This document shows, one piece after another, positions 1 through 64,000 of a stretch of DNA of 64,000 bases. How positions within the stretch are numbered: position 1 is the first letter of the stretch; each line of letters starts with the position of its first letter. The stretch comes from Trichosphaerium sp. ATCC 40318 (lineage: Eukaryota; Protista; Tubulinea). The stretch covers positions 186,001-250,000 of the forward strand of contig JALMLS010000385.1 in the NCBI GenBank assembly GCA_038496445.1, in the 5' to 3' direction. Position numbers and translations under genes: made by a program. The notes beneath the pieces are model-generated. The model saw only the letters and a program-made list of their open reading frames with translations. It searched no databases and had not been told where the DNA came from.

Positions 1-62
1 TCACGTGTGGTAAGTAATAATTCAATATGATATTTAAAAGTAGGAGCGTTATCCATGATAGT

Positions 63-1154
63 CTAAAACATAGGCTTTCCCTTCCAAGCGCGGAAAACAG
101 CAACAACGTGGATTTTTTTAATCTTCCAAAAGTAAGTCTCATCAGCCAACCAGTTTATATACTTGAACCTCGTAGCAGCTTTTAAATCAGGTTTAGGTAC
201 TGGTTTTAATAAACCAAATAGCCTTATTGATTTTCTGCCTATAGAAGTCTTTGCAGCTAATTCTGCAGCTCTCTGTGCAACTCCGCCAAAAACTCTTTGT
301 GCAGCGTTTCCCGCTGCTTGTCCTCTTGATGCAGCGTTGCCTATGGCTGTTACAGCCTTGCTTGGCATGGCTGCTTTGATCATAGCGAATCTAGTCCCTG
401 GTGGGACACGTATCATCTGAATCATTATATCCTTCATCCTGATAGCTCCCCCAAACAACGCTCGCGCTTGTGTGAGCACTATTTGAGCATTTTTTGGCAA
501 CTTGGAGAAAAAGTATACACCGGCTTTTCCAAGTCCTGTTACAGCGATACGAAAGAATACTCTCGATACTGCTGCAATTACAGTACCCATAATTTTGATC
601 GGAACTTTGAGCAATTGACCCAAAAAGCCGAGAATAGGCTTCGCAATAGGAGCAGCGATTGCTTTAATACCTGCTGTAAGACCAATTCTAGCAGCAACGC
701 GGAGAACAGGCAGCACACCCATTGTCATAGCCGTTTCCGCTATAAGCTCTGATACATGATCTCTAGGCGCCTCTCCAGTCCATTTGCATGTGCATTGGCT
801 GTTCGTGCACAATAGAATTTGATACTTCGCGCAACGCGGTTTGCACAAGTTCTTACCGCATTGAACTGCTTTGTTGTTGTTTTTACCAGCAGCAGTTATA
901 CAGCTTGTTAATTTAGGTCTAGAGCATACAGAGGAGTACCCTGTTACTAGGTAACGCTTACAGTACACTTGAATACAAGAAGCCTGGTTGTTGCGTCCCT
1001 GAAACTTCATTTTCTTCAAGCAATACATAAAGTCTTGCGGTTCGCATGTAATGTAGTCTTCGTGGTATCTAAACGCTTGGACTTCTTCTCCTGCTTCTGC
1101 TACTGTAATGTATAGTAACGCAATGCATGCTACGAGTAGCAACAAATGTTGCAT
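63..1154 (-). CDS. Secreted protein, intronless, 363 aa: signal peptide, Cys-rich domain, long cationic/amphipathic Ala-Gly-Lys-rich C-terminal region
   Basis: Open 363-aa ORF. Signal peptide MQHLLLLVACIALLYITVAEA; two C-x7-C-x13/14-C-x4-C units; C-terminal half nearly devoid of acidic residues. Confidence 0.75.
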   Translation of the reverse strand: MQHLLLLVACIALLYITVAEAGEEVQAFRYHEDYITCEPQDFMYCLKKMKFQGRNNQASCIQVYCKRYLVTGYSSVCSRPKLTSCITAAGKNNNKAVQCGKNLCKPRCAKYQILLCTNSQCTCKWTGEAPRDHVSELIAETAMTMGVLPVLRVAARIGLTAGIKAIAAPIAKPILGFLGQLLKVPIKIMGTVIAAVSRVFFRIAVTGLGKAGVYFFSKLPKNAQIVLTQARALFGGAIRMKDIMIQMIRVPPGTRFAMIKAAMPSKAVTAIGNAASRGQAAGNAAQRVFGGVAQRAAELAAKTSIGRKSIRLFGLLKPVPKPDLKAATRFKYINWLADETYFWKIKKIHVVAVFRAWKGKPMF

Positions 1155-1917
1155 GTAGACTGAGCTGGTTGTGGTTCAAATGCTGTTTAATACTTTATGA
1201 ACCTTTTTTGGAAGTTATCGACTATTTGGTAAAGAACAGTCAAACCAGCTAACAGCTGTAGTTCTGTTACCAGTGATAGAGAAACGTAGGTACAACACCT
1301 TGAGAAGTACACTATGAAAACGACACGTCAACAGCTTTCCGATGGAGAGAAACGCCTTTTCTCCTCTCCAACGAAAGCATCATATACGCGTAGTGTTCAT
1401 AAATGAAAAGAAAATCTACAGGACAACGTGGTACAGAAGTTTTGGACAGTGACCGTAAGAAAGATCAACAGTGTTAGTTAGTTGTTAACGACATCAATTA
1501 GAACAAGAACGAGTCATAAACAGGTTTGAACGGGGTAATAATACAGTTAATTTTTCTTTTGCCGTACGCTTCTTCCTACACATATCCCTACGCGTAAAAA
1601 CATATTCTAGGCCGTTTTTGCGCTTCTAGCTATTTTACTAGCAGCAGGAAAATTATACAGCATATATGACCTGGTAAAAACCTATACTATGCTTGAATAA
1701 AGCGTTTACAAATTATTCTAGGTGACAGGTAAGTTTGACAACACGTACACCCTTTACCTAACAAACGCTATGTCAACGAACGTACGTGTACGCCTCGGCA
1801 TTCAAAAAAATAACAGGCCGCTTGTAAGTTATTTTATGCGTGCTTATTGTTTGTAGCTGGTTGTACTTTCTGAAAGCTTGTCAAGCGCTTCTTTTATACT
1901 TGCAGCTATTTATACAA

Positions 1918-2171
1918 TGCAAGTGAGCATTTCAGGATGTAAATGGGCAACAAACAGGATGATGCAAGCTCTTATTCTGGTAAATGTTATTCCTATTATT
2001 TTTCTTTTTTTTCTGGCATCCACATCTCTCCCTCTTCCAGTCTATCTGTGGTTCCACGGCGGCAACGTATTGTACTGTATTGTTTGCATGTACGTTAGGC
2101 ACTTAATTATGGACTCTGTAGAACAGCTTGATGATCTCAAAGCTCTAAAATACAACCACAAAAGTGTTTAA
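1918..2171 (+). pseudogene. Possible carboxylesterase relic
   Basis: LPVYLWFHGG resembles the carboxylesterase LPVxVWIHGG motif and QLDDLKALKY resembles LLDQxxALKW, but they are too close together and no full gene is present. Confidence 0.25.
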
Positions 2172-2311
2172 CATTTTTTTTGATACTTGTACAATAAACG
2201 AAGCAAATACTAACGTATGATTACGTTCAATCGCTCTTCTAAACCGTAAGGAGGCCACTTAGATTTTATAACACGTGTTAAGAATAATCTGACTTTTCAG
2301 AAAAACGTACA

Positions 2312-2370
2312 ACGCGAACTGCCACATCCCGGTTAGCAGCCGAACCCCTTAACCACTTGGACAACCTGTC
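2312..2370 (-). pseudogene. 3'-truncated tRNA-Ser(GCU) gene fragment
   Basis: Minus strand reads GACAGGT TG TCC-AAGTGGTTAA-GGG G TTCGG-CTGCTAA-CCGGG ATGTGG-CAGT-TCGCGT: 5' acceptor strand, D arm, anticodon arm (GCT) and long variable arm. No T arm or 3' acceptor strand follows. Confidence 0.7.
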
Positions 2371-2523
2371 TTGTTCTTGTTAACTAAACACCAAGAAAAT
2401 GGGACGTTGAAAACAATCCGCTCAACAAGGGTAGAACACAGGTCGTTGTAACCACTCACAAACCAAAGCAGACACCACACAGATACTCTGTAAAAAAAAC
2501 CAGTTCAAACGTTGTAAAGCTGT

Positions 2524-5500
2524 TTAATAGTTGAAAGTAGTTGATAACGTTGCTGTACTATCTTCTCCAACCATCACAGTGTATGTTCCTACAATCAATA
2601 TTCAATAATTTTCTTGTTACTACACGTGTTTAATACCCTTCTGTATGCGGTAAGCCATAGAGACATCATAGTATCCAAGTTGAGAAACATCCATTTCGAT
2701 ACTCACTGTTTTTTTCTCACCTTTGACCACGTGTACCTTATTCCATCCGCCAAGCCACTAAAGTCAATAGTGTTAGTTTAAAGTCCTAAATACTAACACC
2801 AATATATACGCGTACTTTCCAGTATCGAACAATAGGAGACACTGGGAACTTGAGATATGCCTAGAAAGATTTACGTTTAATTAAAACTCCGACTTCTTTT
2901 CGTCCTTACTTGAGCGACCACATCACCATCTGTTGATCCTGTGTTCTCTACTTGAGCAGTAATTGTTACTTTAGATCCAGAAATAGAGGCAGTAGGATTA
3001 GAAAACGTGAAACTGGAGTAAGATAGTCCATAACCTACAACAGTAAGAAAAAATACAATCGCTCTTCTGTTATAGCAAAAATCAGTGAGACCACCGTACC
3101 AAAAGGAAATAATGGAGTAGATGGTTGAAACACGTATTGCCTGTACTCCGTTTTGAAGTTTGCAAGCCATTTGCCTTCTGTCAATGAATACCATGGATTA
3201 CTTGGACCACCAACCTGAAATTGGTATCAATAAAATGCACACTATCAAGGATTTATCACGTGCCTGTCCAACAGTTCGAACCCAAGATCTTGTGGTCTTA
3301 CCAGATGGATTACGTACACCTGAAATAAGCTCCCAAATAGCACTTCCTCCTATTGACAAGTAAGTACGCCGGTAGGACAGTCTTGAGATGTACCTTCTTC
3401 TCCAGGTCTCCATGCAGAAAACAATGTAGATATGTTGGCTAGTACAGCGTTACCTTCTCCAAATGTTACAGTACGTCCTAATATGGTAGAATTAGCGTTA
3501 ATAGCAATGCGTTTAAGATATGAGTACCATGTATCAAGACAACAATTGTTGGTTTTCCTGATTTTTTATTAGCTGCTGCAACTCTATTCATACCAGTTAA
3601 CAATAGGTTACTTTGATTTCAATAGTACTGTGTCAGAAGTGCCATCTGTCCTCCAGGAAGATCCAAGTTTGCTCTGTCACCCCATTCGGCGCTTGTGTGA
3701 AGACTATCACCGATAACAAGGATGGTAGCATCTTAAAGAGAAGTTAGGAAAAGCATGATTTTTGTAGTACAAGGTACCTGATGCTTCAGCTAGTTTTACT
3801 GCATCTTCGACTTTGCTAATGTTTGATTACATATGCAACACATCTAAGTAGAAACGGCTTTTCTTACCTTGTATCCTTTGAATCAGTCGGAGCTCCTTCT
3901 AAATACTTGACACTGATTTTACTGCCAACGTCTTGTAAAAAAGTCAGAAAAAGAAAAAAGGAAGTAACAAAAAAGAAAAGCAAACCTTGCTGAATCGCTT
4001 CAAACACAGTTGTTACTTTAGCTCCGTAACTTGTGTAGCTAAAACATTATAAGCTTTCTTGATAGTAATATCAAGGCTAACCTGCCAAGTTGGTTTTTCT
4101 CTGCAGCTGGACCATCTCCATTCTGATAACAATATTGAGAACACGTGAAGGAAAGAAAAAGAAATAAAGTACCGGTCCAATAACAGCAATAGATTTGAGC
4201 TTTGATACATCAAGAGGTGAAGATCCATCGTTTTGAAGCAGTATTACACCTTTAAACACATTTAGTCAAACAATCAACATGAGAAAAGAATGCTACATTA
4301 CCTTGAAGTGCTGCTTCTTTTGCAAGCATACGATTTTTATCGTTATCTAATTCTTTGGTGTTTTCTGGGTCTGTCATTGGATTATCGAAAATACCAGATG
4401 CTATCTTTGTTGCTTTAGTATATCACGTGATTGGATTTATCAAAAACATAAAAGAAATATCGGGATACCTTTTGACGTAAGACATTGCCAACAGACCTAT
4501 CTAAGGTTGCTTGTGATACTGCTCCAGACTTTACAGCCTATTTAAAAGCGTTAGCACAAGTTAATAGTACTTTCACATGACTTACTGTTATGAGATTAGT
4601 GTATGTGTTACCGCCAAGGTCAATATCTACACCAGCATTGATGCCAAGAGAAGCGGCACCCGTTGCATCTTCTACAATGTTAAAGTCTTGTAGAACTCCA
4701 ATCTAAAACATAAGTCAACAGCAATCTACTTTTCATACTACTCAATCAGTCGTACGTCATTGGCATCGCTCATCGTAACTCCTTGAGTCCAATTGAATTG
4801 CTTTCTTAGTACATCTTGAAGTAGATATGGATTTCCATGACAAGGTACACCATTGATGGTGTTGTGTGCAACCTACAGCGGTACCAAGGTTAGTTTCACA
4901 ACCAAGAATAAAATAACCTTATTAGTACGTACCATAAGACCTCTACCTCCCGCTTCAGTGTATGCTTTCCAAGGAGCGAGATAAATCTCGTGTAATCTTT
5001 GCAACGAAAGATCGGCTAAAGGGTAAAAATTGGTTTACCAGTTGGTAGAATCAATCATACCTGGAGATGCATTGATACCTCCCTAATTTAATTAATGACA
5101 GTACAATTATTTATAGTAGTTGCGTACCTGTGTCAATCCGTATGCAGCAAAGTGTTTCGCAAGAGACATACTTAACATTGTTATAATTGGCGTTCGTGTG
5201 ACTAAAAACGCACGTGTATTTTGGGTTTAAGTACTCATCAGCTGACTGTATTCCGCCACCTTGAAATGCTTGAGTAGCATGTTTGGTAATTGCAGCCAAT
5301 AAGACCTGTTGATAAAAGGTCAATCAAACGTAGTAAAAGTACTAATTGTATTACAGGATCTTCAGTGTAACCTAGACATTTTATTAAAACACATTTAAAC
5401 AGTGGGTATTACCTTCTTGTTGACGTCCAAAACGAGGATCTATGTATCAGTATGTCAACAAGTACAAAAGGAGAAGTGTAATTGTAAGCACAAGAGTACC

Positions 5501-6410
5501 TGTGAACAAATTTATAACTGGAGTGAATCCCTAAATGAGATTGAGAAACAACAGAAGACAAGATATCGAGTGTACCATGTCTGCACCATTTATACGAGCT
5601 TCTCTTCCAATTGTATCGTACACTTGTGTTATCAAAGACATGTTCCAAGATGGTCCTAAACCACAAGACTGTGGAAACACAGTGGCATGATTACCTTCAC
5701 TCTTTAGTTGATAAAAAACACTGTTACGCAACCTCCTGAATGTAGCGCCTAAAACAGCAGTGAGAATTTTATGTATTGATAGGATCCGTAGGTACTAACC
5801 TCAACGTAGAAACCAATAGGGATACCTAGGCGCAAGAACAACGTTAGGCACGTGTTTATGATTATGGAAATACTCACCAAGCCTTGTATTATTCATCATG
5901 TATTGTTGAAGCTTATTCCTTGTTTCTAGAAACGTATAAAACACAACGAATGACTTTAAGGCCTTGTTTGTGTACCGATGATAGATACAGGAGTTCCTTC
6001 GCTTACAAAACGATACCTATAGTACCCGACGCCTGAGAGACATAGTTAATAGACAGAAACACGTGTTTTTTTTGGTTTTAGTGTAAAATACCTGTTTGGC
6101 CATATTCCTGTTCGATCTTCTCAGGGGTTTTACCCTCAAGTAATAGAAGTTGGTTTACCTTGAAGAATTAAGAAATCGTTTCAGTGTAATGGTAGAAAAA
6201 TGAAAACAAAAAACTTTTCGCTTACTTTTTCTTCAAGCGTCATTTTAGAAAGCAAATCATTAACCCGAGTGTTAACAGGTAATGCAGCATTCTTATACAG
6301 CGGGATTGAAGCACCTTTGTGTTTTCAGCGTTAGTAGTACACGTGTTTTGTTCAGGCGTACCTGCTATGCATAACATCGTTACAAGTATCACAAAAAGAC
6401 TGGACGACAT
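2524..6410 (-). CDS. Secreted glycoside hydrolase family 3 (beta-glucosidase/xylosidase-like) with C-terminal Fn3-like domain; >20 short introns
   Basis: Spliced exons give signal peptide MSSSLFVILVTMLCIAG, ATVFPQSCGLGPSWN, DPRFGRQQEG, AKHFAAYG, nucleophile region GVTMSDAND, VILLQND..IAVIGP, GYGLSYSSF and VENTGSTDGDVVAQ. Confidence 0.92.
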
Positions 6411-7337
6411 GGTGTCAACGTCTTTGTAGCTAACTGATTTTGAGAACAACAAGGACCATATGATATCAAATGGCAGCTTGACGCCGTACGTTAATTTAAC
6501 ATGGGATGTAACTTCAACGGTATGTTGTTTCTAAACACGACTTTAAATTTTTTCAATGACATTTCTTCCAGTACACATTTCATCTGTAACCTAACCTTCA
6601 TTTTTTAATACACTGGCACACAGCACATGTTGGCGGTTCGGCAAAGTCCACAACAAAAAGTTTACGCCATTGGCTTCACAATTTTGTGAGCTAGAAAATG
6701 ATTGCATCAACGGTGGTGTCATCTTTTACTGCGGTTCGTTGTGCTATCGCGATCGTCTGTACTTTAAGTTTGTGGTTTATAGATGTACCAGCGTAATAAA
6801 AGTTAAAGTGTGTTGCGCCTACGCATCAAATGGCGCGTGGCACTAAGAAAAGTCTGTTTGTACAACTGCTTCTTTTTTTGCCATTTTAGGCTAAAAGCTT
6901 GCTTGGCGCTCAGTTTATAGTAGCCTGGTCAACATACTTGCGTATACGTTTCTTTGGTTTAGCTGTTCGTAGACAACTACTCAACGTTATTAGTCTCGTT
7001 CGAGCCCATTCTGATGTACTAGAGTATAAAAAATAGTGCAAGTGCTACAGTCACATTGTTTGCGTCAAAAGCAGTTACTAACGAATTAAATTTGGCTTTA
7101 CACGCTACACAGTCGCAAAGTAATTGCACAAGTACGGTAAAAGGGTAATTGTGGTGCACAACCCGAATAAGAATAACTATGTTCGGGTTTACGCGTTAAA
7201 TAGTTTTACAAGTACTCATAACCACGAAGAGAGTATTTTTGAGAGTTTGGGTTATTGGGTATTTGAATGAAAACTCAATGTAATTTGCTATTTTTCATAG
7301 TTTTGAAGTCCAAACTTAGCAACAACACCTCCTCACA

Positions 7338-7715
7338 ATGAAAACAGCAATTTACCATGACGGTCAGTGGAAAAGAGAATTGATTCCAGCCGGAGACAAT
7401 ATTTCTGACTCATTCGCTCACATCATCCACAGAGGAGACAAAGTAGAGAAGCAACACTGCGGCTCTGGACCAAAGTTTCTTGCTGAGGGGTTTCTTCACT
7501 TCTGTGTCATCCCAACATACAAGAAGTACGCTACCATTTACCACGATGGTGCCTGGAAGGTATCTATGACCGATAACGTCCCAACAATCAGCGAGGAGTA
7601 CCTTCACTTCACCTTCGAAACACGCTCAAAAGCCATTATCAAGCTCCATGCTGGAGATGTATCCTTTTTGGTAAGCGGACTTGTTGCAACTGCTAGCCAC
7701 GTAGGTTGGGCTTAA
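7338..7715 (+). CDS. Hypothetical 125-aa protein with internal duplication
   Basis: Intronless ORF with coding-like composition; repeat IYHDGQWK...ISDSFAH / IYHDGAWK...ISEEYLH; AATAAA shortly after the stop. Confidence 0.6.
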   Translation: MKTAIYHDGQWKRELIPAGDNISDSFAHIIHRGDKVEKQHCGSGPKFLAEGFLHFCVIPTYKKYATIYHDGAWKVSMTDNVPTISEEYLHFTFETRSKAIIKLHAGDVSFLVSGLVATASHVGWA

Positions 7716-8287
7716 AAAGTCTTGTAGACGTTAGAAATAAAAAACTCCCCGAGCACTTCTTTGGGTTTAGTTACCACTACGCGTACTCCAGCTAATAGCT
7801 GCCAACTTGTTTTTTTTGGAACTGTCTTTTTTGTCTTGAAAGGCTCTTACAAGAGCAGAGTAACCTTGATTTCGCGTAGCGGGAGTGTACATAAGTTATT
7901 CAACACCTAAAAAAATACTGCTACGCGTTAAAAACCAACGAATCGGTTTTTGTACAATTTACGCGTTATAACTGCAGATCAATTTACGTTGCAAGGTTGC
8001 GTTATACATGTGTTAACTACACGTCTCACCATTTGTTTTCTGAACTTTGTTTCGCTTGAGCTGTTTGGTTTTCTTTGTAGTTTAAAAAGGACTCCTGCGG
8101 GATTCTATTCGATATCTACGTGTTTCACCAAAGCCCTTGATTTCTAATTTAGTCCAAGCTTTCTAGAAGTTTTTACCCCGTTTCTACTTTCGTAAGAGCA
8201 GCAAATGAGGTAAAAACAATTCAGTTTACTGTATTATCTTGTGCCTTTACGTATCACTGCCATTAATCTTTCAAAAAACCCCAAAAC

Positions 8288-9650
8288 ATGTTTAGTGGCA
8301 TCTCTGTAGACGACTACATGCGCTGTGTAGCTGTGCGAAAGGATTTATTGCGTGCTCAGTCTAAAACAATTGATTGGACGCAATTCGACACTTTTCTAGC
8401 CTGGTTTTGTGCACAGAATTATACCTTTCCCGTAGCAGAGAATCATCTCATTCTTTACCACGATAAATTGAAACTGAACGATTACATGCCCACGACCGTT
8501 TATTCGATATTCAATCAGATTGGGGACTGTTTTACACTACAAGGCATGATAAAACAACAATGGATAAGAGAATTCCCCGTTTTGGAGCGTTTATTGTCTA
8601 GAGACGTTGAATGCCACAAACCTGAAAAGGTACGAAACAATCTAGGGCTACTGTACGACTTTATACCCTATTTAGGCAACTGGTTTCACAAAGAACAATT
8701 GCATCGCCTTTTTTAACAATGTAAACCACGGAGGTGATGGCAAGATACTTCAGTATAAAGTAGCGCTTGTTTTAGGCAACTTTGGTGGGTTGCGAGTAGT
8801 CGAGATGAAAAACCTTTGTTTCGAGCATGTAAAACTCGAAAATCATCCGGTTCATGGAGTACACTACAAGGTTTGTTTGTTTGCTGGGCGTTTTTCTAAT
8901 ATTGTTTGTAGATTCATGTGCTGAACCGGAAATACGGCTCATACGATTTCTTTGTCATCCCAGAAAGCGTCTCTCCTTGTTCTGGCTTTCAACTCTTGTA
9001 TTTTTATGTAAATTCATACTTCACTCCTGAAACACGTACTGGACCATTCTTCAGGCGTGTTGTTGGCGATAAATGCACTAAACAGCCTGTTGGGATCAAA
9101 ACTCTACAACAGTTCCCTACTATGATTGCTATGCACCTAGGGTTGCCTAACCCGGAGTCATATACAGGACGGTCCTTCCGTACTACACGAGCTACATTAT
9201 TAGAGTATGGGATGTGGGAATCAACTCAAGAAGCAATCACACAATACTTGACTAAAAAATCATCTATTAACGCTAGAATGCAACAAACTTTTACTGCCTC
9301 GGTACCTTTTTTTCGCTTCTTGACTTTTGTTGTTTATTGCTTTTATTATAGGAGACAATAGCACCTAGTGTTCCTCCTGGATTTATTTATGACCAAAGAT
9401 CTGGAAACTATATTCCAAGAGCTCCTTTACCTAATCTTATGTTAGCTAAACCATCAGCGCGAACAGCAGAAAGGGTATGTTTAGCAATACTGTATTTTCT
9501 TAAAATATTCTGTTTTTCAACGTTTGATGACATTCCATGCTTATGTTTTTTCTTCTATAGACTACCGCGTTTCAACCGTATCAAAACAATAACAAAAAGC
9601 GTAAAAAGATAAAGTGGCATAACATTGAAGCAGCGAACTTTAAAAAATAA
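8288..9650 (+). mobile_element. Intron-containing tyrosine recombinase gene (Crypton-like, possibly domesticated or degenerate), 5 exons
   Basis: Spliced product has box I LGNFGGLRVVEMKNLCFEHV, a middle region TGPFFRR..CTKQPVGIKTL..IAMHLGLPNPESYTG, box II variant YTGRSFRTTRATLL, GMWES...ITQY, and a C-terminal basic NLS KKRKKIK. Confidence 0.78.
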
Positions 9651-9883
9651 AAAAGAACCACCAGTCAACACATGTGTTGAAATACTGGAGCCAAGCCTGT
9701 AATTAAGAGCTTCAGTGTATACCCAATAAAAATGTGGCATATTTTCTACAACCAAGCTTTATGGAATTCTTTTTTAGTTAAAATGGCGAAGCGTGTGTAG
9801 GGTCTGTGCATACATTCGTTGCGAGAAGTTGTTAAGTGGAAAAGCAAAAACTGTCTTATTCATCAACGCTCGCAGTACCAGCG

Positions 9884-12186
9884 ATGAAGTACGCTTTTAT
9901 AGGATTGTGTGTCTTGTATTTGGCTGCAGCAAGCAAACCAAACGTACAACAACACGTTTTAAAAAACTTTGTGTTTATTTAATTTTAGATCTTGTACATT
10001 GTCGTAGATGACTTGAGACCTCAAATTACGGCGTATGATATCAATGCGCCAATGTATACACCCAATTTAGACCAGGTACGAGTTTTTTGTATCGCACGTG
10101 ATTATAGTGCGTAGGAAACTCACTAGCGCGAATTGGATGACAACGAATTTAACCGTTTTTAGTTCGCAAAGAAGAGTTTGGTGTTCAACCGCGCTTACTG
10201 CCAACAAGTACGCCACAACAACCCAGTCTATCGCTCAAAGTAGTCATTTCACTTATTGTATTTCTTGAGGCTGTATGTTCGCCCAGTAGAAACTCGTTTA
10301 TGACTGGTACAACTTTTTTGACATGTACCACGTGCTTGAAGAGCTTACTTTTGTGAAAAGGTCGGCGTCCTGATACAACCAAAGTATGGAACTTTCTCAC
10401 TGATTTTCGGAAAACAAATAAAGATTGGGTTGCTTTCCCGCAGTATTTCAAAGAGCATGGATATGAAACAACCGGTATGGGCAAACTGTATCACCCAGGT
10501 ATGCGTTTAACTAAGAGTAGTAGTTTTTCTTGTTATTTACTCATTGTTTTCTGTTTGAACAGGTCATCCACCAAAGGATGACGAACCTTACTCCTGGTCA
10601 CAAGATTACCCATATTTCGAACCTAATGGTCAAGTGGGAGGCTGTGCAAACGTTCCAGAAAAAGGTAGCTCACACGTTTGGAAAGAGTTTTGATTAATTT
10701 TGTAGGTGTCCATAATATCTCTTGTTATTGTGAAGGTGTAAGCTGTGTTGATCAACAACTTGCGGATTTGGCTGTAAAACGAATAGACGAAATGCTTGAA
10801 CAACCAAAACCTTGGTTTGTTGGTGTAGGCTTCCACAGACCCCATGTTGATTGGGAGGCTCCAAAAGTACATTTTCTAGTTTATAGAACCCTTACTCATT
10901 CTTTAGTCATCTTACGACATGTACCCAAATGTGTCTGCTATTCCTATTGCCTTGAATAAACTTGCACCGAAGGGTATGCCTCCAATGGCATTCTATAGTT
11001 GGGTGCTTCAAACATCAAAGCTTAGATCTACGTTTTCGTATTTCGGTAAGAACTTTGATGTATTCTTATGTAATTAAGCATTTTCGTTTTAGGGAGTCCT
11101 CAAATTCTTCCTGACAAACCACTTCCTGATGCATTGGTACGTAACTTGAGGCGAGGATATTTTGCAAGTGTTCATTATATCGATCAACGCATTGGTGAAG
11201 TTCTAAAGAAGCTTAATGACAGCAGGTAATTTCGAAAAATACTCATGATTCTTTTAATGTTAATTTTTACACAGTGCAGCTAATAATACAATTGTGATTT
11301 TCCACGGCGACCATGGATGGCAGTTAGGTAAGTAATATCTTTTTTGTATTCCAGTAGGACGTGTTCATTAATTTTAATGACAGGAGAACATGGTGGAATA
11401 TTTGGAAAACAAACAAACTTTGAAACAGGTGTTCGTGTTCCTTTGATGATTCATGTCCCTTGGATACAACAATCTCATGGTGTCAAAACACAAGCTCTTG
11501 TAGAGCTTGTAGATGTATATCAAACTGTGGCCGAGCTTGCAGGTCTTCCAGAACCACAAGGACTAGAAGGAACAAGTATGGCTCCTTTATTCAAAGACCC
11601 CACAAGTTCGGTAAACAATCTTTTTTGCTTTCCTTTACCTTATTTCAGCTTTAACTATTATTATAGATCAAAGACTATGCGTTTTCTCAATATCCACGAT
11701 GCCCATGTCCCAAAGGTATTTGTGATAATAATACACCACAATGGGCAGATCCTTGCACTGAGCATAAAGTACGGAAAGTAACAGTTGTATTAAAACTAAC
11801 TTCTCAAAGGCATCAAACTTCACTTACATGGGTTACACTGTTCGTAGTGATCGATGGAGATTTACAGAGTGGCGCAAATGGATTGGTGATACACTCAAAG
11901 CTGATTGGACAGGTACAAGTTCATTCACGAACAAAGAATTAACTTTTCTCTTTTTTAAAAATAGAATCTGGACTTGTTGGTATGGAGCTGTACGACCATA
12001 AAGGTACTTGCCATATCCTTGAGTTTATGATTTTACTAATATGTGATATCTTTAGGAGATCCAGGAAACAACTACGATATGTGGGAGAATGTTAATGTGG
12101 CAAAGGTCGATTTGTATCAAGATGTTGTTTCTCAACTGAAAAAAGTTCTAAAATCTCAGTTTGACCGCACTCGCTCTGAACAATAA
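9884..12186 (+). CDS. Secreted formylglycine-dependent S1 sulfatase, iduronate-2-sulfatase-like (copy A)
   Basis: Spliced: MKYAFIGLCVLYLAAASKPNILYIVVDDLRP...[25 protein letters not shown]...GKLYHPG...VGFHRPH...GDHGWQLGEHG; CxPxR motif intact. Confidence 0.93.
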
Positions 12187-12326
12187 ACAACTAAAATCGA
12201 ACTCTTGCGTTGTTGAATCCGAAGCAGCTCTTAACAATAAACAACAGTTTCCATTTGTAAAAACCTTAACTACCCTTTTTGACCATTTTTGACATTTTAG
12301 GTACGTTACACTAGAAGCTCTGTAAG

Positions 12327-13682
12327 ATGAAGGTACGTCCACGTGTATACTACTCAAAGCGACTAACTATCCCTAGAAATCAGTAACGTTGGCTTTAATT
12401 GGTATACTGGCAACGTGTTTTGTAATACGTGCAAGGTACGAACAGTTGAGCGAAAAGAACAACGAAAAAGAGTTAAAAAACAAAATTAAAGTTCACCTAC
12501 ATTTTCCTTGTGATCCAAAAACTTGAGTACAAAACCAAGTCTCACCCATTGTATCTAGTTCAGCATGTTTGAATCTTGTAACTGATTGTGGAGCGAAAGC
12601 CGATGGCCGTACAGATAGCTCAAATGCATTCGCCGTATGTCAAGAAAAGCTTAGAACGAGTGGTGGTTGTGTTGACATTCCTCCTGGAAGAATTCTGTGT
12701 ACAAACGTTCCTTTGGATGTTTCGCATATTGAATGGATACCAGACGCTGATACGGTATTTGCACCACCTTTGGATATCTCTGTGGCGAAAGCCACATTTG
12801 TTTTGGGGTCAATGACTTCTTTTGTTAAAAACGTGACTTTTAGTGCGAAGTTTCCTGGAAGATTCAGTTTTGACCTTTCCAACAACGTGATCGCTCCTTG
12901 GAATGTTGAAGCGTTTGCATTGTACGGTATTGATGGGTTTTTATTGGCGAATATGCACATTGCAATGGCACCAAATGCGACTGTTCAAAAGAATGGCCTT
13001 GGTTTTGCTCATAAAAATGTTGGTGGTGTAATTTATGACGCACGAAACGGTCACGTGGCAAATATCACATCCGAAGGTCACATATTCGGATACGGAACTG
13101 TTCAAATACAATCAGGGCAGAATATCTTGTTCGAGAATATTGACGGTGAAGGTGAGTTTAGGAGAAAGTTGCTTTTAGATATCAAGCATTTTCTATTCGG
13201 ATTTATGGCTAACTTATTGGTTAGGCGGTGTACCACTTAGACTTGAAACTGGAGCTGGAAACCAAGACGGATATGTTGACGGCATTGTAGGTAATAATAT
13301 TATTGGAAGGAACTGTCATGCAGGTATAATGACAGAGCCTCACACTCAAAAGAATGGAAAGTTTACAGTTACAAATGTAAAGACTTTTGGATGTTGGATT
13401 GGAGCTCAACTCAATGGTGGCTACTCTCAACATGGCAAAACACCAGGACACTTCAGCAACGACTCATCAGTGTATGGAGTGATATCTACATACGGATTAC
13501 AGGGACAAGCGGACCCTTTACACGAAGAACCATCTTGTTGTCCGTGTGGTACTGAAAACTCAAAGTTGAATTACCTTGTCGATATCAAAGGTATTCAGAG
13601 TTTAGGATTTCCTCCTCCATCAGACAGAGCCAAATGCGCTTATTGGACGAAACTACCAGCACCACCAAAGTGCCCGTACTAG
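12327..13682 (+). CDS. Secreted beta-helix glycoside hydrolase, GH82 iota-carrageenase-like (copy A)
   Basis: Spliced MK|KSVTLALIGILATCFVIRA signal; Pectate_lyase_3-like start NLVTDCGAKADGRTDSS; core GYGTVQIQSGQNILFENIDGEGGVPLRLETG...EPHTQKNGKFTVTNV matches the recalled GH82 pattern GYGxIQ..NILF.N..EGG..LRxETx..PH..KNG. Confidence 0.8.
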
Positions 13683-13912
13683 ACGCTTCAATGAGATGTT
13701 TAAATCCCACAATAAAGAATATTGTGCTCTTCTTCTTGTTCTCCTAGGTTCGTGCAAGTAAGCGTATAACCTTCAGAGCACAAAACTTAAACTGCAACAT
13801 GTTGATTGAAATCTGATTGAAATACTCAGTTAAGTTGGTTAGTTAAGTTAACTTGATAATCATTTCTTAAAACCTCAACAGCATCAACCACAGCTCTCAA
13901 ATAACATTTATC

Positions 13913-15984
13913 ATGTCTAGACAAAGACGTAGACGTAATAAAAGACAGGGTACAACAGCTAATAGAGAACAATCTATCTTGAGCGAAACTAACGTTGATT
14001 ATAGGAAGAGATAGTGATAGAAACTACAAGAACTTGATCGCATACATGACCAATATTGCCAACACTGAATATGTAGTAAGTGTTGCTACGGCTATGAGAC
14101 TCCCGAAGAAAGATTTGGTGATGGGTATAGCGAACCACGAATCAGCGAGTACGTCTTTCTTTGCAAAACACGTTTCGCCATAAAATCAATCTTCTGCAAA
14201 ATCAAAATCAATCAATTCTCCTGCTGACTTTTTTATTCTTAGAGCATATTTTAAAGATGACATTGCCGGAGATAAAAAGGGAAATTATTAAACTGGGATA
14301 CACTCCTCAGCAATCTATGAAACCAGGGCTTACTCTGGAGTTATTGATATGTATTCAAACTAAATCTCTAGGTACGTATCACAATTGCAACATATAATAC
14401 TTTCCTTTGATTCTTCAGTCGACTCACAACTTGCTATAGCTACCCCGATCATTAACACGGAGCGTATGGAGATGGGAAAGTTTTGGGAGCAATCAAAAGC
14501 TACAAGGAGACCCGGTAGACGGTCAAAATCAATGGCGCAAGATGATGAATTGTACAAACGGTTTTTCAAGTTTCTTGATACCATGCCAATGCCTTACATG
14601 AAGGCTTTTGATTTTCATAAAGAACCCATGAAGGAGGGCGTTCATGAGCCCGGTAAACACATACAGTGTTTGGCTCTTACACCTAAGCTTGATTGTATCA
14701 AGAACCCAACTTCGCTGCAAGTAGTAACAGTAGTGACTGCGTGTGCAAATGTAGTAGATAATGTCGCCAAAGGCAAACACGTGTGCGTACAATGTCAAGT
14801 TTTTTTTTTCAATCAACGACTTATATTCTATCAAGGAAAGCTCTTGTCACTTATATGCTTGCACAAAAAACAAGGAAGTTCATTACTGGCTGCATTGTAA
14901 CCAATAACAAGATAATGTTCTCCAAGTTTTTGTGGAACGGGCATGATAAGAAGGGCAAAGAACCTTATGAGGTTAGTATCTCGGAGAGCGTTCCTTTTAC
15001 CGGAACATCAGATGAGGGATCAAGACAATTAAGGAACTTTCTTTATTGTGATCCTGCAGCTCTTGGTTGGATTTATCCAACCTTTGATATTAATAACGAG
15101 ATTACAACACCAAAGGAGTTCCTCGAAAAGGGTAAACGCTCTGATGTTTACCTTCAAGTACTTCAAAAACCTGAAGAAATTGGTGTGTTGAAGGTATTCA
15201 AAGAGAAATTCAAGGACACTGCTGTTCTTGAGCATGAAGTTCTTGAAGCGATGGCAACAGCAGAGGTTAAAGGGGTGCCCAAGTTGGTATGTTAAGCAAA
15301 TATTCTTGTTTTATTTGTATTGCATCACGTGTTTAACTTTCTCTTAGATTCAAGCTGGTACAACTAAAGAGGATTTGCCTTACCAAATCACCTTGCCTGT
15401 ATGTAATAAGATAGAAACATCCAAGGAGTGCCCTTCTATGGTAGAGTTTATAAAACTATTGCAAAAAGTTCACGAATGTGGCTATATTCACAGGTACTTA
15501 CAACTATTTTTTCCCATTTCATGTTGTTCTGACACATGTCTTTAGAGATATAAGTACCGATAATATCATGACTCATCAAGGAGAAGCCCAGTTAATAGGC
15601 TTTGGATCAGCAATAAAATGCTCCCCTGAGGAACCAGTGAAGCAATCCGGAACACTTTTGTTTGCTTCAACTGATATCATCGAATCGTACATTAAAAAGA
15701 AAAAGATCGTGTACTCTTATGCACATGATTTGATATCTCTTGTTCGCGTTTGGATGTACCTAGACTGTGGTTCAATGGCAGATTTCATTTTCGTGTACCA
15801 CCATCAAACTGATTGGACAGCATCATCTATTTCTGAGCAAGCAACTTTTCAAGGCTTTATGGACTCGTGGTCTACTTTAAGCAAGCTACCTAAATACGCT
15901 AGAGCTTTGAAGTTGGCAGAAGCAACCGATTACGAAGGTTTAAAGGAGTACTTTGAAATCATGAACCCACGTATATGCTTATAA
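13913..15984 (+). CDS. Crinkler/CR-effector-like protein: SAP-like motif, degenerate REase-like domain, FunK1-like kinase domain
   Basis: Spliced model has LKMTLPEIKREIIKLGY (SAP-like), LAQKTRKFITGCIVTNNKIMF (CR-REase-like strand), then kinase motifs LEKGKRSDVY, VLKVF, EHEVLEAM, GVPKL, GYIHRDISTDNIM, LIGFGSA (DFG to GFG), SGTLLFAS and HDLISL. Confidence 0.72.
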
Positions 15985-16220
15985 CTGAGAAGTACTTGAA
16001 GAAGTAAACATGAAAAAGCTGTTAAGATTTACCAAATAAATTCCTTTTTTTTTAAAGTAGCTATTGTCCACTGGCATTAAAATACAAAAGGGGTAAAATA
16101 ATACTAAATAAGTTACATTATGATTAATGGCATGTGAAAGTGAATCGATGTGATCACATGATACGTTAATGACTACATTAAGTAATGATTTTATTTTTTG
16201 ATTGATGCTTTCACTCCACT

Positions 16221-17575
16221 CTAGTACGGGCACTTAGGCGGAGCTGGGTACCTTTTCCAATAAGCGCATTTGGTTCTATCTGATGGAGGAGGAAATCCTA
16301 AACTCTGAATACCTTTGATATCGACAAGGTAATTCAACTTTGAGTTTTCAGTACCACATGGACAACAAGATGGTTCTTCGTGTAAAGCATCCGCTTGTCC
16401 GTGAACTCCGTATGTTGATATCACTCCATACACCAACGAGTCATTGCTGAAATGTCCTGGTGTTTTGCCATGTTGAGAGTAGCCACCATTGAGTTGAGCT
16501 CCAATCCAACATCCAAAAGTCTTTACATTTGTAACTGTAAACTTTCCATTCTTTTGAGTGTGAGGCTCTGTCATTATACCTGCATGACAGTTCCTTCCAA
16601 TAATATTATTACCTATTATGCCGTCAACATATCCGTCTTGGTTTCCAGCTCCAGTTTCAAGTCTAAGTGGTACACCGCCTAACCAATAAGTTAGCGATAA
16701 ATTTAAAATAGAAAATGCTTGATTTCTAAAAGCAGCTCTTTCTACTGAACTCACCTTCGCCGTCTATATTCTCGAAAAAGATATTCTGGCCAGATTGTAT
16801 TTGAACAGTTCCGTATCCCCATATGTGACCTTCGGATGTGACATTCGCCACGTGACCGTTTCGCGCATCATAAATAACACCACCAACATTTTTATGAGCA
16901 AAACCAAGGCCATTCTTTTGAACAGTCGCATTTGGTGCCATTGCAATGTGCATATTCGCCAATAAAAACCCATCAATACCGTACAGGGCAAACGCTTCAA
17001 CATTCCAAGGAGCGATCATGTTGTGGGAAAGGTCAAAACTGAATCTTCCAGGAAACTTCGCACTAAAAGTCACGTTTTTAACAAAAGAAGTCATTGACCC
17101 CAAAACAAACGTGGCTTCCGCCACAGCAATATCCAAAGGTGGTGCAAATACCGTATCAGCGTCTGGTATCCATTCAATATGCGAAACATCCAAAGGAACG
17201 TTTGTACACAGAATTCTTCCAGGAGGAATGTCAACACAACCACCACTCGTTCTAAGCTTTTCTTGACATACGGCGAATGCATTCGAGCTATCAGTACGGC
17301 CATCGGCTTTCGCTCCACAATCAGTTACAAGGTTCAAACATGCTGAACTAGATACAATGGGTGAGACTTGGTTTTGTACTCAGTTTTTTGTATCACAAGG
17401 AAAATGTAGGTGAACTTTAATTTGTTTTTTAACTCTTTTTCGTTGTTCTTTTCGCTCAACTGTTCTTACCTTGCATTCATTACAAAACATACCACCAGCA
17501 CCAAAAATATAGCGACTTTGGTTGATTTCTAATGCCTGTATCAGTGCTTTTATTATGCACGTGACTTACCTTCAT
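16221..17575 (-). CDS. GH82 iota-carrageenase-like glycoside hydrolase (copy B)
   Basis: Reverse-complement paralog of 12327-13682. Mature domain nearly identical; signal peptide diverged (MKKSTKVAIFLVLVVCFVMNA). Confidence 0.8.
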
Positions 17576-17747
17576 CTGATGTTTAGCAGTCAACACGTGG
17601 AAAAGTCCTAAAGTGTCAAAAAAGGTCAACTTTTTGTACATTCGTTATTCACCAATGGTCTTTCACGTGTTTTTTTTGAAAATGAATTAGAACACTTTTT
17701 ATCAAGCTTCAGTATGATTTGATAACGCAAGAGTTCGATTTAGTTGT

Positions 17748-20086
17748 TTATTGTTCAGAGCGAGTGCGGTCAAACTGAGATTTTAGAACTTTTTTCAGTT
17801 GAGAAACAACATCTTGATACAAATCGACCTTTGCCACATTAACATTCTCCCACATGTCGTAGTTGTTTCCTGGATCTCCTACAGATATCACATGTGAGTA
17901 AAACCATAAACTCAAGGACATGGCAAGTACCTTTATGGTCGTACAGCTCCATACCAACAAGTCCAGATTCTATTAAAAAGAGAAAAGTTAATTCTTTGTT
18001 CGTGAATGAACTTGTACCTGTCCAATCAGCTTTGAGTGTATCACCAATCCATTTGCGCCACTCTGTGAATCTCCATCGATCACTACGAACAGTGTAACCC
18101 ATATAAGTGAAGTTTGATGCCTTTAATACTATGTAAGTGTATTCTACCTATTTTGCTTTCCGTACTTTATTCTCAGTACAAGGATTTGCCCATTGTGGTG
18201 TGTTATTATCGCAAATACCTTTGGGACAAGGGCATCGTGGATATTGAGAAAATGCGTAGTCTTTGATCTGCCAAAAGGTCAAAAAACAGGCAAAGATTGA
18301 AGTAAGGAAAACTGATAAAAAAGCAGTACCGAACTGGTGGGGTCTTTGAATAGAGGAGCCATACTTGTTCCTTCTAATCCTTGCGGTTCTGGAAGACCTG
18401 CAAGCTCGGCCACAGTCTGATATACATCTACAAGCTCTACAAGAGCTTGTGTTTTGACACCATGAGATTGTTGTATCCAAGGGACATGAATCATCAAAGG
18501 AACACGAACACCTGTTTCAAAGTTTGTTTGTTTTCCAAATATTCCACCATGTTCTCCTTCACATTAAAATTAATGAACACGTCCTACTGGAATACAAAAA
18601 AGATAGAACTTACCTAACTGCCATCCATGGTCGCCAAAGAATATCACAATTGTATTATTAGCTGCACTGTGTAAAAGTTAACAATGAAAGAAGATTGGTG
18701 CTATTCAATTTTACCTGCTGTCATTAAGCTTCTTTAGAACTTCACCAATGCGTTGGTCAACATAATGGACGCTAGCAAAATATCCTCGCCTTAGATTGCG
18801 TACCAAGTCATCAGGAAGTGGTTTGTCAGGAAGAATTTGAGGACTCCCTAAATCAGAAATTTGTGTATTATGTTCCTGATAAATAACTTACCAAAGTATG
18901 AAAACGTAGATCTAAGCTGTTTTGCTTGCATTCTCCAACTGTAGAATGCCATTGGAGGCATGTCTTTTGGAGCGATTTTATTCAAGGCTACAGGAATAGC
19001 AGATACGTTTGGGTACATGTCGTAAGATGACTAAAAATGGTAAGGGCACAGTACGATGATTTACAAAGAGTACTTTTGGAGCTTCCCAATCAATGTGAGG
19101 TCTATGGAAACCAACACCAACAAACCAAGGTTTTGGTTGTTCAACCATTTCACCTATTCGTTTTACAGCTAAATCCGCAAGTTGTTGATCAACACAGCTT
19201 ACACCTTCACAATAACAAGAAAAATTGTGGACACCTAAAAGAAACAAATCAAAACCAACTAAAACGATTTTGTTTTACCATGCTCTGGAACATTTGCGCA
19301 GCCTCCCACTTGACCGTTAGGATCGAAATATGCGTAATTTTGCGACCAGGAGTAAGGTTCGTCATCCTTTGGTGGATGACCTGTTTACAAGAGTGAATAT
19401 TAGACACAAAAGAACAACACTCCTCAGTTCTTAAAAACATACCTGGGTGATACAGCTTGCCCATACCGGTTGTTTCATATCCATGCTCTTTAAAATACTG
19501 AGGGAAAGCAACCCAGCTTTTATTCGCTTTCCGAAAATCAGTGAGAAAGTTCCACACTTTGGTTGTATCAGGACGCCGACCTTTTCACAAAAGTAAGCTC
19601 TTCAAGCACGTGGTATATGTCAAAAAGATTGTACCAGTCATAAACGAGTTTCTACTGGGCGAACATACAGCCTCAAGAAATACAATAAGTGAAATGACTA
19701 CTTTGAGTGATAAACTGGGTTGTTGTGGCGTACTTGTTGGCAGTAAGCGCGGTTGAACACCAAACTCTTCTTTGCGAACTAAAAACGGTTAAAGTCGCTC
19801 ATCCAAATCGAATTTGCTCGGTTTAATTGTTGAGCAGCTAGTAGCTCCACGCGCTATTAATCACGTGCGATAATTCAAAATATATTTCTACCTGGTCTAA
19901 ATTGGGTGTATACATTGGCGCATTGATGTCATACGCCGTTATTTGAGGTCTCAAGTCATCTACGACAATAAACAAGACCTAAAATTAAATAAACGCAAAG
20001 TTTTTTAGAACGTGTTGTTGTACGTTTGGTTTGCTTGCTGCTGCAGCCAAATACAGGATACAAAATCCTATAAAAGCGTACTTCAT
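17748..20086 (-). CDS. Secreted S1 sulfatase, iduronate-2-sulfatase-like (copy B)
   Basis: Reverse-complement paralog of 9884-12186; CSPSR, GKLYHPG, GFHRPH and GDHG motifs intact. Confidence 0.93.
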
Positions 20087-20868
20087 CGCTAGTACTACGT
20101 GCGTTGATGAATAAGACAGGTTTTTCTTTTCCACTTAACTGTTTCTTCTCGAACGTGTTATTGACAGAAAGAACTCTAGACAAGTTTTACTAACTCGCCA
20201 CAACAAGAGATTACCTCAACCTTGGTGCAAGGCACAGTACCAACACTTTTCGCTCTATATTACTTGTAGTTGTAATGAATGCAGTCTATAGGAGTACAAG
20301 AATGTTGCCTTGTATGGCATGTTACTAGGAACAAATACAATGTGAAAATTAACACTGACACATTGCGTGTCAAACAATCGCAATGTCTTCACTGAAAATC
20401 TCAAGCTCTGCTAAAAATTCTAGTCGAAAAACCATCTACTGTTTACACTGTTATACGCCTTTTCTCCTTCGGGCGCTAGACTGCGCGTTTGAGACCTGGT
20501 GATTGTATTTTGACCAATTGATGCTTTTCTACTCAAAGACGATTGTAATTATCACTATTCGTGCATAAACCTCGCGTTCTCTTCCTTTACCTTTCAAGTT
20601 TATTTGTCAGCGTTTAGTACTTAAGTGACTGCGCATAGCGCACAAGCAACTCATGCGCGTGCTGTCGCCCTTCGTTTGGCAGGTACAACTAAGTTAAGCC
20701 AAACTAAATCGCCTTAAATTCTTCCCGCCTAATTTTTGCCCATTGTACAATTGAAACATAGTACTGTGGATATAATTTGAATAAGTTCGAGGGATTTTAT
20801 ACGATTTCTACGAAGAGGTTTAAAAACATTTTTGTTTCAACAATTATTCTAATTGCGCGCAAGGTACA

Positions 20869-23800
20869 ATGGAGAAGAGCGACGACGAAGATTCTAGACA
20901 CCAACTTGATGGAAGTGAATCTGATAATGAACAACAAGAGGATGTAGAGATGCTAGACGGTATATTATCGTCTATACTACGTATAATTTAACTAAATCTA
21001 CGAAAGCTGAGGAGAGCAACGAAGAACAACCTGACAGTAACGAACAAGAGCAAAATGAGCCTGACTCATCTAAACCACGTCTAATGATTACAAAACTGGT
21101 CTTAGAAAACTTTAAATCATACGGTGGCGAAAAACAAGTGGGACCTTTCCATCATCAGTTCTCTGCTATAGTAGGTCCAAACGGTAGCGGAAAATCAAAT
21201 GTCATCGACGCTATTTTGTTTGTTTTTGGCAAAAGGTACAAAACCGTCTGTTGCAATCAAAAACAATTCTACGTGACTTTTAACCGCGTTTGTACGTACT
21301 TTAGATTGACATTTTCAATAGGGCAAAAAAATTGCGCCAACAGAGATTGGGCGAGCTCTTACATAACTCAGACAGCTATAAAGGTGTTAAAGAAGGCAAA
21401 GTAACCGTTCATTTCCAACAAATCATCGTCAGGGTAAAGTTTAATCATCTTTTGGAAAAAAATTTCAAAAAAAAAATAGTCTCCAAGACGGAAGCTTCTT
21501 AGGCGCCTTACTGACAGTTTTTCTTTTTTTAGGATGATCCTGAAAAGTATGAAGTTGTTCCAGATTCAGAGTTTTCTGTTACAAGAGTTGCTTTACGTAA
21601 TAATACGTCAAAGTACATGGTCAATAAAAAGTATGTGGAAGAAAGTTTTTTTTTTTGAATTATCAAAAGCACGTGTTTGGATTGTTGTACTTATGTATTT
21701 TTTTCGTAGGGTTGTTAAAGGGAAACAAGTCGTAGCACTTCTAAAGAGTCATGGCATTGATTTGGACCATAATAGATTTTTAATCCTTCAAGGCAAGAAA
21801 TTGATGAAAAACATTCTGGAGTTTGATAGATCACTGTGTTGATTGAAAGTTCCTTATATATGATTTGTAGGTGAAGTAGAGCAAATAGCAATGATGAAAC
21901 CAAAGGCTCAAGGATCCAATGATACAGGACTATTGGAGTACTTAGAGGTATATAATGCTGAGAATCTTGATTGATCGATTTGCGTTAAAAAATTTCTTTT
22001 TAAATCGCGTTTTTACTTTCGTCTTTGTTAAGTACATGCAAGCCCGTATAGCTCAATTGGCAGAGCAGTACCTTCCTAAGGTATTGGTTGCAGGTTCAAT
22101 CCCTGCTACGGGCTTCATATCTTCTTTTGCGCTATGCTGTAGAGTCGGTTCAACTCTACCTGATGGCGTGTTTTTTTTATTCAGTTTGCATACTTTTTTT
22201 GTTTCTTTGAACGTGACAGTTTTTTAACCTTTTACTATTAGGATATTATTGGTACCAACGTTTATGTTGAAGAGATTGAAACATTGGGTGATAAAGTAGA
22301 AAATCTTAATGAGAAGAGGCAAGAGCAGCTACAAAAAGTTCAAGCTGCAGAAAAGTCAAAAGGACAGTTAGAAGCTGCCAAAACCGAGGCTGAGGAATAT
22401 GTTAATATCGAGATTCAAGTTGTCGAAAAACGCGGGATTCTTACTCAAATGGCAAGGCAACGGTAAGTTTAAGAGTGTTAAACATAGTATAGCTTTCTTC
22501 TTCAGTGCTTTATGAGTACAGTCGCTGTTTTTTTTTTTTTTTGCATGTTTTTTGCTTATTATTTTGCTAGCGTTACTACTGCATCTACGAATATTCTAGA
22601 ACGTCAGCAAGAGTTAAAAAATCAACTCGCAGAAGCTGTAAAGGAATACGAGGAGGCAAGGGAAAAAACTGTTGACTTCGAGACTCAACACAAAGCAGAG
22701 AAGAAGTCTTTGGATGTGCGTTTTGTTGTTCCCGTGATATATTTTCTTGTGCAGCTTTGTTGCGTGTCACGTGACTCCACATGTTTTTGTTTGTGCAATA
22801 ATTGTTGCTCCTTTCTATTGCAACTATTTGTGGGTACTTTATGCTGATAAGTTGTTTTTTCCTTAGAAAATGAAACGTGCTTTGGAAAAAGTGAAAAAGG
22901 AGTATTCTTCTAAAGAAAATCTCGAAATTAAGCTCAACGAGGATATCAAAAACGCTAAGAATAAGCTCAAGAGATTGAGGAAGAACATCGAAAAGGTATG
23001 TACTGTTGACTAATAATGCACATGCTCAGTTTTAAAGCTCATAGTAAAACAAACCTTTTTTAATTTTTTTCACTTTATAGGAAGATAAAACTGCTAGAGA
23101 GAAAGCAGCTTCGCTTGTTCTATATAAAGATGAACTAACCAGGTTGAAACAAGAAGTAGTTGAATTGACTGATAAAGTAAAGAAGGAAGAGAAGAAATAC
23201 GAAGCAATTCGTGAGAAGATAAAAGGTAAGGAGAAACAAACTCACAAAAATATTTTGCTTTTGGTCTTCCTTGTCTCCCATACACGTCATGCTTTTGCGA
23301 TTATGTATGTTAAAATAATGACTTACACTATGTAGGCAAGACAGCACCATTACAAGAAGAACTTGAAGAGAAGCAAAAGGATTTGATGCCTTGGAATAAA
23401 AAAATTGATGAAGCTGTTGCCAAAAGAGATTTTGCTGATTCTCAGGTTAATCTTTTAAAAGAACAAACAGAAGAAGCTGAGAGAAAGTACCAAGAAGCTG
23501 TAAATGAGTTGTCAGAGATGGAGAATACCATCAAAGTCAAGGCACGTACCACAAAACACTCGGCGAGATTTTTTCTTTGCAGTTTTCGTTTGCTACTTTC
23601 AATGAACCTCTTGTTTGCTTGAATGATTAGTGACTTACAAAATCTCTAGACTCGAGAAGGAAAAGAGAGCAGTGAACACTTGGAGAGTCTTAATACTGAC
23701 TTGGCAAAGACCAAGAAAGAGTATAAAGCGAAAAAGCTTGAAGAAAGAGAAATAAGCCAAGTCATCAGGTAATGTTGACCTTTTTACATTTTCTTTACTC

Positions 23801-26800
23801 TCTTGCTGATAACTTTAAAAGAGATGTACAAGCTAAACAAACAGCTCTAAAGGAATCTTTATTGACTACTAAGACACAAGGCAAAGTATTGTCGGCTCTT
23901 ATGGACGCTAAATCTAAAGGGAAAATACCTGGTATTTATGTAAGTTCAATGAGTTCTTTAGTTGCCTTTTTTTTTTGTTGTTTTGTTGATTTCTTTTAAA
24001 GGGTCGGCTTGGTAACTTGGGTGCTATTGATGCTAAATTTGATGTTGCTATTTCTACTGCTTGTAGAGGTTTGGATAATATTGTTGTTGATACAACAGAG
24101 ACTGGTCAAAAATGTGTTGAGTATTTAAGGAAAAATAAGCTTGGACGTACTACCTTTATTATTCTTGATAAGCTGAGATATCTTGAACCTAAGATGAAAG
24201 CAAAACTTAATGTACCTGCTGGCGGAAAAAGGTAAGACTTGTGGACCCTTGATACGTTCATAAAACTCCATAGAATCCAAATCAAACAAATATCATATCT
24301 TCTTCTTTGAGTTCTTTTTCTAATTCTTTGCCTTCTCAGGTTGTTTGATCTTGTTCAAGTCAAAAATAACAAATTCTTGATTGCGTTTTACTATGCTCTT
24401 AGAAACACACTTGTCGCTAAAGATCTTGATATTGCATCCAAGTACGTCGAAAAGTTCTTTGTGTTGGTTTTTTTTCTGGTTTGAATGTTTGCAACTTTTT
24501 TTGGTTTCCCGAGTCTGTGGTTGTCTGTTTATACCTTGAATTGACTATCGAGTTAGGATTGCCTTCGGAAAGCCACGTTTTCGTGTAGTGACTTTAAAAG
24601 GTCAACTTATTGATACATCTGGTACAATGTCAGGTGGTGGTAAAAAAGTTCTTCGTGGTGGTATGTCTAGCGCTATCTCTGAAGACCGCTCTCAGTTGAA
24701 AGCTACATATGCAAGATATAAGGTAAAAATATATACTTTCAGCGCTTGCATCACTAGTAGGCGGCTGTGATAGTCGACAAACATTGTTGATGTTTTGACT
24801 TTTTTCTTACTTTTTTATGTTTAGGCAGAGATTGAAGAGAAGAGTGCTGAGAGGAATGATATTCAAGAGCAATTACGTTACCTTGAGCTTGAAGTTAGAA
24901 GACTTGAGAAGGAAGCATCAGAGACTCATCTTGCCCTTGAGAAGACAAATATGGATATACAAGTACGAAGTAGCTTTTTTTGTTTTTTGCAAACGTTAAT
25001 ACTTACAGTCAATCTTAGGGACTTCAGCAACAAATAGCGGACTTGAAGAAGCAAATTCCAGACCTTAAGAAGGGCACAGCATTGCCAGCTGCATCAAAGA
25101 AGAAATTAGTAAAGCTTCAAGTAAGTACAAGACTTTTTTGTTTTTGCTCGTGAACTACTTTTACAGTTTGTTTTTTATTCGTTTGTATTAACTTCTTTGA
25201 TTTAGCAAACTATCACACAATGTGAGGCTCAAGTTGAAGAGTTTAAAGAAGGTAAAGCTGAGATTGAAGCTGAAGTTGAAGAGATTCAAGAGAAGATAAT
25301 GAAAGCTGGTGGATTAAAGCTTAAGGTACGCTAGACAGCCACCTAAGGGAGCACGTTATTATTGTTCAACAAAGGACTTACTTTGTACTTGAACTTGTTG
25401 CTTTGCAACAACACGTGTTCTTACATTGTAGTTCATTGAAGAGAATTCTTTATTCTTATGTTTTTTTGCGTTTAGAATCAGAAGTCTGTTGTTGATGATT
25501 TGCAATCGTTGTTGGATGATAATGTAACACAAATCACTAAGAAGGAGGTGCAAATCAAGTCAGCAAATAAGGCTATAAAGAAGAGTGAGAAGGCAACAGA
25601 AAGTATACTGGAATCAGTTGAAGCTGTTGAGGTTTGTGTTTTGAAAATTTTTTTTTACCAAAGTTTTTTTTCCAATTTATTGTGTCTTATGGTATGGTCT
25701 AGCAAGAAAAATTAAAACATGAAGAAGCAATTCAAGATGTTACTGGTAATGCAAAAGAGGTTCAACAGCAATTTGTAGAGATGCAAGATGTACGTCATGC
25801 TTTTTTTTGCTCCAAGAAAAGAGAAAAAAATCAGAAAATCTTTTGGTTTTTTTTACATGCCATCAAAGAGAGGCTTGGTCATACTTACTTTTTTTGTATC
25901 TAGAAATATCAAGATAAGGTCCAAGTGCTTAAAGATATTCAAAAAGAACACGATGCACTTAAAGAAATTGTTGAAGAGAAACGTTCGGTTGAAGTTGACA
26001 TTTCTCATCAACTTGATGATATCACAGCCAAGGTAAGCGTTATATTTTTATTATTCCATTGTATAGTATGTAAGAATAGTGCACTGTTTAACCACGAATT
26101 GCGCAGGTTGCAGAGGCACAAGGAAGATCAGAAACATACACAAAACGATTAGCTGAATTTCAAAGAAAACGAGAACGTCTTCGACGTGATTTATACGGAG
26201 AGGATGCTATGGAGTTGGAAGATGAAGAATTTAAATTATACACACCTGAGGAGCTTGAAGAGTTTGATTTGGAGGAGTTAAAGGTATACAGAAGAAATCA
26301 AAGGCTCAAACACTTTCATCACTTGTTTTTTCTTTCACGTGAAGTTTTAACTTTGTTTGCTGACTTTTATCAACTTAGGGAGAAGTTGCGCAACTAGATG
26401 CACAAAAAGAGAACTTAGATCCTAATATGAATGCTATTTCGGAGTACAGAGAAAAGGATAAAGACTATAAAGAAAAGCTTGAGCAATTAGATGAATTGAC
26501 AACAAATCGTGATACTGTAAAAACACGTTGGGAGATCTTACGTAAGAAAAGGTGCGTCAAAGGATATCCTTATAGAATTATTAAGATTTTCATGATATAT
26601 TTAATTTCACGTGCTAATACACGTGTTTAGATTGGATGAATTCATGGAAGGATTTTCTATTATTTCTATGAAATTAAGGGAAATGTATCAGATGATCACT
26701 CTTGGTGGTGATGCTGAGTTAGAACTTAATGATAGTCTTGATCCATTCTCTGAAGGTATAAACTTTAGTGTTCGACCTTTAAAGAAGAGTTGGAAGAACA

Positions 26801-27192
26801 TCTCTAATCTATCTGGTGGCGAAAAGGTGCGTATAATGAAAAAAATGAAAAATGGATTTAACTTTGAAATACTTTTTTGTTTATGTCTTTGATGGTCTTT
26901 CTGACTTATTTAGACTCTTTCTTCTCTTGCATTAGTCTTCGCACTACATCACTATAAGCCTACACCGTTCTATTTTATGGATGAAATAGATGCTGCCCTT
27001 GATTTCCGTAATGTTTCGATTATTTCAAATTATATCAAAGAGCGTACAAAGAATGCTCAGTTTATCATTGTCAGTCTTCGTAACTATATGTTTGAGAATG
27101 CAGATAGACTTGTTGGTATTTATAAGACACATGATGTTACAAAGAGTGTAACAATCAACCCTAAAAGCTTCTCTGTTGGAGAAAAAGTGTAA
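20869..27192 (+). CDS. SMC4: Condensin subunit SMC4, multi-exon
   Basis: [33 protein letters not shown] (Walker A), [29 protein letters not shown], hinge [21 protein letters not shown], signature LSGGEK, Walker [26 protein letters not shown]. Confidence 0.97.
22042..22114 (+). tRNA. tRNA-Arg(CCU), nested in an SMC4 intron (21948-22241)
   Basis: GCCCGTA TA GCTC-AATTGGCA-GAGC A GTACC-TTCCTAA-GGTAT TGGTT GCAGG-TTCAATC-CCTGC TACGGGC T: complete 73-nt cloverleaf. Confidence 0.95.
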
Positions 27193-27637
27193 TCATAAAA
27201 AAATAAATTATTTTGTTGTAAAACATGACAGTGTTTTACTGGAGCTACCACGTGTGCTTGCTTTTTTAATAACATCAAGGTTAGCTTTGGGTAAGAAAGA
27301 GCGGCTTCAACTGTATGACCGTTTGGGAATGAGAGTAACAAGTTACACTGTACGTCATTCACGCGTAGTATTGAACTTTGATAGACTGTAACAACTGGCG
27401 TACTCTTTTACCTATCTTGGCGCAATTTCACAGCCATACAAACGAACAACCATGCAACTAATACAGGTGTAAGAGGTAAATTCTACTCCAATCCTTTCAA
27501 AAAAGGCAACAGTGTTGCTATGTGGGTTTGCAAAATGTTTCGCGAAATCGATAATATTTGTACATGCTCCAAACACGTGATTTATTCAAAAATACAACAT
27601 GCAAATTCTAAAAATAGTATAAATCCACAGCAACAGA

Positions 27638-28505
27638 TCATTCATAGAAGTCTGCAATGAATTTTGTATCGCAACCGTAAGTACAACAAAATGGAGGGAT
27701 TATATGCTTGTCTGGTAAAACCTCATAACCACAGTTTGAACACATCTTTAGATTGCATAAGTAACACTTCCTCATTCCATTATCCTTGGTGTAGTGGTTA
27801 CAGCAAATGTAATCTCCACATCCACTACAAAGAAGGTCATCTTCTTTGAGATCTTCTACACAGTGCTGACACCTACAATAGTTAACAAACGACTCAAGAT
27901 CTTCAGAGTTGAAATCAAACTAAAGATTGTTGTCGAAGTACTTCACTTACCTGGCATCATTGCAACCTTCCACTTTACACCATATGAGACTACAGCAGTC
28001 CTCGCAATAGTCCTTGCTGAACTCACAACCATCATTGGGGTCATCTAAGGGTGTTTTGCCGTATATACACCTGGCACGTTGCTGTTTCATTGGCTTGTTA
28101 CACTTCTTACAAGCTAGTACACCTGGCACGTTTTTAGCGTATTGCAGCACGCATCAATCGTTCTCCTTGATCGGAATACACGTCGCACCTCCTCTCTTGT
28201 TTAGTGCTTCCATAAACTGTCTTGTCTTCTTCTTTTGATACTTTTCAAACTTTCTTCGCTGTATTGCTTGTTTTTCGTAAAAAGTTCGCCTTTCTCGTTG
28301 CTGGGCCTTATTGAAATTCTGTAGTAGCTGTTCATTGGATACGTTTTTCGCCGGAGCCGGGGCAGTCTGTCCTAATTTACATTTTTGTTAATTTAAGAAG
28401 CGTTTAAATACATCGCTAGGAGTACAAAGAGTACACGAAAGGCGTAGGGTTTTAGAAGAAGTTTATATAAAGTACCAGTAAACACGTACTAGAGATATTG
28501 CTCAT
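27638..28505 (-). CDS. Cys-rich putative zinc-binding protein with N-terminal basic helix; multi-exon, 5' exon tentative
   Basis: Spliced frame has many CxxC pairs (CKKC, CEDC, CQHC, CSGC, CYLC, CSNC) preceded by QRRKFEKYQKKKTRQF. Confidence 0.65.
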
Positions 28506-29307
28506 GTGTTTTGCACGTTCAATGTTAAGAGCTATGTTTGTTATCTAATTATACAGACGTAAATAATGAATCAGATGAATTCTGGCTTACTAATAATTTG
28601 TACGCCGTAAAAAGACGGTATTTACCGGTAAAACCAAACGGGAATTTAATGAGATTTCCGTTGTTTTTTCCTAAATTTTTTTGTTGATAATATTCGAAAT
28701 TTTCAGCGGCATATGAGGAGATAGTCAGCGAGGCTATAAACAAGCACTTCTACATAAAGATAATGCATTGATACGGTGGTTTCTACAGAAAAAATCAGAA
28801 TGAAGTGAGCATCTCTGGTACGTAGTAGTGAAGCGTTCTCTTAGCTTTTTATTCTTTTGCGTTGTTTTTCTACTGATGTTTTCTTTCAAGGCTATGACAA
28901 GGAGCTTCTAGCTTGAAACGTTGGTGAAGGGTATAGAGTTCCATACATCACCTACTTCCAGATACGACTACTGGTGAGTAGTTGTTTGAATTGTTCTTTA
29001 CTGACTTTTTTTTGCTTTAGATGTAATGTGGTGTTTGTTTTTAAAGAATGACAACAGTTCGCATGTTAGCTTGTTATAATTCAAACTTTTATTTGTGTTG
29101 CATAACCTACTATACCGCATGTAGCAACTTAAGCATAGCGTTTGGCCTTTGTCTTGTGTAATGATAACCCACTTAAAGAACTCCTATGCTGACAAATACG
29201 TTGTTAAGTTTTTCTTTAAGTCAGACGTCTTTTCAGAAAATCGGTTTTTTTTGGTGCATGTGGCAAAGCGATTTCTATTTACTTCAAAACAAATCAAAAC
29301 GCCTAAG

Positions 29308-30465
29308 ATGGCAACGAAACGCGCGGTACATAATAGTGCGACAATCGTAGCGCCTCCTAGCACCAAAAAGCAGATAGCAGCGTTAGAACCGAATGATCGC
29401 TCATTGTTGTACCTGCCTGTAGAGCTACAGCTAGACGTAATGGATTTAGACCATGATCTATACGTAAAATGGCCTCTACTATCGAAACGCGCTGCAACTC
29501 TGACCAGGTTTGACGCGGAGCTGAATAAACACGGAAAATGGGTAAAAAAAGAAAAAAAAGTCAAATGCGATGGAGATTTCAATTTTAGACCAGGATTGCA
29601 TACACTAGCTATAAAAAATTGGAAACACGGACAAGTTCATGGTGTTTTTAAGGAATTTTACGATAATGGCTGTACTAAAAAGGAAGAAAATTATGAGAAT
29701 GGTGTGATTCACGGAGATTGGAAGGTATATCATTATAATGGGTCTATACATAAGCTATGTCATTATATCAATGGTGAACGAGAAGGAGAGTATAAGAGTT
29801 GGTATGAGGATGATAGAGGAGATGAAGGAAAAGAAGGAGACGGTCAATTATTTGAAACTTGGTTTTATGTTAATGGATTGCTTGAAGGAGAATATAATAA
29901 ATATCACGTGAATAATATCCTCCTTGAAAATTGTTTTTATGTCGATAATTTGAAAGAAGGTGAAGATATCACGTATTATAGAAACGGCTCAAAAAAAACA
30001 AAGGCTTTTTATTCAAAAGGTAACAAGGAGGGTTATTTTAAAGAGTTTCGTGGAATTGATGGTAAACTGGTTGTGGATTGTTTTTATTCAAATGATAAAA
30101 AAGAAGGAGAGTTTAAGAGTTTTTATTGGAATGGTAAACTCAGAGAACATTGTTCTTATCTCAATGGTCTTATTCAAGGTGATTATAAACAATGGTATGA
30201 TAATGGACAGTTATTTGAGGAGTGTTGTTATTTTAATGGTAAGAGACATGGAGAGTTTAAGTGGTGGCTTAAGAGTGGTGAACTGAAGAAGAAGTGTAAT
30301 TACTCAATGGGTAAACTAGAAGGAGAGTTTAAAAAGTGGTATGATAATGGTCAGCTATGGGAAAAGAGTCAATATGTTGATGGTAAACTATACGGTGACT
30401 ATGAGAAATGGTCTGTGGATGGTGAATTACAAGAGCGTAAGACTATTCATAGATACCACATGTAA
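29308..30465 (+). CDS. F-box-like plus MORN-variant (YwqK-like) repeat protein, intronless
   Basis: LLYLPVELQLDVM F-box-like start, then about a dozen repeats of type G.xxEGEYKxWYxNGQL. Confidence 0.85.
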   Translation: MATKRAVHNSATIVAPPSTKKQIAALEPNDRSLLYLPVELQLDVMDLDHDLYVKWPLLSKRAATLTRFDAELNKHGKWVKKEKKVKCDGDFNFRPGLHTLAIKNWKHGQVHGVFKEFYDNGCTKKEENYENGVIHGDWKVYHYNGSIHKLCHYINGEREGEYKSWYEDDRGDEGKEGDGQLFETWFYVNGLLEGEYNKYHVNNILLENCFYVDNLKEGEDITYYRNGSKKTKAFYSKGNKEGYFKEFRGIDGKLVVDCFYSNDKKEGEFKSFYWNGKLREHCSYLNGLIQGDYKQWYDNGQLFEECCYFNGKRHGEFKWWLKSGELKKKCNYSMGKLEGEFKKWYDNGQLWEKSQYVDGKLYGDYEKWSVDGELQERKTIHRYHM

Positions 30466-31363
30466 ACTTTATTTTAATCTATAAATACCCTTGTTTGTTT
30501 ATTATAAACAACATCAATCGTGATTGGTTATATAACATTGTTTGTTAGATATTCTGTGATCAATTTGTAGCTCTGATAAAATACGCCATAAAACCATTGG
30601 CCATGAAATGAAACAAGTTTTTTTTACGATCGCAATACCTGTCGCAATGCCAGTTGGATTGAAGAGAAAACTTTCTAGCACAAGGGACTGGGCCAAGTAT
30701 ATTCTGGCTTTTGATCTCTGTTTTAGGTTGTTGGTGTGTATCAACATCACGTACTATGGCCTTGTGCCCCCAAAGTACCAAACTAAGTTCGACCAACTGA
30801 TTTGAGCGATGTCAACGGATACATCGACAAAATCAAGGCAGATGTATGTTGATGATTGTTTCAAAAGATGTTGGTAAAGCGTACTTGGTTTGCATCACAA
30901 TGGTGTCAAAATAAAAACACGTGTTTTGTGACGTGTAAATGCCACTACACCCAGAACCTGCCTACACTTGGTTTTGCGCATTTCAAAAAGCTAAAAGCTA
31001 AGACGTTTGCGATATTTAACAATTCTGAACCGTTTCCCTGTGTGCCACTTGAGTCATGGCACTAACTGACAATCTGTGATGTAACTGAATAACATGGATT
31101 AACACCTACTACACTAGTTATATCTTTTGGACCGTACATTGAACTACCGCATGGTTTGAAAAGTTTGATTTACATTTACTAAGTGCTTTGACTTTATAGT
31201 CTTGGTTGATGACCAACTAAAGTACAAGTTTTATGTCGATTAATAATAATTTGAAAGAGGCAACACTAAACTATTCTTTTGGAAAAAAGTCACGTGTAAA
31301 TACAAAGGTACTAATTCACAAATTTTTATTTACATTATTTTCATTTTCGGTATTCTTCTGGCG

Positions 31364-32774
31364 TCAGAAAACACAAGCAGATTTACGTAATGACTGATTA
31401 CTAGAGTTCTCTAATTTACCATTTCCTTGTCCAGCCATTCTAACAGCAGCATACATAAAACCAGCAAGTGCAGTATGAAGAACTTGTTGAATAAAAATAT
31501 ATTGACTGATTGATTGAACCATAGCAGAATGTCTTTGTTCTCTCAAAGAGTAAACAATCGTGTACGTATCAATATTCTCAAAATCAGGGCATGTCATAGC
31601 ATCTACGCTTTGAAGCAGACCAGCTCGATCTAGATTATCAACACTTTCACTAAGAGCAGAATCACTGTAGTTCAAGGTAGATCGAGATCGTAAAAGAATT
31701 TCTTCTCTTTTCGCTTTAAGCTTCTCTATACCTAGCGCTACAGTGACAAAAGTACCAGCCCGTCCAACACCTGCAGAGCAGTGTACTACAGGCGGTCCTT
31801 CAAGTCCTTTAAAGATACCTTGTTCTCTGTAAATAGACATAAGGTTGTAGAGACTTAAGATTGATTTTGGACATTCTGGGACTCCACGATCAGGCCATCC
31901 CATGAAATGTAGTTGAGTCAACTCCTTCATTGCTCCTGTCTTTGTATGTACTATCTGGAACCTTCTTGATACGATTTCATCGACAGAATGCTGAGAACAA
32001 AGCGTAATCGATAAATCATCCCAAACGCATGTCATACCGATCTCTTGTGGCCAGTATACGTGTCCTTTGATTTTACCGCCTTCTTGTAGTTTTAGAAGCA
32101 TAACGATCACAGGAACGTTATTTTCCCATACCATACGCCAAAAGTCGCCGAATGTCGTTGGTAGAGGGCATTGGGTGACTATGAACGTGCTATGGGGCTT
32201 TTGGGTGTTATTGGGCGTAGGAATTGTACATCGGCTTGCGTTGATGTAATTGTTGTTTGAGAGCATCACACGGTTGTTTTGGTTCGGGAGGACGTCACAG
32301 TATCGGTTTTTGTAAAGATTCTCCGGTAATGCCGCTGTAGGGTATACTTTGCGTAGATCTGAGAATGTTCTCGGTTTTGGCGCGCGTTGTGCTTGTAACG
32401 TTTGATATTCTTGTTGTGCGTATCTTATACGCTCGTCTGATAATGGTGAGGCGTTCTAAAGAGCAATGAGTGATTTATACGTTTTGTTACGAAAAGGTAT
32501 TTAAAAGGTTCAGCGAAATGAAAGTATGGAGGTAAACCCACTATTCGCGCGTGTATTGAACACTACAAGAACGTTATGTTATTGTTTGATAGAAATGATA
32601 AGTAATTGGATTAAAAACGATACGTACCCCTTGAATTATAGGTGCTTGATTTGTTTGTGCTATTTTCTTTACTTTCATCATGCTGAGGTGCATACTTTGG
32701 GAGAATTTCTGTATTTGTAGAATTCTGGAACTTAAGAGTACCATTCAACGAAAATTACACTAACTTAACCTCAT
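31364..32774 (-). CDS. Classical (non-receptor) protein tyrosine phosphatase; 5' exons tentative
   Basis: KNRYCDVLP, YINAS, TQCPLPTTFGDFWRMVWE, WPDRGVP, HCSAGVGRAG and MVQSISQY motifs. Confidence 0.93.
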
Positions 32775-33683
32775 GAACTTCACTTGTGAAGCAACCGCAA
32801 GCAAGTGTTTACGCCAAAATACGTTCATGATTGCTCCATTTTTAAGTTTACTGAACACACTTTATTTCAGAACGTTAAACAAACACTGTGTCATACAAAC
32901 ACTTCCTCTTCTTGTGTGGGACTTCCAAACGTCAAAATTCGTTTGTGTTTTTAACTTGAATCTTGAACTTGGAATAACATTGTTTTCGACGAACGTACTG
33001 TTACGGTTTTACCGCTTCTGAACGTTAATATTAATTTTCAAGTAATGAAAATACGTCGGCTCAACTTGCGGAGATTGTTAAATTCTATTCACTAAAAATA
33101 CTGTAAAAGTCAACTTATCATTTTTTCACGTGTTGGCTTACGTCACTGAAATAAATTATCGTAAACATAGCCATATCTCTTGTTTGTGATCGCGAGGATA
33201 AGCCATTTTCATGTAATACTATTAACAGTCTATTTTAAAAATAGACCGCCGGTCCATACCTATCCACGTGGTAATTTTCATGTTGCCAACAAATACTCAA
33301 CTTTGGTTAGGCTAAATAGGTTATTGATAACTCTCCAGGCAAGTCAGCCTGAGGCATAAACGTGCTAATCAAATCACGGTATTGAGCGTAAAAACTTGTA
33401 CAGCGAAGTTAGTGTTGCTACGAGTTTACATGGTTACACATGGAGAAGTTGGCAGCAGATTACCACGCATTGATACTATAAACAACCGAAACAACTTTTA
33501 GGCTACCTCGCGTTTAACAACTGTTTCAACCAAACACTGACGTCACATTCAATTCTACCGTAATTAGATCCAATAACATAGTATGAAATTATACTTACTT
33601 TTAATGCAATCTTCACTTTGGTGACTTGCTCTGTACTTTGTGAAACTTGGCTTAAATTGCCCTTCCATAAGTATTAACTTGTC

Positions 33684-36095
33684 ATGTACACAAAGTACGG
33701 TGGGCTATTAGTACTAGTTGTGATAGCTAGCATATCAGCACAATATTTAAGAGTGAATAACCTTGGCTATGTATCCAACAGCAACAAAACAGCTTATTTG
33801 CTTTCAAACAGTGATAAATCAGGCAATAGTTTTACAGTTATAAACACGGTTGGTACTACAGTATTTTCTGGTACAGTAGGAACCTCTAGAGGCAAATGGA
33901 ACTCAAAATATTCGCACGTGAACGAGATACGTTTTGACACATTTAACAAGGAGGGTACGCCTCACGCTGCTCTTGTACGCTTGTTTTAATCACGTTTTCT
34001 TCAAGGAACTTTTACTTTAACCGTATCATCGCTTTCTGTTTCTTCTCCTTCGTTTAGTATATTCAATAATGGTGAGAGGCATATCGAGCAGATTGAGAAC
34101 AACATGTTTTTCTTCCAAGCACAAAGAGATGGTAGAAATGTTCGTCAAACTATTTTTCTCTTTTTGTGGTAAATATGGTTATATTTATCTTTTTTCCCAT
34201 GTAGGTTAACGGTCTGTTCTAAATCGTAAACCATCACATATAACTGACGAAAAGGCCTTTATATATTACACACCGACGTATAAAGATGATGTTCTTCAAG
34301 GGGACTTGAAAAGGATTTCAACGATTACCATGGATGCTGAAGGCAAGGTTTTTTGGTTCTTTAATTAGTTCAATATCCACGTGATAACATACTCTTTTAA
34401 TTACTTGTGAATAGGTGGTTGGTTTGACGCTGGTGATTATATTAAGTTTGTGGAGACTGCAAGTTACACGACAATGATGATGCTCTATACAATGTACAAG
34501 AATCAAAAAGTATCAGATTTAGGCGTCAGAAATGAAGCTATTCATGGGCTGATGTGGCTCTTGAAGATGTGGGACCAAAACACAAAGACTCTTTACTATC
34601 AAGTTGGAATAGGTACACCGTTTGTCAATCGCAACTAGTTTAGCTAAACAGTACTCAGGCGATGGAAATTGTGACAAAAAGAAAAACAATGTTAAAGGAT
34701 GTATAACTGGAGGTCATGATTTATGGCGTTTACCTGAAAAAGACGATGAATTGGATGTTACTCCAAGCGACTCTGAATACTATATAAAATATCGTCCTGT
34801 GTTTAGAGCGGGTGATCCTGGATCAGCCATTTCTCCGAACCTGGCAGGTAGCTAGAAAAAAAAGTGGAACACTTTCACAAACTTTTAATCCTAGGTCGCC
34901 TTTCTGCTGTTTTTGCCATGTGTAACTATCTAAATCTCGAAATGTCAAAACAGTGCATAGATGCTGCTACTACTATATATTCTCTAGCAAAAACGGACAA
35001 TGTTGGCAGATTGTTAACAGCAGCTCCTTACGGTACGCAAACCATTCGTTTGAACTATTGGTAACTTTTTTTTGTCACAGATTACTACCCAGAAGAGGAG
35101 TGGTACAGCGATATGGAGTTTGCTTCTGTATGGATGTATTTGTCAACAAATGATTCGACATACCTCGACAAAGCTCAAAAATACGCGTCCCTGTACCTGA
35201 ACGACTATGATGGCGTTAACCCTCTTAATCTTTATGATATAGGTTACTTAAATGTTTTTTGGTTGGAAAGAGTTTGTTTGCTTATCAAATATAGGAGTTC
35301 TTGCACATTATGAACTTGTAAAGATTATGACCAACACTAAAATCAGGCAGCTCATTGACCCTTCTTCGATACTTGCAAATATAAACAAGGCCTAAACCAA
35401 GGTGTAAAACAAGCAAGCAAAAATCCGTTCAATTTGGGGTTACCATACTCTGATCGTATGCCAATTAGTTTTGTCGGTTCACTAACGTTATCTTTAGAAG
35501 ATGACAATGTTCCCGAAGCACTTGGTTTGGCTATAACTGCATCGCTTTATCAAGAACTAGAACCTAGTAATCAAGAGTTTAGTTACTTTGGTCAAAATCA
35601 ATTGAATTGGGTTCTTGGTGCTAACGCTTGGGGCGTTTCGTTCATCATTGGAGGTAAGTTCAATCATCGCACTATAATCTCTACTAAACATATGAAAGGT
35701 GTTAACGTTATTGGATCGCCTAAAAGCGGTGACTTTCCTCACTGTCCACAACACCAAGTTGCAAATTTAGCGGGCTCACTTAACGGTGCAAACCTAGTTC
35801 TTAAAGGTACTTGACCACGTGATTTCAACAAAACGCACAAAAAAGTCTTAGAGCTTTCAACCAACTTATTCGTATTTAAGGTGCTGTGGTTGATGGGCCT
35901 TCCGCAGCAGAGAACTTTGATGATATAGGTATTCCTGATGGTGCTAAAAAATGTCCACCAAATACCAGTGATCCTTATAAACAATTTAACCATGAAGATA
36001 CACGATACATGGATGATGTACGTGCGTGGCCAAGTGTAGAACCTGCAGATGACTATACGGTTATTGCATTGTTAGCTTTCAGTCAATACATGTGA
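33684..36095 (+). CDS. Secreted glycoside hydrolase family 9 (cellulase-like) with N-terminal Ig-like domain
   Basis: Signal peptide; LRVNNLGY Ig-like start; FFQAQRDG; DAEGGWFDAGDYIKF; LYYQVGIG; WVLGANAWGVSFIIG; FPHCPQHQ; YMDDVRAWPSVEPADDY. Confidence 0.9.
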
Positions 36096-37172
36096 AAACT
36101 GTAAATAAAGCGGGTTTACTTACATTTGAAAACTCAGCTCCTTTGCTCGCACGTGTTTATAATAGCAAGATCTTGTATATTGTTAGATTTCTTATTAACA
36201 CTACATCAAGATCTAGTAGTGCTGATTGGTTTTTTCTTTATACTTAGGTTTGGCTGCGACTAGCGCAATGCCAATGAGACAAAAAATTGTTGTCTAGATT
36301 AACCCCTAACGGCGTTATCTTACCTCAGCCACCCGAACAATGTGCAATACAGGTTGTACTAAAGTAGTGCCTCTGCCTTTTTGATCACAATAGACACCGA
36401 CAAGGTAAGTGATAGCCTAGGTATTCAGAAATACAAAACTCATAACACAAGATAAAAAAAAGTGGTTACAACCGTTGAAAACTTTCAGCACAATTTTTGG
36501 TCATTTTCAGTGAAAGTTGCTTTCTCTTTGACAAGCTGACATTGAGCAACTTCTTTAGCGGTGTTTTAATATACCAAAGAACAAGTACAGATGAGTGACA
36601 CCTAAGTAGCGTTAAAAACCTGGCTCTGAGCCATGAGACGCTAGAAAATTGGAACGCGTAAACAAGGAAAAATTTATACTAACAAAGTTCCACGTGCTTC
36701 TAAAATTCTCAATGAGTTTGAAACAGGTGGCGGTACTGAGGTCAGTACTCATATAACTAAATGGAAAATTCATATCGCAGCAGTAAGTGAATTAACAAAC
36801 CTAAGCCTTTGTAACCCATTATTACATTTCTTTCGCTCGTTGGCGTACGCCAACATCTGTTTTAGCTGTCTAATGCATTAATTAGCTTAGAACTACTTGT
36901 AGACGCAGTTAGTAGCTCTAGAACGCTACAACAGGTAATTTTCAAGCGAAAGCAAGCCTCTATCTCATGAACGGGTAATGGGCTATATTCATGAGAAATC
37001 TAAACTAACACTCATGAATAGTACGTAATGAACATACATTGGATTGTGTGGTAGATGGACGTGTTGATTTTATGATTTGTCAACGAAAAGCGCTGGAATT
37101 TCTGCAAAATGTCTGAAAATAGTTTAATATTGACAAATCCAGTACTAGAGGCACCTGTTCCTTAGAAACGCA

Positions 37173-39381
37173 ATGTCACAAAAGGGTGGAGATAGTAAAC
37201 ACTCGCCAGAGCAATGGTTTCTTATTTTATGTAAACTGTATGGAAAAGGCGAAATGAAGAGCGGAAATTGCTACTACAACGGTGTTAAGGCTGAAGTATA
37301 CTCTAATAAGCTTCATCACATCGGAGTAAACAAAGTCACTTGGATAAACAATCAAATAGCCAAGATCGGTAATAATAAGATAGGATATCATGGGGACGTA
37401 CTCTACGTAAACGAAAAGAACTTTGGGTTCAAAGTGGCTAAAACAACGACAAAAGAGCCTGAAAAACCTTCTCATACGCCAAACGCGTCCCTTGCAAGTA
37501 TTCCCAAGCGAGATAACATTGGTAGGCTCAAATCAGGCATTTGGCAGCTTGAGAATTACTTACCTTGCGTCCAAACGTTCTCTAAGCTGAAATACTCCGG
37601 AATTAACTTCAATGGATTTTACGTATCAGCACGAGGAAGAGTTTTGAAATTCTTCGGTGAGAGATCACAATTTCGGGTTCTTTTACAGCTTAAAAGTGAC
37701 GCACTACAAGCGCTTAACCCTGGCGTTGACTATGAAGCAAATATTAAGGACACTGGTTTTAACCCACGTGATTTAGTAAGTCATTAATTTACAACTTAAG
37801 TTGGCTTGTTCTAATTTCTTTGTCAAGGAGTACCCAGCGAACTGGAGCACGACTGTTACTAAATTGGCATCTACTCTCCATCTTGAGCACCCTCTAGATG
37901 ATCCTAATGTCATGCGCGGTCAAATAATAACAGGGAAACAGCAATCAAACACTTTGGTATGCGGAAGAAGACCAGTTTCTTTCACTTGTCTTCTTGAAGG
38001 TCCAAATGGTGCTGCTTCTCTTCACAGAGTAGATGCCAACTGGTACCGTCCAATGAATCTCCAACCACTTCCAGGCGTTGTAGAACGCTTTGATTCATTA
38101 TTGGCAGATACCATGCCGACTCCAAGCGGAGATTGGGAGTTCCTACCAACATTACAAATCCGACAAATAAGCGTTAATTCGCAAATGTGGCTTACCCTTC
38201 CTCCTGAAGATATTGCGAACTTGACAACATACTTGTTGGCAAAGAGGGACTGGTTGAAGTCTAGAATAAAGGCTGCTCCTCTTATAAAGACAGGACCAGG
38301 TGGAAGAGAATCTCCAGAAGATGCAAGAGCTAGACGACAGTACATGCATGAAGCTTGTAAGGGGTTGACAGGAGAAGCAAGAAGACTAGCTCAGAGAAAT
38401 GCTCATAAAGCACTTCGTATGCAGCAAAGGGGTGAAGCTCAACCAGCTTCTACTTCTTCGTCATCACAAGTTCCAGTAGATGAGCCTAAGCCTTTTGCGT
38501 GGACACAACGTATCTCAGACTTGTCTAGAACACTTCATATGAGAAAGACACGACATGCAGCATTCGTTGAATCAATTCCTAAAGCCAAAAGAGACAATGT
38601 CGGTGTGAGAATGACAAACGAATACAATGAAGGAAAGGTGAAATTAAATCGAGAAAAGATGTCTAAGAGAACAGAGATACCTGATGTAGACTCTATGGAT
38701 ACTGACGAAGATATAGCTTTGAAAGCAGCGTCTACTTTAAGGAGTGAATTCAGCACTGAGTTCTACTTCTTTACACCGTTTCCTACTAGTGTTGTGTACC
38801 CTCATCGTGGTATGTACACTGAACCTGCATGGGAAACAAAGCATCGCAAAGAACTTGAGGCAAAGACAGGTAAGTCTATTGCACCTGGTCCTATTAAGGG
38901 CATGGAGACGATGTCAGACAAGATTAAAGTTGACGCTTCTAATATTTGGAATGAGAGTGTTGCACAAGTAGAGAAAGATATGGAGGTAAAAAAGCAAGAA
39001 CAAAACTCTAACTCGAGTTCAAGCGCACGTGCGAAAAAGCCAACAACCTCTTCTCCTTCTCGTTCTTCCACGTCATCATCCAAGAGTAATAAGAAGCCTG
39101 TTTCTAAGAAGATGAATCTTGGTAAGATGGCTAAAGTAGCTAAAGGAAAAGCTAAGGAAGCGAAACAAAAAGCCAAAGATTTAAAGAAAAAAGCCAAAAA
39201 ATCAAAAAAGAATAAGAAAAAGTCAACAACAAAGAAAGCTGAAAAACCTGCGTCTAAAAAAGAAGAAGAAAGTGATAGTTTATCACTTTCATTAGATTTA
39301 GATTCAGACTTAGATCTGGAATTAGATGATGACTTTGAGCTTGACATGAGTGACCTTGATTTAGAGTTGCCGGATTTGTAA
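37173..39381 (+). CDS. Hypothetical protein, 2 exons (intron ~37777-37828), with Lys-rich then Asp/Leu-rich C-terminal tail
   Basis: Two long ORFs joined in frame by a GTAAGT...AAG intron; tail KKKAKKSKKNKKK followed by SLSLDLDSDLDLELDDDFELDMSDLDLELPDL. Confidence 0.75.
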
Positions 39382-39652
39382 GTGTTGAAAAATAAATTAA
39401 TTCAAAGCACTCTTTGGTTTCTTGTCTCAAAAGTCTTACACTGAAAAAACATCGCAAACGCTGCTAGGTTTCCAAGGGAGAGTTAAAATACATAACTGTT
39501 ATTCGCCTCTAATAAGTAACGCTTTGAAAAGTTGTTTATCATGTTAGTTTTTTGTCGTCTTACACTGGGTGACATTACGTGGGTTACTCTAGATTAAAAT
39601 CTAGCTCCAACTTAACCCGTTTCTGTTTAAGTATTCCTCCAACGTCAACAAT

Positions 39653-40935
39653 ATGGGTAGCGCACCTGCTCCTATACATAAGCTGTATATTTATGAGAGT
39701 GGTAGAAACAAAGAGTGTGGAACTATTAGAACGGACATAGCACTTCAGATACCAGTGTTAAAGCATCAAATAGAAATAAAGAACACGTCTGGAGATACTT
39801 CCGATTCTCTTGTATTAAAACTTGGTCAAAATGTCTCTGAGAGATCAATTTGTAGTACGACTCTTATTTACCTCCCACGACTATATAGTTGGTTTAATTG
39901 TGTTTACAGGTGTTATACAAATCCTTGAGGGTAGGATTGAAGTCACTAGTGAAGATATTAGAGACACATTAGCTGAAGTCACTGTAGCCGCAGATTTTTT
40001 GGGATGTCAAGTACGATTAGCTCGCTACTCATATTTAATATTGTGAAGGAACTCTACGAAAAACTACTTGTCCAACAAGCTCTAGCAACCAATGGCTCCT
40101 TGCCCACAGAATTGAGCCTCTTGTTCAAAAAAGTGGACTTCTCTGAGCTTAAGCATGATCCCAAAGTAGCAGTAGCTCTGATGCCGTTCATGGGACAGCA
40201 AAAAAAGGTTTGGGCTGCAAGTATGTCCCATAGATAAACTATTGTACTATATATTAACACGTGAGAACTAGAAAGTGTTGTGGATAACAATGACAGCGTA
40301 GAATGGGTCAGTAAAGTTGTTGAAGGACTAAACTTTAAAAGTTGTTATCAACTATACCCAACTGAGTGTTCTCATATTATTCTCAAATGTTTCACTCTTT
40401 TCAAGGAACAACTAAAAAGAACTTTCGGTAAAAACAGGCGAGTAGATCGCAAGTATTATCCAGTCAAGGCAATTGGATTATTAGCAAGCCCATCATTTAT
40501 TGAATTATATTGTTGTTATGTACCACCTAAACATATATTACAACTATTTGAAGAACAGAAAGCCTAGTAAGCTCCAATGATAAAACAAGTATTTAACCTT
40601 TTTTTTATAGTTATGTGCGTAACCACATGGAGACGAAATCATATGAAATGCTGTTGACTATTGCACTACAATACGCTTGTGATAAAGCACCTCCAGAGGA
40701 ATGCCTCAACATTCTTTGCAAGGTCACAGCGAAAAAGGACAACGCATGGTATTACTTAAAGTCACAATTTGTTGTTAATATGAGTAGGCTCAAATTGTGC
40801 GTCAAATGCAGAAATGATACTGACATGCTCGCAAAAATATGTGACGGACTCCTAAAATCTAGTGAGTTCAATGCCAAAGATATGCCCAAGACGTTTCAAC
40901 TTCTATCAGATGTTGTTGTATTCACAAATCAATAG
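39653..40935 (+). CDS. BTB/POZ (Skp1-like) domain protein, multi-exon
   Basis: IRTDIALQIPVLKHQIE...LAEVTVAADFLGCQELYEKLL resembles the BTB/Skp1 fold, followed by a helical region. Confidence 0.55.
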
Positions 40936-41319
40936 AATGTTTAGCATAAATTAGTAGAGTAGATTTCAACTTTACACCTATAAATTGCTTGCCGCTACTC
41001 TCACAAGCATGTTTTTTCCAAGGCACTACGTGACTTAAAGCAAATGTTACAAGCCTTGCATGTAACGGTTCTTAAGGGCACACATACGGTTTGCTACCGG
41101 TTTTGTTTTGTAGTGCATAAACACAATCTTTAATTGGTCCTATTTTAAGTGCTACTGCCAGGGATTGACCTTGTCGTCGGAATACCCAACCTGCAACTAT
41201 TATTGTAATAGTATATGTAACTCTTAATACTATTTCTTAAACTTGAGGCAATAAAAAAGAATTTTCTTTAAAAGTACAACAGTAAGCTTTTATTTTGCTT
41301 TCGTTTTTTTTTGTAACAA

Positions 41320-44122
41320 TTAAAAATGACGACCGTGATGGTGTCCACCACGATGACCATGACGATGGTGACCACGGTTGAAGCTATGGCTACGGTGACC
41401 ATGATGGTGGTGATGATGGCCACCACCACCAAGACCAATAACAGTTACACCTGGTCTACTAAAAGCTAAGCCGGTGCCAACTGTAACTTGCTATTTAAAA
41501 AAAATCAATAAATAAAGTCAAACTTGCTTGAAAGCACCACGTACGTTATGGTGATGATTATGATTTTGATTTGAAGAATGAACACATTTATCTATTATTA
41601 CTGCAGAAGCTAATATAACAAGGGCATCTTCACCAGGCATGATCTCGATCTAAACAAACACAAAAAATCAGCACATGTTCAAAAAAAAATACAAACAGTT
41701 TCAAGTCGCTCCAGAATCCGTTTTTTTTTTCCACCCAGAAACATCTTACGTTTTGTCTTGCTTATAAAAACAGTGTTTTCAAGGTGGGAAAAAAAAAGCG
41801 AAGCTGTCACAGAACCAAAAAACAATTGTTGCTTTTGTTTGAAAAAAAATTCTTCTTTGTTTTTTCTTCCTTACACCATAAGAATCTGAGTAACTAAAGA
41901 AATCTTTGCTAGCACGTGCTACAAGCCTTCCACCACGTGTGAAATTAAAGTCGCAGTTATACCAATTTCCCTAATCATTGTGTTAACCGCGAAAAAATAA
42001 AGAAAATGAAGAGGTTGAGGTACTGTTACGACAAGTTTCTGACCAATGTGTGTATCCATTTCAAACTTTAAGTTACCAAGAGTAAACTTTTGTTTTAATG
42101 TTGTATGATGTCTGCCAAGAACGTAAATAGAATATTGTGGCATTCCCAGACGCAGCTTTAAACGAACAAATTAGTAAGCGAGGTAAGAAACCCAAGAAAA
42201 ATTTTAATGAAAAAAAAAGTTGTTCGTTTACCTGTTGCTTTATTTGACCAATATCCTGACCATTTCTACAGTCTGTTATGTACATATCTGTACCGAGAGA
42301 AATAACTTTATTCTTGAATACAAATATTGGGTTTCCATAGGCGTCTTCAATCTTCATATTCGCTTAAACAAGAGTCATTTAATGACACATGTCAAAGTAA
42401 AAAAAAAAAAGTTTTTTGTTCTTCGCTCCCGTACATGAAAACCATTTATGTTTAAGTCTAAACCTTGTTGGCATTTGAAACGCAGTTACTCCCTAATGAA
42501 AAAATGAGTAAGAGAAATCAATTTATTGGCGTGACTAAGAAAAAAATAGGAAAAAAATCCAAAAGAGCCTTACCATTGGAAGTGTTCTTGGAATCACTTG
42601 AGGAATAGATGCCGAAACAATAATGTTGTGTTGACCTGGTGCTGCGTTACCAGGGTACCCTGTGTTTCTTGTAGGATAATTCTGTGTTGCTGTAGGAGGG
42701 TACTGATTACTATTTATTGGTTGTTGGTATTGCTGTGGTTGAGGATGAGTCATGTAAGGATTAGGTTGCATCATCTGTGGTTGAGGCGGTGGGTACGCTT
42801 GCTGTTGTGGCATAGGTACAGCAGAAGGATGATGCTGTGGCGGTGGATATGCTCCACCTGGATATGGCTGTGGTGCTACTGGAGGATATCCCTGTTGTGG
42901 TGGTGGCTGCATTCCTTGTGGTTGCATTGATCCATTAGGTTGCTGTGGAGGTGGGTACGCTTGTGGAGCCTGTGGCTTTCAAAGGGTTTAGTTTTCAAAA
43001 CGTACTTGTTTATTTTCATTAAATTAAACTTACTTGAACTGGTGGTGCACTTGGTAAAGCATTTGGAGCCGGATACTAAGAGACAATAAGTTGTTTTACC
43101 ATCATTGTTTTAAAGTTTATTTTTTCGACTTATAAAAAAAATCCTTGCGTACCTTTCCCATCGGTTCAGGAGCCAAAACCTTCAGAAAAAAACCGTGTTA
43201 GCGCGTCAATTTTTTTTGAAGTGTTCAAAAAGATGTTACAAAAAACGAGTGTTAAGAACTTCTTCATTTTTTGAAGAAAATGTTGATAGCTTCTCTAGTG
43301 TTTAGCGCTTTGTTGTGTGGTCATTCTTTTGTTTTGTGTTTTTATGGTTTTTTACAGAATTCGTTTTTAGTACCTTTGGTTCTGGATATTTTGCCGCAGA
43401 CGGTGTTGTTGTGCTGTTAGTTTTTACATCACCCCAACCGGGTTTTGGCGTCAAGAATAATTCTACAAGCAATTTTCCATGCGGAACGCCTTTTAAATCA
43501 ATCCTTTAGTGGAGTTAGGTAATGAATAAATGATAAAAGAGCAATTTAGGTCATTAGTATCCGTTTTCTACACTTTTATACTTTGTTGGTTAAACCTCAT
43601 TAGGAGGTTTTTGACGCCAAAGTGCTTTTGATTTAACTACGAATAAAGTGTTTTAATCCGTACCAGCGTTTAACTCGTGTATTTGCTTTAATTGCATCTA
43701 ATTGTGTATCACAATGGCCCATGCTGTCGTTACCACGGAATGTATTCTTGTTCTAAGCGTGGTGTAAAGAAAACGGTAAAAGTTGATATTTGATCAAATA
43801 CCCAGACGTGAAACTCCACAGAACACTTCTTATTACGTATACCAAAGTTAAACGACTTATTCCAAACAGGATTTAAAGTCTACAAACAAATTAATAAAAA
43901 TAACCTAAATATGAATAGCGCTACGCCGTAGCTGTAATTTTAGCCATTTGATTGGTAACGTACGTCATAAGTTGGATTTGTCCGTTGTTTTGGTTGTTCG
44001 GTGTCTCCAACTATTCTAACGTTACAATACGGGTCTGCTAGACCATCTGTATCGCAAGCAATTAGGTTTTCTGCCCCTAGAATGAGTACATGCAAGTCTG
44101 CGATATAAAGTGCTGAAGCCAT
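41320..44122 (-). CDS. C2 domain + Pro/Gln-rich linker + LURP-one/scramblase-like (Tubby C-like) domain + His-rich tail; one multi-exon gene
   Basis: Spliced exons read continuously: LHVLILGAENLIACDTDGLADPYC..TLNPVWNKSF..EFHVWNKNTFRGNDSMG (C2); YPPPQ repeats; IEDAYGNPIFVFKNKVISLG..IGQIKQQ..GEDALVILASAVIIDKC (LURP-one); tail GHHHHHHGHRSH...HHHGRHF. Confidence 0.8.
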
Positions 44123-44429
44123 GGTATATTGGTAGCTACCACTTCAATTTGTGGTTTCGTTGAATGCAAAAGACGGTTGGCTAAAAAAAACCCGCAAATA
44201 ACTTTTGCTTTAATGCTATTTGTGTGACACAGTTCGTAGAGATTCGGGTAAACGTTGTCAACCTCTGACAAAAACCGTTTCTTGAAACGGAAAGCCTTGC
44301 TTCGCGTATGCATTGGTAGCTGGATTCAACACGTGATTAGAAAGTACATGCCGCATCTAAACCACTACACCAAAAGCTTGTTAACACTCATTGTTGGAGG
44401 GGTGGAATTGTAAAAAGAATATTCAAGGT

Positions 44430-44990
44430 GATTTTTATTGATTGTTCCAGATTAGAACGAGAAACAGTAAAACAACTGTAATAATATGCATAACATTGAG
44501 ACAAGTTGCGCTGCTTTTACTTGGTGTACTACTCATGGGAGTAACAGGATCCACTGACGTAGTAGGAGCAGTTGTTGGAGCAGTTGTTGGAGGTTCTGTA
44601 GTCGGAAGTAATCACAAAATAATAAATTGTATTCAAGTATTATTAAAGATGTAGTTGAGTTGTGGTATATAGGCAACCTTTCTGTTTGAGTTGCAACCTA
44701 AGATTTATAAGTACCAAATTTGTAACAACTGTGAGACTAGTACACATACTATTCCAAACCCACAAGGGGTGCAGATACAAAAGCAACATCTGGATGTGTG
44801 TATTTGAGAGAAAAAAATGAGAATGAAACAAATAAGAAAAATTCTGACTTTATGAGATGTGTCAGAAGCCCTAGTGAATAGAACATGAAGAATATCTAAA
44901 TGCCTACCTTCTTCAAGCCATCTTTCATGGCTCACAAATATTTGATTCTTGTAGCCATGACCTAGCCATAACATTGACCAAACACCATCC
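44430..44990 (-). pseudogene. Probable decayed GPI-anchored Thr/Pro-rich surface protein fragment
   Basis: PTTEPPTTAPTTAPTTSVDP...SSATCLNVMHIITVVLLFLVLIW looks like a mucin stalk plus GPI signal, but in-frame stops lie just upstream. Confidence 0.35.
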
Positions 44991-45051
44991 GAACTTATTT
45001 TACAAACCTTCTTTTTTTTTTCTGAATGCGTTTATGATTTCCTTGTAGAAA

Positions 45052-46449
45052 ATGGAAAACACAGAGCTGCGGGTGTTTTATGGTGCCTAGTAATTGGCTA
45101 TTACTGTGCTGCGCGCATAATATTGAAGAGAAATTCGAAGACTTCCAAACAGGTGATAACTGATTCGCAGGTAACGCTCTTTACCAAGCGGGTAAACTGA
45201 TGTTACAATATCTAAGCCAACTTTACAAGAAGATAACTCAGAACAACGCCAAAACACTAGGTAAAATGCCATTTTAACGTTTAGTAGCTGCGTGTCTAAA
45301 CAAAAAACCATTAGAAGATGAGATACATGCCTCACAATCGTATTCTTGCCATCTATTACACCTACCACTTGAGTTACAGTTTGATATTATCGATTTAGAC
45401 TCTAAACTGTACATAAAGTGGCCTCTCTTATGTAAGCAAGCAGCTGTGACAACAAGATTTGATTTTGAGTTAAACAAACATGGGAAATGGAATAAGATTG
45501 ATACTGAGAACTACCACAAGGATATATCCGAATTAGAATGTTTTAAGGAACACTCAGATATTACGGTAAATACATAAAACTCATTTAAATCCACTTTTAT
45601 TTAAACAGTTATTCACAGGTTACTGCTCAGTTTCAGCACGGATGTTATGATGGTGAGTACAAGAAATGGTATTGCGCTGGTTTCTTCTGTAAAGCAAGTC
45701 ATAATTGCCAAAGGCTCCACAGGTCAGACCACAAGCGCCTTCATATTTGGTATTCTCAATGCCTTAAGTCTCTTGATTGGTCTTATGATGAAAAACTATG
45801 GGAATATTATAAGGATGGACAATTAGAAGAGAAGAGGTACTATGTTAATGGTAAACTACAAGGTGAATTCAAAAGTTGGCACATCAATGATCAAGTAAGG
45901 GAGAAATGTTATTATATAAATGGTAAACGACAAGGTGAGTACAATATGTGGTATCTTGATGGTCAGTTGTCAATGCAGTGTTATTATAAGGATGGTAAAC
46001 TAAACGGCAAATACAGAAATTGGTATAAGAATGGACAACTGTACATAGAGAGCACTTACGTCAATCATAAACTTGAAGGAGATTTCATAGAGTGGCATAA
46101 CAACGGACAAATGAGAGAGAAGTATTGTTGCACCAATAATAGACGTGAAGGAGAGTATAGAAATTGGTATTACAATGGCCAATTAAGCAAGCAAGCTATT
46201 TATGTTAACAACAAAAAGAAAGGAGAAGAAAAAACCTGGTATGACAATGGTCAAATCAGAAGTATCCACCAAATTGGTAGGTTTGCTACAGAGTGCAAAG
46301 AATGGCAAAGAGGAGAATTAATTCACTACACCAACCATGTTGTGGGTCCTCGACTTGTTGTGCTTTTATGTGTGACTGTTTTTCCATCAGTTGTGATACT
46401 GATAATTGCAGTGTTATATGCTGGTTTTTATGGCAATGACCGATTATAA
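45052..46449 (+). CDS. F-box-like plus MORN-variant repeat protein with C-terminal transmembrane anchor; start uncertain
   Basis: LLHLPLELQFDIIDLDSKLYIKWPLLCKQAAVTTRFDFELNKHGKW is paralogous to the 29308 gene; MORN-variant repeats; tail LVVLLCVTVFPSVVILIIAVLYAGFYG. Confidence 0.78.
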
Positions 46450-47638
46450 TTCTGTTTGGAAGAAAGATGATGTTGTACCAATTGTAATATGCAAAAAAAA
46501 TTCTTTTACACTGCATCACAATGATATTGTTAGGGTTGATGTTGATATAAAGTAGGTCTAAAGGAAGCGTAAAAACCGAGTTTTGGAGTAAAGGACCAGA
46601 GCGTCTTTAATTTTTTTATTGTTTCTCTCAGTCACCAAAACCACGGATAACATTGTATCCAACACGATGCTTACTAAAATGTCGAAAAAGTCGACAAAAT
46701 GTTGAAGTGATATTGAACTGTTAGCCACAAAGAGAGACAACTGGGTTATAGCGCTCAGTTGCTGCTAGGCTCTGCCCCCAACCACCCCTTACTTACTATT
46801 ATTTCAACTGGGAGTGTAATATCCAAATCTAGATTGGGAAAACAAAAATTATTGGGAAGACAAAACAAACTAGCATGGTCCTTGTGTACTAATAAAGGAA
46901 TTGCAATAGTCATTGGTGACAATAAACTCTAATATAGCAGCATTTATCAGTAGGTGGACGTTTATTCATGGTATGTTTGGAGTATCTATACTTGTGGTCA
47001 TAAATACATCATTTCTCTTGCAACGTTTGTGGCGATTTGGTGAATTCTTGGGTTTGGTTAGGTACCAAACTTACTACAGGTATGTAAAATTACATAAAAG
47101 GAAAATATACGAACTGAGTTCCAGCAAACAGTCGTGTTGGGCAGTAAATGCGCTGTACTTTGGCTAGCAAAAACATTCGGATTGGCTATCCACCATATTG
47201 TCTTTGCTTGATTCTAGTCCATATAAGAAACTATAAAGTATCCACACATCCGCTGGAAAGGCTTGGTTAATTTAGTTTAATGCCAACCTTGCTACCAGAG
47301 CAAAGTTGAGGCTGAGCGCTAGTAAGGCTGTACACTAAGGTCGTGTTAAAAAAAAGTCTCAGATGTTGTGAGGATGTAAAGAAATGGTGTTAAGACAGTA
47401 ATAAGGATGCAATTTGTGCCGTTTTGTCTCACCGTAAAAGCGAGAAGAATATCGAATAAACCAAGAAATTTTTTTTCAAATACGAATTTTGCAATTTATC
47501 CGTTTGGAAGTTCGCTAGATTAAGGATCCTCAGATTTTTAACAGTGACTATTTATTTTTTTCTACAAATCTTTGTACAACTTTAACCGGTATTTTCGAAA
47601 TTAATTAAAGAGTGAGGCTCACTGATTAAAGAAACTTT

Positions 47639-48519
47639 TTATAAAGGAAATTCTTTAGCCTCATTCCACAACTCACCAAATTCCTTTTTCCATAATGTGA
47701 TCGTGTGTTTGGCTGTACTAACATTTAAGTTTTCAGCATGACATTTGTGCGCATGATTAGTGTAGTTATATGCGCCAGAGAGCACGCAAAAATCATCTAC
47801 TATCATGGCTTTTAGATGCATCAGGTGAAAGGGTTTACCCCAAACCTTGACTTCCACAGTTGGCTTTTTACAAAGGTCTTTGAAGTACTCTTTGTACTCT
47901 TCGTACTTGTTTTTTTTTGTGTGCCGGTTTTCTAGGTAAATTGTAGACCAGTCAAGGAGAATACGCATGTCGCAGTCTTTTTTGATCAAAGCGTCCCTTA
48001 TTTCTAGATCATTGAAGGTATACATGGCAATGTCAATTGTGTTTAGAGCTGCACAAATGACTTTTTTAATTATCGCACGTGGTGTGATGGTCGGATTATT
48101 TTTCCTGCGTTGTGAAAAATACGTGTAGTTTTTCTCTTTGAAACCTTGTGGAAACAACGCTGCTGTGATGCTTTCTTTGTTGAGAGAGAGCCTCCTTTTG
48201 CGTGGTCTTTTTGGCTTCATATTTCTTGGTTGTCGGCTTTGTTGTTGTTGTTTTGTAGGAGGTTTTGTCGGCTGTTTCTGGTAACTGTCTAAGTATGCTT
48301 GCGCTGCTTCACGTGTTGCAAATCTTTTGTAATCGGCTTTTGAATACCTAAGAACTTGTTTTTTACAGTCTTCACTATTTATTGTAAGCGTTTATCAATC
48401 ACATTATTGAAAAGATTAGTAATGTACTAGTTGTCGTATATTCCTGGTTGGCGACCAACTGCCACGGCGTAGAATTTTTTTTTTCGCTTGTTCCTTCGTT
48501 TAGATGTTATTTCGGCCAT
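47639..48519 (-). CDS. RNase H1-type hybrid-binding (viroplasmin/Cauli_VI) domain fused to a single-HKD PLD-family nuclease (Zucchini/Nuc-like); ~275 aa, 2 exons
   Basis: Exon 1 48519-48428, GT-AG intron 48427-48375, exon 2 48374-47639, in frame. Reads KFYAVAVGRQPGIYDNYEDCKKQVLRYSKADYKRFATREAAQAYL, then IDIAMYTFND..MRILLD..MHLKAMIVDDFCVLSGAYNYT..HAEN. Confidence 0.88.
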
Positions 48520-49455
48520 ACAGTGTTTAGGATCTTAAATCTGTCTTCAATAATATAATCTTGACTGAGATAAAACAGGATATTATTGTGCGGTTGAAAC
48601 AATGTCAAAATGTCGCCCAAATTTTTGTTTTTCTTGCCAAAAGTCAACGTAATTAAGCTAACTTGAAGTTAAGGTTTGGAACACGGTCAAAATGTCTCTG
48701 AGAGATCGATTTGGAGAACACCAAATATTTGTCATGCAAACTAAAGAATGTCAGTTGAAAGTACGCTACATGGGGAATTCTGTTTTTTCGAAAAACTCTT
48801 TGAAGTGGGTGGTTCGCAGCAATTGATGCTACCTCTAGTGCCTGGATTAAAGAAGGATGATATCTAGTTACGTTTGGACCCTGATAACATGCTCGCAATC
48901 AAGGGAGATACATCCTATAAAACTGCTGCGGACAACGGCGAAGTCATCAGAAGAAGATCGAAGATACTCTGGATCGTTGATGTTGGTTGTTTACAAGAGC
49001 ATATGGCTATTGTCAATTTATCATGCTAGGGTTTGTGCTTAATTTTTTCTTTAGAAAAACCCAATAAAATTATTTATAAATGTTACCATCGCAAAACTTA
49101 CGGCTTTAATACTCATACATAAACTACCAGAAATACATGATAACGTTACGCCTTTCTTTGAGATCGTTGTAGGCATTAGACTTACACATAACCAAAGCGT
49201 GAGAACTTGATAACTATTGATTAATTCTAATCCACTTTTGGTAAAATTTTTTATTAATTGGATAATGTGATAACCATGTAGCATTAACCATAAACAAACT
49301 TCATCAAAAAAATCACAATAGTAGTATTTAAGTTACAATGTTTAAGATTTTTACATACGAGAGTAAGTTTTTTTTTTGGAGAAGTAAATAAGTGGGGTGG
49401 AAAGATGTCATGTGTGGTTACCACCTTTTTTTTTTTTGGAGGGTTTTTTGTTTAT

Positions 49456-52400
49456 CTATTTTTTAAACATTCTAAAATCTGGTGAAATACATTCTCCAAT
49501 GACTGCTAGCCAATCATTTGGAACTACAGGATATTCGAATTCTTGACCAGGTAATGCAAGTGATAACCAACCACTTAAAAAAAAGTGAGAATAAGAAAAA
49601 AATAAGAAATATTTCTTTCTTACCGTAGTTGGAATTCCGCACTGTTTGGTGCGACGTCAATAATCAAAGTTTCACCAGAAAGATCGGATTCACCTCTGAC
49701 TTGGTATATTTGAACTCCGTATACAAAAAATCCACTTCCTCTATCAGTTGTCTGGAAACGACTAGGTCCACTTCTTACAACATTGCTAAAGGAGTAAAAA
49801 ATCAGTATGAAAAATAAGAAAAGTTGACAATCGTCCACTCAAGTTTTATGATCTTTTCTAATAATAATACCCAAGCAGTTTATAGTATAAACATTAACGA
49901 AAGTCTGGGTTGATTTTGGAGCGAATTGGAGATCAAGAGTTTCAGATTTTTGAAAAAAGAAACAACTTATTGTAAAATACTTACTCATAAGTAATATCGA
50001 CTTGTAAGAAATCCCGTGAAGGTATTTCTGTACCAGTATCAATACCGCCGAAAATACGTCCAAATATACGCAATTTTTGTAAATCGGTATCAATTGTAAC
50101 AAATAAACCACCAGAAGAAGCACAATCGAAAGTGACAACCTACAATAAAAGTCAAAACTAGTAAAGAAAAAGAAAAAGAAGAGAAAACCGTTACAAAATC
50201 ATTTGCGTACAGTGCTTTGTCCTTCAAGCATATCCATCCTCAAGCAATAAGCTGGAGGTGCTTCAACAGCATCTGGATGATTCAATAAACGGAAGGTACC
50301 ACGAATAGCTCCGTCAGTGCTGTTAAAAGCAGGACAAGCAGAAGTTGGTGAAACTCTTGTTCCAGGTGTCAGAATCGTTGTTGGCGTTACCACAGTAGCT
50401 GGAGAAAAGAAAGTTGTTGAAGGTGACTCTCTTGTTGATGGAGTCAAAACAGTTGAAGGTGTGATCACAGTAGCTGGAGAAAAGAACGTTGTTGAAGGTG
50501 ACTCTCTTGTCGATGGAGTCAAAACGGTTGAAGGTGTAATCACAGTAGCTGGAGAAAAGAACGTCGTTGAAGGTGACTCTCTTGTCGATGGAGTCAAAAC
50601 AGTTGAAGGTGTTTCTACTGTAGCAGGAGAGAAGAAAGTTGAATCTCCTGTTGCTTGCAACGTTGAAGGGGTCAATACAGTCGATGGTGTGATCACTGTA
50701 GCAGGCGCGAAGAAAGTGCTTGATGGCGTCTGGCTTGTTGATGGTGTCAAAACTGTAGATGGCGTGACAACAGTTGCAGGCGAGAAGAACGTTGTTGAAT
50801 CAGAAGGCGTCTGTAACGTTGATGGCGTCAATACTGTTGAAGGTGTTATTACTGTAGCTGGAGCAAAGAACGTCGTTGATGGCATCTGTCTCGTTGCTGG
50901 CGTCAATACAGTCGATGGTGTGATCACAGTCGCAGGCGAGAAGAATGTTGTCGCTGGTGATTGTCTTGTCGATGGCGTCAATACTGTTGAAGGTGTAATC
51001 ACAGTAGCAGGAGCAAAGAATGTTGTTGAAGGCATCTGTCTTGTTGCTGGAGTCAAAACGGTAGATGGCGTGATAACAGTAGCAGGTGAGAAGAAAGTTG
51101 TGACAGGTGTATTGAGTGACGTAGGCGTTCTAATAGTAGAAGGTGTAATGAATGTCACTGGTGTAAGTGGGAACGTTGGTGATTCTGTAGGTGCTTCTGT
51201 AGAATCTACTGGCGCTTCCGTAGGAGCTTCTGTAGGAGCATCTGTAGGACCATCTACTGGTGCATTTGTTGGTGCCAATGTAGGTGCGTCTGTTGGAGCA
51301 TCTGTTGGAGCATCTGTAGGACCATCTACTGGTGCATTTGTTGGAGCCAATGTAGGGGCTTCAGTTGGGGCATCTGTACCGAAAGGAGCAGCTATTGGGT
51401 TAGGATCAACTGTAGGAGGAACAATGGTTGTTGGTGGGTTTGTAGTTGGTTGCATTGTAGGTACTACAAACGTTGTTGGCACCCTCATAGTTGTTGGTGT
51501 TCCTCTTGTCGGTGGTAATGTTGGTGGCTCAGTTGTAGGTGGGTTTGTCGTAGGTTGCATTGTAGGCATTACAAACGTTGTTGGTACCCTCATTGTTGTT
51601 GGTGTTCCTCTTGTTGGTGGCAATGTTGGTGGTTCAGTTGTAGGTGGGTTTGTAGTTGGAGGGAGCGTTGTTGGAGGAAGTGTTGTTGGTGGACGTGTTG
51701 TTGGTGGGTTTGTAGTTGGTTGCATCGTAGGCATTACAAACGTTGTAGGTACCCTCATCGTAGTTGGTGTTCCTCTTGTAGGTGCTACCGTTGGCGCCAT
51801 CGTTGTAGGTGGGTTTGTCGTTGGAGGGAGCGTTGTTGGAGGGAGGGTAGTTGGAGGACGTGTCGTTGGTGGATTAGTCGTAGGTTGCATTGTAGGCATT
51901 ACAAACGTTGTTGGCACCCTCATAGTTGTTGGTGTTCCACGCGTAGGTGCTACCGTTGGTGCCATTGTTGTTGGTGGGTTTGTAGTTGGTGGTAACGTAG
52001 TTGGTGGAAGTGTAGTTGGTGGGAGCGTAGTAGGTTGCGCTGTTGGAGGCTGTGTAGTTGGTGGACGCGTTGTTGGTGGGTTCGTACTTGGTGGAATAGT
52101 AGTTGGTGGGAGCGTAGTAGGAGCAACTGTTGGTGGTACTGTTGTTGGTGGGAGCGTAGTAGGAGCAACTGTTGGTGGTACTGTTGTAGGTGGGTTTGTG
52201 GTCGGTGGTCGCGTAGTTGGTGGGTTTGTAGTTGGTTGCATTGTAGGCATTACAAACGTCGTTGGTACCCTCATCGTCGTTGGTGTTCTGCTTGTAGTTG
52301 GTGTTCTAAGAGTTGTTGGTGTACGCATTGTTGTAGGCGTCCTGAAAGTCGTTGGGACTACAACAGGTGAAAACACAGTAGGTGGTTGTGTTGTAGGTGG

Positions 52401-55066
52401 AACTACTGGCGCTGCAGTCGTTGGAGGAAGTGTTGTTGGTGGCAATGTAGTAGGGGCAACCGTTGGTGGAACAGTAGTTGGTGGGAGCGTTGTAGGCTGC
52501 ACAGTTGGAGGGAGTGTTGTTGGTGGGCGCGTAGTTGGTGGACGCGTAGTTGGAGCAGCTGTTGGTGGAACTGTTGTAGGTGAGTTTGTAGTTGGAGGAA
52601 GTGTAGTTGGAGGGAGCGTCGTTGGAGGAAGTGTAGTAGGAGCAACTGTCGGTGGTACTGTTGTAGGTGGGTTTGTGGTCGGTGGTCGTGTAGTTGGAGG
52701 TCCAGTAGTTGGAGGTTCAGTAGTAGGAGCAGCTGTCGGTGGTACTGTTGTAGGTGGGTTTGTAGTCGGTGGTCGTGTAGTTGGAGGTCCAGTAGTTGGA
52801 GGTCCAGTAGTAGGAGGCTCGGTAGTAGGAGCAGCTGTTGGTGGTACTGTTGTAGGTGGCAGCGTCGTAGGCGGTAACGTAGTTGGAGGGCCAGTGGTAG
52901 GCGGTGTTGTTATTGGTGGGAGTGTTGATGGCGGAACAGTAGGCGCTGCAGTTGTTGGTGGGAGGGTTGTTGGTGCATCTTGGATTACTAGGAATGAAGA
53001 TAGAACTGGAGGTTCGCAAAATTCAATAGAGCCAGCTCTGTTGAGATATGTTAGGCTTTGGGATTTTTATGCTTATTTGCTTAGTAGATACGTACGTAGG
53101 TCCACGGGCTGTAGATATATAACGCTGGCCACTTCCGAAATTAAACACAGTAGCTGCTAGATTATCTACTGAACCAGGAGCTACGAAAATAGTGAGTCAG
53201 GTAACGTAATAAAAGAATAGAAATGTTTGTTCGAAAAAAACCGAAAGAAACAAGAAAAGCTGATTTGACATTCTCTTACCATTTAATACAACATCGAAAG
53301 TGCATGCTACGGATTCACCTTCACCCAATGTTGCTTGCGCAATAAAGGACCCACCGATAGCAGCTGGGAAACCCTTGATGAAGAATGAGATGAAGAATGA
53401 TATAAAGAAGAAATAATTATTTGATTACTTACATCCGCGCCTACACAACTAGGACTGTTGCTGTCTATGGCACCAACATCTTCAGGGAAAGCGAAAGATA
53501 TGCTCAATCCCTCTGTACTAGCTGGTAAAGATTCATAGTTCATACATGAAATACCGATCGTAATTCGATCACCTGTTGAGATTTTTTTATGTTAGTTTTC
53601 AGAGAGCTCCGTAATAAAAAAAATTGAATACCAGTCCAAAACAAGAAGGCTTTTTTACGCTAATTGCCAATAGGTTTTTTTGATTTAGTTAGATTTTTGT
53701 TTTAATGACATACCCACGTTATAATTCGTTGCATTGGGAGTGATTGTATGCCAGCAATCAGCACTAGGACTCCAACAAATAAAGTCTATGTTGACATCTA
53801 CTGCAGGCGCCAAACCATCTATTAATACTTGTACACCAGTTACAAAAGCATACGCAGCGGCGGGACCTAAGCAGAAAATTAGGCATAAAGGAAAAAAGAG
53901 AAAAATCACGTGATAATAAAACAACACGCCAAAAAACAACAAAACTTTGTAATAAAGAAAAGTAAAAATACATTTGTCAAACAAAGTTTCTTTAAAGAAT
54001 CACGTGCCCTCAAACGGTAAACATAAAGAAATGCCGGGTGGGGCTACTCTTTCAGGATTAAAGAACGTTGACGTAAAAGCGCCTAACAAGGTATCCGTAG
54101 TGATGCTGATACTGTTATTCTGGTCCGAGTTGATTACAAATATATTCCAGCAATCTAAAGGTTACCATTAGTTTTTGCGTTTGATAAAAAAATGAAATGG
54201 TAATTGATTCAATACTTTATAAAAAAAAAGATGGAAGCGTCTATTTGCGTTTAAGACTAGTTTTACGTCCAGACGTGAAAAAACAAAAAAGTTATGAGTG
54301 CACAAATAAATCTGGAGATAACAAAGAGAGTAGTGTATAAAAATCAAAAAGAGGATATATACGGGTTTAACCACGTGATAAAAGGGCCGAGAATCATTTT
54401 AAAAAAAAATGCAAGGATATCTGTCCGTTTTATCTCAAGGCCCTAAAAGGTAGTCTATGAAAACTACCTCTTCTAGGTCCCTTTAACACGTGCGATTTTG
54501 ATTACCAATAAGCGTTCACGGCGATCTCAAATGACGAGATTTTAAACACTTTACTGCTTTCAAAGGTAATGTTCTCGCTCACAGGTTCAAAAAAAAGACA
54601 TTACCACGCTACGAGAGTAGCAACGGCAACAAGAAAAAGAGTTTAAAGAAAGAAAAAAAAAAGTCGCGAAAAAAAAAAAAATATCTAAGCCAAGATTGTA
54701 CTTACCGCAACCTTCTGCGCCAAGGTTTAGTGGAGGAAATATATCACCACCGTTTGGGCCTGTATATTCCAATAGACAATCACCCATCAACTGAACGTCC
54801 GAATTTAAAGAGAACCTGCCCTGAGGGGAGATTACGCAAGCAATACGCGTTTCATCAAGATTGGCGCTTTCAAGTATTGCAGTTAACCTTCTCTCGGATC
54901 CAATGAATGTGCCGTTACTGATTACAGTAGTGCTTACAACATTATTGTCTGGTGTTGCGCGGCTTACTTGAAAGTCTGTAAGAAAGTCTAAGAGTGGTGG
55001 TATTGTCTGTGAAAACACCACTGTAGGTATCAACACAATAGCGAGAAAGAGTATGAACGTCTTCAT
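49456..55066 (-). CDS. Large secreted mucin-like protein: signal peptide, globular N-terminal region, ~900-aa Thr/Pro repeat stalk, globular C-terminal domain
   Basis: Signal MKTFILFLAIVLIPTVVFS; repeats PPTTx, RGTPTTMRVPTTFVMPTMQ, APTDAPT and TTFFSPATVITPSTVLTPST; C-domain FRLLNHPDAVEAPPAYCLRMD; terminal exon ends ...PDFRMFKK*. Confidence 0.85.
50340..52980. repeat. Coding tandem-repeat array (15-nt PPTTx units and longer degenerate units)
   Basis: Visible periodic GTTGGTGG/GTAGTTGGA and GTTGAAGGT..ACAGTAGC units. Confidence 0.9.
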
Positions 55067-55668
55067 AGTCTGTTGTTTTAGCGCCTATTCTTTTTCTCTC
55101 GTATCTCGAGCTGTATTCGGCTCGCAATGTTGCGCTTTTGATTAGCTTTGTTGACGGATAGCCTTGTCAAGATTATTCCAGGTTGAAAGTGAATTATAGA
55201 AGAGTGTGAATCACTACAATAGTACTATAGTGAAAAAAAAAAAGAGATAATAAACATACTAATCTCTTCATACACGTGCGTGTCAAGCGACAATAAGCAT
55301 AAATAGCAAAAATGGCAACGCGACAATAAAAGTAAGAAAATAAATAATAAAGGATAAGGGTTGGATTTATTTACAGAGTGTTAAAGCGTTATTTACTTCG
55401 TAATGGAAAGCAAAAGCCTTTTAGATAAAAAAAAACAGATGGCTCAAAAAACCAGCAAAAAAACGTCTCACAAAGAGACATCACGTTGCTGCAGAATCGC
55501 CCAAAGATAAGCTCCCAAAATGAGCGTATTAATAAATAGAGTTACAGGCCAAAGTGTCAAGCGCGGGAGTTTTTTTCCTTTAAGGCAAGGTTTACTTAAA
55601 ACCAAGCCAAATCTCGGAAGCTTGATCGTAAATATCAAAAAGATTAAAACTCCCGCTTAAAAAGGACA

Positions 55669-57371
55669 CTACTTTGATGTATGACGCGGTTCTACGCGTA
55701 ATTTTAGAAGTGTCCGTTTGAACATATTGTTCAAGCCTTTACTAGGTCGTGGAGACGTAGGTGGTGTTCCATCATTATCAGCTTTAGGTTTTTTCTTTTC
55801 TTTTCCAGGTGTTGGATACTTTACGGCTCTTCTTACTCTTCCATTTGGATTAAATTCCTTAAACTGTCCACAAAGCTGACCATGATGGTATTTACACTGT
55901 TTCTTTAGGTTACCCGAGGAGTACCACTGTTTGTAGTCTCCATGTAGTTTACCTTCAGCATAGTTTGACGAATACCACAAGAAACGCCTATGTAAAATGT
56001 GGTGTTAGTGGCTCATGTTACAATCTCAAAAAGCCCGAAATTTCAACTTATTTGCAAAATGCTTTGAGCATTTGATTCTCCCTGGCGCGTACCTCTGGTG
56101 CCAGTAGTTATATTTTCCATGTAGTAAGTCATTATGGTATTGTGCTTCAATTTTCTTGGATCCATCAGCGTACCATGCTTGGTAATTACCATGTTTTAAT
56201 CCATTTCTTTACATCCAGTAAGTACTAAATCTTTCAAAAAAATAAAAAAAATCTCCCTGAGATGTTTTACATTCTCAAACAGAAATTCTACTTTAAATTC
56301 ATCAACAAGTATATTCTACCCTCTCAAGGCATTCAAATGAAGTACTAGAAGGTACTCACGAAAATCAACAGGCGGTACGAACGAAGGTAAAATGAAGAAA
56401 AATGAAACTGGAATTTTTTTTCTTCTCTTTTTTGTCAATTTTTTCATGAAACAAGAAACGTACTTGAAATTACACAGCCTAACAAGCTTCCCGTTACCCC
56501 ATTCATGTGACTGACCCTCTTTCTTCCCTTTCTTATAAACACAACGCTGTTTCATCTTCCCTCTACTATCCCAAGCAGTATAAACGCCTTGTCTATTACC
56601 TGCTTCATAAGAAGCTTTTATAATTATTCTACCCCTTCTATTAAACCGTAACCACCTCCCATGCCTTTAAAAATCGTGTTAGTTATTATATTACGCTGTT
56701 TTGGTAGTTTTTTACTCAAGTGTTGCAACGCTTGAACAGCAACGGCTTTTTTCTTCAAAAAAAAAGAACGATTTTGCCAAAAAAAGGATACTGTACCTCC
56801 GAAGCAAAGAGTCAAACCGTGTAGTGGTTGCAGCACGTCTACATAGTAGTGGAAACTTAATATAAAGCAAATGGCTTGCAACCATAATCTTCTTTTGAAT
56901 AAAAAGCGGAAGCGATAGTAAACCGTTCTCTACGAATTTAATAAGCGTGAAAAGGCCAACAACAAAGAAACAGCGTTATTCTAAAATGAAAAAAATGCAA
57001 AACGCACCAAATTCGTCCTCATCGAAATGCGGTTTTGTTACTTTGTTGTTCTTGCGAATAATTGATTTACGACGTTCAAGGCGAGCCGTTCTACAAGTAA
57101 TTAAAGGATTGTATAGAAATGATAGTATTTGTAACTTTGCCGTTAGATTAACGGTAGAGTTCTAGTACCTGGGTGTTTTACGGCGGAGATTTCTTGGTGG
57201 AGACACTTTTTTGTCGTACTCGCGTTGGAGCTCGTCAAATGTTCTTGCAGTCATTGTAGAACGTCTATATGAATGAACCAACCGCGAAAGGTCTGTCAAG
57301 TCACCTAACGGAGGAACATCGATAGCCATAGACTTTGGTCGTTCCCGCGGCGCTGTAGGCTGTTCAGACAT
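55669..57371 (-). CDS. MORN-variant repeat protein, multi-exon
   Basis: Exons encode YKKGKKEGQSHEWGNGKL, GLKHGNYQAWYADGSKK and YAEGKLHGDYKQWYSSGNLKK, with low-complexity basic termini. Confidence 0.7.
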
Positions 57372-57833
57372 TGAATTGACTTACTAAACAAAATTAATTG
57401 TTGTAATTTAACTATCCAAATTCCATTAGCGCAGAGACTTGTTGGGCGTTATAAGGCAGAAATATTAAAAAAGAAACAATAAATCAAAAACGGCTCTATC
57501 AAAATAAAACGGAGTCTTGGTCTCATGAATCAGAAGATATGTACTGTACCTTGTTTGTGACGTTGTTTATTGTTTTTGAGCAATTGTACAATAAAACAAA
57601 AAGTTGTGAGGTCAATGATGGTCCTATCTCCACCACTAACGTACGTACTAAGTACCCTTGACGCGTGTGGCGCTCTTTCTTTGCGTTACTCAAAAAATCA
57701 ATAAGTGCGAATTACACACGTGAGTAGATTACAAAATCGTTTTAACTCACCCTGGCGTTAGTGAGAGCCGTTTAAGCGGAGAAATTAACCAAGAAACCTA
57801 CCAATTTTGTATACAAGTTCAGAACCTACAACT

Positions 57834-59793
57834 ATGACTTCTGCACAGGTCAGGAGTACAGCAACCGACAACGAGAGGCTAGCAGGGTTTGAAGAGGAAG
57901 ACGAGTTAGATGGAATCATAATCGAACCAAAAGATCCATTTGTTGAAGCTTTTGAAGACTATGCAGCAAAAACTTTTGGAAATAAGAAACCATGGTGGCG
58001 TTACAGTGATCCACTCTTCAGATACGGTCCAATAGACGCCATTGTAAACGTTGTATTGCTGGTGGCTATTTTTGCGCTTAGGTTTGGATGTACAAATACT
58101 TACACTGTAGAATCAGCTGCCGACGCGTCAAACGTCTCAAATTCAACTGTGCTGTCCATAGCGAGTAATGATACAATAACGGCAACTCGTGTTTGTAGAA
58201 CCGATAATTTGGAGCTCTGGTATATCGCATTGTTCGTTTTCTGCGCCTACAATGTCTATCACATCCTTTGTTGCGCTGTAAACTTTATTGTCTACTTGTT
58301 TGATGATAATTCAAGCCTTAAACACCGACGAGACTCTGTAGGGCCTATAGCGTTCATTGCCACTGCTGTGACTGTCTTTGTAGTGTATTTTACGGTAGTA
58401 GACGAACAGCTAAACGAAAATAGAAGGTGGGGCGATAAATCAGTTGCTGTTGTACTGGTTCTTGCTTTGGCATGGCTTGCTGCTTACATACTATCTGTGG
58501 TTCTTTTTCATTATGTGTCAAAGCGACATTTTAAAGATGAACAAGTATTACTGGCAAAAGAAGATCTTTTTTCACGTTTTGTTCAGTCTACACAAAGAAC
58601 TTTGTTAAAAAGGAAGTCTTTTACGTTCACTACAAGAAATGAGTTACTAGAACTGGATACAGAGAAAGCGCTTGAGTACTTGAAGGCGCAGTATTTAAAG
58701 TTTGCTGGAAAAAGTGGAATTCTTAAAAAAAAACACGTGTCACGTCAATTCCGTGATCCTGTCAAAGGTAAGTATGCATGGGAAATTCTGACTCTTGGTG
58801 ATGATACAGTGAAAGATGTGTCAAGTTTAAGGTTCTCTCTGGTATTGATGGAGATATGGAAAGCGAGGAATAAGCTTATCAAACAGAAGAAAAATGCCGA
58901 AAGTCTTAAGGTTATTTTAAGAAATGTTCTCTATTGTATTATAGCAATCATAGCTTCTCTTATTGCTGCTGCTGTACTTCTTGATGGTATAATAGATTTA
59001 ACAGCAACATTGGTATCCATGGTGACTTTCTCGTTGAGTTTCGCTTTTGTTTTTGGCAACATCCTGAAAGAAATAGCTGAAGGTACGATTTTGTGGTACT
59101 AGTATTCAAAGCCAACGCACTTTTCATAGAAGTTTATAACATCTACCTTCGCACTTGAGTGAAACATTGAACACTTGTATTTGGTTTCTATGCATTTTCT
59201 TGCTTCAAAAAGGACTGAGCTTGTTTGTTTACCGAGACTTTAATCCTTGTTTTGGCGATTAATTTTTTTTTGTAGGTATCATTTTTATCCTCATTGATAA
59301 TCGTGTCAGTGTCGGTGACCGTATGATTGTTGGTACAGAGACTATTATTGTATCAAGAATAACAATACGTCATACTATTGGATACACACCAAATGGTAGA
59401 AGAATCACGTGGCCAAACTCAAAATTATCTCAAATGGCGATTGAGAATAGAACAAGAACAAAAACAATGAGTCTTGATATTGTAGTACCTCTTGGATTCT
59501 CAGCACCTACAAAGGATATCCTTAAACTTAAAGAAGGCATAGAGAAGTATATACAGAAGAATTGTCTTATTTTTGAGCCAAAGTTATTGTTTTACATATC
59601 AGAGTCATCATTGGAAGGTATTTATGTAAAGTTTTGGGTTACTTTACATGGTGTTAATTGGGGAGAACCTAGATTGTATTTACTTCCTCAAACAGATATC
59701 TTTTTACATATTAAGGAGCTTGTAAGGAAACTTAAGCTTCCAATGAAGTCTTATGGCATAACGATTCTAAACAAAGAGGGTGTATCTAAGTAA
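57834..59793 (+). CDS. MscS-like small-conductance mechanosensitive channel, 2 exons
   Basis: Multiple TM helices, then SLSFAFVFGNILKEIAEG|IIFILIDNRVSVGDRMIV..TPNGRRITWPNSKLSQMAIENRTR (MscS beta-domain). Confidence 0.88.
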
Positions 59794-60292
59794 TAAGGAA
59801 AAAAGTACAATAGAAACAAAGTTTTTTTTTGGTAATGCGGCTGGGTTGTTAGCACTCATTTTCATACCGAATCAGAACAATCAGTTCTGACTAAGCGTCA
59901 AATGTGAAAAATGTCGTGAAAACGATGTTTCTTTATGTCATATGTACTTCAGCATCACATCACGTGTACTTTTAAACATAAACATACCTTTATGTTTGCG
60001 TATGCTCCAGGTGTTGGGCTAATGTTCGCAGACCAGAAGTGTGCATGGCCGTTTTTTGTACTTGCCAGTTTTAATGCATCTTTCTGTCCGTACTAGTATT
60101 TCCATCTGACAATTACTGATTGTTACAACGCTGGTATTGCGATGACGGGTAAACTCAAAGTAGAGGCATTTTGACTAAAACTAGTACCCGCGCGTAATTT
60201 TAAGTTTAACAAATAGGAGAGTATTCATAAGCGCGTAAGGGAGTAAGTAAATGAAATTTCATTTCTTGTTGCAAGACCGTATCTTGACGTAA

Positions 60293-63200
60293 ATGGTATT
60301 CGCCAAAAAAAGAAGTGGACGGAAACGCATGTATACGTTAATATGTTGAACCAGCACTGGGTTTGGTTGCCATGCGGTGGCGGTTACATTCCAGCGTTGT
60401 ATGTCAAAGAAGAGAATAACGTACACGTTGTAAAGTGCCAGGGATCTAATAAGGTGCGTATTGGATGGTTTTTAACGCGTTGTGTTATTTAAAACAAACC
60501 CGTTCACTGTTAAATAGACAGAAACCGTTAGCAAGCGCCATGAGCTTATCCCACTTGAACTTCAAACACTTAGAGAACAAAAAGACGATTTAGTTGGTCT
60601 TTCAGGGATTTCCGCGCCTTTGATATTACACCACCTTAAAAAGAGAGCTATACAAACAAAAATATACGCAAGTTAATTATATTTTAGTTTATTCGCTTTT
60701 TATTCACATCAAAACGCATGAATTGTTTATTCCTATGCTTAGACAAACGTTGGAGAGATACTTATTGCTGTAAATCCTTATCAACTGTTACCTTTATACA
60801 CTCCTGCTGTTCTAGATGAGTATATATCACCGGGTAATAGACTAAACACTACGAGCGCTAGTTACATACGCCAAAAATGGGCGTAAAACTCTTTTTTAAG
60901 GCCGGAAAACACGATTTTCTATTTGTTGATTTTACCCTTTAGACCTGACAACGACGCTAAGACCTCACCCTTTTCTTATTGCTAAAAATGCATACGTACG
61001 TTTCTTGGGTTTTTTGTTTTTCTGTGACATTACGGAACATTTTTTTGTTATTATCAGAAAATTCTTTTTTTTTGGAAGTTGTTATGTCTTCCTTCTTGCG
61101 AATCTTTAATCTTTATTGTTTGGTATTTTGTACGAACTTTAACCTTATTAGAAATCGCTTATTGAAAATGGAGAAAATCAGTCCGTTTTGGTGTCTGGAG
61201 AATCAGGATCTGGTAATTTTTTTTTCTCGAATTATTTTTCCTTGTTCTTGCTTCTTGACGTGCTAAATTTTTATTGCGAATTACAGGCAAGACAGAGACG
61301 ACAAAGCAAGTACTTAATTTTCTTGCTTCTGTAGCAGGTAGTAATGAAGGATACGAAGAATTAATTCTTTCTACAAACCCTATACTTGAAGCATTTGGTA
61401 AGTTTTCTACAAAAAAAGTAATTGTTTGATTTCAATCTGTTCACTACTCCCTAAAAAACCACTTTACATCTTTAAAAATGCGTATATAAGTATTACTGAT
61501 TTTCTAAGGCATGATTTCACTTTTTTCTTTGCAAAGTGACACTTGACACGCAGATTTGGTTTTCAATTTTCAAAGAAACAACTTTTTTTTTGTATTTACT
61601 GTAACTGAAAAAACTCTCAAGGTAACGCCAAGACAATCATGAATAATAATTCTTCACGGTTTGGAAAATGGCTAGAATTATGCTTCAACGATAGAGGAAA
61701 GATTTGTGGAGCGAAAGTAGTCAATTATTTACTCGAGAAATCTAGAGTATGTTTTTTTTTTGTAATTTTTCTCTTTTGTCTTCATGTTCTCGTTGTTTAT
61801 TCCATTTGTAGGTTGTAAATCAAGCTCCTGGTGAGAGAAATTATCATATTTTCTATCAGTTATGCCAAGGTGTTGATCCTGAAACACGGGAGAAGCTGTA
61901 CATTAAGCAGCCTGAAGACTTTAAGTAAGTCCTATTTGGGTAGTATCACGTGCACAAGCTAACTAAATTTAAGGTATTTATCTCAGTCTGGTTGTACTAC
62001 AGTAAATGGTATTAAAGATAAGCAAGACTTTTTCCAAACAATTGTACGAACAAAGTTCTTGTGAAACTATTATTTTCTTTTTATCTCGCTCTTTGAGTTT
62101 TATTAACTCTTTTTATCAGCAATCGTTTAATCTTTTGGGATTCTCAGAGAAGGAATTTTATTGTATTATGTGTGTTCTTTCAGCTATTTTGCACTTGGGT
62201 AACATTGAGTTTGCTGGTTCTGAAGGAAATCCAACTACAATCCGAAATACCAATGAGTTGACTATAAGCGCTTCTCTTCTTGGTGTTGAGGTAAGAGCAT
62301 TGCAACGAGCTCTTACAACGCGTCTACTACAAATATCTCATGGCACACGGCGTGTTTCAACTACAACTATTCCTCTTGGTGTAGACAGGGTAAGCAGGCA
62401 TTTGTTTGTTTTGTAGTATACTCTAAAGGTAACGAATGTTAACCGTTTCCATTAGGCTCGTGCATGTCGTGACACACTTGCAAAGCATTTATATCATAGA
62501 CTCTTCATGTGGTTGGTATCTAAGATAAACGCTAGGCTATCTGGTGAAGACAAGCCTGTTAATTTCATTGGGATTTTGGTAAGTCCATCGTAACACGAAT
62601 TGCGAAACATTACCTAATAATTATCTTACCTCTTTTGTGTTTTAGGATATCTTTGGTTTTGAGACATTTGAGGTACGAAAAACAACACTTTTGTACTTTT
62701 AATATTAGGCGCACGTGTATTATTATTCTTACTAACTGTATACAGACAAACTCGTTTGAGCAACTTTGTATCAACTTTGCGAATGAAACTTTACAACAAA
62801 ATTTCAATGAAACAATTTTTAAAGAAGAAGAAAGACAGTGTAATGAAGAAGGTGTAGAGTATACGCCTATTGAATTTAGTGATGGACAAAATACTCTTGA
62901 TGTTATTGAAGGCGTACGGTTATTCTGATCTTTGACGTTTTCTAAAGCTTCTGTTGACTTTCCTTTGTAGGTTCCTCATGGTATATTACCTTTACTTGAT
63001 GATGAAGGTCGTATGCCTAAAGGTAACGATTCTACTTTCCTTCGAAAGCTGGAGTTCAACCACAAGAGTAATAGTCAAATTGTCTTTCCTCTCAAGTCTC
63101 GTGATGCATTTACTGTAAAACACTATGCCGGAGACGTATGTCCAAGCCATCGTTTTGACTGTATGCCTGTTAAAGACTTATAACTTTCTCGTAGGTTACA

Positions 63201-64000
63201 TACACAATCGGATCTTTACTTGCTAAAAATAAGGATGAGATGTTCCAGGACCTTTTAATTTGTATAGCACATACAACTAATAATGTCATAAAGTACAGCA
63301 GCACTTGTTTTTCTTCTTTTTTGTTTTCCTGTATGGCTTTCATGTTTTTGTTTTGTTTCTTTTTCTTCTTATCGATCTTTAGGGAGATTCTAGATGGGTC
63401 TAAGGCTCCATTAAAGACTAGAAATCCTAAGCCTGGTGCTACTACAGGAGGTTCTGTATCTTTATCTCAAACAGTTCGTATGACACGTTCTAATCGTCCT
63501 TCGGTGAGTACTTATTTTGTTGTTCTCTTTTTGTTGATTTTTTGAGTTTCTAGTTTGCGAGTACATCAAGTTCTCTCAAGTTTACGAAAAAGGACTCAAG
63601 GAAGGTAACAATTGGAGCTCAATTTAGGTCACAACTAAAAGAGTTGATGGCTATAATCCACTCAACAACTTCTCGTTACATAAGGTAAATTATATTTTTC
63701 TTTTTGTTATAGTCAAAGGTTGTTTGAGTTATGGCATTGCTGATAATTTTTATAGATGTATAAAGCCTAACAAGAATAAGCAACCTTGTGACGTAGAGTT
63801 TGAGCCTTCTTCTGTTTTAAAACAACTACGTTGTGCTGGTTTAATTGATGCTGTAAAAATACGTCAATTAGGCTATCCTCATCGTATAAAACACAAATTA
63901 TTTTTAGCAAGTACGTAACACGTGACTTATTACTTTCGTTCCAATTTTGAGTTAACTGAAAAGGTGTAAAATTTCATTTTTTTTTCTGACCTTTCCTTTT
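60293..64000 (+). CDS. Myosin heavy chain motor domain, continues beyond the window
   Basis: [114 protein letters not shown]. Confidence 0.95.

Follow-up and report, generated by a model that had tools for sequence, protein, structure and literature searches.

Introduction

All cloned and characterised carrageenases that we found in the literature are bacterial, and the sole eukaryotic mentions that we found are listings of GH82 in a few fungal genome papers. The iota-carrageenases closest to the present subject are CgiA of Alteromonas fortis (CgiA_Af; PDB 1H80/1KTW/3LMW), CgiA1 of Zobellia galactanivorans and CgiA_Ce of Cellulophaga sp. QY3; their conserved, functionally important positions include a Gly-Tyr and an Arg at subsites −1/+1 (PMC3669377). 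A further group consists of uncharacterised short ‘ETG/ESG-type’ GH82-like proteins of marine bacteria, among them Pontiella sulfatireligans F21, Echinicola pacifica, Flammeovirga and Planctomycetota: their genes are intron-less, lie in polysaccharide utilisation loci and often adjoin S1 sulfatases. Bacterial members of the S1_7 subfamily take sulfate off carrageenan oligosaccharides. The characterised carrageenan regulon of Zobellia includes S1_7 sulfatases, and in bacterial carrageenan loci a GH82 depolymerase is linked with an S1_7-type sulfatase (Ficko-Blean et al. 2017, PMC5698469).

In papers from the 1990s on how it digests seaweeds and uses macroalgal carbohydrates, Trichosphaerium figures as an amoeba that eats algae. 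According to its genome paper, Trichosphaerium sp. ATCC 40318 was isolated from seaweed and is grown on bacteria only; the paper mentions no carrageenase, its main text is free of any discussion of glycoside hydrolases or sulfatases, and its LGT table merely lists such genes. We analysed a 64,000-nt stretch of this genome, referred to as the window (contig JALMLS010000385.1, positions 186,001 to 250,000; coordinates below are those of the window), for which a carrageenan-utilisation module had been predicted: a secreted S1 sulfatase gene followed by a GH82-like beta-helix gene, present twice. The beta-helix protein is a new eukaryotic member of the already known GH82 family.

Results

The predicted duplication of the gene pair was confirmed: a repeat search yielded 15 collinear inverted segments (I1–I15) of 84–99% complementarity, which together with a global arm–arm alignment define two tail-to-tail arms, arm A on the plus strand (9824–13683) and arm B on the minus strand (16220–20146). 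Each arm carries a 15-exon S1 sulfatase gene and then, on the same strand, a 4-exon beta-helix gene. The beta-helix ATG, placed ~140 bp after the sulfatase gene in the prediction, lies 140 nt beyond the sulfatase stop in copy 1 and 172 nt beyond it in copy 2. The 3′ ends face each other across a single-copy 2.5-kb spacer (13684–16219, no strand) with kinase-like ORFs, one of which (15478–15981) gives weak, sub-threshold matches to Pkinase and Pkinase_fungal; this spacer is outside the module, and arm–arm identity drops sharply just beyond the GH82 stop codons.

Exons of the two copies share 93.7% identity and introns 79.9%; for the intergenic region plus flanks the figure is 58%, the stretch between sulfatase and GH82 gene being the least conserved part of the arms (46–53%). 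GT..AG borders were found at 34/34 introns across both copies, and the open reading frames of all four genes are intact. With dN/dS values of 0.12 for the sulfatase pair and 0.17 for the mature part of the GH82 pair (dS 0.14–0.23), purifying selection acts on all four genes. Eukaryotic genes, for a tyrosine phosphatase and MORN-repeat proteins, flank the module, and the GC content of the window (~38%) compares with 37.69% for the published genome. A tblastn search with all bacterial-locus ORFs against the window detected no further CAZyme homologues outside both arms. The secreted GH3 and GH9 genes described as nearby in the original prediction could not be found among the larger flanking ORFs tested, although short exons were not scanned exhaustively.

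Sulfatase copy 1 (9884–12186, plus strand, 15 exons, 518 aa) and copy 2 (17748–20086, minus strand, 15 exons, 519 aa) are 94.6% identical. Both contain the metal-binding pair D27-D28 and an intact CSPSR formylglycine motif (C67-S-P-S-R71 in copy 1, Cys codon 10276–10278); a CxPxR motif and a DD metal site are likewise found in human iduronate-2-sulfatase (IDS; 5FQL/6IOZ) and in Zobellia CgsB1/CgsB2. The N-terminus, a short basic and then hydrophobic stretch, resembles a signal peptide by eye. The exon-11 ORF matches PF16347 (SGSH_C) above the cut-off at E 1e-10 and also PF00884 (Sulfatase). In the PDB, IDS is the best match of exon 7 and is tied with 6HHM for exon 5, while the matches of exon 11 favour other subfamilies. 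Bacterial sulfatase ORFs located ≤8 kb from GH82-like genes (n = 15) match the window sulfatase at E 1e-81 to 2e-39. A profile search, with a profile dominated by these bacterial neighbours and only bacterial sequences returned, found relatives of theirs named ‘family S1-7’ carrageenan sulfatase or iduronate-2-sulfatase. The motifs and domain matches are those of the predicted S1 sulfatase, an intact enzyme by sequence, which by the IDS matches and the S1-7-named relatives appears to be IDS/S1_7-like.

Transcript contigs from runs X1–X3 show 14/14 sulfatase introns spliced exactly as modelled. The sulfatase mRNA extends over 9865–12247 on the plus strand: its 5′ end lies at ~9865, preceded in the contig by a loose end, TATCAACGCAGAGTACGGG, which we take to be the tail of a template-switch cDNA oligo, and its 3′ UTR reaches at least 12247, where contig record 16 ends, 80 nt upstream of the GH82 ATG. 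Across four RNA data sets neither GH82 copy is covered by a contig, although contigs cannot prove absence. The sampled cultures were probably fed only bacteria. As the sulfatase mRNA stops short of the GH82 gene and the latter is uncovered, the sampled conditions give no hint that the two genes are transcribed together or co-expressed; the co-expression expected for the pair was not observed, and this counts against the reading favoured below.

The GH82-like gene has four exons in copy 1 (12327–12332, 12377–12435, 12559–13151 and 13225–13682, plus strand) and in copy 2 (17575–17570, 17528–17470, 17347–16755 and 16678–16221, minus strand); both copies encode 371 aa and are 92.7% identical. All three introns lack RNA support and were modelled from the reading frame, from GT..AG borders that the two copies share and from the exon 3/4 junction, at which GEG joined to GVPLRLETG aligns gap-free to the family consensus. 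The prediction of spliceosomal introns in both genes holds, with 14 confirmed by RNA in the sulfatase and 3 conserved GT..AG introns in frame in the beta-helix gene. As in the sulfatase, the encoded N-terminus is basic and then hydrophobic, signal-peptide-like by eye.

PDB sequence searches and fold tests were carried out with exon pieces and with the closest homologue P0001, which is 46% identical to the window protein (AF2 model, pLDDT 94), and not with the spliced window protein. In PDB phmmer searches 194 residues of exon 3 align with 1H80/3LMW (E 1e-7), and exon 4 is collinear (E 5e-3); the matches to GH28 entries are confined to the first ~50 residues (E 0.01–0.07). Compared with 1H80, the P0001 model gives E 6e-19 and TM 0.8 in Foldseek (next family 4e-7) and Z 42.8 with an rmsd of 2.1 Å over 328 residues by VIA (other families ≤28.8). 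The full-length protein is 28% identical to Cellulophaga and Zobellia CgiA1-type orthologues (E 7e-21 to 1e-18); identity to any characterised iota-carrageenase is 23–30%, and the protein sits on a long branch. Pfam, which has no GH82 model, gives no GH28 match and only PF12708 at the N-terminal cap, below threshold. A length-limited search with the 223-aa ORF found no homologues and an exhaustive representative search did find relatives; ESM Atlas feature and shape searches returned only generic beta-helix families. No competing GH28, GH55 or GH87 match was obtained. With 1H80/3LMW as best PDB match, the Z-score of the homologue and the conserved residues, the GH82 assignment of the original prediction is upheld: judged by sequence, the fold of its closest homologue and its active-site residues, the beta-helix protein belongs to GH82.

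The predicted Gln (TVQ), Glu (LRLETG) and His (EPH) are all present. In both copies Q204, E227 and H259 (codons 13103–13105, 13245–13247 and 13341–13343 in copy 1, plus strand) align with Gln222, the proton donor E245 and His281 of CgiA_Af, respectively. G199-Y200-G201 and R225 are also kept; the counterparts of the Gly-Tyr and Arg in CgiA_Ce are G228, Y229 and R254. The general-base Asp (D247 of CgiA_Af) is missing, its place being taken by G229 (13251–13253). This substitution had been recognised correctly, but not its standing as a ‘lost Asp’: the position is Gly in 82/125 and Asp in 35/125 labelled bacterial homologues, and Gly in 68 of the 78 cluster representatives. Gly being the majority state, it is neither peculiar nor a sign of inactivation, and the Asp is a hallmark of the CgiA1/CgiA_Af subgroup rather than of the family at large. 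The six P. sulfatireligans GH82-like proteins captured all lack the Asp; this species grows on iota-carrageenan, whereas its GH82-less sister species does not (PMC7356697). By this analogy the Gly state looks workable. Absence of the CgiA_Af base, an identity of only 23–30% to characterised enzymes with a long branch, and a fold measured on a homologue nevertheless count against the reading favoured below.

The beta-helix register is shared with the CgiA enzymes, as measured on the closest homologue (Z 42.8), and so are the N-terminal cap motif, the Gly-Tyr-Gly, Gln, Arg, Glu and His at subsites −1/+1 and, by the signal-like N-terminus, secretion. In contrast to CgiA, the window protein lacks the ~50-residue domain A lid and part of the C-terminal elaboration, has Gly for Asp247 besides its low identity, carries extra cysteines at both ends and is encoded by an intron-containing eukaryotic gene. 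Length class, absence of domain A and Gly at the Asp position are shared with the ETG/ESG-type bacterial proteins, of which L034_2 is the best match (34% identity). However, the window protein branches with eukaryotic sequences and not with these proteins.

The GH82-like gene falls into a clade with 100/99 support together with sequences from eukaryotic contigs and eukaryote data sets: a euglenid transcriptome, Picozoa single-cell assemblies and eukaryotic MAG contigs of 55–65% GC. Such pelagic protists and MAGs are unlikely to meet macroalgal carrageenan, an observation that also goes against the favoured reading, as does the lack of a neighbouring sulfatase at those of their loci that were checked. 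The eukaryotic or eukaryote-like clade has a bacterial sister and lies inside a large marine bacterial radiation. Around one member of the sister pair, P0077/P0153, sulfotransferases, Wzz, glycosyltransferases and a polysaccharide exporter are encoded; this locus is a sulfated-exopolysaccharide synthesis cluster, not a degradation locus, and it too does not speak for carrageenan. Clade-specific patterns found no bacterial relatives in GTDB genomes; a degenerate DNA motif detected >120 loci. Among labelled bacterial homologues, the best-scoring one belongs to a species whose iota-carrageenan growth tracks with GH82 genes. Virus-mediated spread found no support, as neither the clade patterns nor the family motif matched IMG/VR.

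An ultimate bacterial origin of the gene is the most parsimonious reading of these sequences, and to that extent the predicted acquisition from bacteria stands; a lone transfer into this protist does not agree with the 100/99 eukaryotic clade. Direct nesting within marine bacteria was not seen, the gene grouping with the eukaryotic or eukaryote-like clade. Co-transfer of sulfatase and GH82 gene as one bacterial fragment is without support because neither the sister-pair loci nor the eukaryotic clade-mates have a matching sulfatase neighbour: one sister locus has no sulfatase among its listed neighbours, that of the other shows no match to the window sulfatase, and none was found at the loci of eukaryotic GH82 homologues that were checked.

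Many unrelated marine bacteria carry a sulfatase of the subtype found in the window next to GH82-like genes, and the bacterial pairing stated in the original prediction is recovered in the 15 neighbouring ORFs that match the window sulfatase. Since these close relatives adjoin GH82-like genes, the window pairing mirrors bacterial loci. Unlike bacterial carrageenan loci, the window module consists of two genes and has no transporter, regulator, GH127/GH129 or anhydrogalactose pathway genes nearby; its genes are separate monocistronic eukaryotic transcripts, and co-regulation was not observed.

Discussion

On balance we favour the reading that a secreted GH82 endo-hydrolase and an S1_7-type sulfatase act on iota-type red-algal galactans, and hold it to be probable, if by no wide measure. 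Each arm would provide two independently transcribed genes for enzymes of the secretory or digestive-vacuole pathway. The downstream product would be a GH82-family endo-hydrolase with a right-handed beta-helix and a proton-donor Glu, in which Gln and His position the catalytic water and Tyr and Arg bind the subsite −1/+1 sulfates, as in characterised iota-carrageenases; because the domain A lid is missing, the cleft should be open and the cutting non-processive. The upstream product would be an IDS/S1_7-type formylglycine sulfatase, and both enzymes together may cut and desulfate iota-type sulfated galactans of engulfed or grazed red algae. The GH82 gene would descend from bacteria via a clade now common to several marine eukaryotes and would since have acquired its introns, its additional cysteines and a signal peptide of eukaryotic type; later the pair was duplicated as one inverted unit, and selection has retained both copies. 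We infer the substrate, enzyme cooperation, inducibility and final protein location. Of the ‘carrageenan-utilisation’ module originally proposed, GH82 membership is retained; its substrate is deduced from the family only.

A GH82 hydrolase acting on another sulfated glycan, such as bacterial or microalgal exopolymers, marine gel particles or the amoeba's own surface glycans, is the less likely case but one to be taken seriously; the IDS-like sulfatase would then be a general lysosomal enzyme and the pair would digest prey matrix, not seaweed walls. None of the euglenid, Picozoa and 55–65% GC MAG clade-mates is a known seaweed grazer, and this would fit such a role, as would the sulfotransferases, Wzz, glycosyltransferases and exporter around P0077/P0153, transcription of the sulfatase without the hydrolase in bacteria-fed cultures and the low identity to characterised enzymes. 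However, the protein retains Tyr and Arg, the residues to which the G4S and DA2S sulfates of iota-carrageenan bind; its nearest labelled bacterial homologue belongs to a species whose iota-carrageenan growth tracks with GH82; and the host strain, of an amoeba documented to eat algae, came from seaweed. 

It is improbable that unrelated secreted-enzyme genes came to lie side by side fortuitously and were copied together by segmental inverted duplication with no functional coupling: purifying selection acts on both genes of both copies, the same sulfatase subtype accompanies GH82-like genes in many unrelated marine bacteria, and S1_7 sulfatases belong to the Zobellia carrageenan regulon (PMC5698469). 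Separate transcripts, the poorly conserved intergenic stretch (46–53%), eukaryotic GH82 homologues without a sulfatase neighbour and an intron density of 14 versus 3, suggestive of different gene histories, would nonetheless agree with chance adjacency. We regard an artefact, be it contamination by bacteria or a false palindrome assembled from two haplotypes, as very improbable indeed. A transcript contig from run X4 differs from both copies at 1/3 variant sites, so further alleles or paralogues exist; but both genes have spliceosomal introns, 14 of them RNA-verified, the flanking tyrosine phosphatase and MORN-repeat genes are eukaryotic, a dS of 0.14–0.23 and 20% intron divergence are high for alleles, and a unique 2.5-kb spacer parts the arms.

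The window genes are concrete candidates for the seaweed-digestion phenotype of Trichosphaerium. As a tentative proposal, they may represent an unrecognised eukaryotic GH82 branch across unrelated marine protists, set here beside an S1_7 sulfatase and duplicated, as a PUL-like cassette in a seaweed-eating amoeba. The eukaryote-type GH82 clade raises the question of which sulfated glycans marine protists digest, and the GH82 and S1_7 pairing, recurring in a eukaryote, shows on a small scale how selection rebuilds a gene neighbourhood known from bacteria. If the tentative proposal is true, these would be the first eukaryotic carrageenase genes, their convergent clustering would mirror bacterial loci, and a protist would depolymerise and desulfate carrageenan-type galactans without bacterial help.

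Results

The sulfatase and beta-helix genes lie in a tail-to-tail inverted duplication, in which 9824-13683 is related to 16220-20146 by 15 collinear inverted segments with 84-99% complementarity. Gene models were built by hand from GT..AG sites and reading frames and transferred to the second arm via a global alignment. The first arm carries a sulfatase gene (9884-12186, plus strand, 15 exons, 518 aa) and a beta-helix gene (12327-13682, plus strand, 4 exons, 371 aa); their counterparts in the second arm are located at 20086-17748 (minus strand, 15 exons, 519 aa) and 17575-16221 (minus strand, 4 exons, 371 aa). In both copies the beta-helix gene follows downstream on the same strand, after 140 nt in copy 1 and 172 nt in copy 2. 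The inverted segments and gene models thus confirm the original prediction of a duplicated pair on one strand about 140 bp apart. Reading frames are intact in all four genes and GT..AG is kept in 34 of 34 introns. The modelled first exon of the beta-helix (GH82-like) gene is only 6 nt long (ATGAAG, followed by GT) but conserved in both copies, and its exon 3/4 joint yields the family consensus GxGGVxLRLETG without a gap. Exons of the two arms are 93.7% identical, introns 79.9%, and the intergenic region with the flanks 58%; dN/dS between the copies reaches 0.12 (sulfatase) and 0.17 (mature beta-helix protein), at a dS of 0.14-0.23. These values, together with the intact frames, demonstrate that both copies are old and that purifying selection has retained all four genes.

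The arms enclose a unique spacer (13684-16219) with a run of plus-strand ORFs (14385-15984), one of which shows weak, sub-threshold matches to protein kinase domains, among them that of the 'fungal protein kinase' model. This ORF may belong to a gene that is degenerate or associated with a mobile element, at the palindrome centre. Directly upstream of the first arm, 8267-9609 contains a chain of consecutive plus-strand ORFs with shifting frames, the two largest of which have no Pfam match, and may be what remains of a gene or of a mobile element at the duplication edge. A tRNA gene (22042-22114; Rfam RF00005, 68 bits) is found about 2 kb past the second arm, and an exon just upstream of it (21084-21401) codes for the N-terminus, with the Walker-A motif, of an SMC/RecF-type ATPase. 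ORFs with MORN-repeat variants (29149-30462 and 45946-46446; strong matches, E 2e-22 and 8e-17) and a tyrosine phosphatase exon (31367-32269; E 2e-55) belong to ordinary eukaryotic signalling genes and confirm the nuclear eukaryotic context. The region 50200-53200 has a GC content of 45-46% vs about 37% around it, a very strong GC skew (+0.33) and long ORFs on both strands (947 aa on the plus strand, without Pfam match; 767 aa on the minus strand); it has the look of a repeat or low-complexity gene with unusual composition.

Contigs of four public RNA runs were placed on 9800-13800. All 14 sulfatase introns were observed as GT..AG joints at the modelled positions in three runs, which bears out the spliceosomal introns proposed for the sulfatase; those of the GH82-like gene are modelled from the reading frame, the GT..AG sites kept in both copies and the gap-free exon 3/4 joint. 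A loose contig end before 9865, presumably the tail of a template-switch cDNA oligo, places the 5′ end of the sulfatase mRNA about 19 nt upstream of the ATG. The farthest 3′ sulfatase contig stops at 12247, 80 nt short of the beta-helix ATG, and no contig of the four runs covers 12346-13800, the three GH82-like introns or the 6-nt first exon; likewise none was found for copy 2 at 95% likeness. The sulfatase and the GH82-like gene are therefore separate transcription units, and the latter is without detectable expression in the sampled RNA, where contigs show presence, not absence. Co-expression, the absence of which would refute the original prediction on its own terms, was thus not observed under the only conditions available: the four runs yielded sulfatase contigs and no GH82-like contigs. 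The transcriptomes of Trichosphaerium, very probably the host, are single-cell libraries, and according to its genome paper bacteria were the sole food of the cultures; this would account for the silence of a gene for an algal-wall enzyme. One sulfatase contig of run X4 differs from copy 1 at three sites within 11523-11563; two agree with copy 2 and one with neither copy. Somewhere in the genome, a third sulfatase allele or paralogue is therefore expressed.

Exon 3 of the GH82-like gene alone matches the Alteromonas fortis iota-carrageenase (1H80, 3LMW) along 194 residues (E 1e-7), and the match runs on collinearly in exon 4 (E 5e-3); GH28 entries match the N-terminal cap only. An exhaustive search of 1.84 billion cluster representatives returned only 124 relatives. 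The fold was tested not on the window protein but on its closest relative, P0001 (46% identical; 83-row alignment, pLDDT 94). Foldseek placed GH82 structures on top (E 6e-19; next family 4e-7), and VIA gave Z 42.8 for GH82 (rmsd 2.1 Å, 328 residues) vs at most 28.8 for phage tail proteins, alginate epimerases and GH28. The window protein is cysteine-rich, with a putative mature part of residues 25-371, and retains G199-Y200-G201, Q204, R225, E227 and H259; the equivalent positions in Cellulophaga CgiA are conserved and functionally important, with Tyr and Arg touching sulfates at subsites -1/+1 (PMC3669377). The exon matches, the fold of the homologue and these active-site residues firmly establish that the hydrolase belongs to the GH82 family, as predicted. 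In contrast to the Cellulophaga and Zobellia CgiA1-type proteins it does not carry their insertion of about 50 residues, which we take to be the domain A lid that confers processivity on the A. fortis enzyme.

The original prediction had also singled out a replacement of Asp247 by Gly. The Gly is indeed present but of no consequence: of 125 homologues from labelled bacterial genomes, 82 have Gly here, 35 Asp and 7 His, and 68 of 78 cluster representatives carry Gly. All six captured GH82-like proteins of Pontiella sulfatireligans are without the Asp; this species, which possesses GH82 genes, can grow on iota-carrageenan, and its sister species, in which GH82 is lacking, cannot (PMC7356697). 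Gly is thus the common state and, by correlation only, compatible with carrageenase function. Strain F21 of P. sulfatireligans contains at least six GH82-like genes (loci L028, L034, L035, L074 and L082), none with the canonical general-base Asp; several adjoin sulfatases, one of which (L035) strongly matches the amoeba sulfatase.

A degenerate DNA motif spanning GYG..Q...F...GG..LR.E was searched in GTDB genomes and yielded more than 120 loci, nearly all in marine polysaccharide degraders (Flavobacteriaceae, Flammeovirga, Planctomycetota, Pontiella, Latescibacterota and others). In trees calculated with FastTree and with quick and careful IQ-TREE runs (root not determined), both window copies fall within a 12-member clade (UFBoot/SH-aLRT 100/99). 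The other members are proteins from a Ploeotia vitrea transcriptome and a Picozoa single-cell assembly, P0004 on a 22.7-kb MAG contig with SNARE, RNase III, FANCL and zinc-finger genes as neighbours, P0007, which adjoins nucleotide-sugar transporter genes, and six proteins from short contigs in which the flanks are long and non-coding. The transcriptome and single-cell members may stem from contaminating prey, but the window, P0004 and P0007 carry eukaryotic genomic context. The bacterial sister of the clade (support 99/99) consists of P0077 and a protein from an Acidimicrobiales MAG, and searches with clade-specific patterns found no relative in GTDB genomes or IMG/VR. The data are most simply explained if the gene arose in bacteria and later resided and spread in eukaryotes, rather than by a recent transfer that reached the amoeba alone. 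The proposed horizontal transfer has to be recast accordingly: the window copies belong to a eukaryote-type clade that has a bacterial sister.

At locus L001 (GCA_977009605.1, CDRMYP010001668.1) an intron-less GH82 member of this clade lies among SNARE, RNase III and FANCL genes on an intron-poor, gene-dense contig of a eukaryotic MAG (55% GC), the organism of which may not be a seaweed grazer. Cluster neighbours of P0077 are sulfotransferases, Wzz and glycosyltransferases. The P0153/P0077 contig (JGI 3300048101) holds a second beta-helix protein (930 aa) beside the GH82-like gene as well as three sulfotransferases, Wzz, a glycosyltransferase and a polysaccharide exporter, a neighbourhood which hints that the substrate of some GH82-like enzymes is the sulfated exopolysaccharide made by the bacterium itself.

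The sulfatase possesses the DD metal site and the C67-S-P-S-R71 formylglycine motif. Exon 5 scores equally against human iduronate-2-sulfatase (IDS) and 6HHM, exon 7 scores best with IDS and exon 11 prefers other S1 structures. The protein is clearly an intact S1 sulfatase, as first noted, and probably of the IDS/S1_7 type, given the exon 7 match and strong matches to sulfatases of bacterial GH82 loci. These emerged when the spliced window sulfatase was compared with all ORFs of such loci: about 68 sulfatase ORFs match, 15 of them strongly (E 1e-81 to 2e-39; hosts Aquimarina, Paraglaciecola, Pontiella, Polaribacter, Tamlana, Lutibacter and Wenyingzhuangia).

Discussion

Relatives of the neighbour sulfatases, found with a profile built mainly from the bacterial neighbours, bear names such as 'Endo-4S-kappa-carrageenan sulfatase, family S1-7' and 'iduronate-2-sulfatase'. 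The characterised carrageenan regulon of Zobellia includes S1_7 sulfatases, of which CgsB1 desulfates alpha- to beta-carrabiose motifs (PMC5698469). By analogy with these loci, the amoeba pair would reproduce an association that recurs in bacteria; the predicted parallel has its precedent in the strong ORF matches and remains an analogy. A fortuitous adjacency of sulfatase and GH82 gene appears quite improbable. Joint arrival of the two genes has no support: no sulfatase is listed next to one member of the bacterial sister pair, the other yields none that matches the window protein, neighbouring sulfatases are likewise absent in the eukaryotic clade-mates, and intron counts differ (14 in the sulfatase vs 3 in the GH82-like gene). 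The sulfatase itself may be either an IDS inherited vertically or an acquisition from bacteria. We infer substrate and cooperation when we propose that the pair probably digests a sulfated galactan of the iota-carrageenan type; it is rather unlikely that the GH82-like enzyme acts on another sulfated glycan instead.

According to the Trichosphaerium genome paper the strain was isolated from Sargassum, and earlier work on seaweed digestion by Trichosphaerium is cited there. The paper makes no mention of carrageenase or GH82; neither occurs in its LGT table, where sulfatases, alginate lyases and several GH families are given. The amoeba hydrolase adds a eukaryotic representative to a known enzyme family. 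The finding is of interest since cloned carrageenases are otherwise bacterial and since the pair provides candidate genes for a long-known phenotype of the amoeba, the digestion of seaweed.

Follow-up and report, generated by a model that had tools for sequence, protein, structure and literature searches.

To our knowledge, the RNase H enzymes are, among well-characterised nucleases, the only ones that are aimed at RNA:DNA hybrids through an HBD (hybrid-binding domain). The HBD family, to which RNase H1 and viroplasmin belong, binds dsRNA besides RNA:DNA hybrids, and laboratories engineer proteins with a fused HBD to serve as R-loop sensors and tools. Other described systems are relevant here through the phospholipase D (PLD) fold: the single-HKD nucleases Nuc, of the Salmonella plasmid pKM101, and NucT, of Helicobacter, which are secreted or periplasmic; Zucchini/PLD6/MitoPLD, the endonuclease of piRNA biogenesis; the FAM83 proteins, non-catalytic CK1 anchors whose DUF1669/SACK1 domain has a degenerate HKD motif; and BfiI, SauUSI and the bacterial PLDc_2+HHH_3 proteins, in which a PLD-fold nuclease owes its targeting to an added domain that binds nucleic acid. 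In BfiI, each dimer has one active site. We confirm here that a small two-exon gene of an amoeba-like protist joins an HBD of the RNase H1 type to a complete single-HKD PLD domain.

The window, by which we mean the whole stretch of DNA that was analysed, comprises 64,000 nucleotides of Trichosphaerium sp. ATCC 40318 (contig JALMLS010000385.1:186,001-250,000), and the gene, with all the parts located below, is on its minus strand. The coding part of exon 1 (48428..48519) extends from the ATG at 48519 through Asn30 to the first two bases of the codon of Tyr31, and contains a basic cluster, KRRNKRKKK, and after it HBD residues 1-15. A predicted GT-AG intron of 53 nucleotides in phase 2 (48375..48427) interrupts codon 16 of the HBD, that of Tyr31; the coding part of exon 2 (47639..48374) supplies the last base of this codon and all that follows, from the remainder of the HBD through the linker to the PLD domain, up to a TAA stop. 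The spliced coding sequence is 828 nucleotides long and encodes 275 amino acids. A sequence-only reading of this locus had claimed that removing the intron adds an in-frame N-terminal HBD to the open reading frame of the PLD domain: the sequence is exactly so, and Pfam matches both domains.

An in-frame TAG overlaps the donor at the end of exon 1 (48428), and only one of the 47 frame-keeping GT/GC-AG combinations, the splice 48427-48375, rebuilds a gapless HBD of 44 amino acids. The domain, whose coding span including the intron is 48290..48474 (residues 16-59), is recognised by Pfam in two halves: exon 1 matches positions 1-16 of the Cauli_VI profile (PF01693) with E 2.6e-6 and 28 bits, and exon 2 opens with a match to positions 18-44 (E 5.2e-6, 27 bits), each half-match being above the curated cut-off of 21 bits. 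The one profile position left over, 17, is taken by the split codon TA|T (Tyr). The sequence-only reading had proposed a HMMER check with PF01693 and PF13091 (PLDc_2), a missing Cauli_VI hit being named as grounds against it: both profiles are matched. A phase-2 intron is also found in the same HBD codon of two other genes of this genome, its RNase H1 (contig C53) and a gene that joins an HBD to a 3CxxC domain (contig C32).

The rebuilt domain aligns with no gap, over 44 amino acids, with both of these other HBDs, 21 of the 44 residues being identical to those of the genome's RNase H1, and its exon-2 half aligns to the solved HBDs of human and yeast RNase H1 (3bsu and 1qhk). In the human HBD, the substitutions W43A and KK59/60AA each abolish hybrid binding (PMC10639055). 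The positions of human Trp43, Phe58, Lys59 and Lys60 are occupied here by Tyr31, Tyr46, Lys47 and Arg48: the replacements, including that of the hybrid-discriminating Trp43 by a tyrosine, are conservative, but the residues are not identical. We regard the domain as a putative binder of RNA:DNA hybrid or dsRNA.

The gene is transcribed, and exon 1 is included in the transcript. The cDNA contigs at the locus come from three runs of two studies and are confined to 47541-48618. An X2 contig (48419-48618) carries 20 extra letters whose reverse complement is GTATCAACGCAGAGTACGGG, which we take to be the core of the SMART template-switch oligo plus GGG. This adaptor-bearing contig sets the 5' end of the mRNA 99 nucleotides upstream of the exon-1 ATG, at about 48618; the resulting 5' UTR (48520..48618) has no ATG and carries an in-frame TAA 18 nucleotides upstream of the start codon, and the first AUG of the observed RNA is that of exon 1. 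Since the adaptor junction falls on a genomic GGG, this 5' end could be a strand-invasion artefact, with the true start perhaps further upstream, but a start upstream of 48618 would still take in exon 1. Transcripts starting at the internal ATG 48220 without exon 1 would, for the sequence-only reading, have counted against the two-exon gene; the observed cDNA 5' end lies instead upstream of exon 1. The 3' end is given by another X2 contig (47541-47897), which delimits a 3' UTR (47541..47638) with an AATAAA at 47556-47551, 10 nucleotides ahead of the end.

The spliced junction 48428|48374 was sought among the cDNA contigs, and no contig crosses it. The sole contig that reaches the donor, the one that bears the adaptor, extends 9 nucleotides into the intron, which means that unspliced RNA (or DNA) was present in that library. 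Since the cDNA coverage is very thin (depth of about 6), the lack of spliced contigs tells little.

The PLD domain (47666..48064) is identified by Pfam, by an AF2 model and by Foldseek. The match to PLDc_2 covers profile positions 3-132 of 132 (E 2e-15, 57.2 bits); the SACK1 profile (PF07894) also scores above its cut-off, at 29.8 bits, but the two families are in one clan, so overlapping matches are expected. The catalytic motif block (47729..47818) starts with H217-L-K219-AMIV-D224 (47795-47818) and continues with G231-A-Y-N234 and E245-N246: the HKD motif is complete, and present in one copy in the 275 amino acids. The residues H, K, D, G, N and E-N of the motif align with those of Nuc (1byr) and of mouse MitoPLD, and H, K, D, G, N and E are invariant or nearly so across 48 homologous sequences, in whose alignment nearly all relatives have a serine at the position of Ala232. 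The AF2 model, which covers the PLD domain alone, has a mean pLDDT of 93. Submitted to Foldseek, it retrieves FAM83A/B, NucT, Nuc and Zucchini with E-values of 1e-11 to 1e-8; the best matches are the DUF1669 domains of FAM83A and FAM83B, NucT, Nuc and Zucchini matching with E 1e-10 to 1e-8 and TM of about 0.7; for Nuc and NucT, E is 1e-10 and TM 0.7-0.76. A complex prediction for the PLD homodimer obtains a score of 0.02, which weighs neither for nor against a dimer.

In the phylogenetic tree, the gene is sister to the paralogue L002 (97/89), within a clade of six members that consists of paralogues from the same genome and two protist-like proteins. The motif of the HBD-PLD gene is the most complete of its clade: the catalytic histidine is missing from both L002, its closest paralogue and a pseudo-enzyme, and L007, a cousin. 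From residue 60 up to the first strand of the core, where a zinc-binding Cys/His cluster was looked for, the translation is free of Cys and His. A Paulinella relative (P0124) carries a cluster C-x6-C-x4-C-x3-H, and a separate small PLD with an anchor (L017) is encoded in the same genome as the HBD-PLD gene. The label "Zucchini-type", given by the sequence-only reading, thus holds for the fold and the motif, by Foldseek and by alignment, and is not supported for orthology, given the lack of an anchor and of a zinc site and the placement in a protist-like PLD clade; the tree contains no bona fide PLD6 sequence, so that Zucchini orthology is unsupported rather than formally rejected.

The two domains are separated by a basic linker, some 65 residues long and reaching from residue 60 to about 125 (48092..48289), which is rich in Lys, Gln, Pro and Arg and free of Pfam matches; it contains the internal ATG 48220. 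The protein as a whole is strongly basic, with 57 K+R vs 29 D+E. The two basic NLS-like stretches that had been noted earlier are located at residues 7-15 (KRRNKRKKK, 48475-48501) and, in the linker, at residues 84-92 (KPKRPRKRR, 48191-48217); these clusters suggest a nuclear protein. A hydrophobic anchor was sought over the 275 amino acids and none was found, the top Kyte-Doolittle mean over 19 residues being 1.33. With KRRNKRKKK and the HBD at the N-terminus, this agrees with the earlier statement that the Zucchini mitochondrial anchor is lacking. The layout announced by the sequence-only reading, that of RNase H1 with the catalytic domain swapped for a PLD, is borne out by Pfam, alignment and fold: an HBD, a disordered basic linker, and a single-HKD PLD.

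We now turn to the occurrence of this architecture elsewhere. Word-based protein searches, with exon 2 and confined to the HBD part, give no match, and the profile of the six-member clade gives a single one, which is PLD-only. An exhaustive HMMER search against 1.84 billion representatives yields 446 matches, the best of which, at 29% identity, is a bacterial multi-PLD protein (Elusimicrobiota). Among the best 150 of these 446 matches, phmmer with the spliced HBD detects an HBD only in P0084, which consists of four tandem HBDs with no PLDc_2 match. The ESM Atlas, searched by features and by shape, returns PLDc_2 clusters only, PF01693 being in none of them; a scan of metagenome contigs gives three loci that are distant, with 30% identity or with an HBD alone; viral contigs and phage records contain no relatives; and an exact look-up of the 193-amino-acid open reading frame finds no record. 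In these database searches, no orthologue of the HBD-PLD gene was found. In the literature, we found no paper that pairs Cauli_VI with PLDc_2, or a hybrid binding domain with a phospholipase D nuclease, and no paper on Cauli_VI domain architectures; the papers on PF01693 that were found are unrelated. The architecture had been called unfamiliar, and the HMMER, word-based, Atlas and literature searches reveal no other instance.

The relatives of the two modules within the genome offer a view of how the fusion arose. The true RNase H1, on contig C53, consists of an HBD and an RNase_H domain in the same layout as HBD-PLD; the HBD-3CxxC gene, on contig C32, consists of an HBD and a zinc ribbon that has no catalytic motif; the gene seems to have a GC-AG intron. 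Because the position and phase of the intron are identical, the HBD probably came as a DNA copy, two exons long, of the module that is also in the genome's RNase H1, and the presence of the same intron position in the HBD-3CxxC gene indicates that in this lineage the HBD has been shuffled as a module. From the shared intron position and the tree, we infer that the PLD protein before which the HBD was placed belonged to a protist family whose members are small and have a single HKD motif. A decayed and rearranged duplicate is found 26 kb away (C39:260411-260927), in which a piece of the HBD exon adjoins PLD pieces with 79-85% nucleotide identity. An origin by insertion of a mobile element or a virus was considered and rejected: the G+C of the gene matches that of its flanks, its neighbours, MORN and mucin-like genes, are of host type, the predicted intron is spliceosomal, and there are no viral relatives in the viral contigs and phage records.

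What might such a protein do? The explanation that we favour, with somewhat more confidence than doubt, is that this is a real, transcribed nuclear gene, and that its product, an HBD, a linker and a PLD domain in one chain, would be a dimer that cuts beside A-form duplex independently of metal ions. Two chains would pair through their PLD domains, as in Nuc, NucT, Zucchini and BfiI, their two HKD motifs making one active site. The two HBDs would keep the dimer on the A-form duplex, an RNA:DNA hybrid or, more weakly, dsRNA, and the PLD site would cleave a phosphodiester bond close by, with no need of metal ions and by way of a phospho-histidine intermediate. The likeliest targets would be ssRNA or ssDNA flanking a hybrid (R-loop, reverse-transcription intermediate or primer) in the nucleus. 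Against this explanation stand the contig that runs on into the intron, a pseudo-enzyme as closest paralogue, the non-catalytic DUF1669 domains of FAM83 as best fold matches, the alanine where nearly all relatives have a serine, and the tyrosine in place of Trp43. We thus infer a role as a hybrid- or dsRNA-directed, metal-independent nuclease; the scope is one gene in one genome, and the function of the protein is predicted from sequence and model. A further reading, which we put forward tentatively and consider rather doubtful, is that the HBD recognises the hybrid, that its RNA strand stays uncut, and that the displaced DNA or a flanking single strand is cut instead: this would be a second, mechanistically distinct class of enzyme for the processing of R-loops or reverse-transcription intermediates, and could serve in defence against retroelements or DNA viruses, or in R-loop-triggered DNA breakage.

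Other explanations have to be weighed against this one. Sequence alone does not tell dsRNA from hybrid as the substrate, and it is conceivable, though not very likely, that dsRNA is the target of an antiviral or small-RNA-processing nuclease, the HBD acting as a dsRNA-binding module as in caulimovirus P6 and some HBDs. That the family binds dsRNA too is established knowledge, the residue equivalent to the hybrid-discriminating Trp43 is a tyrosine, and Zucchini, an animal single-HKD nuclease of matched fold, acts on RNA. However, the DNA-phosphate-contacting K59/K60 are kept as Lys-Arg, and Phe58 as Tyr, and the two basic clusters speak for a nuclear protein. The same domains could also form an adaptor with no catalysis, in which a protein-binding scaffold of the FAM83/SACK1 type is tethered, with its partner, to hybrids by the HBD. 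The top Foldseek matches, the SACK1 score of 29.8 bits, the loss of the catalytic histidine in the sister L002 and the cousin L007, and the clearly non-catalytic HBD-3CxxC protein of the same genome all point that way; we nevertheless find an adaptor unlikely, given that H, K, D, G, N, E and N are all kept, unlike in the paralogues, and that PLDc_2 scores 57 bits vs 30 for a profile of the same clan, where overlap is expected.

There is also the question of whether the HBD exon belongs to the functional product at all. If the intron were retained, the first AUG would open a peptide of 30 amino acids, and the working protein would be the PLD of 193 amino acids that starts at ATG 48220, which is the start of the open reading frame in the program-made track. 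The contig that continues 9 nucleotides into the intron, and the failure to find a spliced one, are in line with this, but at the depth of about 6 the latter tells little; moreover, the frame of the HBD is intact on both exons with its key residues kept, the splice restores the frame exactly, the intron position matches that of two paralogous HBD genes, and the observed 5' end is upstream of exon 1. No other AUG precedes that of exon 1, so an unspliced mRNA would yield the PLD only by reinitiation, and we judge a PLD-only product quite unlikely. Since enzymes acting on lipids are found in the PLD superfamily too, and MitoPLD is named a cardiolipin hydrolase in PDB titles, one may finally think of a phosphodiesterase acting on nuclear or membrane lipids, like phospholipase D or cardiolipin hydrolase; with no membrane anchor or hydrophobic segment, a fusion to a nucleic-acid-binding module, and nucleases as the nearest small single-HKD folds, this is very improbable.

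A comparison with the known systems places the favoured HBD-PLD nuclease among them. Nuc and NucT share with it one HKD motif in a chain of about 150 residues, with H, K, D, G-x-x-N and E-N aligned, but the identity is only about 20%, and they have a signal peptide and no targeting domain, whereas the HBD-PLD protein is predicted to be intracellular and possesses an HBD and NLS-like stretches. Zucchini is likewise a eukaryotic single-HKD nuclease fold (4gel, 4ggj) with aligned motif residues; the HBD-PLD protein lacks its mitochondrial outer-membrane anchor and its zinc-binding Cys/His cluster, and is probably not an orthologue, since it groups with paralogues of its own genome and two protist-like proteins. 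FAM83 DUF1669/SACK1 is the best structural match, and SACK1 exceeds the Pfam cut-off, but the HKD motif, degenerate there, is complete here. SauUSI is among the Foldseek matches, and a PLDc_2+HHH_3 cluster among those of the Atlas: with these and BfiI the principle of the appended targeting domain is common, but targeting is by a B3-like, helicase or HhH domain rather than an HBD, the context is prokaryotic restriction or defence, and only the PLD fold is shared. In the HBD-3CxxC gene, the same HBD module, with the intron at the same place, again serves a protein other than RNase H, its partner being a non-catalytic zinc ribbon and the intron apparently GC-AG; with their common intron, the two genes make a clean case of exon-level domain shuffling in a protist.

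The layout is also that of RNase H1, in which a Cauli_VI/HBD at the N-terminus and a nuclease domain at the C-terminus are joined by a flexible basic linker, and whose copy on contig C53 has codon 16 interrupted by a phase-2 intron just as here. The differences lie in the HBD-PLD protein having no match to RNase_H (PF00075), its C-terminal domain being PLDc_2 and not the metal-dependent RNase H fold; in the lack of a mitochondrial presequence; and in the expected chemistry, which would be metal-free, through phospho-histidine, in a probably obligate dimer. The protein offers a candidate, open to testing, for an enzyme that a hybrid triggers to cleave the non-RNA strand or the single strands at its flanks, and could be a useful reagent if it proved to be an EDTA-resistant, hybrid-stimulated nuclease. 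As no protein or paper in the searches shows this pairing, nature may here have a second means of directing a nuclease to RNA:DNA hybrids; if so, the targeting module of RNase H1 would have been re-used by evolution with a different catalytic chemistry.

On the minus strand of the window, an ATG at 48519 opens a frame of 30 codons that closes at a TAG overlapping the GT at 48427, and a second open frame begins after the AG at 48375 and runs to the TAA stop at 47641-47639. The sequence itself and the reconstruction of an RNase H1 hybrid-binding domain (HBD; Cauli_VI, PF01693) place a 53-nt GT-AG intron at 48427-48375, in phase 2, inside HBD codon 16. Joining 48428 to 48374 yields a CDS of 828 nt and a protein of 275 amino acids. 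Pfam matches exon 1 to positions 1-16 of the Cauli_VI profile (E 2.6e-6) and exon 2, in its opening 27 residues, to positions 18-44 (E 5.2e-6): the missing position 17 is exactly the split codon TA/T, and chance cannot explain such profile support for the join. Among all 47 GT/GC...AG pairs that leave the frame open from the exon-1 ATG through the stop, only 48427-48375 restores a gapless HBD of 44 residues. The splicing is based on homology logic rather than on RNA. The gene model bears out the sequence-only reading, which had proposed an in-frame HBD N-terminus gained by removing this intron; the profiles of both domains, PF01693 and PF13091, match the gene. We hold the gene and its HBD-PLD architecture to be real with high confidence.

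Logan contigs from three runs of two studies match this locus at 100% identity; all lie within 47541-48618, and the same runs have none in the flanks. The contig covering 48419-48618 extends by 20 letters that read, in reverse complement, GTATCAACGCAGAGTACGGG, which we take to be the SMART template-switch oligo core followed by GGG. These adaptor letters show that a cDNA made from a minus-strand RNA has its 5' end 99 nt ahead of the ATG. Since the adaptor junction falls on a genomic GGG, this end could stem from strand invasion, and transcription may in truth begin further upstream. Whichever 5' end holds, exon 1 is transcribed. The 99-nt leader contains no ATG and has an in-frame TAA 18 nt 5' of the start codon; on the 3' side, one contig ends at 47541, 10 nt past an AATAAA. 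The 5' contig extends 9 nt inside the intron, so that some unspliced RNA or DNA is present in this thin library. The contigs establish the transcription of exon 1, and at a depth of about 6 none of them crosses the 48427-48375 splice junction. The only sensible product of the transcribed gene joins an intact HBD to a single-HKD PLD domain that is likewise intact, and it lacks a membrane anchor.

The HBD occupies residues 16-59. Its exon-2 half aligns with the solved RNase H1 domains of human (3bsu) and yeast (1qhk), with Tyr31, Tyr46 and Lys47-Arg48 at the positions of human W43, F58 and K59-K60, all four substitutions being conservative. In the human domain, hybrid binding is abolished by W43A, and also by KK59/60AA (PMC10639055). 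The genome, 70 Mb in 642 contigs with the window at C39:186001-250000, holds only two other HBD loci: a canonical RNase H1 on contig C53 (L009:1474-2080, plus strand), with HBD, basic linker containing KKRK, and RNase_H, and a gene combining an HBD with a 3CxxC zinc ribbon (C32:372912-374084, or L010:718-1890, minus strand). The three domains align without gaps, with 18 to 21 of 44 residues identical. In C53 and C32 the interruption falls in phase 2 within HBD codon 16 (Trp), matching the position and phase in the window gene, the introns being 42 nt (GT-AG) in C53 and 72 nt in C32 with an apparent GC donor (TG/GCACGT...CTTAG/G), against 53 nt (GT-AG) in the window gene; the RNase H1 gene has at least one more intron ahead of its catalytic domain. 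Because codon and phase are common to all three loci, the intron was presumably inherited with the HBD module, and the HBD therefore came to the window gene as genomic DNA.

The PLD domain matches PLDc_2 over practically the whole profile (E 2e-15, 57 bits; positions 3-132 of 132), overlapped by a weaker match to SACK1 (PF07894) of the same clan. An AF2 model, computed from an alignment of 48 sequences, has a mean pLDDT of 93; Foldseek against the PDB returns FAM83A/B DUF1669, NucT, Nuc and Zucchini (E 1e-11 to 1e-8, TM about 0.7), and the best solved relatives by sequence are Nuc, MitoPLD and NucT. Residues H217, K219, D224, G231, N234, E245 and N246 align to the Nuc catalytic motif and are invariant or nearly so in the 48 sequences, the sole deviation in the window protein being Ala232 in place of the usual Ser. 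The assignment to a Zucchini/Nuc-type PLD stands as to fold and motif residues; orthology with Zucchini/PLD6 finds no support, since the protein lacks the anchor as well as the zinc cluster and its placement with PLD6 is not supported.

The two domains are joined by a linker, from residue 60 to about 125, in which Lys, Gln, Pro and Arg are abundant. The 275 residues comprise 57 K+R against 29 D+E and contain no hydrophobic segment or membrane anchor, in agreement with the earlier observation that the Zucchini mitochondrial anchor is lacking. Both basic stretches noticed earlier are present, KRRNKRKKK at the N-terminus and KPKRPRKRR in the linker, and these clusters suggest a nuclear localisation.

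Single-HKD PLD genes form a small family in this genome, together with fragments: L002:1351-2136 (plus, C41), L007:1480-2178 (minus, C44), L017:1360-1893 (plus, C1), and the identical genes L005:1096-1905 (plus) and L006 (C356:3887-4279 and 5754-6146), which form an inverted pair. In a maximum-likelihood tree whose bootstrap is not fully settled, L002 is the sister of the window gene (97/89), and both group with L005, L007 and two protist-like database proteins, P0050 and P0075, in one clade apart from bacterial sequences (93/82). Within this clade, no PLD relative carries an HBD, and the window gene has the fullest catalytic motif: in L002 the catalytic His is replaced by Arg (R-M-K versus H-x-K), and L007 lacks both His and Lys (R-S-N). 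These two are likely pseudo-enzymes, comparable to FAM83, in one small protist PLD family. The paired genes, which a gap of about 1.5 kb separates on their small contig and which have a short Cys-rich ORF immediately upstream, encode 269 residues with a Glu-rich, coiled-coil-like N-terminus and an intact HDK motif. The 177-residue L017 product keeps an intact HGK...D motif and begins with a hydrophobic segment, either a signal or an anchor; if this genome encodes an anchored or secreted Nuc/Zucchini-like nuclease, L017 is the better candidate.

The most economical history sets a two-exon HBD module before one member of an older protist PLD family. A duplicate of the gene, decayed and with an internal inversion, is found about 26 kb away, beyond the window (C39:260411-260927, or L003:1372-1888). 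It consists of a 33-nt remnant of exon 1 (85% identity) that leads into intron-like sequence, an inverted 5' part of the PLD (282 nt, 83%) and a direct 3' part (178 nt, 79%); the PLD pieces are interrupted by stop codons. Since this copy carries pieces of both exons, HBD and PLD were already one unit at the time of duplication.

The surroundings of the gene are ordinary host DNA and show no sign of mobile elements or viruses. A mucin-like repeat gene rich in Thr and Pro (50199-53160, minus, 767-aa ORF) has tandem units of 75/150, 165 and 87 nt in a region of strong GC skew; its Gly/Val-rich mirror ORF of 947 aa on the plus strand is probably a repeat artefact. ORFs with MORN-type W/Y-x-N-G-Q repeats lie at 29149-30465 (plus), 45946-46449 (plus) and 55669-55980 (minus), the first alone confirmed by Pfam (MORN_2).

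In a word-indexed search of 5.8 billion clusters, neither exon 2 nor the HBD portion of it found a match, and a profile of the six-member clade found one protein, PLD-only. HMMER, run exhaustively against 1.84 billion representatives that include entries of nr, UniRef and EukProt, gave 446 matches, the best a bacterial multi-PLD protein at 29% identity; among the 150 matches listed, only P0084 has an HBD, in four tandem copies and with no PLDc_2 match. This protein (242 aa, from an ENA metagenome contig of 2481 nt), in which no catalytic domain is detected, is a natural counterpart to the engineered tandem-HBD R-loop sensor (PMC10639055). Searches of the ESM Atlas by features and by shape brought up only PLDc_2 clusters, some with other nucleic-acid-binding modules such as HHH_3, and none joined to PF01693; scans of metagenomes, viruses and phages found nothing closer, and full-text literature no paper combining HBD/Cauli_VI with PLDc_2. 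The impression that this architecture is unfamiliar from characterised proteins thus holds throughout these sources. It is a new, lineage-restricted pairing of two well-known modules, with good support for the gene itself; independent fusions may exist with a PLD too distant to score, or among the remaining 296 weak matches.

Single-HKD PLD nucleases such as Nuc, NucT, Zucchini and BfiI are homodimers with one active site built from two HKD motifs, and cut phosphodiesters without metal via a phospho-histidine intermediate; the HBD binds RNA:DNA hybrids strongly and dsRNA more weakly. We favour, somewhat better than evenly, a hybrid-directed nuclease: two chains would dimerise through their PLD domains, forming one catalytic centre with two HBDs on long linkers around it. 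As the dimer would present two HBDs near this centre, hybrid-containing structures would recruit the enzyme, and the most plausible target of cleavage would be single-stranded RNA or DNA next to the hybrid.

A nuclease directed at dsRNA is an improbable though not negligible alternative. A non-catalytic adaptor like FAM83 is rather less probable: the pseudo-enzyme paralogues of the clade and the rank of FAM83A/B among the fold matches favour it, but the catalytic motif of the window protein is complete. Retention of the intron, into which the 5' contig reaches, would give a PLD-only product; beside the two Cauli_VI halves that meet at the split codon, this seems slightly more doubtful still. 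That the protein acts on lipids we consider very unlikely.

For the window protein, an identity with FAM83-type pseudo-enzymes is set aside, the motif being intact. In the EukProt set, the Paulinella micropora protein P0124 (270 aa) has a single-HKD PLD after a C-x6-C-x4-C-x3-H cluster, and so adds a further eukaryotic protein resembling PLD nucleases, here combined with a zinc finger of the RNA-binding type. The window protein belongs to two domain families, Cauli_VI and PLDc_2. For want of an RNase H domain it does not count as an RNase H1, but it shares the layout of that enzyme, with HBD, linker and nuclease-type domain in order, and it would share with BfiI-type enzymes the principle of a PLD nuclease aimed by an added binding domain.
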